The notes beneath the pieces were generated by a model. The model worked only from the letters and a program-made list of their open reading frames with translations, ran no database searches and was not told the DNA's origin. Below are positions 1-64,000 of a DNA stretch of 64,000 nt, piece after piece (the stretch's first letter is position 1; each line of letters begins with the position of its first letter). Both the position numbers and the translations under genes were made by a program. Source of the stretch: Geosiphon pyriformis uo1 (Eukaryota > Fungi > Glomeromycota); the NCBI GenBank assembly GCA_016748015.1, contig JAAOMT010000085.1, forward strand, positions 62,001-126,000. The letters run 5' to 3'.

Positions 1-1453
1 ATGGCATTTCCTTAGAGTATCAGTCTTGACCACAGCAGAATCCAAATCATCTTGAAAGTCAAATATAACCAAAGCAAACCAGAAACAACAACCAGAATCA
101 GGAGACTGAGGGATAAAGCATGTCCACCCACCAACTCGAGAAATCATATCACTAATTTCAAAAGCTGTGCAACCAGAAAGAAGATTGACCAACTTGGTCT
201 TGAACCTATCACAAAACAGAATGATCTCATTCTGATTAATAATTGGAAGAATCTTAACACTATCTTTGCCCACCAGAATTGATCAATGATTGAGAGCAGC
301 AGTAGCAGCATCCAATTTCTTAAAGTAAACAACCACATACTGCCAAACACCAGCAGGCTTCAGTATAACACGAGCAACTTCATCAAATACACCAAGAGCC
401 ATCTTAATATTAGCAGCTGACACACCCAAAGATACATCACACAGCACAACAGTGACAAGAGAGGAACCAGATTCAGAAACCACCAAAGACTTGGCAATTT
501 TGAGAATGGTCAAATAAACAGAGCTTGTAAGCTCAACCAGAAACACAGTTTCTAAAGACTGTTAAGAAGCAAACTTCACACAGAAAAGCTTCACATTGTC
601 TTTTAAAACAGATTTAGCACCCAAAAAACCATGTACAGACTGAAAAACAGCCTTAACATGAGCCAATTTGATTTTAAAAGTAGCACCAGGCACCAGAGTG
701 GAGGCCACCCACCCAGCAAATCTTTGACAACTAGTAATAATTTCCCAAGCACCACCAGAAATAGTACCAGAAACCAGAGGAAGAGATGATTCAGTCTTCA
801 TTTAATCAGCCCAGTTCTCAAGAACAGGTGACCCAACAGAAGGAAATTGTTTTGCTTTCAAAACTGGTGATGATCTGTCAGAAGACACCACATTTGGCAA
901 CACAGCCAGTGGTTGATCTTGGCCCATCTTGGATGACATGCCAGATGATGCTATGAAGATCTTATCTAAGATCTCATTGGGAACCACAAAGGAGTTCAGT
1001 GTAACAATAGCAAAGGCAAGCGACTGCTCCCATTTTTCTGAGCTTTTGGTCTTTTTGACCATTTTTTTTGAAAAAGTGGTGCTAAAAGCACCAAATGTTG
1101 AATCTATAGAAGAGAAAACCAGCTTATTTACTGGTCTGTTATTAAAAACTTTAGGGCTCTTAGTCAGGGTGAAGGCAACACTGGGACTAACCCAAGTGTG
1201 TCTCTTTGAGGAAACTTTGACTGGTGAGAAACCAGCCAAAGATGAGGAAGTTGCTTCAATGGCCACCAAAGACAGCTTATTACGATTATTGGGTAAAGGG
1301 AAGACTTCTAAAACATTTTGCCTAGTTGCTTTTATAACAGAGAGAGCTTCTCTAATTGAAATTTTATTAGATATCTTAGGACAGATATTCGGTGCAGCTT
1401 TTTTACTCTTCACTCTGGTTGTGATCATAAAATTAAGAAAACAAAGAGTTTTC
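1..1453 (-). mobile_element. LINE 5' end with degenerate ORF1 ('MITTR' ORF1 type), running off the left edge of the window
   Basis: ORFs 802-1428, 562-801 and 283-546 are in one frame separated by single stops. The RRM-like segment 'WQYVVVYFKKLDAATAALNH*SILVGKDSVKI' parallels 'WQKALVEY...RWSVLMGKDSVRV' in the 38777-40738 ORF1. The 5' motif GAAAACT (1447-1453) is shared with the other LINE 5' ends. Confidence 0.8.
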
Positions 1454-1454
1454 C

Positions 1455-2300
1455 AATATATTTATTTATTTTTTTTTTATATGGTTTTTTTAATTTGAAA
1501 TTAATTATAAAAAACAATATTAAATTTTTTGTATAAATTTGCTTTTTAAGTTTTTTTAAATGCTATTATTTAAATTAAGTTTTTTAATTTTTATTTTCTT
1601 ATCATTTAAAAAATTATAAAGTTTTTTATAATGTTTGTTTTTGTTATTATAATTTTATGTAATGTTTTTTTTAATAAAATCAAAAATATATTAATTATTT
1701 TTAATTAATTTCTAAGTATTAAGTTAAAATTTATTGTTTTGTGTTTTTTAATTAGTTTTAATAATTAAAAATAATAAAAATATATTTTTTATTAATTAAA
1801 AGAAAGTTATTGCTTTTTATAAAATATTTTAAACCAAATTAATTAATTTTTTTTGGTTATATAGTTTATAAAATTAATAATTTGGTTTTTCAAGTTAATA
1901 ATTAAATATTTTATTTTTTAGTTTTTAATATCAATTATTATTTTTAAGTCTAAAAAGCTTTTTTAAACTTTTAAATATTATTAATATTATTAATATTAAA
2001 GTTTTAATTATTTAATATTTATTTTTAAAACTGTTTTTATTGCTTTTTTTAAACAAAATTTTAATTTTTTGCTATATTCAAACTTTCTGCTAATTGAATT
2101 ATTAAATTTATATTTTATATTAAAACTATTAATCTTTATTAATATTTTATTTTGGTTTTTGGTTTTTTTGGTTGTTTTATTAATAAAACATATAAATTTA
2201 AATTTATTTTTTTAAAATTTAAGCTATAAAATTTGTTTGCTTTTTTAAAAACTTAATTTAAAAATATTATTAAAATAATTATTATTATATTTAAAAATTT
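1455..2300 (+). pseudogene. Hypermutated ghost of a MITTR-type LINE ORF1
   Basis: ~1828-1900 'ttttaaaccaaattaattaattttttttggttatatagtttataaaattaataatttggtttttcaagtt' aligns, mostly through C>T/G>A changes, to the reverse complement of ~135-205 (FKTKLVNLLSGCTAFEISDMISRV). Right boundary is approximate. Confidence 0.7.
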
Positions 2301-2544
2301 TAGCCAATTTAAAAACAAGAAAAAAACTTATTTATTTAATATATAAATAATTTTAAAGATTATAAATTAGTTATTATTAATTATAAAAAAATATATAATA
2401 TAAATATTATAATAAAAAATAAAATTAAGTTTAATAAAAATATAATTAAAAGATAATTACACAAACTTATTAAGAATAAATAAGTTTTTATTAAACATTT
2501 TAGCAAAATTAAATTATTAAATATTTTTGTTTTAAAAAATATAT

Positions 2545-2986
2545 GGATAATAAGGTGAAAAGCAAAGAAGCTAGTATTAGTAATGTGTTTAATATCGAAA
2601 ACATAAACAATATAGAAAATGAGTTACATGAATTCAAACACTTCTAAAACTGACAACATGATGAATGATACAACTCCAAAAAAGATGTAAATAAAAACAT
2701 TTGTCTTGAGTAAGTTACTGAAAGTGTCTTCTTTCAAGAATTTGAATGACAATGATACTAAAATAATATTGCCAGCATCTAAATTTGTTGGTTTGAAGAA
2801 GTTGTCATTAGTTGTAGCACAAAGCAAAAAAGTCAGAAATTATGACCTGAAAAAGTTATTCATATTAAATGTGGAGTTATCAACTGTATTTGGCAAGTCT
2901 TCTGTTGATAAATTAATAGCATTGAAAAAAAAATTTTATTGTGTAAATAGTTTTGGGAGAACATCTACTCTCTTAAAATTTTCTAA
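2545..2986 (+). pseudogene. LINE ORF1 N-terminal fragment (same type as ORF1 of the 33960-40867 copy)
   Basis: 'KLFILNVELSTVFGKSSVDKLIALKKKFYCVNSFGRTSTLLKF' matches 'KLFALNIELSAIPGKTIKDKLVCVKKIFYQVDGFGGASTPSKF'. Confidence 0.8.
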
Positions 2987-3049
2987 TTAAGCTTAATTTT
3001 AAATCATTAGACTTTTTATAATAAAAATAATTAAAAACACTTATTTTAA

Positions 3050-6000
3050 AATACTCAAATATTTTTGCCACAAAAAATGAATTTGGTTAAACCAATTTGG
3101 TTTATTACCAAATTTATACAGAAAATGCATTATTTATTAAGCAATATGCTTACTAAGTACCACTATTTGAACATAATTTTATAAAAAATAAAGTTAATTA
3201 AATGTTAAAAAACAGAATTATACAACTCTTTATAAGCTCATAATTTTTATTTGTTATTCTAATACAAAAAAAGAATAGAAAAATTTAATTCTGCATTAAC
3301 TATAGAAAACTTAATAATATTATTAAGAAAGATGTTTATTTTTTATTATAAATTGATAAAATCTTAAATACTTTATGAAAATCTAAATAGTTTTTAATTT
3401 TAGATTTTGCTAGTAAATAATTAGTAAGTAATTATAGATTTTAACAACCAAGAAAAAACTATCTTTATAACTCAAAATAGCAATTACAAATTTAATATAA
3501 TATTATTTGGATTAATTAATGCTTTCATAAAATTTTAATGGCTAATAAATATTATCTACTCTGAAATTTTGTAAAAATCTGTAATGGTCTACTTGAATAA
3601 TACAAATGTGTTCTTACCAATATTTAAAAAGCATTTTAAATATTTACAACAAATTTTTAAAAAACTTTAGACTATTGGACTAAAACTTAATCCTGAAAAA
3701 TGCTTTTTTAGAAAATTACAATTTGTTTTTTTAGAACATATTATTAAGAAAAACAAAATAAAACCCAATTCTGCAAAAATTGATAAGATCAAAAAATTTT
3801 TTTACTTTCAAAATCTGACTGAATTTTGGAAATTTTTAGGACTTATCTTATATTACTAAAAGTTTATAAAAAATTTCTTAATAGTAATTCAACTCTTAAA
3901 TTAATTATTAGTTAAAAATACAAAATAAAAATAGAGTAAAAAACAAAAATAAGTATTTAATTATCTGAGACAAAAGTTCATTAAAGCTTCAATCTTAATA
4001 TATCTTAACTTTATTAAAAAATTTATACTTGTAATCAATGTTTTTAGAACAAATTTAGGTATTATTCTGTTACAATAAGATAAAAAAAAGAACATATGAT
4101 TATATATACCAGTAAAGATTTAAGCATAGCCAAAAAAAATTATGTTGTCTATAAAATAAAATATCTCACAATTATATAGACTGTAAAATATTTTAAACAA
4201 AATTTACTATGTGACTTCTTTAATATTATCACAGATTACAAAAAACTTATCTGGCTAATAAACAAAAACTTATTAAAAAAACATTATACCAAATGAATTA
4301 TTTTATTACAACTTTACATCTATAATATTATTTATAAAAAATACTAAAAACACTAATACAAACTGTTTATTACAAATAAAACACACATAATTACCAAAAA
4401 CTACTTATTATTTGATCAAAATGAACACTAAAACAAACTTATACTTGAAATAGTATCTTATAATTCTTTAATTATCAACAAAATTATTGTTAAAAAAACA
4501 AACAAAAATTCAGAAACAAACTAAATACTATTTGATTAAAAAAAATATACTATATTAATATAATTTATTCTAAATAATTACTAAAATTAAAAAAAAAGAA
4601 TTAAAAGTAATTAAACTTTTATGATCTATTAAAATAAGAAAACTATTTAATAGAGTAGAAATTAATTTATTAAAACTACTAATTATTATTACTAAAAGAA
4701 ATTAATACAAACACTAAATCACTTGCTAATTTTATGTATAAAAATTTGATCTGTAAATATGACTGCCCAAAAAAACTATTTTCAAATTAAAAAACCTACT
4801 TTGTAAATAAGTTGCTTATTAAAATCAGCCAATATTTTGAAATAAAACAATTTTTTTTATTATTTTATCATCTACAGACAAATAAATTGGTAAAATAGTA
4901 TAATAAAACATTATGTAAATTACTGGTAAAAATAAGCAATAAAATAAAACAAAAATAGAATTTATTTATTTATTTAGTTTTATTGACATATTAAACACTA
5001 AAAAACAACACTACAAAATTCATATCATTCAAATTAACATGTAAAAAAAATGTTATGTTATCTATAAAATTAATAACAAACACTTATTTAACAGAATCAA
5101 TAAACAAGAACAACTTACAAAAAACTATTAAAAGACAGAACTGTTAGAAAAACTAGAAAACAATTGCTAATGTACAATTAATAATATTGAATACTTTCAA
5201 GAATAACAAAAAGTTCAACATAATAGCAAACTTTCAGAACAATCTATTGTTTACAAAATAGAAAACAAAATTTTATTATATCAAACAAAAGCAAAAAAAC
5301 AATAAAATAAAAAATTTGACAACAAATAAAATAAACTTTTCTATATCTATAATGTCTTAAATAATAAAGCATATAAGTTATATTTAAATAAAAAAATTAC
5401 ACACAATAACCAATTAAAAATTTATTAATAATAATAATTATCTGATCTATTAATATCTAAATTAAGAATACATATACTAATTGTGTCTTTTAACCAAATT
5501 TTATAAGACTTGGAGCCAATAGTAATTATTAAACATTATTTAAGAAATAATTAATCTGATTAATTACATTTGAATTATTATTATTAATATTTAAAAGAAA
5601 TTAAAACAATCTTAAAAATAGTTAAAAAAATCAAAAACATTAAATTATCAAAAATTTTTTTAATTTTTATATATAAAAATAATTCATTTTAATTAATTAA
5701 TTATTTATTTTATTATAAATATACTTGAAAATAGTATAAATATTTTTTAACTTTTATTTTGGCTACTACAAAAAAATAATTTCTTATTAAAAATTACTCT
5801 TAATTATTCTGAAATATTATTTAAAAAAAGAAATTCAGCCATATAAAAAAATAAGCTAAACACAAACTGTTTTAACTCTTATAACAAAAAACAAAAAAGC
5901 ACTAATACATTAATTAATAAAATTATAGAAAAATTTTAGCTTCTAAAAAATACAGTGTCTAAAGAAAAAACAAACTTAATTGCTTTTTTTTGTTATATAT

Positions 6001-7450
6001 ATTTTATAATAGCTGTATAATTAAACTTTTAAACAATTTACAACTAGAAAAACAGCAAAAAATTTGACAAAACAAAACTCCAGAAGTTTAAAAAACCGAC
6101 TAAAAAAAGCAACTTTAAGCACTGTTTTAGAACAGTATACCAACTCTATATACTGTTTTAATATTGTTTAGAAGTATTGTTAAAAAACAAAATAAACATA
6201 CTTATTTTTAATAAAATTAAAAGACTTATTAACAACAAATTCCAGAATTTACAAAAATAAATAATCTAAACAAATATACAAATCTTTATATTAAATATTG
6301 ATATTAAAAAAATACATATCAATTTTAATAAAGCTTAATCTTAAAAAAAAGATAATATTATCTGATAAAAATTAACAAAAATCAAAAATAATAATATTAC
6401 AATATATTAACCAATTATTAAATAACAGTATAAATAGCACAGATTAACAAATAAAATTAGAAAACATAATGTGTATATGATAATATGCAAATTGTGCACA
6501 AATGTATTTAATTTAATGTAATTATAAACAAATAAGCCAAGAGATACTTACAGTTAAATTAAAGACCTAATAGCTTTAACAATTATTTACTAATTAATTA
6601 TAATAAACATGAAAATATATAACTTAAAATATGTATATATTAATTATTAATATTTAGAATTTTAGAAAAAATAGTTTTTTAACTAGAAAAAATTAAAGAA
6701 TTAAAAAAAAATCAATTAGATAAAATAAATTATAATTTTAAAAAAAGCTAAAAAGTATGTTTTTTAAGCTTTGTATTATAATATTCACCAATATTAAAAT
6801 TAGTAAAATTAGAGAACTTTCTTTTTTATAATCTAGTCTTTTATAAATAATCCAAAAAACCACTACTTTTTTTTACTATTGTCTTTTTATTAATAAAAAA
6901 AATAATAGAAAAATCTAATACACTAATAAAATATGAATAAGATCCAAGTTTAATAAGATTAAAAATACATTAAAAAAATATTAACTACATGAAATTATCT
7001 AGAAACTACTTATAATAATATCTTGACCAAAATTAACAGTTAATTTAAAAATCCAGAATAAGCTCTTTATATCTTAAAAAAAATAATAATTTCTGATCAA
7101 AATTATTTTATAAATACTAATTTTGTTGAATTTTACTTTTTAATTATAATTTTTTTTGAATTTATTAGAAATAAGATACTACTTTACTATAAACAAAAAA
7201 ATACAAATATCTGATATTAGTGTAATATAAAAAAAATATATTTACAAGAGTTTTAAAAAAAGACACAATTAGAAATATAGAGATATAACAAGAATTTTTT
7301 TGAAGAATTAACATAATAATGGTTATTAATAGCAATTTTAATAAAAACATTACATAAAAACATTAAATCAAATAAAAAAAGCACTTATTAGAGGAAATTA
7401 TTTAATACTTGCTAAAAGTTAAAAAAAATTTACCAAGCTAACTTTTAAAT
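3050..7450 (+). mobile_element. Heavily decayed Ty3/Gypsy internal region (RT-RNaseH-integrase to ~5530, then an unassigned 3' region)
   Basis: YLDD reads 'tac ttg aat aat' (3590-3601); 'GLKLNPEKCFF' at ~3677-3710; YHPQTNGLVE reads YHLQTNKLVK from 4866; 'LEPIVII' at ~5510. Boundaries and the 5530-7450 assignment are approximate. Confidence 0.7.
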
Positions 7451-9160
7451 TCTTAAATAAAAAAAATAATAATAATTTATTACATAAAAATTTAGCATAA
7501 AAATTAAAATTAGCACTAATCAAGACTAATATATTTATTTTTATGTCAAAATTAGATAATTCTTTATATTATTTTTAATCTAAAAAGCCATAAAGATTAA
7601 TTATAGTATAACTACTAAAAAAATAATCTGTAATAATAAACACAATTTAAGAATTGTTTTTTTATCAAATTTTTTGTGCTAATAAATGAATTTAAGAATG
7701 CAAAAATTCTTGACAATTTGAACAAAATGTGAAATGTTTTGAAAAAAATAATAGTAAAATTAGCTAATAAAATGTTTTTTAAACATTGATTTAATAAATT
7801 TAACTGTTTAAAAAATAGACATTTATTAAAGGTTTTTAAGTTAAAATTGTTGATAACCAAGATTGTAAAAAAGTTAAGCTCAAATAAAATTTTTAGGCTT
7901 AATTATCTTATTAAAATATAGTTGATTTTTAATAACATTAAGACTTTTAAAGTTAATAATATAATTTATAATAGTGTAAAGTCACTAAATATTATCAAAC
8001 ATTTATTAATAATCAAAAAAAATTACTAGAGATCCAAGAATCAAAAGTAGTTGAGGATATTTTTATTAAAAAAACAATTAAAAAAAAAATAAAAAATTTT
8101 AGTTTTAACAAGAATAATATAATAAAAAGCATATTAGAATAATTGTTTTACAAGATAGTTTTAGATTACTTGATAATTGAAAAAAATTTAGTTTTAAAAC
8201 CAAATAAAATAAAACTTAGAATTGTTAAAATCATAAAAAAATAAACAAAAAAATAAAAAGTGCTTTTAGTGCTATTTAATCTGTAATTTTGTCAATATAT
8301 GTTTTTGAATTATATTAAAGATAATGCTTTTTTAAACATAATAGAAAAGATTAACATAAATGAATTGGTTTTGGTAATTGGTAGTCTGTTTAATAACAAA
8401 GTTGTTAGTTTGTTTAATATACTTAATAAACTATAAAAATATTGTAATAACCTAGTAATAAGATGTTTTTTGGTTTTATTAAATTCTTGTTTGGCTTTTA
8501 ATAATATTTTAGTTTTGTAAAAAGTATGAATTTTAATAATTTTTAAGTCTTATAAATAAGATAGTATTTTAACAAATACGTAATCTATTATACTTATTAA
8601 AATGGTTAAAAAATTTTGTTTAAAGTTTTTTCAAATTGTATTTACTTTACAAATAACAATTTTAATATTTTTTATGAAAACAACTTTATAGTATTAAAAA
8701 GTACTTTGACTCAGTCACTTATTTTTATTATTGGTTTAATAGTAAAAAATACTTTAAAAAAAACCAAAAACTTTGACTGGTTTTATAAAATATGCATAAA
8801 ACTTATAAATTAATTAAATAATATTACCTAAAAACTAGTTTAAAATAAATTAAAATGTGTGGGTTTTTGAATGATTACAAAGTACATAATAAGTTAAATC
8901 AAAATGAATTTTCTTGCCACTATTTTAAAAAATCTTTTATAATCTCTTGTTATATAAAATAAAAAGACATAAGCATTTGTGTAAATATAGAATTAATACA
9001 AACTTTGTAACAAAAACAGATAAAGTAAAAATTAATAAAAAAAGATTGTTCTTTTTTACAGTTAATGCTTTGTTAATAATACAATTTAGATAAAAAGTAG
9101 TTAAGCTTCAATACAATACATTTTGAAAATTGTTAATAAGTTTTTTAAGATCAATAATAT

Positions 9161-9875
9161 TGTTACAGATTGGAGTAACAAGCTAACAAATAGCAAGGGA
9201 GAACAGGATTGTAAGGTGATGGAAATAATCAAAGGAAATTCAACTTCAAAGAGCGAATTGAATAAGTATAGATTCAATATGTAAGATTAGTCTTATAAAA
9301 TATCTCAGTCACTATACTTTTCAAAGATAACTGGAGAATCTGAAGGTAAAGGAATAGTCTGTACTGTCAACAAATAATCATACTTGGTATAATTCTATGC
9401 CTCATATTGGCACTCTTAAAATTCAATATTAAGTATCAGATGTGTTCTTTAGTCATGTTTTATTTAATAATTTTCAAATGTTGTAATTACACGTTTCAGG
9501 AAAAGGGTAAGGAATAACCAACAAGTAATCTTTTATCTTTAAGATGTTCAGATACTTGAAAGTAGAGAAAGGGAAATTAGCAATAAGAGAAGGATTAAGA
9601 TGAAAGTTGTTATTTTATTTATTTGATTTCCTTGATTTTTTCATATTTTTCTACAGTTAAGAGATTCATTGCTTATATAGCTATTAAAAGTGGTCAATAA
9701 TCAGATCAACGACTAGATCAATAATCAGGTTAATGATTAGGTTAATGATCAGGTCAACAGTCAGATCATTAATCAGGTTAATAATCACTTACTAAAAATA
9801 GAATGGCTAATTTATATGACATCAGTGGCTAATACATATAATAATTAATAAAAAGTATAAGTTTCAACCATAACA
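9161..9875 (-). repeat. 3' LTR of the Gypsy element
   Basis: tgttac...ataaca; colinear without gaps with 16199-16913; directly preceded on the minus strand by a purine tract. Confidence 0.97.
9692..9787. repeat. 8 x 12-bp tandem repeat (consensus GGTCAATGATCA) in the LTR
   Basis: Units ggtcaataatca, gatcaacgacta, gatcaataatca, ggttaatgatta, ggttaatgatca, ggtcaacagtca, gatcattaatca, ggttaataatca; the same array is at 16730-16825. Confidence 0.9.
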
Positions 9876-9888
9876 TCATTCTCTCCAA
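9876..9888 (-). other. Polypurine tract (PPT)
   Basis: Minus strand reads ttggagagaatga immediately before the TG of the 3' LTR. Confidence 0.75.
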
Positions 9889-10500
9889 AGAGATTAAGTT
9901 TTGGCAAAATTAAGCTATTTATAGTGTAATTAATTAGAAGAGTTTTATCTAACTCAAAGCTAACTAGTTTGTTGAAGTTTTTTGTGAATAAGATATATAA
10001 CACTTAAGACAAAATGAGTTTTGTATTCAGGAGACCAAATATTTGTATTAGAGTTTTGGCTCTTTTAGCAATAATTAAAACTTTTGAAACATCTAACTGT
10101 ATAATGTCCAAAATTTCTGCCTGTATTCTGAAGTTGTTTTCTTCATGAGTTTCATATCTTTTATGATTTCACCAAGGCAACCATAGAGTTTTAATTGCCT
10201 TCCATATGACAAGTTTTTGTCTATGAGTAAGATTTCTTGAAGTGTTTTTCCAATTGTGTTGGAAGATAGGAGTATAGCTGCTGTTATACTTTTCAACAGA
10301 TATTTATCTATTTTACTATCAATTCTTTCTCTTCTGGTAGTAGTTTTCTTTGGTCTAATAACAGTATGTGTTCTACTGTTATCAGTTATAGTGGTTTGTT
10401 TTCCAATGGTCAGAGTAACATTTGGATAGTTTTTGATCCAATACTCATAAAAAGTATAAAAAGCATTTTGAATGTTTTGATCCAGAAAATAATTGTTCAT
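9876..10500 (-). pseudogene. Extra ORF of unknown function between integrase and the 3' LTR
   Basis: ATG-initiated 135-aa ORF (10093-10500); the same frame continues past two stops up to the PPT. Confidence 0.55.
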
Positions 10501-10592
10501 ATTAATTAAAGATATCTCTGTTTTGGGAATGGTGCATTTATTTATACTTAATTTTTGCTGATCATTTGAGTTGGTATTATCAAAACGGGCAG

Positions 10593-13500
10593 CTAATCAG
10601 GTTGTTTATGATATTTTTTGAGTTGTGTACCAGGATAATCATTGAAGATTGTTCCAAATTGATCTTGAAGAATATAAAAACTATTGTTCAAAACTTTGTT
10701 GACTATAAAAGGTCCTTTCCACTGGCTAGAGAATTTATCACCATAAATATTGTCTCTATCTAAATGGTATTCCAATACTAAGTCACCAACACTTAAAAAA
10801 AGTGTTTTATAGGTTTTTTTTTTCTTAAGCTTTTTTTGGAACTGTTTTTATCTTTTCAAAAGCAATTATTTGTGCTTCTACTAAGGAGTTAAGAATAGTA
10901 CCAAGTCTTCTTTGCAAAATGTCTTTGTAATTTCCTATTGTAATCTCTTCAAAGAGTATTGTTTTAATGTCAGTTTCTATTGGTAGTGTTACTATGCGTC
11001 CATAGAACAGATAAAAAGGTTCATAACTTGTTATGTCATGATTTACAGTTCTATAAGCAAACAAAGCTAAAGACAGTACTTTGTCCCATAAGTTTGTTTT
11101 TTTACTGGTTTTGGCTAGGGTTTTACATAATATTCTATTGAAATGTTCTACTAGGCCATTTGTTTGGGGGTGATAAGAGGAGGAAAGTTTATGATGTATT
11201 CTCATTTTTCTACAAAGTTCTTTAACTAGTGTATTGAGAAAAGCTCTTCTTCTATTAGATAAAGTTTTTTGGGGCAGCCATGACAGCAGATAATATCTTC
11301 ATAAATGAAATTGGCTATTGAGACTGCTGTTTGGTCTGGGGTGGCTCTTGCTTTTACCCACTTTGTAAGATAGTCAGTAGCTGTGATAATATATTTGTTG
11401 CCATCAGGAGTGATTATTAAAGATCCAACAACATCTATACCAATTCTGTCAAATGATTGACCAACAAAGATTGGATAGATATCTTCTTTGTGATTGGGTT
11501 TGCCTCTTCTTTGGCAAATGTTATAGGTTTTGATGTATTCAGCAATGTCTTTTTCCAAGGTAGGCCAATAATAGCAAGCTAAAGTTTTCTAAATTGTCTT
11601 TGTTTTTCCAAAGTGTCCAGCTAATGGGTCAGTGTATATGTTGTATATTACAATTTCTCTTTCTTTAAATCTGATGACTCTCTGGAGGCAGTCAGGATCT
11701 TTTTTGTTTCTTTTGTATAATTGGTTCTGGCAGATCAAATAAAAATTTGATTGTTTGCACAAATGTTCTCTTTACTGTCGAGTGTATTTAGGTGGGTATT
11801 GTCTTTTACCCAAAAATTCCATTAAGGCAGAGTAGTTGTCCAAGTCCATTATCATGTTTGTTTATAAAGAAGTTATTAATAATTAAGTTGGTTTGGTTTG
11901 AGAGGTTGTACTATCACTGGATGGTAAGTCTAGATAGAGTGTTGGTATTTTGATGATTTGCTTCTTTGTGGTGTTGAATATTATAGTCGAATTCATCCAA
12001 GTAGAGTATCCAGCAAATTATTTTTTTGTGTTCCAGCTTCTTTTTCTTGCATAGTCAAACCAAGGCTTGATGATCTGTTATCACTAAGAATTTTGCACCA
12101 AAAAAATATTAATCCCAGTAGTTGGTAGTCCAAACTACAGCTAGATATTCTTGTTTAATAACTGAATAATTCTTTTCTATTGGTGTGAGAGATCTACTGG
12201 CATATGCTATAGCATGTTTTCTGCCATTTTCATCTTTCTGTAAAAGAACAGCACCAAGTTCATAGCCAGATACATCAGTGTGAAGGATAAAAGGTTGGTT
12301 CAGATTAGGTTGTTTGAGAATTGGTTCAGTAACAAGTTTTTCCTTCAAAAATTCAAAAGCTTTTTGTTGATAAGTGCTCCAGTGATAATTGACATTTTTT
12401 TTGAGTAGTTGATTAAGAGAAAAGGCAATTTTGGAAAAATCCTTGATAAATTTGCAATAGTAAGAGACCAAACCAAGAAAAAAGCATAGTTTAAGAACAT
12501 TCATTGGTTGTTTAATGTTTTGAACTTTTTCAACTTTAGCTGAGTCAGAAAAGATTCCATCTTTTGTAACAAAATAACCAAGAAATTGGGTGGATTAGCA
12601 TCCAAAGAAAGATTTGATTGGATTGATCTTGAGGCCAGCATTTTTGAGCAGATTAAAAACCTTCTGTAAATATTCAAGATGTTCATCCCAGGTTTTTGAA
12701 TATACTATTATGTCGTCCAAATAAACCAGAACAAAGTTTTTTTTACTAATTCAAACACTTTATCCATTAGGTATTGAAAGGTAGGAGAAGCATTAGTAAG
12801 ACCAAAAAGCATGACTGTGAATTCATAGGTGCCATACTTGGTGATAAAGACAGTTTTTTTTCTGCTTTCTAGATCTATCTCTACTTGCCAGAATTCAGCA
12901 GTTAAATCAATGGTTGAGAAGAAAGCAGCACCATTGAATTTATCTAGCATTGCATTAATTTTGAGGAGTGGGTACATGTCTCTTATAATGATGGCATTTA
13001 ATTGGCAGTAGTCAACACAGAAGCATAGGGTTTCATCTTTCTTGAATACCACTACAACTGGGAAAGCCCATTTACTCATGGTTTTTTGTATAAATCCAAG
13101 ATCTTTCATCTGGTTTATTTCTTTCTTGATAAACTTATCATTATATCAATTGGATTGATATGGCTTCAAATAAATAGGGCAAGTTTTTTTGGTAGTGATG
13201 GTATGTTGTATCACATGGGTTTGTCCAGGAGTGTCACCTTCTTTTGAAATAACTGGACTATTTTTAGCCAACAGATTTTCAATTTCCACTTTTCTTTTTT
13301 CAGAGGAAGATTCTTTTTGTTCTACAATTATTGATTGGATTTCAGGTGGTTCATTCTCAAAAAACTTTTGTACTTCTTTAAGTTCTTTTCAAGATATCAA
13401 GCTAATTAATTCCCAATCTTTGTAATAGATCAGGCAAGATTTGCATTCATCACTTGGTAAATACAAAGATTTATTATACTAATACCATGCACAAGAACCA

Positions 13501-14603
13501 TGCCACCAATAACTGTATTTTGCTTTCTTGCCAGGTTTTCTGTTAAAGGTTTTTCTGAAGATATTGTAGTAGGGCCAGCAAATCAGCTTGCCATTTACTA
13601 TAATTCCTTCTTTGTCAGTTTTAATATTATCCAGTGGCTTTTCATTGCTGGTGAAAATAGTATAGGTGAGTTCAACAGTTTCTTCCTGTTTTTCTTGATC
13701 TTTATCATTGCTCTCATCATCATCTGATTCATCTGATTGTTCTTTTTTTTGGTTTTGCTTGGGTATTGGAGGGGTTGTCCAATAATGGCACTTAATCACA
13801 ATGGGTTTTTCACCATATCTAATAGTTAACTCACAAAGTTCATAGTTAAGTAGTGCTTTGGCTTTCTTAAGCCATTTATTACCAACAATGATGGTATACT
13901 CTTTTGCTTCAGATACTTCCATATCAGTTTTAATGCTGATATTATTGATGTGGACAAAAATAACTTTGGCTATGCCCAAGCCTTTCTTCTTATTATTATG
14001 TACGTTGGTCATTGGTCTTGTGGAAGGCTCATTAATCTTTCTGCTGATTGCTTCAAAAAAATGTTTGGCAATTACACTAACAGATGATCTACTGTCTAAG
14101 ATCAGATCAATGAAGTAACCAGCCACTTGGGCTTTACAAATCAGAGGAGTGACATTGTTGTTATCAGCAAGTCTAGCTTGGTGAGAGCGTTTGTTGGTCT
14201 TTGGTGTTTTTTTCTTTGGTATTAATGATTTGTGAAGATCTTTTCTGAACTGTGGATGAGTCATCAGTTGGCCAAATGTAATGTGTGCTGGGGTTTTCAT
14301 GAGATCTTTAACAACAGAATAGGGTCCAGATTTTTATACAATTTCTGAGAGTTCCAACTTTGGAAGATTTTTAAAAACCTTAGCCTTTGGTAGCTCATTG
14401 TTATCAGCAGATGATTTGGATGCTTTGTTTAGATCTATAACGAAATCAATCTTGGCTTTCTTCTTCTTTCTGGTTGATTCAAACATGTTGATTGCTAGTT
14501 TATTCATATTATGATCATCATCAGTTAGGTTAAAAATGTAAAAGAGGTTTTCTTCTGGTTGGCTTGCACTCTCACCCTTTGGAGATACACCTACCAATTT
14601 AAA
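10593..14603 (-). pseudogene. Gypsy pol (protease, RT, RNase H, integrase), disrupted
   Basis: PR 'LILDSRSSVS' (DSG>DSR); RT 'VYLDDII' at ~12706-12726; RH 'LHTDVSGYELGAVLLQ' and 'IAYASRSL'; IN 'HTDPLAGHFG', 'YHPQTNGLVEHFN'; C-terminal 'WKGPF'. Confidence 0.93.
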
Positions 14604-16145
14604 GGCTGATAAACAGTAGTTTCAATTAGGGGATTCTTTCCAAAGAAATTGATGTTGGCATAATTGGGTCTTTGATTAGAAACATTATTATTGTTGGGTC
14701 TGTTATTTTAGGTGTCATTATTTTTGGGAGCTGAAAGAGGCAATGAAAGATTGTTACAGTCTTTAGAAAAGTGTTTAGTTAGTCCACAATGATAGCACAC
14801 AGGTGGGCCACAATTTTGTTGTCTTTAATATAGTGGTTGTTGGGTTTAATTGAAGCAGGATTCAAATCTGGGTCTTTGGAATTGCTGATTGTCTCTGACT
14901 GCTTAGGCTAATAGTTTTAATAGCCAGGCAAGATTAGCTGTAAGTCTATCTATTAACTGTTCATTTGGGTCTTAAGTTTGGGCAGCAAAAGAGGTAGCAG
15001 CCATTTGGAGAGCAGAAGCCATAACAAAAGCAGGAGCAAAAACTGAAAGTGTAGATCCTAAGTGTATTCTTTGATTGTTTTCTATTCTCTAAGCAAATTC
15101 AATGGCCATATCTATTGTGAGATTATCTTTCAAGACCAGGAGAGGCCAAAAAGCATATAATAGATAAGTTCTCAATCTTTTTGTAAAGGAATGTATTTTC
15201 TGCTCTTCTGTTCAATTTCTTCCAGAGTCTATTTATTTAATGAGTTTTCTTATTGCTTTGGCATATTCTGTCACAACCTCATCAGGACCTTGAGTTTTTT
15301 TTTCTAATTCCATACGCCATTTTGAGATTAAGATGGAAGTTCTAAATTTTGTTTCAAACTGGGTAGTGAAAGAGGTGTTGTCTTTTTTAGCATTTGCTGG
15401 TGCCTATTTAATAATTTTTTGCTGAGCATTGGCATTGGTTTCTTGTAAGAACCAAGTAGCAGAAGAGCCTTGGAAGTAGCCACCAACAATTTGGAACTTG
15501 TATTTATTATCATATTGGTTTGCTGTGGCAGCTCTTTTAAAATCATCCAACTATTCAATTGGATCTTGGGCATTACCTCTGAATAATGATAATGGAGTGT
15601 TGTTTCTTTGCCCTAAAGCAGTCTGTATACCTTGGAAAACAATCAGAATGTTTTGTTGCAGAGGGTCTTGAACCATTGGTTCAGGTGTAACTGTTTGTGT
15701 GAAGTGTTTTGATTCACTTGAAAAGATATCAAAAAACAAGAGTAGTTTGATAGCTTTCTTTTTCTGTTTCAAGAGAAGTTTCTGTTGATTGATGGGCAGC
15801 AATCCAAATGTGGATTTGATGATTCAGATATTCGAGATTAGGGGGCTGTTGTTTAAAGATTGTAAAATATAAAAGCTGATTGATACTGTTGTTTCTTTCT
15901 TTAAAGTTGTCTTCAAAATAAGCTTGGTTAAAGTAATAGGTTGTATAAGCTATGTAGGTTTCAGCTGAATGCTCATTTAGGAACCAGTTCCAAAAGTCTT
16001 GGAATTGTCTGCTGGATTGTTCTTCAATGGAGAAGCAAATCAAGCAGGAGGGCAAAGGATTAAGTTCAATAAAGTCTAGATCATTTTTGTTGTGTGCTTT
16101 AAAATATTCTTTTGATTGTTGTGACAGGTATGAATAATCACCCAT
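14591..16145 (-). pseudogene. Gypsy gag, disrupted
   Basis: 'FRGNAQDPIE*LDDFKRAATAN' and 'QGPDEVVTEY' are gag-like; CCHC knuckle CYHCGLTKHFSKDC at ~14756-14797; one frameshift in a T-run at ~15735. Confidence 0.85.
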
Positions 16146-16175
16146 ACAAATAGAAAACAAAGTGGATTTTGACAA

Positions 16176-16192
16176 CTTCACAAGAAGCACCA
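16176..16192 (-). other. Primer-binding site (tRNA 3'-end complement)
   Basis: Minus strand TGGTGCTTCTTGTGAAG starts 6 nt inside the 5' LTR end. Confidence 0.75.
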
Positions 16193-16198
16193 CTTTTA

Positions 16199-16913
16199 TG
16201 TTATGGGTTGGAGTAACAAGCTAATGGATAGCAAGGGAGAACAGGATTGTAGAGTGATGAGAATAATCAAAGGAAATTCAACTTCAAAGAGTGAATTGAA
16301 TAAGTATGGATTTAATGTGTGAGATCAGTTTCATAAAATATCTCAGTTGCTATACTTTTCAAAGATAACTGGGAAATCTGAAGATAGAAAAATAATCCAT
16401 ACTGTCAACAAATGATCACACTTGGTATAATTCTATGCTTCATGTTGGTGCTCTTAGAATTCAATATCAAGTATCAGATGTGCTCTTCAGTTACATTTTA
16501 TTCAATAATCTTCAAATGTTGCAATTACATGTTTTAGGAAAAAGGTAAAGAATAACCAACAAGTAATCTTTTATCTTTAAGATGTTCAGATACTTAAAAG
16601 TAGGGAAAGGGAAATTAGCAATAAGAAAAGAATTGAGATGAAAGTTGTTATTTTATTTATTTGATTTCCTTGATTTTTTCATACTTTTCTACAGTTAAGA
16701 GATTCATTACTTATATAGCTATCAAAAGTGGTCAATGATCAGGTCAACGACTAGATTAATGATCAGGTTAATGATTAGGTCAATAATCAGGTCAACAGTC
16801 AGGTCATTGATCAGGTCAATAATTACTTACTAAAAATAGAGTGGCTAATTTATATGACATCAATGGCTAATACATGTGATAATTAATAAGAAGTATAAGT
16901 TTCAACTGTAACA
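16199..16913 (-). repeat. 5' LTR of the Gypsy element
   Basis: tgttat...gtaaca, 715 bp, about 90% identical to 9161-9875 by manual alignment. Confidence 0.97.
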
Positions 16914-17306
16914 ATATTTCTATTAACAATAACAAAATAATAGCTATTTTATTAATTAAAAAGTTGTTAATACTTCTTTGTATATTAATAATTAGCCAAT
17001 TTTTATTGTCAAATATTATAAATCTTATAGATATTTGGAAATTTTTTTGTTTACAAATGACATATCTAAGCTAAGTTTTATTAAAGCTCATTTAAATATT
17101 AAGTTTTTTTCAAATTTGGTTTTCAAAAAAACTTTGTTGAACAAATAGTTCTTTTATTTAGTTTTAACAGTTTTATTATTTATTATAAATTATCAAATAT
17201 AGTTTAATATTGTGTTTAAGAGTATATATCAAAAATAAAATATTATAATAAAAAAGAGACTCAAATTTAAAGCCAATTTGCCAAAAGACTTTCTTAATAA
17301 AGCTTT

Positions 17307-19083
17307 TTTTTTTATTAATGCTTAACAAGTAAGATCCAAATGCTACCTAATACAGTACATTAGATAACTGATCTAAACTAGGCACAAATCATGCTTTTTC
17401 TACACATAACCAGCCATTCAGACTGATCAAAATGACACTAAGCAACTATGTAAACTGAAACATCATTACCAATACCAGAAAAGAATGAACATGATCTACG
17501 AAAACCAAAGTGAATACCAAAAGCGTCAGCAATACCAAGCAATCTACTAACACCAGCAGACAACCGCACTGACATTCTAGAAATTGAAACAGAAAATAAA
17601 CCATTAAGTGAAATTAACCTATTTTTTTCCATAAAGACATGATATTTAGCACAGACTAACCAAATGTAATTCTTGAAACTAAGACCGAAAGCATGCATAA
17701 AATTCACAATCTTCTAACTTACAATTTTAGGATCATAAAAGACAGACAAAGCCTCTTGGAACCAATCTTTAAAGACAAACCCTTTGAAAAGGGACATAAA
17801 TATAAAGACATTAGAAGTGCAAAACAACAAAAGTTAAGACACACAGGAAGAGGAACAAGAGAGACCAGAAATCAGCTTCCAGAAAGCTGCATGAGTATTC
17901 AACAACTGACAATAGATAAGGAGGTCAATTTTACAAGAGAAAACATGGTCAGAAACCTCCATATTACCACAAAACAAACACAATACACTCAGATAACATC
18001 TGGAGTAAAGTTGCTTCCAAACAGTAACAGACAGCTGATAATATAATGTCTTCATGAAGTACATATGCAAGCCAGCAGAAGGTTTGTTTGTGAAGCCTAC
18101 AGCCATATACAAATCTGGATGCCACACCAAAGAGAAATTTAATCAATCAACATCTGATAACAAATCACCCGCCAGAATCTTGGAGCCAGAACTGACTTTC
18201 TAATACACATGATAAACAAATTTAAACACATTCCAAACAAAATGCCTAGAATTACCAGAAACGAGATCACCACTAGCCAAAAGACAATGTCTCTCCAAAT
18301 GGGGGAGAAAAAACCAATCAGAGTTGGAAGGAACAGCAACAAGAGCATCTGTTTGATTATTCCTCACAACACCTAAGTGATCTTTTACTTTAAGCCACTT
18401 TACCCTCAAATTTTTACTACAAATAATGTTCACAATATGCAAATGTTCTACCCAACACTGATTGCAAAAATTCGGACAAATTAGACATAATTTTGACTTG
18501 TATGTATCTAGAACAGCCTGACTATTAGAGTGTAAACATACTGAGCAATGAGGAGGAACACATTCCAATGCCAGAGCTATGGTCTGTAGCTCTGTTAAAG
18601 TAGAAAACAACAAACCAGAAATCTTTATACCCAAACCTAGACCAATATCTTCAAAAAAGACAGCAGCACCAGCCTTTCTTTATATGATGTCCAAATCTCT
18701 TAGAGAGCTATCTGTATAGACAGACAAACAACTAGTACCAACACAAGACAACTAATTACATACCAACTTAAATTCTTGGAACTTAAAAATGCTCAAATGG
18801 CCACCAATACTCTCAGAAGCAGACATACAAACAGAAAAAGAAGACATATTATTAAGGAAGATGACAGAAAAACTAAACCAATCAGGAGCTGAGTCATGAG
18901 AATTCAATCTCTTTCAATGCTTAAAAGTTTTCCAATCAAAAATGGCACCATTATGATTACAGAGCTGATCCATAAAGGCAATGTCATACCAATAGAAAGA
19001 TGGAAGACACACACAAAACTTAGCTTTTCCAAGAACCACTGACATAGGGACACTATCCTGATGATGAAAAAAATCACTCAAAG
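17307..19083 (-). mobile_element. 5'-truncated LINE (RNase H + CCHC + 3' UTR + poly(A)), 10-bp TSD
   Basis: TSD ATAAAGCTTT at 17297-17306 and 19084-19093; 'ELQTIALALE', 'WLKVKDHLG', 'CLFCGNMEVSDHVFSC'; poly(T) at the left end. Confidence 0.93.
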
Positions 19084-20789
19084 ATAAAGCTTTGTATTAT
19101 TTATTTTTGTATAAATTAAAATTTTTTAAATAAATATAAACAGAAACAAAAATGATTTTAGTAATTTAATTTTTAATATAATAAGAGTTTTTAGTTGACT
19201 ATTTAAGCACTACTTTTTAGATTTGCAGATTCTGAATTAAATGTCTATATATTTACAATAGTATTTGGTTAAGTTAAAAGTCAGTCTAATTAATAATTTT
19301 TTGGTAAGTATAATAAAATTTTTTAAATAATAGAATTTTTTTGTCAAATAATTTGCTTAATGTATTTTATAAATTTGATCACTTTTTAATATTTGTAATT
19401 CTAAGAAATTTTTATTATTTTAATGTAATTTGTTTTTTAAAGTGCTTTAATATTATTTTTAAAGACAAATTATTGAACAAATATAGAATAGCTATATATT
19501 AAAAACATTTTATCATTGGAAAAAATTGAGTTTTAGAGATTTAATACTATTGTGGTTTGAAAAAGCTTTAGATTACATAAGTAATTTTTTTATTAAAACT
19601 AATAGAGTTGTTTTAAATTTTAATTGTTTAAATTTTTTTTTTTAAATTTTTTTTAGATATTCAGAAGTATTTGTATAAATTGTAAACTAAAGTAATTAAA
19701 ATTTATACAGATAATTTATTAAAAAAATTAAAGACTACAAAAGTGGCTGATAAAACAACAGCATATTTTTTTAAAGTTAAAATAAGAATAGACATTAAAA
19801 TACATAAATTAGTGTTTTTGACAATATTAGAATTGTAAATAATTGCTTTAATATTGGAATATGTTTTTTTTTTGCTTAGTAATTTTGTATACAAATAGTC
19901 TGGTTGTTATAAGTGCATATATTTTAAAGCTTAAATTTTATTTGTCTAATTTTTAGAACAAGTATTAAGTAAAAAAACAGCATATAGTTAATTTAATAAG
20001 ATCAAAAAACATTTTTGTAAAATAAGTAAAAGTCAAAAGCCATTTAAAAAATGCAAATAATAATTTTGCCAATATTTTAATATATAATATAACACAATTT
20101 TATTTGGGTTTTTTTATTGAAGTTTAAGAAAAATTTATTATAACTAATAATTTGATCATGTTAAATAATATCTGTTATTTTATTTGTAATATTTATTTAA
20201 TTATTTGTTATGCTCAATAAAAAACAGGTTTTAGTACAAAAATTTTGGATGGTTTTTTTATTCAGAACATAAACTAGACTTGTACTGTTTTGGTCTAACA
20301 TCTGAACTTTTAAATGTTTTTTGGTTTTATTAATTAGATATTAGCTGCTTTTCACACATATTTAATAAAAACAAATCATAAAAAGTTGTTAATTACAGTC
20401 AAAAAAAGATTTTATAACAAAGATTATCTAAATATATTGTGCTTGATATGCAATAATATTAAATTGTTTAATCATGCTTTTATTTGTTTAAAAAATATTT
20501 TTTGCATTCTGAAATTTTGCATAGATATTAAACTGTAAATGTTTTTAATAAGGATTTGTTCTGTATTATCTTTATTAATACTATATATTTTTTTTGGGGA
20601 GATTTTAAATGTAAGTATTTACATAATTTTGTGTAAAAGTTTTATTTTTAAGAACTGAATTAATAAAACAGTATTGGTTTTTGGTAGTTTAAAAAAATCT
20701 GTATTAATAGTAATTAATTTTATTTATTGTTTAACTAAAAAACATTAAAACAAGTTATGATTACTTAGATCAAAGTTTAAAATAAATAT

Positions 20790-21113
20790 AGAAAAAAGTA
20801 AACTGGTTAATAATGTAAAAATTTTATTTAAAGTCTTATAGAATTTGTCTAGAATTTTTTCAGCTAAAATAGTTTAGTTGCTTAATATTGTCAAGTTTTT
20901 TGCTATTAGTTTTAGATTGTACAAGACTTGTTTTTTTTGAGTTTAAATAATAATGTAAAAGTTTGAATAAATGCATAGTATTATTTTAATTAGTCTAATT
21001 AATTGGTCATATATAAAAAGTACATGAACTATATTTAGTTAAAATTACTTTGTTTGTTTTTGTATATTAAATAATAGTTAAACTGTATTTATTAAAAATA
21101 TAATAAAAAAAAA
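20790..21113 (+). mobile_element. Short hypermutated LINE 3' end (ORF2 C-terminus, 3' UTR, A-tail)
   Basis: 'LLNIVKFFAISFRLYKTCFF' matches 'LLGLANFFAISFGRQKPYCFF'; followed by a UTR resembling the other copies and an A-run. Confidence 0.7.
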
Positions 21114-21320
21114 TTAACATAAAATTATAATTTTAAAGTTATTTAATTTTATCTAAAAATTTGTGATTAATTACAAAAAAAACTTCTTTTTCTTCTTCAT
21201 TCAAAAATCCCTAAAAAGAGTCAAAAGTTTTTTCTGAAAGAAGTTTTTACAATTCAGTATGATAAATCTAAATCCTTTATTCTTGACTACAAGGCTACTG
21301 TTGGCTGTAGTATTGCTGTT

Positions 21321-23120
21321 ATGAAGAAGACTGCTAAAGTTTCTGGTACTAGTAATGGCTTTAGACCTATTCTTCCAAGAAAAAAAAAGAGAGGTGGTGT
21401 TTTAGAAGATAGTTCTAATGGTAAGAATGTTGGTTCTAAGGTTCAGAATAATCACTTATGGAATTCAGAGACTGGTGACATCACTGAGTTTAATAGTATT
21501 GATATAAAGGAGAAATGTCTAGTGAAAGAGACCAGTTTTGATTATAATAAAAGTGGTGTTTTTGCTGAAGGAGATTCTAATTAAACACTTGCTAATTCAA
21601 AAATCAAAACCAAAAAAACATTAAGCAAGCTATTGGGTAAAATTAATTTTTCATTAAGTGATATTAAAGATGATGTTCTTTTAGACACTTTATTGAAACT
21701 CCTTTTACCTCTAAAGAATCTGATCAACATTTCTGTTCACAAATTTTTTACTTTGGATATTGGGTTGGACAAAATGGTTGGGAAATCTTCTCAAAAAAAG
21801 CTTCAAGTAATCAGAAAGTTGTTTTCAAAAATCAATGGTTTTGGAAAGGCCTCTACCCCCTCAAAGTTTGCTGAAATCATTAAAGCAATGTTTACTTCCA
21901 AATTAAGTTTGGTGCAGACTTCTAAAAAAGCTGAAGAAGTGAAAATTTTGGTTAATACTGATCTTAGAAAATCTACTAGGCATTCAGATTGGGCTGTGGT
22001 ATTAAAAAAAATTCCAGTTAGAACATCAGTTGAGGCTGTGTGTACTGCACTATTTGAATTTGGGTTAATTAAGTCAATCAAAATGCAATTGGTAGAACTG
22101 TAACAGAAAGTAGTAGTTGAGTTTAATTAGATAGATCATGCTGATTTGGTCACAGCAAAATGGTCTATTCTAATCAGAAAAGATGTGGTGCATATTGCTA
22201 GGTCCAATATGAACAAAGAATTATGGGATGCAAAAGACAATCATAGAGTGCTGCTTTATATTCTCTCTGTAAGAACAAATGCTCATAACATTTGGGATTT
22301 TATTGGTTCTGTGAGTAGAAAAACATGTATGATCAACCAGCATTCTATTACATATGTCCAGGCCAAATGTGCTATTGTTTGTTTTAATTTAGCTGAATCT
22401 TTGGATGTCATCATGGGAATCACATCTGTGTTAAAAGGAGCCAATTTGCAATGGTTTCATCAAGGTTTTTCTAAGTGCACCAAGTGTAAGAAAATAAGGC
22501 ATACATCATTGAACTGTTCTGTGAATGGGAGTTTGTATTCTGGCAAGCCATCTCATATGTCACTTTTAGATATGGATAAAAGCAGGTTGGCTGCCATCTA
22601 TTCCAAGCATTCAGTTCCTATTGCTTGTTCTGTTGCTTTTGGTGGGATTTCATGAGCAAAAATAGCTGGTGGATTTTCATTTTCTCTTTTCTCTGTAAAA
22701 AATGGTTCAGTCAATCCTGGCTCTTTTTCGGAGATAAAGCCTACCCTTCCTGTTATATTTGATATTGAAAAAAGATTTGCTGTTTTAGAAGTCAGTCTTA
22801 CCAGCCTCATAGAACAGATTAGTGAGTTGGCTAAGAGATTGGATTTGCTTATACCAGCAGTTTCTCAGCCTAGCCCTGGATGTCAGCTGCTGGTAACCCC
22901 CTCATCACAGAATCAGGTGGGTAATATAGTGATAAGAAAGAGCTTGAGTAAGGCCACTAGTGATAAGGTTGCTGTGTTTCTGAACTCATCTTCTTCCCCT
23001 AATATGGTCAAATTTGAGAATATGTTGGAAGGTCTTTTTACTTCAGTTTTGAGTTTGTCAGCTTATCTTAATGGTTTGGTCCTGGCTGGTAATATGCACC
23101 CCTGATCTTCTTCTTAATGA
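21321..23120 (+). pseudogene. LINE A ORF1 (RRM-like, CCHC knuckle, coiled-coil-like C-terminus)
   Basis: In-frame fragments 21321-21584, 21633-22103, 22146-22655, 22827-23105; CTKCKKIRHTSLNC. Confidence 0.88.
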
Positions 23121-26100
23121 GTGAATTAGCCTAGAAGTTTGCAACATATAATGTCAGAGGCATAAACAATCCTGTAAAACAGGAGGATATTGTGTATTGG
23201 CATGTGAAATTTAAAAATATGGTCTCAATTGTTATTAAAACAAAGTTAAAGTCTGGTTGTAGACCTTAGATTATGAACAGGTTTGATAGTATTAGAATTT
23301 TTTCATTTGGTTTGGACAAAGGGTTTTTTGGTGCTGGGGTGGTCATTATTATGAACAATTTTTTGGCCTGCCATGTTTCTAAAGTTAAGAAGGTCCCTGG
23401 TCGGATTATTTTGGTGTATCTCCTCTTCAAAGGTAAACTCTCAGTTACAGTTTTGGGTTTGTATACTGGTGCATTCTCTGGAACTAGATTTGGTTAGACT
23501 ATGGAAGTCAATTTTTTTATCACAAAAGCTCTAAACTCCAGTACTTTTGTGGTCTTGAGAGGTAACTTCAATGAGAATAATTCTAAGAAAAATGCAAGTT
23601 TTAAGTTTTGTTTGGATCTGGGTCTGGCCAACTCATTTGGTGCATACTCATTAGTCAGGACTTCTACATAGAGCAATTCAAGGGGTGCCAAAAAAACAAT
23701 TAATTATATTTTTGTCAGTAATAATTTGTCTTTAGCAGTCATTAATCTGATTGTTGCTTTTGTTTCTAATTATTTTGACACTGACCACAAGACTGTTGTG
23801 GTGTCAGTTAGTCTGGGTGGGCTTTTGGATGTTTAGTTGAATGGTTTGCACAAACAAGCTAATAAAAATTGATAGAAGTTCAAAATTGCGGATATGGACA
23901 GTTCCAAATGGGCACATTTTAAGAAGTGTTCTTTAGTTAAGTTTTCTTCTATGAGTAATGAGTTTTTAGTCACCAGTGCTGGTGAGAATTTTGATTCTAT
24001 GTGGTCTTTGTTGGTAAAAGTGTTGGTCAATGCAGCTGATGAGACATTCTTTATACATTGGTTTTATAAGATCAAATGTTCTTCCAACAAACATTCTTTT
24101 AAATTTTTTAAACTAGAACTGCTGGTTGCTAAATTAGTAAAGTCTTTTCAGTCTGGTAATGCTTCTAAAACTGGTTTCCTTCTCAATGCTTGGTTGATTG
24201 CTGATAAAAGTAAGGCTTTTAAAGTTTGAAACATGTTAAATAATAGTGCTAGCAGCATGGAAATTTTTGTTTGTCTGTTCAGGTTTAGGAAGAGTTACCA
24301 TTATTCCAAGATGCATAAGTCTAAAGCTGTTGAAGCTGCCACAATTAGGCATGCTATTAATAGAAGAATGAAAAATTTTTGCACAGACAAAGACCATATA
24401 ATCAGAAGTATTTTGGATAGACTTTTTCACAAAGTGGTCCTTGACCATTTGGTGGTAGATGATGAATTAATTTTAGATTCTGGTGAAGTTAAATCCAAAG
24501 TTGATATAATAATAGAAAAGTGGACCAGAAAGTGGTCAGTGTCTACATCTTTTTCTGTTTCTTGGACTTGTCAGTATGCTTCTTTGCAATATGTAGATAA
24601 TGATGTTTTCTTTGGTGTTATGGATATTATTGGTTTTGATGAGCTTTTTTAGATTGTTAAACATTTACTGGATGAAAAGGCTGCTGGCCTTAGTGGTATT
24701 TCTAATGAATTATAGAAGCATTGTGATGAGGTCATTCTCAAAAGCTTGTTGGATCTCCTAAATTTGTGCCTAAGATTAGACAAGATTCTGGTTTTGTGGG
24801 GAAAAGTGTAGGTCTCTATGATATTTAAGTCTTATGATTGGGATGGTATCTTAATGAACACTCACCCTATTGCTCTGCTGAAAACTGCTCACAAGATCTT
24901 TTTTAAGATTCTTTCAGATCAGATTTTTCTTGCTTGCAGTAAGTTTGGGGTGTTGTATGAGGATAATTTTTTCATTCTTCATAATATCTCTACCCAGTCT
25001 CCCATTTTTGCTGTTGGTTTAGTGGTAGAAGATGCTTTAGAGAAAGACAGAGAGGTTTGGTTGGTTTTGCAGAATATGTACAAGGCATATGACTTAATTA
25101 GCTGGCACTATTTGGAGACTAGTTTGTGGTGCATCAAAATGTGTGACAGATTTATTAGGTTTTTTGGTAGAATTCATAAAGATAAATTAAACCATGTTAT
25201 GACAAATTTTGGTCTTTTGGATGATTACTGGGTGCTGGATGGTCTTGATCAAGGGGAAGTGTTTTCCCCTCTTCTCTGACAGATTTTCTATGATCTCTTA
25301 CTGTGTAAGATTAAAAGACAGAAAAGTATATGTGGCTACCAGATTAATACCAAGTTTGTGGTCAAATTGGGCAGAATAAACAATATGGGTAAAATGACTT
25401 TTTTTTTTGCTGCTGGTGCTTTTGTTGACAATACTATCTGGATTGGGAGTAGTCAGGCTGCCACACAATTTATATTGGATGTTGCCAGTAATTTCTTTGC
25501 TATTAATAATATCTCAATAAATAATAATAAAACAGTGGCCATTCCTATTAACCAGAGGGTCCAGAATGCTGTTTTTAGGATTAGTGGGTTGCCTATCTCG
25601 ATTATCAGATGTGGTGTGTTTCATAGATACTTGGGTATATTCTTGTTAACTGATGGTTTGTCCAAGTCCAGCTTGGCTAAAGCTCAGTCTGACATCAAGT
25701 TCTTTTCTAATATGGTGCTACATAAAGCTATTTTAGACAAACAGTTCATATATTTGGTGTTAGCTGTTCTTTAGCCTATTATCAACTACTGCACTTAGTT
25801 TAGTTTTGTCTCCTCTGCTGTTTGTTAGCACTGGAATGCTCTGGTTAGAAAAAACTTCAAGTCAAAGGCTGGTTTGTTTTAAGATTTTCTAAGTGAGGTA
25901 CGTTATCATTTTTCACTCTATGGTCTAAAGACATTTAAACAAGTTCAAGCTAAGAGGAAGTCTGCTTTTGTTATAAGTTTTTCTAATTCTTTTGGAGTTG
26001 TTGGTCAGCTTTTTGAGCATTGTTTTCTGGATTTGCAGGTTTTGGATTGGACTCTTTTTAATCCCTTGTAGTATCTTATGAGACTGCATGTTGGTTCTTT

Positions 26101-27808
26101 TAACAATTTTCTGGCTGGAATAGTACATATTTTTTTAAACAATAATATTTCTATGGTAAACAATTTGTCTTATGCTTTTTTTAATTCTGGCAAGTATTCT
26201 GTTTCTAGTGTTTTAGGAACTTTTTTGTATTATGATCAGGTTAGTTTTTTAAAGAGATTTGGTGTAGCTTTCTGTGATAGACTTTTAAACAAACATGGTA
26301 AAGTCCTGAATTGGTAAACATTCCAGCATTGGAAAAAACTGGATCTCAAGGGACCTGTGTCTTCTTGGTTTATCTTAGTATCAAAATTCTTGCATAATAA
26401 AGTTCTTCTGTCAATACCACCCAGTTGCAACTCTTTAGTAGATGTCGATAATGTTTTGCTTTTGGATCAATTTTTTGATGTTAAGAATGGTCTACTTGAG
26501 ATTTGATCAGGTTCTATTTCTGTTTTTACAGACAGTTCTTTGAAGAGATTTGGTTCTGTTGATGTGATTGGTGGTGCTGTAGCATTTTTTTCTGAGATTG
26601 AATTGGACATTAAAGTTAGAGTAATGGGTTTTTTGTCTTCTATAATGGCTGAATTGCAGGCTGTTGTCTTGGCACTAGAGTGTGTATCTTTTTCTTGTTT
26701 AGTGAAGATGTGTTTGGACAGCCAAGCTGCTTTAGATGCATGTGTTTCAGAATTGAGATCTGGTGGTCCTGATTTTTGTAATTGTTGTTGAATAAAAAGG
26801 AGGTATATTGCGAATTTGATTATTCAAAAAGACATTTCTGTAAACTGGTTAAAGGTCAAAAGACACTTTGGTGTGCTGAATAATGTTCATGCAAATACAT
26901 TAGCATGCATTTCTGCTTATTTCTTTTTGCTGTTGTCGACCAATATACATAAATGCTTTTTAATGGCCAATGACATGCCAATTTCTGGTAATGTTCAGCA
27001 TTTTGTCCAAGACATTTTTAGATCTGTGAATTGTATGCATTAGGAAGTTGGTCCTGATTTTAAGATTTTAGGTGGTTTTTCAGTTTGTGATATTGACTGA
27101 ATTAAGACCATGGCTATTTGGCATCCAGATTTGAATATGCTGTCTGGTTCCATGAGTAGAAATTTGGCTGGTTTGTGCTCCTATTTTATGAAAACTGTGT
27201 ATGGCAGACTGTCTGTTACAGTTAGAAAGAGACTTTATAACAAGAACTACTCTGGTGTTTTGTGTTTGCACTGTAGAGAAGTTGAATTCTCTGATCATGT
27301 GTTTATATGTAGTAAAGAATCTATCTTCTATAAAGAGATTTTTTTCGAATATGTGTTAGTTTGGAGATCTTTGACTGGTTTTTGTTGTCTGACTCCTTCC
27401 GTAGTCTTAGAATCTCTTCTCTTATATGTGTTTGATATTAGTCTATATGCTCTTCTCTGCAAGAGCTTTGTGCCTATTGAGTGGTTTAAAGAAGCTATAC
27501 AGATATTTGAGGATTGCAAAGAGGCTGTCCGGATTCTGGTTGACTTTGTATAAGATGTGAGTATGCATCACCATTCTGAGTTGTGAGGATTCAGATTCAG
27601 ATTTAGAGCTAACATGGAGAGAAACAACTTGATCAATAACTCAGAAGTGTTATCAATAATACATTGTACCTCAGTGCAATATTTGTTGGATGGTATGGTT
27701 AGGTTAATTGGTATTGATGATTCTTTTGGAATGAGTTTTGGTTTCTGTAAGCCTTGTTTGTTTTTTTCTGGTTCAGTTAATATGGTATCTGTTTATATAA
27801 ATACATAA
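23117..27808 (+). pseudogene. LINE A ORF2 (APE endonuclease, RT, RNase H, CCHC)
   Basis: 'FATYNVRGIN', 'TDHKTV', 'GLDQGEVFSPLL', 'AFVDNT', 'ELQAVVLALE', 'CLHCREVEFSDHVFIC'; many stops at Trp/Gln codons. Confidence 0.92.
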
Positions 27809-29443
27809 TGTCACCTAGATTAGTCTGAATAACTAGTCACATGTAATAAATGCGTGAATTATATCTAGTTGGGGTCTATAGTTTTGACTTTATATACTAG
27901 ATAGTAATTGGGCTGCATTTGTTAAACTGGATAATAATAATAAAAAATTAATTACAAAAAACAAATTTAATTTCAAAAATAAAATTAAGTTAAAAAAAAT
28001 ATGTTATATGTAAATAGTTTTGTATTTGCTATTATTTGTGATTTTTTTGTTATTTTGTTTGATAATATAATATATATGCTTAATATTATAAAAAATATGC
28101 TGTGAGTTTTAATTTAACATAATTTGTTTGTTTTTTTCTGGATTAAAAAAATATATTTTAGTTAAAATAAATAAATAATATAAATTTAAGTAGTTAATTA
28201 CATAAAAAAAGCATGAATCATATTTAATTTAAAATACTTTATTATCATATTGTATTAATTAATAATTGAATTTTACTTATTAAATAAACAAAAAAAATTA
28301 TTATTATTTGTTTTAAAACAAATTTGGAAAAATAAATAAATTATTAATAAAAAATTGGTATTTATAAAAATCAAAAAAAGTGGTAATAATTTGAAACTTA
28401 ATATATTGAAAAATGTGGCATTTTGTTAAGCCACTTGAGATTTATAAGATTAAAAAACCAGCACTTATAATGTTAAGTTTTTGTTTTTTTTAAATAATGT
28501 AGTTTTATTTATCTTAAATAGCTAATTACATGTAAAAAGCATTTATTTTATGTTTTATGCAGTTAGTTTCAAATTAATGTATTTAAATTATTTAATATTA
28601 TATAAAAAATAATAAATTGATTCAAATATTATTTATTAATGTAAAAATTATACTTTTAAATTAAATCACATCTACTCTAATTAAAATGATGTTTACAATT
28701 AAAACAATGACTGCAAATAAAACTATGGTTATAATTAAAATTCACATTTTGAATTGATCATAATATCCTTTCCGGAATTTTCAAAATTGGTTGGCTTTTT
28801 TGTTTTCTATTTTCACTTTATGCAATGCAGACATTTCGTTTTATTCAAAATGATTATATTGTTATTTATGTGGATTAAATCTTCTATTAATTTCGCTTTT
28901 ATCAAAAGTTTAGGTAGCCTGTTCGTTGAGATATTTCGGAAATTCAAGATGAAAATGAGTTATATTAATTTACAGTTTTCTGGTCTGCATCAGAGGCCAA
29001 GATCCTAATATAGCTATTGATGTCTCACGATTGGGTTTAACATCGTCCAGCGTGGTTAAAAATTCACAAGTTTAAATGGTCACTAATAAGTTTTATTCCA
29101 ATGAAAGTCGAAATTCAAGGGTCGTAATTTTCAAAGTCCGCAAAAGCGGTTTTCAAGTAGCTTTCTATTGTTTTGAGAAATTTGTTCACATTGGAACTAT
29201 TTACACTTAATGGAAAACCCCAAAAATGAAGCTAATTATTTATTAAAGGGTATACCGACCGTTCAAAATAGTATTAAGGTGGCATGTATTTGGTAAATTA
29301 TTCTATGCTTTTAAAATTCATTACTAAAGTCCCTTACTGAAAAGCAAATTGTGCATTATATTGACGAATAAAGACTTGATTAGTATTAAAGAATCAAAAT
29401 TAAATTTTGAAAATAGGAGTTTGAACAAACCTTTATAAACAAA

Positions 29444-30244
29444 TCACCCATAATGATGAAACGACGCCCCATGCCCATGTCGTCCATTTCTCGTTCCATT
29501 CCTTTGGTGATTATGGTTATGGGCAGGACGTTGATAAAATCCTTGTCCATTACCGGATGTAAAACCAAACCCACTTTGATCGCTCATAAACATTTGGAAA
29601 AATAAATTAGGGTCGACACTACCAAAGTCTGATGCGCCACTGATTCCATCAAGATCAGCTCCTGAATCATAACGTTGCTTTTTGACTGGATCCCCCAAGA
29701 CGGCATATGCCTCGCCTATTTCTTTAAATTTCATCTCAGCTACAGTATCCCCAGCGTTTTTATCAGGATGATGTAAAAGGGCTAATTTTCGGTAAGCTTT
29801 CTTTATATCTGCTTCCGAGGCGTCTTTAGTTAGCCCTAATATTTTATAAAAGTCCTTTCTTTGGGATTTTTTTAGCTCTAATTCTGCATTATTCAAGGCA
29901 TTACGAATCTCCCGATTATCGCGGTCAAGGTCAAGAGCAGCTTTGAGATCTTGGACCGCTTTTTCATAACTTTCCATTTTAAGATGAGCGTCTGCACGGC
30001 GTCTTAAAACTTTGATAAAAGTAGGATCAAGTTCCAGAGCTTTGTCCATATCTAATATTGCTTCAGAGTGCTTTCCAAGTTTTAAAAGCACTGCTGATCG
30101 ATTAGAATAAAGTTTAGAGTTGGTGCTGTTGTTTCTAGGATCAATATTCAGTGCTGAGGTATATAATTCGTATGCAAGGTCGTATTCGCCTTTCTTGAAA
30201 CTTTCATTTCCCAGATTTTTTTGTTGTTCTAGATTTTTTGCTTT
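29444..30244 (-). CDS. DNAJC7: DNAJC7-like last exon (TPRs, J-domain with HPD at 29762-29770, G/F/H-rich tail)
   Basis: Acceptor tttatag|AAA; in frame with ORF 29444-30091. Confidence 0.92.
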
Positions 30245-32899
30245 CTATAAAGTAAATCGAGAATGTAATAGAAATTTTGAAATAATTGCTTTTTCCGAAA
30301 CATTACATAAGAAAATTTATTGGAAATTTTACCCGTAATAAATTTCTTGCTTTTGTATGGTCAGGATCGCAGCGGAGAGCTTCTGTACAATGAGCTAGCG
30401 TTTTTGTATTATCACCTTCTTGGTATAATATTTGCGCTCGTACCACATGTGCGTCTGGATTTTGTGGGTCGGCACGAAGTATCTCGCTAGAAGTGCATAA
30501 ATCGGATCAGCAATTTGTTTATTTTCACCCAAAAATATATCAAATGATTTAAAGGATACCCAGCACATGACCAAGACGTATAAATTTGAGGGAAGTATCA
30601 AGATAAGAATTCGATTCCGGGACCTCGGTCATACAATGAGTTCGCATACTAATGGAGAGCCCGAAGATCGATGATTAATACTCACTTTGCGATTCTTCCA
30701 GCCTCGCCCAAATCTTTCAGCCCTATTAACCCTTCAGCTTTCAAGACCTTCCACTTTAAGGGGATTTCTTCAAGATTCGTAGATGCTCGATCAATATAAG
30801 TAACCGCCAATGCTGGTTGATCATTTTCTAAAAATGTCTCTGCTTGCTGGACATAGGCATGAACATTTTGCACTTGGCGTAATTCGGAAGTAGCCAGACT
30901 ATTATTTGGTTCCATAGAAAGTACATTTGATAAGAGGCGAAAGGCCTCTGATAGATTACCGAGAAGATAATTGCATTTCGCAGCCCGAATTAGAGCTTTT
31001 GTAGAAGATGGATCCAGTAAAAGAGCAGTCTTACAATCGTCAAGAGCAATTTTGGTTTTTTTCATCATCATCAACGCCGCGGCACGATTTGTATAATAGG
31101 TTGGATTATTAGGGTCGATTCCTAAAAGCCAGTGGAGTAACAGGATTAATCTCTTGTTAAGGTTGGCTTTGTTTTAACTATTGTTGAATGATTAGACAAA
31201 TCGAGAAACCAGACGGTAAAAGCTTAAGTTTTTATAGCGTTTTCAATACTATCTTTGATTTAAATAATTTTTTTATCATGACGCGCATAGAATGTGGTTC
31301 TTAGGCTGACAGTCGCGTACCCGTTTGGTTATACAGGAAATTAGAGCTTACCTATTGCATCGGTATATAACTGTACAGCATCCAAATAATTTCCCGCTTT
31401 ATATTTTTCGTTAGCTTGAGTTTTAATGCCCTCTGCATATCTAATACATAGAATGGGGTTATATGGGACCAAAATTAGTAAAGTACATTTTCCTATTTGC
31501 CACACTTCATCTGTCTGGTTGACAAGTTGTTAGAAATATATGATATATATTGACAAATGAAGTTTAATGAAGGAAGAACGTTTCGAAAAAGAATCACAAA
31601 AAACGAAGAAAATGGATTTGTGTTTTGCCTGAAAAATCAAATTGTAGACTCGGAGTATGAGGATATATTTTGAGTTTCTGAGAGAAAATAATTTAATGGT
31701 AAAGGTCGAAAAGTGCACTGTCTGTTGGCTCTTTGACTATCTATAAAGCAATTACCACAGGAACCAGAGAAAGCTTACACTTCTTGGAATACCTCCATGT
31801 CCTCAATGTTGTTTAAGTAGGTATTTTCTGTCGAGTGATCGCGAAACGGCTGAAACTAAGAAATTAAAGGGCAAAAGTTTGAGGTTGGTTTAAAGTCAAC
31901 TTTGAAAATTGACAATTGGTATGAATATTTTTTTAATTCATAATAAAAAAGGAAAACCAAATGGCCACAGGTTACCTGGTCGGGTAAGTACCCTTTGGGA
32001 AGGTTGGTACATACGAAATCAAAGAAGGATGTAGAAGGTGAAAGAACATTTCGTAATCAGCACAAGTTTCCAAAATGAACGTATGATTGATAACCGCTGC
32101 ATGGCATATCTACATAATGTTACATCACGTGTTCAAAAATTCGAGCTTTACCTGGTTTGCTCAAGTTATTTCGCATTTCTAGATAGTTTGGGTTGTTTTC
32201 CTTTAGAAGTGGTGAGGTTTTTGTGGTAAAACTAGTTTTTCTGGGTAGTTCTCGATTTTCTGAATTATTTGGCAACTCCGGGAGAACATGAGAACCTTGT
32301 TGCATCATGTAAGCATTATGATCAGATAAAACCGAAATTTTCCTTGGTCTCTCTTGTAATCGAGGAGTTGGTGCTGGTGTAATGGCCGGGGAATCAAGAA
32401 TCTCGATAATTTCAGCTCCCTCTGGTATGATAAATGGTTTTTTTTCTGAATGTCTCACTTGAGACCGGAATGGTTTATCACGGCTAAAAGAATTGGTCAT
32501 ATTGTCATTAAAATTTGCTGGCAAAACAAACTGTGGGAAAGTGATACCATCAGCAAACTCGTCTGGCGAGGGTCGACGATCTTTGTCGTCATACAAATTT
32601 TCAACTACCCTTTTTTGAGAATGGGAAGCAACTTCCGGCTTGTTAAAGTCAACTCCTACATGTTCGTTGTCCAGCTCCATTACTTCATCTTCACTTTTCT
32701 CTAAATTACCAAGTTCTTGAAAGCTGGGAAAGGAGAAGGTGTACGCTGAAGACGAAAACATGGTGTTTATGTGTTGCCCGCTTTCTCTTAGTGATTCTGT
32801 GGTAGCAAGACGAATTTGTTCTTGTTCGTCGGATAGTAGCTCACTAAGAGATGCTTTCAGAGCTTTCTGAATGTCTTCTTCGTTATCAAAAAATTCCAT
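29444..32899 (-). CDS. DNAJC7: TPR-repeat + C-terminal J-domain co-chaperone (DNAJC7/Tpr2-like); 7-exon model of 771 aa with an N-terminal tandem-UIM extension
   Basis: Exons 32899-32152, 31992-31976, 31849-31779, 31440-31352, 31121-30686, 30486-30333 and 30244-29444 join with GT-AG introns into one open frame (2316 nt). TPRs: '[28 protein letters not shown]', 'YYTNRAAA', 'LYSNRSAV'. J-domain: 'DFYKILG...[16 protein letters not shown]'. The TPR-J core is secure; linkage of exons 1-2 is inferred (alternative ATG at 31798). Confidence 0.82.
30333..30486 (-). CDS. DNAJC7: DNAJC7-like internal exon (TPR)
   Basis: ttctag|c GAG ... CGG|gtaaaa; '[18 protein letters not shown]...[12 protein letters not shown]'. 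Confidence 0.9.
30686..31121 (-). CDS. DNAJC7: DNAJC7-like internal exon (TPRs)
   Basis: ttttag|GA ... AA|gtgagt; overlaps ORF 30682-31074 in the same frame. Confidence 0.9.
31352..31440 (-). CDS. DNAJC7: DNAJC7-like exon (first TPR)
   Basis: tattag|A TAT GCA ... ATA G|gtaagc; phases fit the neighbouring exons. Confidence 0.87.
32152..32899 (-). CDS. Probable first exon: two UIM-like motifs followed by a low-complexity/disordered region
   Basis: 259-aa ATG ORF with host-like composition and intact CpGs; '[14 protein letters not shown]' and '[15 protein letters not shown]'; donor CCAG|gtaaag at 32152/32151. Confidence 0.7.
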
Positions 32900-32989
32900 G
32901 CAAAACTAGAAATTAGTGTATGCGTTTTTGATAGCTGAGAAAGCCGCGACAATGAAATGAAGGAGTAAAATGACGACTTTAAAAAAGTT

Positions 32990-33065
32990 TCATTTAATAT
33001 ATACTCCCAAGTTTTTAAATTAAGATATATACGTCATCGGATTTCAATTTCGATTAATTGGCTGA
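32990..33065 (-). promoter_or_regulatory. Candidate proximal promoter (CCAAT, TGACGT and TATA-like motifs)
   Basis: Minus strand CCAAT (33057-33061), TGACGT (33031-33036) and TATATATTAAA (~32993-33003), 90-165 nt upstream of ATG 32899. Motif match only. Confidence 0.3.
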
Positions 33066-34095
33066 TTAATCCAAGAAAGAAAATAATTGTCTTGGACAAA
33101 TTAACTATTTAAAGAATCATGTAAAGACTTAATCTAAATAAATACATAAATCTAAATTTATTTAATTGAAAAGATATGCACTTTATTTATGTTTATTTTT
33201 ATATGGTCATATAATAAAATTTAAAAATATTATATTACTAAAAGATTCCAATTTTAAATTTTATTTTTATACATTTAATTATTTGTATTTAATTGTTAAT
33301 TAAATTTTTTTTATTAAATTTGTTTTTTGTGGTTGGGCTTCACCTTCAACAGAACAAAAATAAATAATTTTTTATTATTATATTTTTATAACCACAATAA
33401 AAACAAAAAAACAATCTTTATTTTTTAATTTTTAACAATAATATTATTCAAAAAGTCTTTTTAATTATAAAAGCAACTAAATAGTATTTTGCTAAAATGC
33501 TTTTTTTAAGTAATAAAAAGACTAAAAAATCTTTGAGTAAAAGTTTTAGTATTGTTATTATTTTTGTTAAAAACTTAAAAGTTTTATAACAATCTTTTTA
33601 TTATTGTTTAAATAACCAAAATAAAACTCTGGATTTTTTTAATGTTTTTACTAATTTTACATTATTAATACTAATTATAATATTTTATTTTACTTTAATT
33701 GTTAACAGTTTTTTATTTTAAATAATAATAATAATAATATATTTGTAAATCTAATATAAATAAGTATTTGGTTATATTATTTATATATAAATTTTAATTA
33801 ATTATTAACAGTTTTAAAAACAAAACAAATTGTGTTTTTATATATAATTTTATTAATTAAGCTATTAAATTATTTAATTATAAAAATTAAATTAATAAAA
33901 TAAAAACTATATTATTTTTTTCTTGTTTTTTGAAAACATTATTGGTTTAATATTATTATTTTTTTTTTATTAACCCATTTAATGAGTGCAGCCCAATCGC
34001 TATCTAGTACATAGAACCAAACTAAGAGGCTCAAACTAAATGCGACTCACACACTTTCTACATGTAGCTAGCCACTCAAGCCAGACAAGGCAACA

Positions 34096-37000
34096 CTACA
34101 CATCTATAACTACCCACACACTGCCATCCAGACCAGAAAAGAAACAATAAGGCTTCTGACGACCAAAGCTAATAGCAAAGAAATTGGCCAAACCAAGCAA
34201 TCTCACAACACCGTCAGACAAAACCGAAGACACACCACAAGGGAGCCCAGAAACAACACCAACGTCACAAACCAGACCAGCCTTCTCCATCACCATCTGG
34301 TGGCTGGCTCTAGCCAACCATACTTTAGCACAATGTAATCCAACAACGAACCTGACATAATCAACAATTCGAGCAGTGGCCACCTTTCTATCCTCAAAAA
34401 CATCACAAGCCTCCTCATACCACTCCTCTAGCACAAACTCTTTGTACACCAAAGTGTACAGCCCAACATCAATGGAACATTGAGACAAAACCTGCAACAC
34501 AGCAGAAGCAGGAGAACCACCAGCCAGAGCTAACCAACAGGCAGAAGCCTCCGCCAAAATCTCACCATAAATGCCAGACTCATGAACACAAGTAAAAATA
34601 TGGTCAAAGAATTCCACCTCATTGCAAAACAAACACAACACACTAGGGTAGCACTTATCATACAACCTCTTCCTTACCACCACTGGCAACCTCTTGTGCA
34701 CAGCCTTCATAACATAAGTGCAAAGCATTGAGGATGCACGGCTAGTGAACCCAGCAAGCATATGAAAATCAGGATGCCACACCTTCGCCGTGACAACCCA
34801 GTCTATGCAACCAATCATCACATCTGGAACTACATTACAACCAGGCCCAGCTTCCCAACAAGCATAACAAATTGATCGAAAATTATTCCTGACAAAATGA
34901 CAGGCATTACCAGAAACAGCAATACCCTCAGCAACCAAAAAATGTTCACACACATTGGCACAAAAAAAAAAGGAGACCCAAAGGCAGCCCCAGCAGCTAA
35001 GTCAGCTCTCACATTACCAGGAATCCCAGAGTGTCCTTTCACCTTAACCCAACTCACGCTGAGATCCTTATCCCTGACCAAATTGAAAATATGACACCTT
35101 TCCAGCCAGCATTGATTACGGAAATCAGGGGCAACCAAAAACATCTCAGACACACATGCGTCAATGGCAGTCTGGCTGTCAAGATGTAACACCACAGTAC
35201 TTGAAGAAGGAACACACTCCAAAGCCAAAGCAACAGCCTGTAACTCGGCCATAGTAGATGACAAAAGACCACGAACAGTGACACCAATGCTCTTATCCAA
35301 GACCAGAAAGTATGCAGCAGCACCACAGGTGACCTCAGCAGAGCCTGCATTCCTCAAAGACCCATCCGTGAAAACTTCAAAAAAGCCTGACCAAATGTCA
35401 TGCAATCCATCTTTAACTGCAGAAAATTCCCCAGACCCCAAAATGTCCAAACCAAGCTTTTTCGCAGAGCCAACAGAACCAGAAAATAAGTAACCCTGAC
35501 CTTTCAAAAACTCAGAAGAAACCATAAACCAGTGAGGCACAGGGCCACGCGGATCCAACCTTTTCCAACGACAAAAAGTTTTCCAATCCAACAAAACATC
35601 TTTTTTATCAAAAAGCCGATCACCAAAAGTGACACCAAAACGTTTAAGAGATTTGACCGAATCAAAATACAGAGACTTTCCAAGAACAGAGGACAACGGG
35701 AACCAACCAGGACAATGAAATGCAGTGGGGAGGTTGTTCACCAAAGTAAACTCATTGCCCAGAAAGATTTTTACCATCCCAGCCAAAAAATTGTTCACCG
35801 GACTAACACGCAACCTGACTGGAAACTGCAAAGGATCCAAAGGAGCCCAACCAAGAACCTGTAGGTCCAAAAACCTATGTCTAAACAAACGCCCAAGAAT
35901 GCCAAAGGCATTAGAGAACGCCATCAAAGCAGCAATCTTCCCTTCTAACTGCACCTGCTCAAAAGGCTTTAGGCCATACAATGAGGGATGATGCAAAGCA
36001 GCATCAGAAAAATCACGGGAGAGACAAGCCTTAAACCTAAGACCCTTTCTAACTAAGGCATCCCACTTGTGACAAACATTAGACGAGACAAAACTGAACT
36101 GAGTACGATAGCTAACAATAGACTGCAAAACAGCTGACACCAGATAGGAGAATTGTTTGTCTGTAATAGCCTTCCTAAGCACAACATTGACGAAGAAACG
36201 TACATCCGCATGAGCCTTGGCAACACTCGGCTTGGAGAGCTCTTCAGTTGACAAAAAAATACCCAGATACCGATGTGCTTTCCCTTTCTTGGCAATAGAA
36301 ATTGGCTAACCACAAATGTTCAGCGAAGCAACTTTAATGCCCTGATTGATGGGAATAGCTACCGTCTTCTCACTATTGATAGAAATATCATTGATCACAA
36401 AAAATTCACTGGCAATGTTCAGAGCATATTGAGTAGAAGCCTGACAATTTCCAATCCAGATCGTATCATTGACAAATGCACCAGCCAAAAAATATGATGT
36501 CAAACTACCACTGCCCTCAATCCTGCCAGATTTTGAAACAAACTTAGTATCAATCTGGTACCCACACAATTGTTCGTGCCTTTTAATCTCACACAAAAGC
36601 GGATCGTAAAAAATTTTTCAAAGAAGTGGCGAAAAGACCTCACCCTGGTCTAGCCCATCATGCACCTTATAACCACCAGACAAACCAAAGTCAGTCATTA
36701 CCCTATTAACTCTATCCTCATAAATACCACCAAAAAACCTTATGAACCTCTCACACATCTTGACACACCACAAACTAGCTCTTAAATGATGCCACCCAAC
36801 TGAATCGTAAGCTTTCTGCATATCTTGCAAGACCAACCATAACTTCCTATCCTTCTCAATGGCATCCTCAATTACCGAACCGACAGCAAACACCAGAGAT
36901 TGTGTTGACGTACCCTTCAGCACCGAAAAGTTGTCACCCTGAAGAACATTGAACTTGCTACAAGCCATTGAAATATGGTCAGACAGAATCTTGAAAAGAA

Positions 37001-38780
37001 TCTTCCTGGCAGTCTCAATCAAAACAATAGGCCGAGTGTTCATAAGAACTCCATCCCAGTCATAAGGCTTAGGAATCATTGACACCCAAGCCTTCTTCCA
37101 CAAAACAGGCACCATACCATCAGACAAACATTTATTAAACAGCACCAACAGGCACCCCAAAACCACTTCACCACCATGTTTCCATAACTTATTAGGAACA
37201 CCAGACAAATCAGCAGCCTTGCCATTAGGAAAACCACCAACAACAGAAAGTAACTCACCCATACTGATTGCACTCATAACACCTGAAAAAGCATTATTCC
37301 GAACATAGTCCAAAGGCGTGTACTGACAAGCCCAAAGACCAGAAAGCACTGACTGCACGGAGCATTTTCTCGTCCACCCCTCCATTATTCTATCCACACT
37401 GGACTTCACCTCTTCAGGCAACAAAACCAGATCATCATCAACTATCAAGTGATCCAACACAACCTTACGAAAAGGCTTTTCCAACACACTCCTGATCATA
37501 CTACTCTTATCCGAACAGAAATTATCCATGCACTTCTCAATCACCTTCCTAACCAAAGCTTCCTCAGCCAATCTTGACTCAAACATCTTTGACCTCCTGT
37601 AATCTCTACGAACCAATGACAAATGTCTAACAACAACATCAGATTTAACACCCGAGCCAACCAAGTCCTTGAAAGCACGAGCCTTCGCATCATCCAGAGT
37701 CGACCATTTACTCACAAGACAGTCAGCACCCAGCAAGTCACCAGAGCAAAATTTCTTGACAATCTTGGCCACCAACAATTCCAGACCAAAAAACCTAGAA
37801 GAATGTTTGTTTCTCGAACACTTGAATTCACTAAACCAATGCCTCGAAAATGTCACATCAGCAGAATCCACCACAGCTCCCACCAAAACTGCCCACATAG
37901 CATCCACATCACCACATATTTCGGCATCAGAGAACACCTCACCCAAAGACAAAAGTTTAGCTGATGAGAGATCCTTAAACTTAGCCCATCCAACACAGTC
38001 AGCATTCTTGATTTTGAACTTCCAACGATTTTTATTCGCCTGCTTGCGCAAACTGTTCAATTGTATATCTAGAAGCCCACCCAAACCAACTGAAACTACA
38101 ACAGCCTTGTTATCGGTGTCAAAGAAATCTGAAACAGAGACAACTTGATGGCCAGCAACAGCAGTAGACAAATTACTACCAACAAAAATGTAATCAAGTG
38201 TTTTCCCAACCCCTCTCGAATTGCTCCATGTATAAGAATTAGCCAAATGATGACCAACAAATAAATTGACCAAACCTAAACTCAAACAAAACTTGAAACT
38301 AGCACTTTTATCAGATCCATTCTCATTAAGGTCCCCACCCAAGATAACAAAATTGCTGGAGTTGACCACCTTTGCAATGAGGGTGTTAACTTCAGAAGCC
38401 TGACCAAATCTAGCCCCAGAGGAGGCACCAGCATACAACTCTAAAACAGTAACTGAGAGCTTGCTCTTAAAAAGAAGCCGAACAGAAATAATCCGACCAG
38501 GAATCTCCTCCATCTTAGATACATAACGGGCCAAAGAAGTGTTCATAACAATTGCAACCCCAGCCCTCATGAAACCCTTATCCAAGCCAGAAAAAAATAT
38601 TCGCACTCCATCAAATTTATCCTTTATCCACGGCCCAGAAGAGGATCTCAACTTAGTCTCAGTGACAAAAAAAACCATATTTCCCGAGCTCACATGCCAA
38701 CGAACAACATCCGCTTATTTCGCAGGAACATTGATACCCCGAACATTGCATGTAGCAAATTTCCAAACCAAACTACTCAT
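34096..38780 (-). pseudogene. LINE B ORF2 (APE-RT-RNaseH-CCHC, ~1560 codons)
   Basis: 'FATCNVRGIN', 'ETKL', 'GGDLNE', 'LQDMQKAYDSV', 'AFVNDT', 'VFTDGSL', 'WVKVKGHSGIPGNVRAD', 'CLFCNEVEFFDHIFTC'; stops at ~38715, 36618 and 36306; frameshift in an A/T run at ~34970. Confidence 0.95.
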
Positions 38781-40732
38781 TGAGATGGAGGAGAAGCCAA
38801 CGAACCCGATCCAGAACACAGATGATCCAATCTATCCAAGACCGAGTGAACTGAAGCCTCAAGAGCCATCATATTCGACTTCAAACCACCAATCTTGGCA
38901 GTCAAAACCTTAGAACTGCTCGGACTGAAATCAACAACCGACCCACCAACATTGGGAGAAGAAGAGGCAGACGACAACAACGTGCTATCCAAATTCAAAT
39001 CTGAGTCTATATCTGAAACAACGGCAGTTGGAGACACCAAAAGAAAAGCCGAGGGAGAAGGCGCCAATGGCATCAAGTCAACGAAACTTAATTTCTTCAA
39101 AATGAGTGAGACTTGGTCTGCGAGAATTTCCATGGAGCGTTCCAGCACAGCTAAGCAACCACTTAAATCAGCGACACCAGATGAGGAGGAATCCATTGAG
39201 AAAGCCTTCGAACCAGAGACCAAACTGACACCAGGAGCACTCGAAGAGACAACACAAAAGGGAAAACGGCCTGCCACTTGGGCCCACGTCTTTCCACCAA
39301 AAAAAACTGGACGAGCAACAGGGACCAACTTTCTCTTATATATCCCAGCTAGACAAACCCGATCTTGCTCAGAAACCACCCTCCTTCCTCGAACACCAGA
39401 ATACTCACCCAAGGAACAGTTGACCGAAACATGACTGAATTGTTTACAACGAACACAACTGGCCAAAGAAAGACCAGCCCAACGCAAACTCACATTTCTG
39501 AAAACTGGAATGGTATCAATAGCAGCCAACTTGGATGTCTCATCACCAAAACAAATTACAGCACATCTATTACAAACATATAAACTAGGGTTACAGCCGA
39601 TATAACAAGTCTTCCCACCATATGATTCCAACAAACTGGAGAAATCATGAGCATTGGTGCCAACTGGAAGAGTATAGAGCAAAGCCTGATGCTGATCACT
39701 CGATACCCATGTTTGTTTATCAATATTTGCCTTTGCCACGCGGACAGAATCTTTTCCCATGAGCACAGACCATCTAGCTGTGACCAAATCAGCCATCTTA
39801 GATGATTCATATTCTACCAGGGCCTTTTGCCAAAGACCAATAAGCTGTACTTTAATTGAAACAATCTTGCCAAACTTGGAGAACACTGCCTCAATTGCCA
39901 ATTTGAGAAGATCTACTGGGATTTCCTTGACGATCACCTCCTGATCTAAATGGCTGTTTACTTTTCTTAGATCATCATTTACCAATATTTTTTCACAGAT
40001 TGCCATTTCCCTTGCCTTAAACAAACTTTTTTCAGATGTAAATGATGACCTTATTATTCCAGGAAATTTTGAGGGAGTCGAAGCCCCCCCAAAACCATCA
40101 ACCTGATAAAAAATTTTTTTCACACAAACTAACTTATCCTTAATAGTTTTGCCAGGAATGGCAGATAGCTCAATATTCAATGCAAACAATTTTGATGAAA
40201 TAAAACTCCGTTTCTCCAGAGCACATGACCTGACTGGAGGAAGGCAATTGGATCCACAAAACTTAGGACTCGGAAGAGGCAGAGTGTCTTCACCAACACT
40301 TAGCACGTCGAAAGAAAGAGATGGTGGCTTACTGTTCAGAACATAGGTGTGAGTACGTGTCTTCCTTGGCGTGGCATTATTCATGTCATCATCCAAACTT
40401 GAAACATCCAACTTTGCATAGCTAGTTTCCTCAGCAACAATGTTTTCTAAGTTATCCAAGTCCGAGACATCACTTACGCTGTCCACTTCACTGTTGACCT
40501 CGCTAGCCCATGATCGCCCAATATTAGGTCCGTCACCACTTTTATCCATAATGTTTAAGACACCAGCAGATGACCCCACCAAACCGTCAACTGCCACAGA
40601 TTTCTTCGGCTTCTTATAGGACGCACCGCGAGATTGAGGACCAACCGAACGCTTATTTTTGACACCAGACTGGGTCCCCAACCCAGTCGAAACAGACCCA
40701 GAACCACCAGCAGCAAAGCCCACCGGTTCCAT
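38777..40732 (-). CDS. LINE B ORF1 protein (open frame, ~651 aa from ATG)
   Basis: Uninterrupted ORF; RRM-like 'VIVKEIPVD...FSKFGKIVSIKVQLIGLWQKALVEY'; knuckle CVRCKQFSHVSVNC. Confidence 0.85.
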   Translation of the reverse strand: MEPVGFAAGGSGSVSTGLGTQSGVKNKRSVGPQSRGASYKKPKKSVAVDGLVGSSAGVLNIMDKSGDGPNIGRSWASEVNSEVDSVSDVSDLDNLENIVAEETSYAKLDVSSLDDDMNNATPRKTRTHTYVLNSKPPSLSFDVLSVGEDTLPLPSPKFCGSNCLPPVRSCALEKRSFISSKLFALNIELSAIPGKTIKDKLVCVKKIFYQVDGFGGASTPSKFPGIIRSSFTSEKSLFKAREMAICEKILVNDDLRKVNSHLDQEVIVKEIPVDLLKLAIEAVFSKFGKIVSIKVQLIGLWQKALVEYESSKMADLVTARWSVLMGKDSVRVAKANIDKQTWVSSDQHQALLYTLPVGTNAHDFSSLLESYGGKTCYIGCNPSLYVCNRCAVICFGDETSKLAAIDTIPVFRNVSLRWAGLSLASCVRCKQFSHVSVNCSLGEYSGVRGRRVVSEQDRVCLAGIYKRKLVPVARPVFFGGKTWAQVAGRFPFCVVSSSAPGVSLVSGSKAFSMDSSSSGVADLSGCLAVLERSMEILADQVSLILKKLSFVDLMPLAPSPSAFLLVSPTAVVSDIDSDLNLDSTLLSSASSSPNVGGSVVDFSPSSSKVLTAKIGGLKSNMMALEASVHSVLDRLDHLCSGSGSLASPPSQ

Positions 40733-41359
40733 AGCCACAAAAAGGGGAATGTCTGAAGAAATAACTGGAGAAAGGTGAAGGAGAAAGAGAAAAGGAAGGC
40801 TATTTTAGTGACGACTCAAAGCTCTCATTGTAACCAGGAGATCAACGAAAGAAAGAGTTAAGTTTTCTTTTTAATAATATTTAAAAAACTATTATTAATT
40901 ATTAAAGATTTTTTTAAATAAATATTTTTTATTTTAATATTTAATATTATTTAATTTTTTTATAATTTTATTAATTTAAAAATAGTTTTTAAAAACAATA
41001 TTAAACTTTTTATATAAAAATTATATATTAAATTAAAATTTTTTATGATTTTTGTTTTTGCTTTGTTTATTATTTTTTATATTATTTTTTGAATATTTTT
41101 AATATTAAATTAAAATTTGTTAATTTATAATAATATATTATTATATATTTTAAATTTACTTAAGTTTTTAATATTGTTTTTGTTTGTTAATTAATTTTAA
41201 TAAAAAATAATATTTAAATTCTTTTTTTGTTTAATTAAAAAAAATTATTATATTTTATACTATGTTTAAGACCAAATTAATTAATTTTTTTAATTATGGT
41301 ATTTTTAAAATTTAAAATTTGGTTTTTTAAATTAATATTAAATTTGTTTAAAATTTAAA

Positions 41360-44300
41360 TATTAGCAATATAACAAAAATTAATAGTATAAACATAAAAA
41401 AAATAATTAATAAAAAAGACCAGTTTTTGTCTTAACAATAAAAATAATCTTAATTTTAAAAACATTAATATAATTTTTAAAATACCAAAGATAATAACAA
41501 AATAAATTTTTAAGAAGTTTTTTGACAAAATTAATTTTTTTAATAATAATAATAATATTTTGAATGGAGGTTTTTTTTTTATAAAATTTTTAATTAATAT
41601 TTTAATACATAAGTCTTTTACTTTAAAATTTTTTTAATAATTAGTAAAAAATTGATACAAAAAAATTAAAAATTATTAAAAATCTGTTTTTTAATATAAT
41701 AATTTTGAAAAAAATCTCTATTTTCTTAAAATTTGGTAAAATAATTTAGATATTTTTCACTTTTAAAAAAAAATAATAAGTATAACAAAATTAGTTAATA
41801 ATTAAAATATTGTAATAAACACTAATTTTAAAAAACCAGCAAATAATTAAACAAATTAGACAGTAATAATCAAAAAAAAATTTGTAAAAATATTAATAAA
41901 AACTATATAAACTGTATTAGTTGATTTTAGTATTATTAGATTGATTAAAATATAATTAATAAAATTATGTTAAAAAACATTATAAAAAACTTCTTTCTTT
42001 TCTTTGTCCAAAATTCTCAAAAAAAAGCCTAAAGTTTTTGAAAGAAATTTTTTTACAATTCAGTATAATAAATTTAAACTATTTGTTCTTGACTATAAAG
42101 CCATTATTGGTTATAGTATTACTGTTATAAAAAAAACTCTCAAAGTTTCTGGCTCTAGTGCTGATTTCAAATCTGTTTTATTAAGAAAAAAAAAGGAGTG
42201 GCACTTTGAATGATAGTATTGACAATAGTGAAAGTTTGGTCAAGAAAGTTATTAGTTATTCATGGAGTTCAGAAACTGGTGACACTACTAAGTCAGAAAG
42301 CATTGACATAGAAGAAATGTGTCTGGTTGAGAAAACTAGTTTTGACTATGGTAAAGGAAGTGCTATTGCTGTTGGAAAGTCTAATCTAATACCTAAAGAC
42401 TCACGAGTAAAGACTATAAAAGTGTTGGAAAAGTTATTAGGGAAAATTGCATTTTTAAGTAATAAAAATGATAATGTTCTAGTGGATTTCCCTTTAACAC
42501 TTCCACCCTCTGTCAAAAATCTGGTTAATGTTTTGGTTAGGAAGTTTTTTGCTTTGAATATTAGTTTGGACAATGTTATTAGGAAGTCATCTCAAAAAAA
42601 GCTAAAAATGGTCTGAAATTTGTTTTCAAAAGTCAATGGTTTTGGGGGGGCCTCTATCTTTTCAAAATTTGCTGAAATTATTAGGATGACATTTACTTCC
42701 AAATCCAGCTTAATGCAGACTACTGAGAAGACAAAAAGTGTGAAGATCTTGGTAAATACTGATCTCAAGAAATCTGCAGTGTGCTCAAATCAGGCTGTGA
42801 TTGTAAAAAAAATTCCAATTGGAACATCAACTAATGTTGTATATGCTGCTATGTCTGAATATGATTTGGTGGTGTTGATCAAAATACAGTTGGTTGAACT
42901 ATGATAAAAAGCAGTAGTCAAATTTGATAAGACTGAGCAGACTGATTTGGTTATAGCTTGTTGGTCTATCTTGATTAAAAAAGATACAATACATATGATC
43001 AGAGCTGATTAAGACAAAAAATTATAAAATACTAGGAATTTTCATAGAGCATTGCTCTATACTCTGCTAATAAGAACAAATACTCATGATATTTGGGATT
43101 TTGTTGGTTTTATAGATGAGAAAACATGTGCAATTAATCATCATCCAAGTATATATGTTCAAGTTAGATGTTTCATTGTTTGTTTTGACTTGGCTGAGAC
43201 TTTGGATGCTGTTATGCAAACCACACCAGTAGTGAGGAATGCTTATCTTTGCTGGTTTTGTCTTGTTTCTGCTGTGTGTGCCAAGTATAAGAAATCTGGT
43301 TATACATTTTTGGACTGTGTTTTTGGTAGAAAATTTTTTTTTGGTGGCTTGTCTTGCAAAGTTTTTTCGGATGTTAATAAAAGCAGACTGGCTGCCATTT
43401 ATGCCAAATATTCAGTTCTGGTAGCTCATCTTGTTTCTTTTGGTAGTACTTCTTGAACACAGATAGCTGGTGGGTTATCTTTCCTATTTCTTCTTTTAAA
43501 CAATGGTTCAGTCAATTTTGGTTCTTCTTCAAAGAAAAAACCTACTCCACTGGTGTTTGTAGAAATAAATGACAAGTTTGCTGCTCTTGAATACAGTCTC
43601 ACCAACCTCATAGAGCAAGTTAATAAGCTGGCTAAAAATTTGGATGTATTCAGGCCAATGGTTTTCCAGCTTAGCTCTAAATGTTAACTGTTGATGACCT
43701 CTTTATTATAGAATCAAGAAGTAGATATAGTAATAAGTAAGGATTCAAGTGTGGTCACTAGTGGTAAAGCTATCATGAGAATAGTGAGTTTTGACTCATC
43801 AGTGGTCTTAAAACTGAAAGATACTTTGAACAATTTAATTAAAACAGTAATGGACTTTTTGGCTAAAATAGAGAATGCTGATATGGATTCTGGCAATCAT
43901 TTCTCTCAATGACTGCTCTTATTTGAAAAATAGCTATGTATAATATCAAAGGCATAAATAATGCTGCTAAACAAGCAGACATTATTCAATGGCACAAAGA
44001 TATGAATAATTTGATTTCAATTTTTACAGAGACAAAGCTGAAAGGAAAGATTCATCTGTGGATTACTAATAAGTATGATAGTGTTTGGGTTTTTACTTCT
44101 GGTTTGAATTCTGGTTACATGAACTCTGAGATCACAGTTGTCATAGAAGCATCTTTGGCTAGACATGTGTGTAAAATTTCTGAAGTGCCTGGTTAGCTCC
44201 TTTTTGTCAGGTTACTTTTCAAAAATAAACTTTTTGTTTCAATTTTGGGGCTCTATGCTAGTGTTTTTTCTACAGTTCAGTTTGCTCAAGCTAGTAATAT

Positions 44301-47300
44301 CAATTCTCTAATTGCAAAGACTGTAAATGAATTCTCTTTTGTTATTTTGGGTAGCAATTTTAATAAAGATAATTTCCACAGATGTGCTAATTTTAAGAAG
44401 TGCTTCAATTTAGGTTTGGTTAATTCCTTAGGTAGAAGCTCATTTGTAAAGATGCCAACATAAGCCAATTTTAGGAATGTTGCAAAAATAATTGACTATA
44501 TATTCATTTCTTCTAACTTGATTAATACATTAGTGAATTATGACATATTTTCAATTAAAAAATATTTTGATACTAATTACCAAGCTGTCTTTATTTCTGT
44601 AAGGCTAAGTGGTTTGTTGGATATGTATTTGAATCTTTTATGTAAGCAGACAAATATGAATCATTAAAAGTTTGATGTTAAAAATATGAATGAGATGAAA
44701 TAGAGTGAATTTAAAAATGCTATAGCAGCAAATATAGTAATGTTTTTTGACAACTTTACTACATCCAGGCAATTCTCTAATTTGGATGCAATATGAGAAG
44801 TTGTTTACAAGGTTGTTACTTTTTTGGCTAATGAGACATTCAAAAAAAGTGGTTTAAGAGTTTTAATAATGTCTTTACCAAAAAAATTTCTAGGTTTTAC
44901 AAGTTAGAAATTTTGGTGTCTAAATTGGTAAAGGCTTCTTGTTTGGTTTCTAGTAAGAAATTTACATTGTTAATAAATACATGGAATGTGCTTAACACAG
45001 CTAGTGCATTGGCTGTGAATTCTTTTTTTCTGTCAAAATCTAGTTTTAACATTATTCAGTTGGTTTTGGTCAGAACAAGAAAGTTTTATTGTTTTTCCAA
45101 GTTGCTGAAATTCAGGCATGCTGAAAAATCTCACATCAAATTAGCTATCATTAAAAGAATAGAAAGTTTTGAATTAGACAGGAGTCATACTATTAGGAGT
45201 GTGTTGAAACATTCTTTTCACAAAGTGGTGCTGAATTATCTAATGGTGGAAAATGAATTGGTTTTGAAGCCCAAGTTGGTTAAATCTAAGATAAATGAAA
45301 TCATAGAAAGTTGGACCAGGAAGCATGAAGTAATCTCTAATATTTCTGATGATTGGTTTTGTCAATATTAGCCTTAAAGTCGTGTTTTCAATGGTGCTTT
45401 TTTTGATGTGATATGTTTGATTGGTTTTAATGAAATTTTTGGTGTAATCTCAAGTCTGCCTAATGAAAAAGCAGCTGGTCCATCTGGCATCTTAAATAAA
45501 TTGTGAAAACACTGTGACAATCAGGTTTTGGATATGTTTTTGGTGCTTTTGAATTTGTGCTTGGTTTGTAAATCAGTACTTGAATCTTGAAAAAGAGCTT
45601 GGGTTTTAATGATTTTCAAGCCATATAAGTAAAAAGGTGTTTTTATAAATACCTAGCTTATTGCTTTAATTAAAACAGCTTGCAAAATTCTTTCCAAAAT
45701 TCTTTCAGACAGGATTTTTTCTGTTTGTTGTGTTTTTGGAGTTCTTTAGAGAAATAATTTTTCTGTTTTAAAAAATATGACAATACAGTCTTCCATTTTT
45801 GCCATTAGTTCTGTGGTTAAGGATGCCTTAGAGAAAAACCAGGAACTGTGGCTTGTTTTGCAAGATATACATAAGACTTATAACTCTGTTGGGTGAAAAC
45901 ATCTTAGGAAAAGTTTGGTTAAGATCAAAATGTGCAGCAGGTTCATTAAATCTTTTGGTAGCATTCACAATAGTCATGTTAACAGAGTGATAACAAATTT
46001 TGGTTTGACTGATAAGTATTGAATTCATGATGGGTTGGATCAAGGAGAAGTTTTTTACCCCTTTTTTGGTACATATTCTATAATCTACTCTTATGTGAAG
46101 TCAAGAGACAGAAAAGCATGTGTGATTACAGATTGAACTCTTATTTTATTGCTAAAACTGGCCAGGTAGAATCTCAGACTGGGTTAACATTCTTTCTTAC
46201 TGTTGATGCTTTTGTTAATAATATAATATGAGTTGGTAGTAGCCAAACTGTCACACAACACATCCTTAATGTTGCTAGTAAATTTTTTCAGTTCAATAAC
46301 ATTTCAATTAATAATGACAAGATTGTAGCCATTCTTATTAATTGCAAGATAGCAAACTCATCTTTGACTATTGGCTTGCCTATTTCTATTACTAAAAAAA
46401 AGAAATCTTATTGCTATTTGGGCATTTTTTTATCTTTTAAGGGTTTATTAAAGCCCAGTTTAGCTAAAACTCATTTGAATGTCTGGTTTTTTACCAATTT
46501 AGTTTTAAGAAAGGCAATTTCCAATAAGCAGTTTGTATATTTGGTGTCTGCAGTTCTTTATTCTATTGTTAGCTATAGAACTTAATTCAGTTACATTTCT
46601 ATTGGCACGTGTAATAAATGAGACACTCTAATTTGCAAGGGTTTAAAGTCTAAATCTGGTTTGTTACTCAATTTCTCCAATAATACTATGCATTACTCTT
46701 CTTTATATGGTCTCTAAATGTTTGAACAAATTCAGGCTGAAAGTAAATTGGCTGTTGTTGTTTCTTTTGTAAACTTTGTTGGGATTTTGGGTCAGCTGTT
46801 TTTTCACAGATTCTATAACCTGCAGATTCTTAGCTGGTGTTTGCTCTACTCTTTGCAGTTTCTAGTTTATATCAATGTCAATCCTTTGAATAATTTTTTG
46901 ACAGGTGTGATCTGTATTTTTTCTGAATATAATATGTTCTTGGATGTTCCTATGGCTAATGCTTTTAAATTTCAAAGTAGAACTCCTATGTCTTTTGTTT
47001 TCAGTAATTCAAATTATTCTAAATATTTTTTTTCACTTTAATGCTATGAGGTTGCCTTTGTAGAACAGCTTTACAACTATAAAGACAATGTTTTTGATTG
47101 GAAAATATTCAAGTAGTAGAAGTGATTAGATCCTTGTGGCCTAATTCTGGTTTGGTTTGAGCTCTCTGTTCATTTTCTTTGTGGTGTGAGTCTTTTTTCT
47201 GTCTCCTTTCCACCTTTGAACAGTGGCAGCTCTTTAAATATTCTTGAGTTTTATGAGTTTGAGATCATTTGTGATGATTTTTTGGGTACTAAAGTGGATT

Positions 47301-49130
47301 AACTTTCAGTTTATATGAATAAATCTTTATGTGATTTGGGAACTTTGGACATAAAGACTGGTGCTGCAGCTTTTTTCAAAAACATGAATTTAAGTTTAGG
47401 TGTTAGAGTCTTGGGTTTGGTGTCTTTTACTATGGCAAAGTTGTAGGCCATTGTATTGGTTCTTGAATGTATTACTTTATCTCATTTAGTCAACCTATAT
47501 TCAAACAGTCAGACTGCTATGGATAGTTGCAAATCAGAATTAAGTTTGGCTTGTCCAGATTTCAGGAATTATTGTTGAATTAAACATCATCACATTGTGA
47601 ATATTATCCAATGCAAAAATTTAAAGATTAATTGGCACAAGGTTAAGAGTCACTTGGGTGTTGCAGGTAATAAACATGTTGATATGCTTGCCAGGGCTGC
47701 CATTTTCTTTAGTTGGTGTCTTCTATATTTGGTCAGTGAGCATTATATTAGAATTGGTAGTAATACTGTTTCTGGCAACTCTAGATATTTTATTCATGGG
47801 GTTTTTTGGTCAATTAATTGTGTGTGTTGGGAGATTAACTCTGGCTCTTGAATTGTGTTGGATAGTTTACATGCAGATATTAATTGGTTTAAGTCTTTTC
47901 TGGTTTGGCATCCTAACTTCTATATGGCTGCTGGTTTTACCAGCAAATGTTCAGCTAAATTCTACACATATCTTATGAAAGCTCTATATCATTGGCTACC
48001 TATTGCTTTGCATAAGTGGCTGTACAACAAGTGTTATTCCAATGTTGTATGTTTGTTTTGTGGTAAAGTGAAGGTTTCAAACCATGTTTTTTCTTGTGCT
48101 TTTGATACTGCTGGTTATGTTTGGTTAGTGAATGCTTATGTGAATACTTGAAGAGCATTTTCTGGTCTTTTTTACTCTGCTTCTTGTGTTTCACAATTGT
48201 TATCTATCTGTGTTTCTGATGTTGTAATTAGTGTGGCTTTGTGTAAGGGCTTTGTTTTTAATAACTGGTATTGTGAGTCTGTTTCTATTTTCGAGGATCC
48301 CAAGATAGCAAGTCAAAATATTATTAATTTTGTGCACAAATTTTGTCTGGCTTTTCAGAATAAATTTTGGTTGATTTGTGCCAAATACAGAGCTTTCATG
48401 GAGAAGAATAAGCTAATCCTACATGATGGATCTATTTTTGTTTCAGTTTCTGGGTTTTTTTTTGTTGCTTTTGGCTAGCATAGTCAAATTATTAGGTATA
48501 GTTGAAATTATTGATGTTAGTTTCAGTTTTTATAAATCTTGTTTGTTTTTCTCAGGTATAGGTAACATGGTTTCTGTTCATATAGGTGGTTAGTATTGTT
48601 TTGTTTGACCTGAATGGCTGGTCATGTGTAGAAAATGCATAATTTACATTTAGTTTAGATCAATTATATAATGTATTATATAAACATATAAAAAAAAAAA
48701 AACATTATAAAATCAAATAATTAAGATTAAACCAATTTTTTAATATCTTAATAATTTATTTTTTTAGAAAAAATAGAGTTTATATAATTAAAGCTAATTA
48801 AACAAACAATTATAAAATATTAAAATACATATTAAACTTTGTTATATATTTTTTTAATAAGCATTAATATTTATAATCTGTGAAATTTTGTTGGTTTAAT
48901 TAATAAAAAAACTTGTATTATTAATTATAATCTGATAATTTATTCTTATATTAAATGTGTAATTATTTGGTTTAATAATAATAAAAATCTGGTTAAGACT
49001 TTAATTATTATTTTTATTATAAAAAATTTTTTTTATTGGTTTTATTTAATTTTAATAAATTATTTAACTTATAGTAAATCTTAATTATATTTTTTTTTAG
49101 TATAATTTTTTTGCAAATAAACAAATTTGG
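41360..49130 (+). pseudogene. Hypermutated ghost LINE ORF1 (A/C type), split by copy C (pieces ~41360-41987 and 48697-~49130)
   Basis: Left piece ends 'ttgattaaaatataattaataaaattatgttaaaaaacattata' (IKMQLVGLWQKA-like). Right piece contains 'tataatctgtgaaattttgttggtttaattaataaaaaaacttgt' (HDLWDFVGSVGGKTC-like). Confidence 0.7.
41988..48696 (+). mobile_element. Full-length LINE, copy C (inactivated); ORF1 ~42127-43912, ORF2 43909-48593
   Basis: TSD AAAAAACATTATAAAA at 41972-41987 and 48697-48712; all ORF1/ORF2 motifs recognisable; poly(A) tail. Confidence 0.94.
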
Positions 49131-49139
49131 TCTGAAAAT

Positions 49140-51830
49140 TGTTGAAATTTCAGTTTTATGAATTTGTCAATATATTAAATTTTCATTAATTAAAATATTG
49201 AATTTTGTAAAATATTTTACATGTATTAAATAAGTTATAGAGTCTAAAAGCTGCTCTGAATTTATAGCAAGTATTTATTAGTCTGGCTATTGTCTTAAAT
49301 TTGTTGTGTATTTGCTTTTGTATAGCTTTGAAGATAAGATTGGTTGTTTTTAGTTCTAGTTTCTGTTGGTACAGTGTTTTTTTAATTTCGAAATATCAAT
49401 AATTAGAAGTATATTCACTGTTTTTATTAAGACATATTTGAAGTTTTTATTGTATTGTGACATTTGGAGAAATGTCAATAAGTGTAAACAATAAGTTTTT
49501 TTTTAAAGCTTGTTTCAAAAGTTTTGGTAATTGATTTTTAGAATAACTTCTTGTGTTTTTTTATAAAAATAATATTTTTGAAAATTATTTACTACTAAAA
49601 CTGTAGTTTTTTTTTAAGTATAATTAATTTAACTTTTATTGATTGTAATAAATAAGTCAGAAAGTATTTTTAAAGTTAATATTAATTTTTGGAATATTTG
49701 TTAAATATTTTGAAAAATAAATATTATAAAGTTAAATAGAATTTAAATAAATTTTTTGTAAAAATAAAAGAAAAAAAAATTATTTTTGGTATAAAAGTTT
49801 TATATATTTTTAGTTTGGATATTTTCTGGTAATTATTTTATTATTTTTGTTTAATGTTTCTGTATTATTTTAAAAGAAATACTATTAAAAATTAAATTAA
49901 ATATTCAAATTTGGTTGTTGTTTTATTATAACTATTGGTTCTAAATTTTAGAAAATATTTTCAGGATTAATTAAAAAAAAATATGTATTAATTTGTAAAA
50001 TTAATGATTTAAGATTGTTTCTAAAATAATAGTGCTTCAATTAATTTCTATGTACAACTTTGGTTAAAACTTTGTTATTAAGTCATAACTTGTATAATTC
50101 ATTGCCTAAGATTTTATGAATATAAAATAGTTTGTCTTATTTATGTTTAAAATTTTCACTTTATTGTTTTTTAGTCTTAGTTCTGTATAAGAAAATTTTG
50201 TTTTTAACTTTAAATTTGTTGGTGACTAGTGACAATTTGTTGACATACTATTTTTTTTGTTAAGCTTAAAAGTATTTAATATAAGTGGCTGTAATTTGTT
50301 GTTTTCCTTTCAATGTACTAAAAAAAATGTAAGCTCTTTATTAAAATGTTTATTAGAAGTTTTTTTTGGTAATAGATTATACTAGATATGTTTCTACAGT
50401 AAATTTAATTGACAATATTGCTGTTTTTTTGTAAGTTAAATCAAATAATATGTGTTTTATTGTATCTTGTTTTAGTGTTTTATATACTAGTAACACTAAT
50501 AGAATAAAAATATCTTATTTCTGCTCAAAATTGGTTAAGACTTTGGTTAGTAATTTACATAATGTCTAGTTAAAATGTTCCATTAATTCATTTGTTTATG
50601 AATGATATAGTAATAATAAAAGTCATTTGACTTTAAATTACTTACAAATTTTTTGTATTAAGTTGTTTACAAAGTGTGTTTCTTGATTAGATAAGAGTTC
50701 AATTAAATATCTATGTTTATAAATAATATTTTTGTAAATAAAATTTCTTATTAATTTTGTATCTGCTTTTTAGATGACTTTGGTTTCAGGTCATTTGGTA
50801 AGATAATTTATTGTGACTGCTATATAACAGTTTTTTTGAATAGTAATAAGTAGTAATCTGATTAAATCAATTTCTATTTTGTTAAAAAGTTGTCCAACTT
50901 TAATTGGATTTAAAGATTCAATAAGACAAGTTTTTTCTCTTTTTTGATAACTATTACATGATTCTATATATTGTTAAATGTTTTAATACATATATAGCCA
51001 AAAATAATGTTCAAGTATTTTTTAGATTATACTATTTTTTTTTAAGTATATTGATAAAAAATTTGTGTATATGTTGTATAAGATGGTTTTTTTCTTATTT
51101 TGTTGGACTAATCTGAATAAATTTGTTGGTTTTTTGTGGTTTTAGTAATAAATTTTGTTATGCAAAATAAAATATTGCTTTGCTTGGTTTTGTAGTCAAT
51201 GTTTTTCAATTAAAAATTAATTTTCTGGTATATTAAGAATGTCTAAATAGTTTTTGATGTTGTTGTAGTTTTCAAAATCCATTGTTTTGTTATTAATTTG
51301 TTGAATTGTTGAGTTGTTAGTATAAGTTCTAATTTTGTTTTATCTAGAAAAATTATTAATATTTATATATAATTTTCTTGATTTGTAGTATATAATATAT
51401 TTGTAATTAGCTAGAAAATCAGTCTATCAAAATTGCTTTGTATTGAGTTCAGATCTTTTTTTATTGAGCTATTTAAGATTAATATTATTTATAATAATGT
51501 TGAATTGGTGTTTATTTCTGAAGTATTGCTAAAAGTATTTGAAAACCCAAATAATGGCTGCTGTTTCTAATTTAATTGAGCCATATTTAAGTTCTGTTGG
51601 TTTAAAAGTTCTGTTAGCATAGGCAATTACTTATTTATTGCAATTATTATTTAATTGTAATAGAATAATACTAAAGATTATATGTAAAGTATCAGTAACT
51701 AACTAAAATCTTTTGTTGAAGTCAAAATAAGCAAAAAATAAAGCCATAATAAGTCTTTCTTTGAGAATATTAAATGCTTGTTATTGGATTTGAGTTTATT
51801 AATATCTTTATTAATTAGGTAATTAAGTAA
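49140..51830 (-). mobile_element. Heavily decayed Ty3/Gypsy internal region (RNase H, integrase, 3' region)
   Basis: 'VIAYANRT' at ~51607-51630; 'YHS*TNELMEHFN*TLC' at 50557-50607; 'LEPIVII' at ~49924-49944. Confidence 0.75.
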
Positions 51831-52624
51831 ATTAATTAATTTTGTGCCAGTTATTTTGTATAGTTACATTTTAATAAATGTCAACTTTTTTCTAAAAATT
51901 GCTTATTTAAAAGCTTATTAAATTGTTTAGTTATTTTATAGTAAAAGTTAATTCTTCTACAAAAATTTTGTTTATAGACTATTCTAATAATTATAATAAT
52001 AAAAAAAGAAAAAATATAAAAAATATAAAAAATATAAAATTTTGTTAAAAGAATTATTTTCTGATTCAAGTTTGGAGTTACTAACTGTTTATTAAAATTG
52101 GTAGTTAATTAATTTCAAAATATTAGTTAAATTTTATAGAATTTTAAATGTAATTATTTTAAGAATTGGTTTTCAAAGTATATTTTTATTTTGAATTTGT
52201 GCTGTAGGATAATTCTAAAAAAGATAAGATATTTATAGTAAAATACATTTTCTTAAAAAAAAAGCTCTTCTTTTATATAACTTGTTGTAATACTAGTTTA
52301 TAAACTTAAATTTTTTCTTTTGCTATAATTTTGGCAAACTAAAAATATATTTTGTTAAACTACAAGTTATTTTATTAAACTATTAACTATTTATTATTTT
52401 GACAAATTTTGGCAAATTCTTGAATATTATATAGTTTGGAGTATTGTATAATTTGATTATTTTAATTTTTATTGTACAAATTAGATTATTAATTAAATAG
52501 TAATATTTGATAATTTAATTAAGTAATAAAATAATAATTGAAATAATATTAATATATACTAATTAATAATAGAAACTATAAGAATAATTTTATGCTAATT
52601 AATAATTAAAATTTCTTTAATAAT

Positions 52625-53187
52625 ATTATTGACCTAATCATTAATCTGGTTATTAATTACTTTTAATAACTATATAAGTGATGAGTTTCTTAACTATAGA
52701 AAAACATATAGTAATTGATCAAGAATAAATAAAATAACAACTATTATCTCAATTTTTCTCCTATTAGTTATTCTTTTTTCCTTATCTTCAAGTATCTAAA
52801 CATCTTGAAATAAAAAATTACTTGTTGGCATTTATCTACCCTTTTTTTGAATTATATAATTGTAGTATTTGAAGATTATTCAATAAAATATGACTAAAAA
52901 GCACATATAATATCTAATATTAAATTTTAAAAACACTAACATAAGACATAAAATTATATTAGTGTGTTATTATTTGTTGACAGTACAGATTATCCTTTTA
53001 TCTTCAAATTTTTTGGTTATTCTTTAAAAAAAATAACAATTAAAATATTTTATAAAACTGATCTCACATATTAAATTCATACTTATTTAATTTGTTTCTT
53101 AAAGTTGAATTTCTTTTGATTTATTCTATTATTATACAATCCTGTTTTCTCTTACTATCTATTAGCTTATTATTCCAACTTATAACA
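52625..53187 (+). repeat. Partial or solo LTR of the 9161-16913 Gypsy family, opposite orientation, more decayed
   Basis: Reverse complement of the 53187 end (tgttataagttggaataataagctaatagatagtaagagaaaacaggattgta) matches the LTR start; colinear back to the 12-bp repeat; no PBS follows. Confidence 0.85.
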
Positions 53188-53402
53188 ATTTTATTAATTT
53201 ATTTTAACTAAAATTTTATTATTAATATTTGAAAAAAATATGTACAAATTATGTAATCTAAAACAAATACCAAATTTCTCTGTAATTTTAAGCAGTTTTA
53301 TAATATTACTAGAAAATTAAGATAACAAGTTATAAATAATAGAAAACAAAAAGTTATTATAAGATATTAAACTATATTTTACTGTAATATTTTTGTATTT
53401 TA

Positions 53403-56400
53403 TTTTATTTTTTATTTTTTTTATTAATGTTTAACAAGTGAGGCCCAAAAGCCACCTAGTGCAATACATTAAACTAAGCAATCTAAACTAAGTGCTAATC
53501 ATGCACTTTCTACACGTGACCAACCACTTGGACCAATTAGAGCAACACTATAAATCTATCAGAACAGAAACCACACCATTTATACCAGAAAAAAAGCAGC
53601 TATGTTCATGAAAACCAAAACAGACACCAACCACCTCGGAAATCCCAAGCAACCTAATCATCCCAGCAGAAAACATGTATGACAAACCATGAATCACAAG
53701 ATACACAGAACCATCAAGTAGAATTAAACTGCCTTTTTCCATCAAAGCCCTATATTTAGCTCTAACCACTCAAATATCCAAGCAGTAAGCAGTACCCAAT
53801 TCTCGAACAAAATCAACAATAAACTTGCCCACAACCTTGGTATTACCTAGAATAGATGAAGCTTCCTGAACCCAATCTCTGAACACAAAACCTTTGCCCA
53901 CAGTAGTATACAACACATTATCAGATGTGCACAGAGAAAGCACCTGTGAAACACGAGACGAATGCAAGTCCAATCCAGAAACACTTTGTCACTTGACCAG
54001 ATGAGACTTAAGAATACTCTTACAAGCATCAAAATTAAATGTGCAAATGAAGAAATGGTCGGAACTTTCCACCTCACCACAATGCAGACATGAGACACTT
54101 GGGTAAATCTTACTATACAGACATTTTCACACAGCAACTAGGAGATGGTAGTGAAGAGCCTTTAAAAAATAAGAGCACAAACCAGCCATAGATTTACTGG
54201 TAAAGCCAGCTGCCATATGGGAGTCAGGATGCCACACTAAAGCAGTATGAAACCAGTCCACATTACCAAGCAAACTGTTATCAACAACGTTGAAACCAGA
54301 ACCAAACTCCTAGTGAGCCTGATTAATAGACCTGAAAATCTCACAAGCAAAATAACGAACATTTCCAGACACTGTCTCCCCAGTAGCCATGATAAATCTC
54401 TCTCTAACCAAAACAGGAAGCACCAAAGAAGAGCTTGCAGCTAGACCAACCAACTTATTAGCATACTCATTACCTACAACATCTGAATGTCCTTTTATCT
54501 TATGCCAAGAAACAATAAGCTGCTTATCTCTAATTAAATTGACAATGCCATGTCACTCCATCCAACAGTGGTTGTGGAAATCCAGAGACACCAGAGCAGA
54601 TTCAGCCACACATACATCCAATGCAGCCTAACTGTCTGAATAAACCACCACAGAACTGTCAAGAGAAACACACTTTAATGTCAAAGCAATCGCCAGCAGT
54701 TTTACCATAGTCAAAGACACCAATCCACCAATCTTAACACCAATATCCATGTCCAGATCTGAGAAATAAGCAGCAGCACCACATTTCATTTCACATGAAC
54801 CCAAATCTCTCAATGATCTATCAGTGTAGACATTGACTACCCTTATATTTGCTGAAGAGAGACAATGGCTCAATCTGGAAACTACACCTGAACTGCAAAC
54901 ATTCATATCCCATGAATCTTTAATGCGCAAATCATCAGAAGTAGAAGATTGATTCAAAAAATTACAAATCAAAGTGAACCAATGAGGGGTGAGGCCCCTC
55001 GGATCAAGTCTCTTCCAATGACGAAAGCTTTTTCAATCAAAAATTAAACTTTTTTTGATATATAACTGCTCAGCAAAGGGGACCCAAACTTTTTGAGAAA
55101 TAAAGAGACATTATAAAACAAAAAAGCACTTAGGACTGCAGATATTGGTGTTCCACCAAAAAATCAGAATGCAGAAACAGAGAGATTGCCAAGAGACATG
55201 CCACAGTCCAAAAAATTCTAACAACTCCTGCCAAAAAATTATTGACCAGACTGACATGCAACCTAATTGGACAACATAAAAGATAAATAGATGACTAACC
55301 CAAGACTTGAAGATCCAGAGATCTATGATTGAACAAATGACCAAGAATACCATCAGCGTTTGAGAAACACAACACAGAAGCCACCTTGTATTCAGTTTGC
55401 AACTGCTCAAAAGATCTTAAACCATACAAAAAAGGATGATAAAGGGTCTCATTGGGAAAGTCTCTTGGAAGACCAGCTTTAAGCCTTAACCCCTTCTTGA
55501 TCAATGTATCCCACTTCATACACACATTCCTGGAGACAAAGCTGAACTGAGTCCTATAACTGATAATTGGTTGTAACACAGCTAATACTAAATAAAAAAA
55601 CTGCTTGTCTGAAATAGCTTTCTTGAGAACCAAATTGACAAAAAACTTGACATCCATGTGTGCCTTAGCCAAGCTTGGTTTGGACAATCTCTCAGATGAC
55701 AAATAAATGCCAAGATATCAATAAGACTTTTTTTTGCAAGCAATTGAAATTGGCAGATCACTAATTGACAATGAAGTATTACTAACTCTCTGATTAATAG
55801 AAATGGCTACAGTTTTTTCATTATTGATAAAAATGTTATTTATCTTAAAAAATTCACTTGCTGTGTCCAGGATATACTGAGTGGCAGCCTGACTGCTTCT
55901 CACCCAGATGGTATTATCCATGAATACACCAGCAGCCAGAAAAGAAGTCAAACTGCCTTGGTTTTCTATTCTGCTAGTCTTAGCTACAAATTTAGTATCA
56001 ATTCAGTAACCACACAAACTTTTCTGTCTTTTGACCTCACACAAAAGGGGGTCATAAAAAATTCTCCACAGCAAAGGAAAGAAAACCTCACCCTGATCAA
56101 GACTATCATGCACCCAGTAGTCATCTGTTAGACCAAAATCAGTCATAATCTGGTTAACGCAGTTATTGTGAATTAAACCAAAAAATATAATAAAATGCCT
56201 GCACATTTTGATCTGAACCAAACTATTATGCAAGTAATGCCAACCTACAAAGTTATAGGCTTTATGCATATCTTGTAACACAAGCCAAAGCTTACAATCC
56301 TTTTCCAAAGTGTCTTTAACAACTGAACCAATGGCAAAAATAGGAGACTAAGTGGTCGTTCTTTTAAGCACTAAAAAATTGTTCTCACGAAGTACTGCAT

Positions 56401-58354
56401 GCTGAAAAAATTCTGTCAGACAACAACTTAGAAAGAATCTTATGGGCAGTCTCAATTAAAGCAATTGGCCTAGTATTTGTTAAGACACCCCTTCACTCAT
56501 AGGGCTTGGGAATCATTGACACCCAAGCTTCCTTCCAACAATGGGGAATTAACTTACATGCCAAACAAATATTCAGAAGATCCAGAAGCAAGCCTAACAC
56601 AGAATCATTACAATGTTTCCAAAGTTCATTTGAAATGCCAAACAAGCCAGCAGCTTTACCATTAGGCAAATTTTTAATTACACATATCAAGTCATTCAAA
56701 CTGATAGCATTTATTACACCCAAAAAAGCATTATTATCAACATAATCTAATGGCAGGTATTGATGTTACCACAAATTGGAAACACTTCTCAGCATGGCCC
56801 TCTTTCTTATTCAGCCCTCTATTATACTATCAACCTTATTTTTAACCTCTACCAAGTCCAAAATCAAGCTGCCATCAGAGACTAAATGATCTAACACCAC
56901 TTTGTGGAATGGGCATTCCAAAACACTATGGATCATATGGCCTTTGTTGACCACAAAACTCTCCATCTTTCTTTCAATAGCTGATCTAATGTCCAACTCC
57001 TTGGCTTGCAAAGACTTGGCAAGCTTAAAGGCACAATAATACCTCCTCATGTCACAAAGAGCAGAATGGACATGATTAAAATTTGCACCAAAACTCACAA
57101 GATCACAAACAACAGAAGTTTTGTCACTATTCATAGAAATTTAGCATCTTAATAGAGACTCAAATCTGCTGGAGTCTGCCTTGTAAGAAGCCTTGACAAT
57201 TTTTGACACCAAAACCTCCAAGTTATGCAACTTAGAAGACTCTTTGGTAAACATCCCATCATAACCCTTAAACCATTTCTTCTTGAAAGCACCATTAGCT
57301 GAAAAAACCATCACTTTGTAAACAGTATCCCACATAGTATTCAAATCAGAAAACTTCTTAGCAGCCTCAAATTCGTCTAAAAACATGACAGCATTGGCTG
57401 CAGTAGCATCTTTAAACTCACCCCATTTTGCTATATCTGCACTTTTGACATCAAACTTCCAATGATCTTTATTCACCTGCTTGCATATTGAACTTAAACA
57501 GACATTGAGCAAACCACCCAAACCCACGGAAGCAGATACAGCTTTGTGGTCAGTATCAAAATATTCCTTGACATTGGCCACACTATCATCTGTTACAGCA
57601 TTGACCAAACTCGAAGAAATGAAAATGTAGTCAAGAGCTTTAGTGACACTGCAGGAATTGGTTCACGTAGGTGTCTTAACAAATAAACTTCCCCCTAAAA
57701 AATCAACTAAATCCAAATCAAAGCATTTCTTGAAGCTAGCACACTTTTAGAACCCATCTTTGTTAAAATCACCACCCAAAATAACAAAGAAGGACTCGTT
57801 TACTGCCTTTGTAATGAGAAAGTTGATTTCACCAGCCTAAGAGAACCAAACCACCGATAACACACCAGCATAGAGTCCCAAAATTAACACAGAAAGATTA
57901 TTCTTGAAGAGTAATTTGAGAGAAAGGAGACAACCAGGAATCTTGGAAACCTTACATACATGTTTTACCAAAGAAATGTCCATGATAATCACCACACCAG
58001 AACCCAAATGACCAAAGTCCAAACCAGAGGTGAAAACCCAAACACCATCAAATTTATTCATAATCCATGGGTGGATCTTGCCCTTCAACTTAGTCTCAAT
58101 AACAACAGAAATCAAATTGTTCATCTCTTTATGCCAACATATTACATTATTCTGTTTTGTAGAATTATTTATACCCCTAACATTGCATGTGGCAATCTTC
58201 CAAACTAGACTGGTCATTGAGAAAGAGATTTGGGAGATGCATTGCCAGCCAAAATCGAACCATTAAATCTCGCTGTAAGACTTAGAACTGAGGCAAAAAG
58301 TCCTTCCAACATGCTTTCCAATCTTTTTACTTCAGTAAAAGCAGAAGAGTTGAG
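53403..58354 (-). mobile_element. LINE copy D: complete degenerate ORF2 (58217-53548) plus the last ~46 codons of ORF1
   Basis: 'MTSLVWKIATCNVRGIN', 'TDHKAV', 'LDQGEVFFPLLW', 'VYTDRSL'; 3' UTR and T-rich tail at 53403-53422. Confidence 0.93.
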
Positions 58355-61300
58355 AGTATTGACATGGAGGAGGAGTGCTTGGTTGAGGAAACCAGTGTTG
58401 TCTATGGTGAGAATGGTGCTTTTACAGGAGAGGATCCTAATCAAATGCCTAAAAGTTTGTGTGTAAAGACCAAGAAGATATTAAGAAAGCCTCTGGGTGT
58501 GATTGATTATGGTACTGTCAATGCAGAAGATGACGTGTTAGACAGTTCATTCCTTTTCCCACCCCTTTTACCTATTAAACTGTCTATTCAAGTGTCTGTT
58601 CGCAAATTTTTTGCTTTGGATATTAATCTCGTGGCTGTTGCTGGGAAATCATCTCAGGAAAAATTGAACTTTGTCAAAAAAAATTTTTCAGGTGTGAATG
58701 GTTTTGGGGGGGTCTCTGCTCCCTCAAAATTTGGTGGAATTATCCAGACATCTTTCACTTTCAAAAAGGTGATGATGGCAGCTGCTTAATTGGCAAATGA
58801 TTGTAGTGTTATGGTAAACACCAATCTTAAGTGCCCCATCAACAATCATATGAATCGGGCAATTGTGTTGAAAGAAATTCCTGTGGAAACTTCCATCAAG
58901 GCAGTGCATGCAGCCATTTCTGAATTTGGACTTATTAAGTTGATCAAAATACAGTTGGTGAGTCTATGACAAAAGGCGATTATTGAATTAGAAGATCAAA
59001 TTTAGGCTGATCTCTTGGCAGCTAAGTAGTCTGTTCTTATTGGGAAAGATGCAGTGCATGTGGCCCGGGCCGATATTAACAAACAAATGTGGGATGCCAG
59101 AGATGAGTTTAGGACTTTGCTTTACACTTTCCCTATAGACACCACCACTCATGATCTTTGGGACTTTATTGGTTCAGTTGGTGGGAAAACATGTGTTATT
59201 GAACGCAGCTCTGTCAGTTATGTCTGGGCATACTGTGCCACTGTGTGCTTTGATTCTGAGGGTAGCCTTATTTAGACAATGGCAAACACTCCTGTTATAA
59301 AAGACGTTGGTCTCCGTTGGTCTCATTTGACCACTGCACTGTGCTCAATTTGCAGAAATTCCGGTCATACTTCTCTCACTTGTCGTACTGCTGGTGCATC
59401 CTCAAGTCCTAGGAGCAAGAGAGCTCTTCTTTCAGCTCAAGATCAGCTCCGTCTGGCTAAGATATATGAAAAAAAATCTGCTCCCGTTTCCCACCCTTTG
59501 GCTTTTGGTGGAAAAACCTGGGCCTCTGTGGTTGGTAAACCACTTCCATTAGCGTCATTTAGTGGTTCAGCTCAATCTGGTTTCGTATTTTATGGTAAAC
59601 CTTTCTTGACTGTTAGTGGTGAATTGAAAGACCATTTGAAGAATATTGAGAGCAGTCTTGTCAGCCTTGTGGGACAAATTGGTAAGTTGGCTAAGAGGTT
59701 GGACTCATTCGTGTTGGCAGTTTTCCAGCCTAGCCCTGGATGTCAACTGCTGGTGACCCCCCCATCACAGAATTAAGGGGAGGATATAGTGATGAGAGTG
59801 GGTTTGGATGATGCCACTAGTGACAAGACTGCTGCCGTTACAGGTTCAACTGCCTCACCTGAGGTTGTGAAATTGGAAAACATGTTGGAAGGTCTCTTTG
59901 CTTCAGTCATGAGCCTATTGGCGTGCTTGGATGGTTTGGCTTTGGCAGGTGGTGCTCTTTCTTTACCTCTTTCTCAATGAATGGTCTGGTGTGAAAAATT
60001 GCTACGTGTAATGTTCATGGGTTGAACAATCCTGTGAAGCAAGATGATGTCATTCATTGGCATAGAAATATGGGTAATTTAGTTTCTATTTTTACTGAGT
60101 TAAAGCTTAAAAGAAAAGTTCATCTGTGGTTGGCCAACAAATTTGATGGTGTTCGGGTTTTTACTTCTGGTCTGGATTCTGGTTCTTTGGGTGCTGGGGT
60201 GTTAATTGTCATGAATTCTTCTTTGGCAAGGCATGTTTTCAAGGTTTCTGAAGTGCCCGGCTGGCTTCTCTCCATCAAACTTCTCTTCAAAAATAAACTT
60301 TTGGTTTCTGTTTTGGGTCTCTATGCTGGTGCCTCTTCAAGTGTCTGATTCTCACAGGCTGGTGACATCAATTTTTTGATTGCTAAGACGGTAAATGAAT
60401 CTTCTTTTGTGGTCTTGGGTGGCAACTTCAATGAGGATGGCGTTCGTAAGAGTGCCAGTTTCAAAAAGTGCTTTGATCTGGGTCTGGTTAATGCCTTGGG
60501 TGGAAGTGTGCTTGTGAAGACGCCGACATGAGATAACTCTTATGGTGTTGTCAAGACTATTGACTATATGTTTGTCTCTTCGAGCTTGGTCAATGCTGTA
60601 GTGGATCATGGAGTGACTGGGATTGAGGATTTTTTTGATACTGATCATAAGGCTGTTTCTGTTTCTGTGGGTTTAGGTGGCTTGCTTGACTCTCAGCTGA
60701 ATTTGATACACAAGCAAGCTAATAAAGATTGTTGGAAGTTCAATTTCAGGAATGCTGGTGAGAAAGGGTGGGAACAATTTTAAGGATGCTATGTTGGCCA
60801 ATGGCCTAATGTTCTCGAGTGATTTCACTGCCTCTGCAAAATCTTCAGATTTAGATGCTATGTGGGACATTGTACACAAAGTAATGGTTCTCTCAGCAGT
60901 TGGGACATTCAAAAAGAAATGGTTTAAGGGTCATGATGAGGTTTTTACCAAGAGTTCTTCTAGGTTTCACAAGCTTGAGTTGCTGGTATCCAAGCTGGTT
61001 AAGGTGTTTCATTTGTTGTCTAGTGTGGAATTTGCGTCATTGTTGAATACATGAGAGAAGCTTAATGTCAATGGTGCTTTGGTGGTAAAGTCTTTATTTC
61101 TTTCAAACTCCAGTTTTGACAGGATTCGCTTGGCTCTGGCTAAAGCAAGAAAGTCTTACTGCTCTACTAAGTTGCTGGAATTCAAACGTGCTGAGGAATC
61201 CCATATTAGGGTGGCTATTGATAGAAAAATAGAAAGTTTTGAATCAGACAAGGGTCACACTATTAGGAGTGTTTTGGAGCATCCCTTTCGCAAAGTGGTA

Positions 61301-64000
61301 CTGGATCATTTGGTTGTGAGTGACGAGTTGATTTTGGAGCCCAGCTCAGTCAAGGCTAGGGTGGATGGGATCATAGAAGACTGGACCAGGAAGCGCAAAG
61401 TGGTGCCAGATATCTTCGATATTTGGTCTCGCTAGTACAAGCCTTTGGAGTATGTTTTTGATGGTGCATTTTCTGGTGTAATGTGTCCTGTTGGTTTCAA
61501 TGAGTTGTTCAGTGTGGTTTTTGGTCTGCCTGAGAACAAGATTGCTGGTCTTTCTGGGATTTCAAACGAGCTCTAGAAACACTGTGACAGATCAATTTTG
61601 GACATGTTTTTGGTGCTTTTAAATTCTTGTTTGATTTGTGAGTCAATACCTAGTGCTTGGAAGGAAGCCTGGGTCTCAATGATCTCTAAGCCATATGAGT
61701 GGGAAGAGGTTTTTATGAACACCCGATCTATTGTCTTGATTGAAACTGCCCACAAGATTCTTTCCAAGATTCTTTCAGATAGGATCTCATTGGCTTGTAG
61801 TACTTTTGATGTTCTGCGTGGGAACAATTTTTCGGTATTAAAGGGTATGACAACACAGTCTCTTATTTTTGCCATTGGTTCAGTTATTGAGAATGCTTTG
61901 GAGAAAAATCGTGAACTCTGGTTGGTCTTGCAAGACATGTAAAAGGCTTATGATTCTGTTGGGTGGGAACACCTTTAGGACAGTTTGGTTAGGATAAAGA
62001 TGTGTAGCAGGTTTATTAGGTTCTTTGGTGGTATCTACAGTAGTTGCATTAACAGAGTTATGACAAATTTTGGTTTGACGGATGGGTACGTGGTGCATGA
62101 TGGCTTGGACCAGGGGGAGGTGTTCTCACTACTCCTCTGGTGCATATTTTATAATCCCCTTTTGTGTAAAGTTAAGAGACAGGCGGATGGGTGTGGCTAT
62201 AGATTGAATTCTCATTTTATTTCTGGATGTGGTTATGCTGAGTCTTGGGCTAGTGTATCTTCATTTTTTGCAGCAGATGCCTTTGTTGATAATACTATAT
62301 AGGTTGGCAGCAATCAAAGTACCACACAACACATTCTCAACATTGCTAGTGAATTTTTCAATATCAATGACATCTCAATTAATAATGATAAGACTGTTGC
62401 CATTCCTATCAATTGTGATGGTACGGCTTCCTTTTTGCTGATCAGCAGGTCACTTATTTCTATTGCCAAGAAGGGGGAATCACATCGATATTTGGGGATT
62501 TATTTGTCAACTGAGGGTCTTTTGAAGCCTAGTTTGGCTAAGACACATTCTGATGTCTGGTTTTTTTCTAATTTAGTCCTGAAAAAGGCAGTATCTGATA
62601 AGCAACTTTCATATTTGGTTTTGGCGGTCCTCTTTTTTATCATTAGATATAGAACACAGTTCAGTTACATTCCTATTAGTTCTTGTAAAAAGTGGGACAC
62701 TTTAATTCGTAAGGGCTTGAGATTTAAGTCTGGTCTGCCATGTGATTTCCCCAATGATACAATTCATCATCTCTCTCTGTATGGTTTGAAGACTTTTGAG
62801 CAAGTTCAAGCTAAGAGCAAGTTGGCTTCGGTTGTTTCTTTTGCAAACTCTGTTGGGATTTTGGGGCATCTATTTTTTCACCAGTCACATGATCTGCAGG
62901 TCCTCTGCTGGTGCCTGCTACATCCATTGCAGTGTCCGGTTCATGTCAAAGTTAATTCTCTAAACAATTTTCTGGTGAGTGTGGTGCATATTTTCTCTGG
63001 ATGTGATTTGTCATTAGGTGGCTCTCTAACTAGTGCTTTTCGTCATCAGGGTGGAACTCCTATGTCTCTTGTTCTTGGTGAATCAAATTATGTCAAGAGT
63101 GTTTTTTCACTTCGGCATTATGGGGTTGTTTTTGTAGACCAGCTACAGAACCAAAATGGGACTGTTTTTGAGTGGAAGACCATCAAACGGTGGAAGTGGT
63201 TAGACCCACGTGGTCCGGTTCCTGTCTGGTTTGAGCTGTCAGTTTGTTTTCTTAGTGGCATGTCTTCTCTTTCTGTCTGCTCCACACTTTTGGCTGATCA
63301 CGGCTCTTCGGATGTTCTTCAGTCTCATGAATTTGGCATCATTGGTACCGGTTTACTCAATTCTAATGTTGGTCATTTTTCCATTTACACAGATGGATCT
63401 CTAAGTGATTTGGAGACTGTTGATATGAAAGCTGGGGCTGCTGTTTTCTTTGAGGACATTGGTATGGGTTTGGGTGTGGGGGTATTCGGTTTGATGTTTT
63501 CTACCTTGATGGAACTGCAGGCTATTGCTCTGGCGCTTGAGTGCATCCCTTCTTCTTATTCGGTCAACTTGTTCTCGAACAGTTAGGCTGCTTTGAATGC
63601 TTGCAGGTTGGAAATGAAATTGGTTTGCCCAGATTTTAGGAATTGGTGTTGGATTGAATGCCACCATATTGTTAATGTTATTCATCGTAAGAATTTAAAT
63701 GTTAATTGGTGTAAAGTAAAAAGACACTCAAAGGTTTTAGGCAATGAACGAGCTAATAAGTTGGCCAGGGCTGCAGCTCTCTCTGGTTGGCATCTGCCCC
63801 ATTCTGTTGATGAATGCTATCTTAGGAGTGGAGGAGCAGCCATTTTTGGTAATTCTAGACATTTCATTCGGGACATTTTTTGGTCAGTTTATTGTGCACA
63901 TTGGGAAATCAGTTGTGGTATGGGGGTGGTGGTGGATAGTCTGCATACAGATATTGATTGTTTTAGGTCGTCGCTGGTTTGGCATCTGGATTCTCACATG
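58348..64000 (+). mobile_element. LINE copy E: ORF1 lacking its first ~55 codons (to 59980), ORF2 from 59977 running off the window
   Basis: 'ESIDMEEECLVEETS', CSICRNSGHTSLTC, 'IATCNVHGLN', 'GLDQGEVFSLLLW', 'AFVDNT', 'IYTDGSL'. Confidence 0.94.

What the first reader, a model, noticed from the sequence alone, without database searches (positions are those of the whole stretch)
9161..16913. Transition-only, largely non-CpG hypermutation of repeats: a RIP-like genome defence with an unusual TpC bias
Seen: the two LTRs, identical at insertion, align without a gap. By my manual count they differ at ~74 of 715 positions, all C/T or G/A, with 0 transversions and 0 indels. Only ~16 are at demonstrable CpG. 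Of the ~58 others the 5' neighbour of the mutated C is T ~33, A ~12, C ~10, G ~3, and ~22 are TCA/TGA; by 3' neighbour, CpA ~29, CpT ~16, CpC ~13. Established: ordinary 5mCpG decay affects CpG, Neurospora-type RIP favours CpA in Pezizomycotina, and TpC preference is typical of APOBEC3-like deaminases. Inference: a repeat-targeted C>T mutator acting on both strands with a CpG + TpC spectrum, in what appears to be a non-ascomycete (Glomeromycota-like) fungus, where I know of no established RIP. Counts are by eye and not normalised to background.
Basis: partly seen in the sequence, partly recalled or inferred. Interest (0 to 1): 0.9.

Follow-up and report, generated by a model that had tools for sequence, protein, structure and literature searches.

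The report
Transposon-targeted C-to-T hypermutation in Geosiphon
In the glomeromycete fungus Geosiphon pyriformis, integrated transposon copies accumulate almost only C-to-T changes, fastest at CpG but in every context, while ordinary genes do not; current fungal surveys confine this kind of repeat-directed mutation to ascomycetes.

Summary
The two 715-bp LTRs (9161-9875, 16199-16913) align without gaps and differ at 74 sites, all transitions.

It is a genome property, not a fluke:
- Eleven sister-LTR pairs of this family give 746 transitions to 26 transversions.
- An unrelated LINE family gives 275 to 16.
- Comparison with other copies shows the direction is C>T/G>A.

After normalising for composition, the "TpC bias" shrinks to a mild 5'-pyrimidine preference of about 1.5-fold. 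The dominant context is CpG: 79% of CpG sites differ between sister LTRs, against 26% of non-CpG sites. Even so, non-CpG C>T runs about 90 times faster than transversions.

The process is transposon-specific:
- CpG observed/expected is 0.07 in the LTR elements and 0.40 in the LINEs, but 0.90 in host-gene loci.
- A 1.1-kb host-gene duplicate at the same roughly 90% identity has Ts/Tv of only 2.3.

The organism is Geosiphon pyriformis (Glomeromycota). It has a canonical DNMT1, extra DNMT1-like paralogs, an orphan bacterial-like DNMT and UNG. No APOBEC-type gene was found.

My best reading is methylation-linked deamination aimed at transposons. It is neither homology-triggered Neurospora-type RIP nor APOBEC-like editing.

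At least nine other unchecked first-reader notes flag the same pattern elsewhere in this genome.

The parts
9157..9160 (.). Target-site duplication ATAT, left copy
   Evidence: It matches 16914-16917. The same 4-bp ATAT or GTAC-type duplication flanks the other sister-LTR pairs whose outer flanks were held.
9161..9875 (-). LTR (the 3' LTR in the element's own, minus-strand orientation), 715 bp, TG..CA
   Evidence: It differs from its sister at 74 of 715 sites, all transitions. CpG observed/expected is 0.22.
9876..9890 (-). Polypurine tract on the minus strand, abutting the 3' LTR
   Evidence: Read directly: the + strand here is pyrimidine-rich, so the complement is purine-rich. Inference.
10825..11205 (-). 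Integrase remnant (rve_3)
   Evidence: E = 1.5e-4. The ORF is short, and the coding region is broken into ORFs of 273 aa or less.
12109..12504 (-). RNase H domain (RT_RNaseH_2)
   Evidence: E = 4.7e-31.
12708..13109 (-). Reverse transcriptase remnant (RVT_1)
   Evidence: E = 2.8e-11.
13479..14300 (-). Aspartic protease (RVP_2). The order PR-RT-RH-INT marks a Ty3/Gypsy-type element.
   Evidence: E = 4.5e-4. The order follows from the coordinates.
16181..16192 (-). Candidate primer-binding site. The minus strand reads TGGTGC..., complementary to a tRNA 3' end ...GCACCA. It lies 6 nt from the 5' LTR.
   Evidence: Read directly. Inference.
16199..16913 (-). Sister LTR (the 5' LTR in the element's orientation), 715 bp
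   Evidence: CpG observed/expected is 0.07.
16914..16917 (.). Target-site duplication ATAT, right copy
52625..53198 (-). Third, partial LTR copy of the same family
   Evidence: 76% identical to both LTRs, with 110-115 transitions against 16-19 transversions.
34096..40738 (-). LINE (endonuclease, RT and RNase H ORFs), an unrelated family showing the same mutation spectrum
   Evidence: In 13 copies of 2 kb the singletons are C>T/G>A 241, T>C/A>G 34 and transversions 16. CpG observed/expected is 0.45.

Best explanation
After integration, transposon DNA in Geosiphon pyriformis undergoes cytosine-to-thymine hypermutation on both strands of the duplex, one site at a time. CpG is the hottest context. 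About 65% of CpG cytosines per LTR copy have already changed, and once one strand of a CpG has mutated the other strand loses its hypermutability. All non-CpG contexts are also hit, at about 15% per copy, with a mild preference for a 5' pyrimidine and a 3' C. Host genes, their introns and a host-gene duplicate are spared.

The most likely mechanism is cytosine-5 methylation aimed at transposon chromatin, followed by deamination of the methylated cytosines. The canonical DNMT1 would maintain CpG methylation. One or more of the extra DNMTs (the DNMT1-like paralogs without an RFD domain, or the orphan bacterial-like DNMT) would methylate non-CpG cytosines. Deamination could be spontaneous or assisted by the methyltransferase, and it accumulates gradually.

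Shown here: the spectrum, its direction, its restriction to transposons, its dependence on an intact CpG, and the gene inventory. Inferred: that methylation is the targeting signal, and which enzyme acts at non-CpG sites.
For: Scale and direction:
- Eleven sister-LTR pairs give 746 transitions to 26 transversions with few indels. Matching 4-bp target-site duplications confirm they are true sisters.
- The G/C state is the majority in other copies at 637 of 769 transition differences. At the 80% level the count is 264 against 17.
- An independent LINE family gives 241 C>T/G>A, 34 reverse transitions and 16 transversions.
- Mutations are spread evenly along the 7.7-kb element.

Context:
- CpG sites differ at 137 of 173 (0.79); non-CpG at 601 of 2345 (0.26).
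- No extended motif is seen from -4 to +4, and CHG is not favoured.
- Where both bases of a CpG differ, the two changes lie in different copies 54 times and in the same copy once.
- Per-site rates are equal on the two strands, and the strand split per copy shows no overdispersion.
- There is no excess of CC>TT tandem changes.

Transposon specificity:
- CpG observed/expected is 0.07 (LTR elements) and 0.40 (LINEs), against 0.90 in 30 kb of host-gene loci and 0.95 in the DNAJC7 introns, whose GC is 33%.
- The host DNMT-gene duplicate C657a/b, 1145 bp at about 90% identity, has 50 transitions, 22 transversions and 47 gap columns. Against the LTR pairs this gives Fisher p = 6e-13.

Machinery:
- A canonical DNMT1 with RFD, two BAH domains and the catalytic domain lies on C371.
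- Further PF00145 loci lie on C702, C666 and C657.
- The 540-aa orphan DNMT keeps its PCQ and ENV motifs.
- UNG and a TDG/MUG-type glycosylase are present, so loss of uracil repair does not explain the pattern.

Literature: transposons of the glomeromycete Rhizophagus irregularis are heavily CG-methylated (PMC8647823).
Against: - No methylation data exist for this genome, and non-CpG methylation has not been shown in any glomeromycete. The R. irregularis study measured CG only.
- The excess of C>T over transversions is about 630-fold at CpG and about 90-fold at non-CpG. This is larger than classical spontaneous 5mC decay gives in animals or plants, and it hints at an enzymatic step.
- There is a marginal excess of same-strand neighbouring mutations (412 against 392 +/- 10, p = 0.03; 473 against 451 +/- 13, p = 0.05).
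- The unique-DNA control rests on one gene duplicate, nine gene loci and one gene's introns.
- Only two transposon families were measured here.
Confidence: 0.6

Rival explanations
1. A true RIP-type system: an enzyme recognises duplicated DNA as such and deaminates cytosines in bursts, for example before meiosis. It would use one of the DNMT1-superfamily paralogs in the way RID or DIM-2 is used in Neurospora.
For: - The changes are C>T only, confined to repeats and on both strands.
- The C>T to transversion ratio is very high.
- All 11 LTR pairs sit in a narrow 7-13% divergence band.
- RFD-less DNMT1-superfamily paralogs exist.
- There is a marginal same-strand clustering.
- Target-site-duplication bases just outside the element also carry transitions.
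Against: - A linked 1.1-kb gene duplicate at about 90% identity is not affected.
- A kinase family with at least 640 candidate loci keeps open frames.
- The context is CpG >> CpC > CpA > CpT, not CpA.
- The composite RIP index of the element is -0.6.
- The LINE family carries a roughly five-fold lighter load with a similar C>T to transversion ratio. That fits steady accumulation better than bursts.
- No paralog could be assigned to RID.
Confidence: 0.17
2. A single-strand DNA cytidine deaminase (AID/APOBEC-like or another deaminase family) edits transposon DNA, as the first reader suggested from the TpC counts.
For: - A mild 5'-pyrimidine preference survives normalisation (T 0.31 and C 0.28 against A 0.18 and G 0.21; p = 4e-8).
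- There is a marginal same-strand adjacency excess.
- Searches for unusual deaminase families were not conclusive: the controls for PF14441 and PF18778 rang nowhere.
Against: - The preference is only about 1.5-fold, and the dominant context is CpG, which needs an intact CpG.
- The two strands are hit equally per site, and the strand split per copy shows no overdispersion.
- There is no APOBEC_N match.
- Only five ordinary CDA-fold loci were found, with no expansion.
Confidence: 0.07
3. There is no targeting. The whole genome has an extreme C>T mutation bias, and transposons simply show it because they arrive GC-rich and then decay neutrally.
For: - The genome is AT-rich (window GC 31%).
- Tracts of 16-20% GC with CpG observed/expected of 0.05 exist.
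- No between-isolate SNP spectrum could be obtained.
Against: - The host-gene duplicate has Ts/Tv of 2.3 at the same divergence.
- CpG observed/expected is 0.9 in gene loci and introns.
- Intron GC is 33%, far above the roughly 1-10% equilibrium that the transposon spectrum implies. This figure is derived.
- UNG is present.
Confidence: 0.05
4. The changes arose before or during integration, through reverse-transcriptase errors, RNA editing or cDNA editing.
For: None specific. It is considered because retroelement hypermutation by cDNA editing is well known.
Against: - Sister LTRs are copied from the same template and are identical at integration, yet they differ at 10% of sites, on both strands and in both copies.
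- The polarised direction is G>A/C>T, not the A>G expected of ADAR-type editing.
Confidence: 0.01

Closest known systems
Repeat-induced point mutation (RIP) of Neurospora crassa and other Pezizomycotina (RID- and DIM-2-dependent)
   Same: C:G>T:A transitions only, on both strands, confined to repeated mobile DNA. Very high load (10% apparent divergence), stop-riddled coding regions and AT-enrichment of relics.
   Different: - The context is CpG >> CpC > CpA > CpT instead of CpA.
- Standard RIP indices are negative (CRI -0.6).
- A duplicated host gene and large gene families are spared.
- No RID ortholog could be assigned.
[quoted passage not shown]
Dim2-dependent, methylation-associated C>T mutation of repeats during vegetative growth in Zymoseptoria tritici (Moller et al. 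2021, listed in the references of PMC12210899; content recalled from my own knowledge)
   Same: Methyltransferase-dependent elevation of C>T specifically in transposons, without needing meiosis. This is the nearest mechanistic analogue for a fungus with little or no known sex.
   Different: As I recall, that system favours CpA contexts and depends on a bona fide DIM-2. Here CpG dominates and the responsible enzyme is unknown.
5-methyl-CpG decay of methylated transposons (vertebrates, plants, DNMT1/DNMT5 basidiomycetes), including the TpCpG-biased hypermutation of Microbotryum (Hood et al. 2005, cited in PMC11105155; context recalled from my own knowledge)
   Same: - CpG>TpG/CpA with CpG depletion confined to transposons.
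- A canonical DNMT1 is present.
- Dependence on an intact CpG (54:1).
   Different: - Four fifths of the events here (601 of 738) are at non-CpG cytosines, running about 90 times faster than transversions.
- At CpG there is no 5'-T requirement: ACG 0.77, CCG 0.82, GCG 0.78, TCG 0.81.
AID/APOBEC editing of retroelements
   Same: C>T/G>A only, with a slight 5'-pyrimidine preference.
   Different: - It is post-integration and equal on both strands.
- There are no strong strand-coordinated clusters.
- The preference is about 1.5-fold rather than many-fold.
- CpG is dominant.
- No APOBEC-type gene was detected.

Membership tests
RIP (Neurospora type) | Mutations are C:G>T:A transitions confined to repeated DNA | tested here: met
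RIP (Neurospora type) | CpA (to TpA) dinucleotide preference and positive RIP indices | tested here: not met
   Fractions mutated: CpG 0.79, CpC 0.36, CpA 0.27, CpT 0.20. TpA/ApT is 0.83, (CpA+TpG)/(ApC+GpT) is 1.44 and the composite index is -0.6.
RIP (Neurospora type) | Triggered by duplication as such, so any duplicate of several hundred bp, genes included, is mutated | tested here: not met
   The host DNMT-gene duplicate (1145 bp, about 90% identity, 32 kb apart) has Ts 50 and Tv 22, and the two loci have CpG observed/expected of 0.87-0.92. At least 640 kinase-domain candidate loci mostly keep open frames. Only one duplicate was measured at the DNA level.
RIP (Neurospora type) | A RID/Masc1-clade methyltransferase is present | tested here: inconclusive
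   PF00145 loci on C702, C666 and C657 lack an RFD domain. By sequence they sit with DNMT1/MET1-type or bacterial DNMTs. No phylogeny with RID references could be built.
RIP (Neurospora type) | Acts in the premeiotic dikaryon | not testable with these tools
   Needs crosses or life-stage sampling.
5mC-deamination decay of methylated transposons | CpG hypermutability with CpG depletion restricted to transposons | tested here: met
   79% of CpG sites differ between sisters. CpG observed/expected is 0.07 and 0.40 in transposons against 0.90-0.95 in genes and introns.
5mC-deamination decay of methylated transposons | Hypermutability needs the intact CpG dinucleotide | tested here: met
   When both bases of a CpG differ, the changes lie in different copies 54 times and in the same copy once.
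5mC-deamination decay of methylated transposons | A maintenance methyltransferase (DNMT1 with RFD and BAH domains) is present | tested here: met
   On C371: RFD at 420027, BAH at 420765 and 421329, catalytic domain at 423510.
5mC-deamination decay of methylated transposons | Cytosines outside the methylated context mutate at near-background rate | tested here: not met
   26% of non-CpG sites differ between sisters in all 12 contexts (range 0.13-0.50). This is about 90 times the per-site transversion rate (derived). It would be met only if transposons are also methylated at CpH.
5mC-deamination decay of methylated transposons | The elements are actually methylated | not testable with these tools
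   No methylation-aware data were reachable. The runs found were contigs only.
AID/APOBEC-type editing | Strong, fixed 5'-neighbour preference | tested here: not met
   5' T 0.31, C 0.28, G 0.21, A 0.18 at non-CpG sites.
AID/APOBEC-type editing | Strand-coordinated clusters or single-strand bias | tested here: inconclusive
   The per-copy strand split is not overdispersed (chi-square 18.7, 22 df). The same-strand adjacency excess is only about 5% (p = 0.03 and 0.05).
AID/APOBEC-type editing | A deaminase gene of that family is present | tested here: inconclusive
   No PF08210 match. The PF18778 and PF14441 searches found nothing, but their controls rang nowhere. Five ordinary PF00383 loci were found.
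Ty3/Gypsy LTR retrotransposon (the element itself) | TG..CA LTRs, target-site duplication, PBS and PPT, and domain order PR-RT-RH-INT | tested here: met
   The PBS and PPT were read from the sequence.

The most novel reading that the evidence does not exclude
Glomeromycota possess a dedicated genome defence that mutates transposons by converting cytosines to thymines in every sequence context. It would be enzyme-driven, would not use RID, and would work in vegetative, possibly asexual nuclei. Targeting would be by transposon chromatin or small RNAs rather than by homology. The executor would be a lineage-specific methyltransferase: the orphan bacterial-like DNMT shared with Ambispora and Acaulospora, or an RFD-less DNMT1 paralog. 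This would be an independent invention of RIP-like mutagenesis outside Dikarya.
Probability: 0.25. Interest if true: 0.85.

Novelty: new variant of a known kind. Interest (0 to 1): 0.66.

Why it matters
[quoted passage not shown] Those screens rely on CpA/TpA-type indices or AT-rich k-mers, which are blind to the spectrum found here (composite index -0.6).
- Sister-LTR comparison shows a strong transposon-specific C>T mutator in a glomeromycete. This bears on how long-lived, largely clonal symbionts restrain transposons.
- There is a practical consequence. LTR divergence and Kimura "repeat landscapes" in this genome overstate age about nine-fold: 10% apparent divergence against about 1.1% inferred from transversions. 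The "ancient LTR burst, no recent activity" picture for Geosiphonaceae (PMC11952901) may therefore be partly an artefact.
- It also makes a testable prediction: substantial non-CpG methylation, or a DNMT-like deaminase, in Glomeromycota.

Tried and rejected
- Unique-DNA SNP control by laying public runs on 28001-34000. The only other-sample run was a transcript assembly differing at one base, so it gave no spectrum. It did show that the DNAJC7-like gene is spliced and expressed.
I fetched partner LTRs only.
- A kinase-paralog DNA control failed for the same reason.
- The look-up of encoding contigs does not serve the window's own genome, so other LTR families could not be sampled.
- A fifth full-length copy (C608) was dropped from the singleton analysis. 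It is only 77% identical and added subfamily differences.
- Extended sequence motif (bacterial-type recognition site) around mutated cytosines: none.
- UV-like CC>TT tandems: none in excess.
- Loss of UNG as an explanation: rejected, since UNG exons are present on C609.
- APOBEC_N: no match. The OTT_1508 and NAD1 searches are uninformative because their controls rang nowhere.
- Old repeats within the window at 64-70% identity give Ts/Tv of about 1.1-2.5, but they compare diverged lineages, not post-insertion change.
Polarisation and context were scored column by column only.
The exons were searched one by one.

Full report
**Observation**

The two direct repeats at 9161-9875 and 16199-16913 are the LTRs of one element. 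Each is 715 bp, runs TG..CA and aligns to the other without a gap. A 4-bp target-site duplication ATAT flanks the pair.

- They differ at 74 positions (A/G 28, G/A 17, T/C 15, C/T 14), with no transversion and no indel.
- The internal region encodes protease, RT, RNase H and integrase remnants on the minus strand. It is therefore a degenerate Ty3/Gypsy-type retrotransposon, with no ORF longer than 273 aa.

**Is it a one-off?**

The LTR has more than 2,500 first-look matches in the 128-Mb assembly. I paired ten further elements from fetched loci.

- Where both outer flanks were held, the 4-bp duplications match (ATAT, GTAC or TTAG; two pairs differ only by transitions). They are therefore true sister LTRs.
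- The 11 pairs together show 746 transitions, 26 transversions and few indels. That is Ts/Tv of about 29.
- Using the other 36 LTR copies as outgroups, column by column, the G/C state is the majority at 637 of 769 transition differences. The A/T state is the majority at 125. At the 80% level the counts are 264 against 17. The direction is therefore C>T/G>A.
- An unrelated LINE family behaves the same way. In 13 copies of the 2-kb stretch 35000-37000 (92-95% identical, no indels), singletons are C>T/G>A 241, T>C/A>G 34 and transversions 16. A further 205 of 215 multi-copy polymorphic columns are C/T or A/G.
- Four full-length copies of the LTR element show the mutations spread evenly along all 7.7 kb.

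**Context after normalisation**

Counted per available site over the 11 pairs:

| Context | Sites differing | Fraction |
|---|---|---|
| CpG | 137 of 173 | 0.79 |
| non-CpG | 601 of 2345 | 0.26 |

| Non-CpG neighbour | Fraction differing |
|---|---|
| 5' T | 0.31 |
| 5' C | 0.28 |
| 5' G | 0.21 |
| 5' A | 0.18 |
| 3' C | 0.36 |
| 3' A | 0.27 |
| 3' T | 0.20 |

- At CpG the 5' base does not matter (0.77-0.82).
- Nothing beyond positions -2 to +2 matters, and CHG is not favoured.
- The raw TpC and TCA excess is mostly composition, since TCA is the commonest C-centred trinucleotide. What remains is a 5'-pyrimidine preference of about 1.5-fold.
- Correcting for double hits (f = 2p/(1+p)), about 65% of CpG cytosines and about 15% of other cytosines have changed per LTR copy. 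Transversions stand at 0.17% per site per copy.
- C>T is therefore about 630 times (CpG) and about 90 times (non-CpG) the transversion rate. These figures are derived by hand.

**Mode of action**

- Per available site the two strands are hit equally, and the strand split of individual copies is not overdispersed (chi-square 18.7, 22 df).
- Neighbouring mutations lie on the same strand only slightly more often than a copy-flipping null predicts (412 against 392 +/- 10, p = 0.03; 473 against 451 +/- 13, p = 0.05).
- Tandem CC>TT changes are not in excess (19 against 25).
- Where both bases of a CpG differ between sisters, the two changes lie in different copies 54 times and in the same copy once. 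After one strand of a CpG has mutated, its partner cytosine loses its hypermutability.
- The process therefore works site by site on integrated duplex DNA. It is not cDNA editing, RNA editing or reverse-transcriptase error, because sister LTRs are identical at integration.

**Is it specific to transposons?**

| Sequence | CpG observed/expected |
|---|---|
| LTR elements | 0.07 |
| LINE copies | 0.40 |
| Nine host-gene loci (30 kb) | 0.90 |
| DNAJC7-like gene, exons | 0.94 |
| DNAJC7-like gene, introns (GC 33%) | 0.95 |

- The transposon spectrum implies an equilibrium GC of roughly 1-10% (derived). It therefore cannot be the genome-wide spectrum.
- The best control is a host-gene duplicate. 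Two copies of a DNMT gene lie 32 kb apart on contig C657 and align over 1145 bp at about 90% identity, the same divergence as the LTR pairs. They show 50 transitions, 22 transversions and 47 gap columns. Against the LTR pairs, Fisher p = 6e-13.
- That duplicate also argues against a mechanism triggered by homology alone. So does a kinase family with at least 640 candidate loci, mostly with open frames.
- The control is a single duplicate.

**Organism and machinery**

- LINE ORF2 matches only proteins named Geosiphon pyriformis, on contigs whose lengths equal those of this assembly. The organism is thus a glomeromycete, not an ascomycete.
- PF00145 matches ten places, at seven or so loci:
  - A canonical DNMT1 on C371 with RFD, two BAH domains and the catalytic domain.
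  - Two DNMT1-superfamily paralogs without an RFD domain, on C702 (with a weak BAH domain) and C666.
  - Two DNMT2-like genes.
  - The 540-aa stand-alone DNMT KAG9301204.1 on C657, together with its degenerate duplicate. Its only close relatives are in Ambispora and Acaulospora, followed by bacterial and phage enzymes.
- I could not decide whether any paralog belongs to the RID or DIM-2 clades.
- UNG and a TDG/MUG-type glycosylase are present.
- There is no APOBEC_N match, and there are five ordinary CDA-fold loci. The searches for OTT_1508 and NAD1 are uninformative.

**Interpretation**

The combination points to cytosine methylation of transposon chromatin followed by deamination. The relevant features are transposon restriction, CpG dominance, the need for an intact CpG, a DNMT1 in the genome, and heavy CG methylation of transposons in the related Rhizophagus irregularis (PMC8647823).

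The non-CpG component makes up four fifths of all events. It needs either non-CpG methylation by one of the extra DNMTs or an enzyme-assisted deamination. The size of the C>T excess keeps the second option open.

The lighter load of the LINE family, at a similar C>T to transversion ratio, fits steady accumulation better than a single burst.

I rank the explanations as follows:

| Explanation | Confidence |
|---|---|
| Methylation-linked, transposon-targeted deamination | 0.6 |
| Homology-triggered RIP proper | 0.17 |
| Single-strand DNA deaminase | 0.07 |
| Genome-wide mutation bias | 0.05 |
| Pre-integration change | 0.01 |

**Comparison with what is known**

[quoted passage not shown] - It says a kingdom-wide k-mer screen found RIP-like signatures only in ascomycetes (PMC12543289).
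- The transposon survey of arbuscular mycorrhizal fungi that includes Geosiphon does not mention mutation spectra (PMC11952901).
- Standard indices call this element non-RIP (composite index -0.6). That explains how the signal could be missed.
- It is a new variant of a known kind. It resembles RIP in outcome and methylated-CpG decay in its hot context, but it fits neither definition.

**Earlier notes from the scan**

At least nine other first-reader notes on other pieces of this genome describe transition-only sister LTRs. They are unchecked and are not independent proof, but they agree with the family-wide and LINE results obtained here.

**Limits**

- Only two transposon families were measured.
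- There is one host duplicate as a control.
- There are no methylation data.
- There is no between-isolate spectrum.

Noticed in passing
L031/L033 (G000:C657:786780-790872) and L035 (G000:C657:819213-822836): A 540-aa stand-alone cytosine-5 DNA methyltransferase (KAG9301204.1) has introns and intact PCQ and ENV motifs. Its only close relatives are in Ambispora leptoticha (56%) and Acaulospora colombiana (44%), followed by bacterial and phage DNMTs. It is probably an old bacterial acquisition in Glomeromycota. A second copy 32 kb away, in inverted orientation, shows no PCQ motif in its open frames and looks like a pseudogene.
   Followed up: partly
window 9157-9160 / 16914-16917 and the flanks of 9 other elements: This Gypsy family inserts at a 4-bp palindromic target. 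Its duplications are ATAT in at least five of the eleven elements examined, GTAC-type in three, and TTAG once. In two elements the two copies of the duplication differ only by G/A or C/T. The hypermutation therefore reaches at least the first bases outside the element.
   Followed up: partly
window 29079-32962, minus strand: The DNAJC7-like TPR/J-domain gene is expressed and spliced. A transcript contig of run X2 defines seven exons with GT..AG introns of 88-338 bp, and run X3, from a second sample, shares five of them. One junction (31857/32151) carries 14 extra bases and non-canonical ends in X2.
   Followed up: partly
window 34096-40738, minus strand: A LINE with long open frames (653, 691, 474 and 285 aa) has endonuclease, RT and RNase H domains. 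At least 40 genomic copies are 92-95% identical over 2 kb without indels. This is a young, star-like family whose differences are almost all C>T.
   Followed up: yes
window 2001-8000 and 48000-52600: These tracts have 16-20% GC, CpG observed/expected of 0.05 and a composite RIP index near 0. They look like the end product of the same decay, meaning old transposon relics no longer recognisable as repeats.
   Followed up: no
genome-wide: The PK_Tyr_Ser-Thr kinase domain has at least 640 first-look candidate loci, and most of the 144 that were scored have open frames. Such a large intact gene family would be hard to keep under a homology-triggered RIP.
   Followed up: no
window 43904-47912 vs 59972-63986: Two copies of a 4-kb segment lie 16.07 kb apart at 69% identity (860 transitions, 337 transversions). 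They may be an older duplicated or tandem element. Not analysed further.
   Followed up: no
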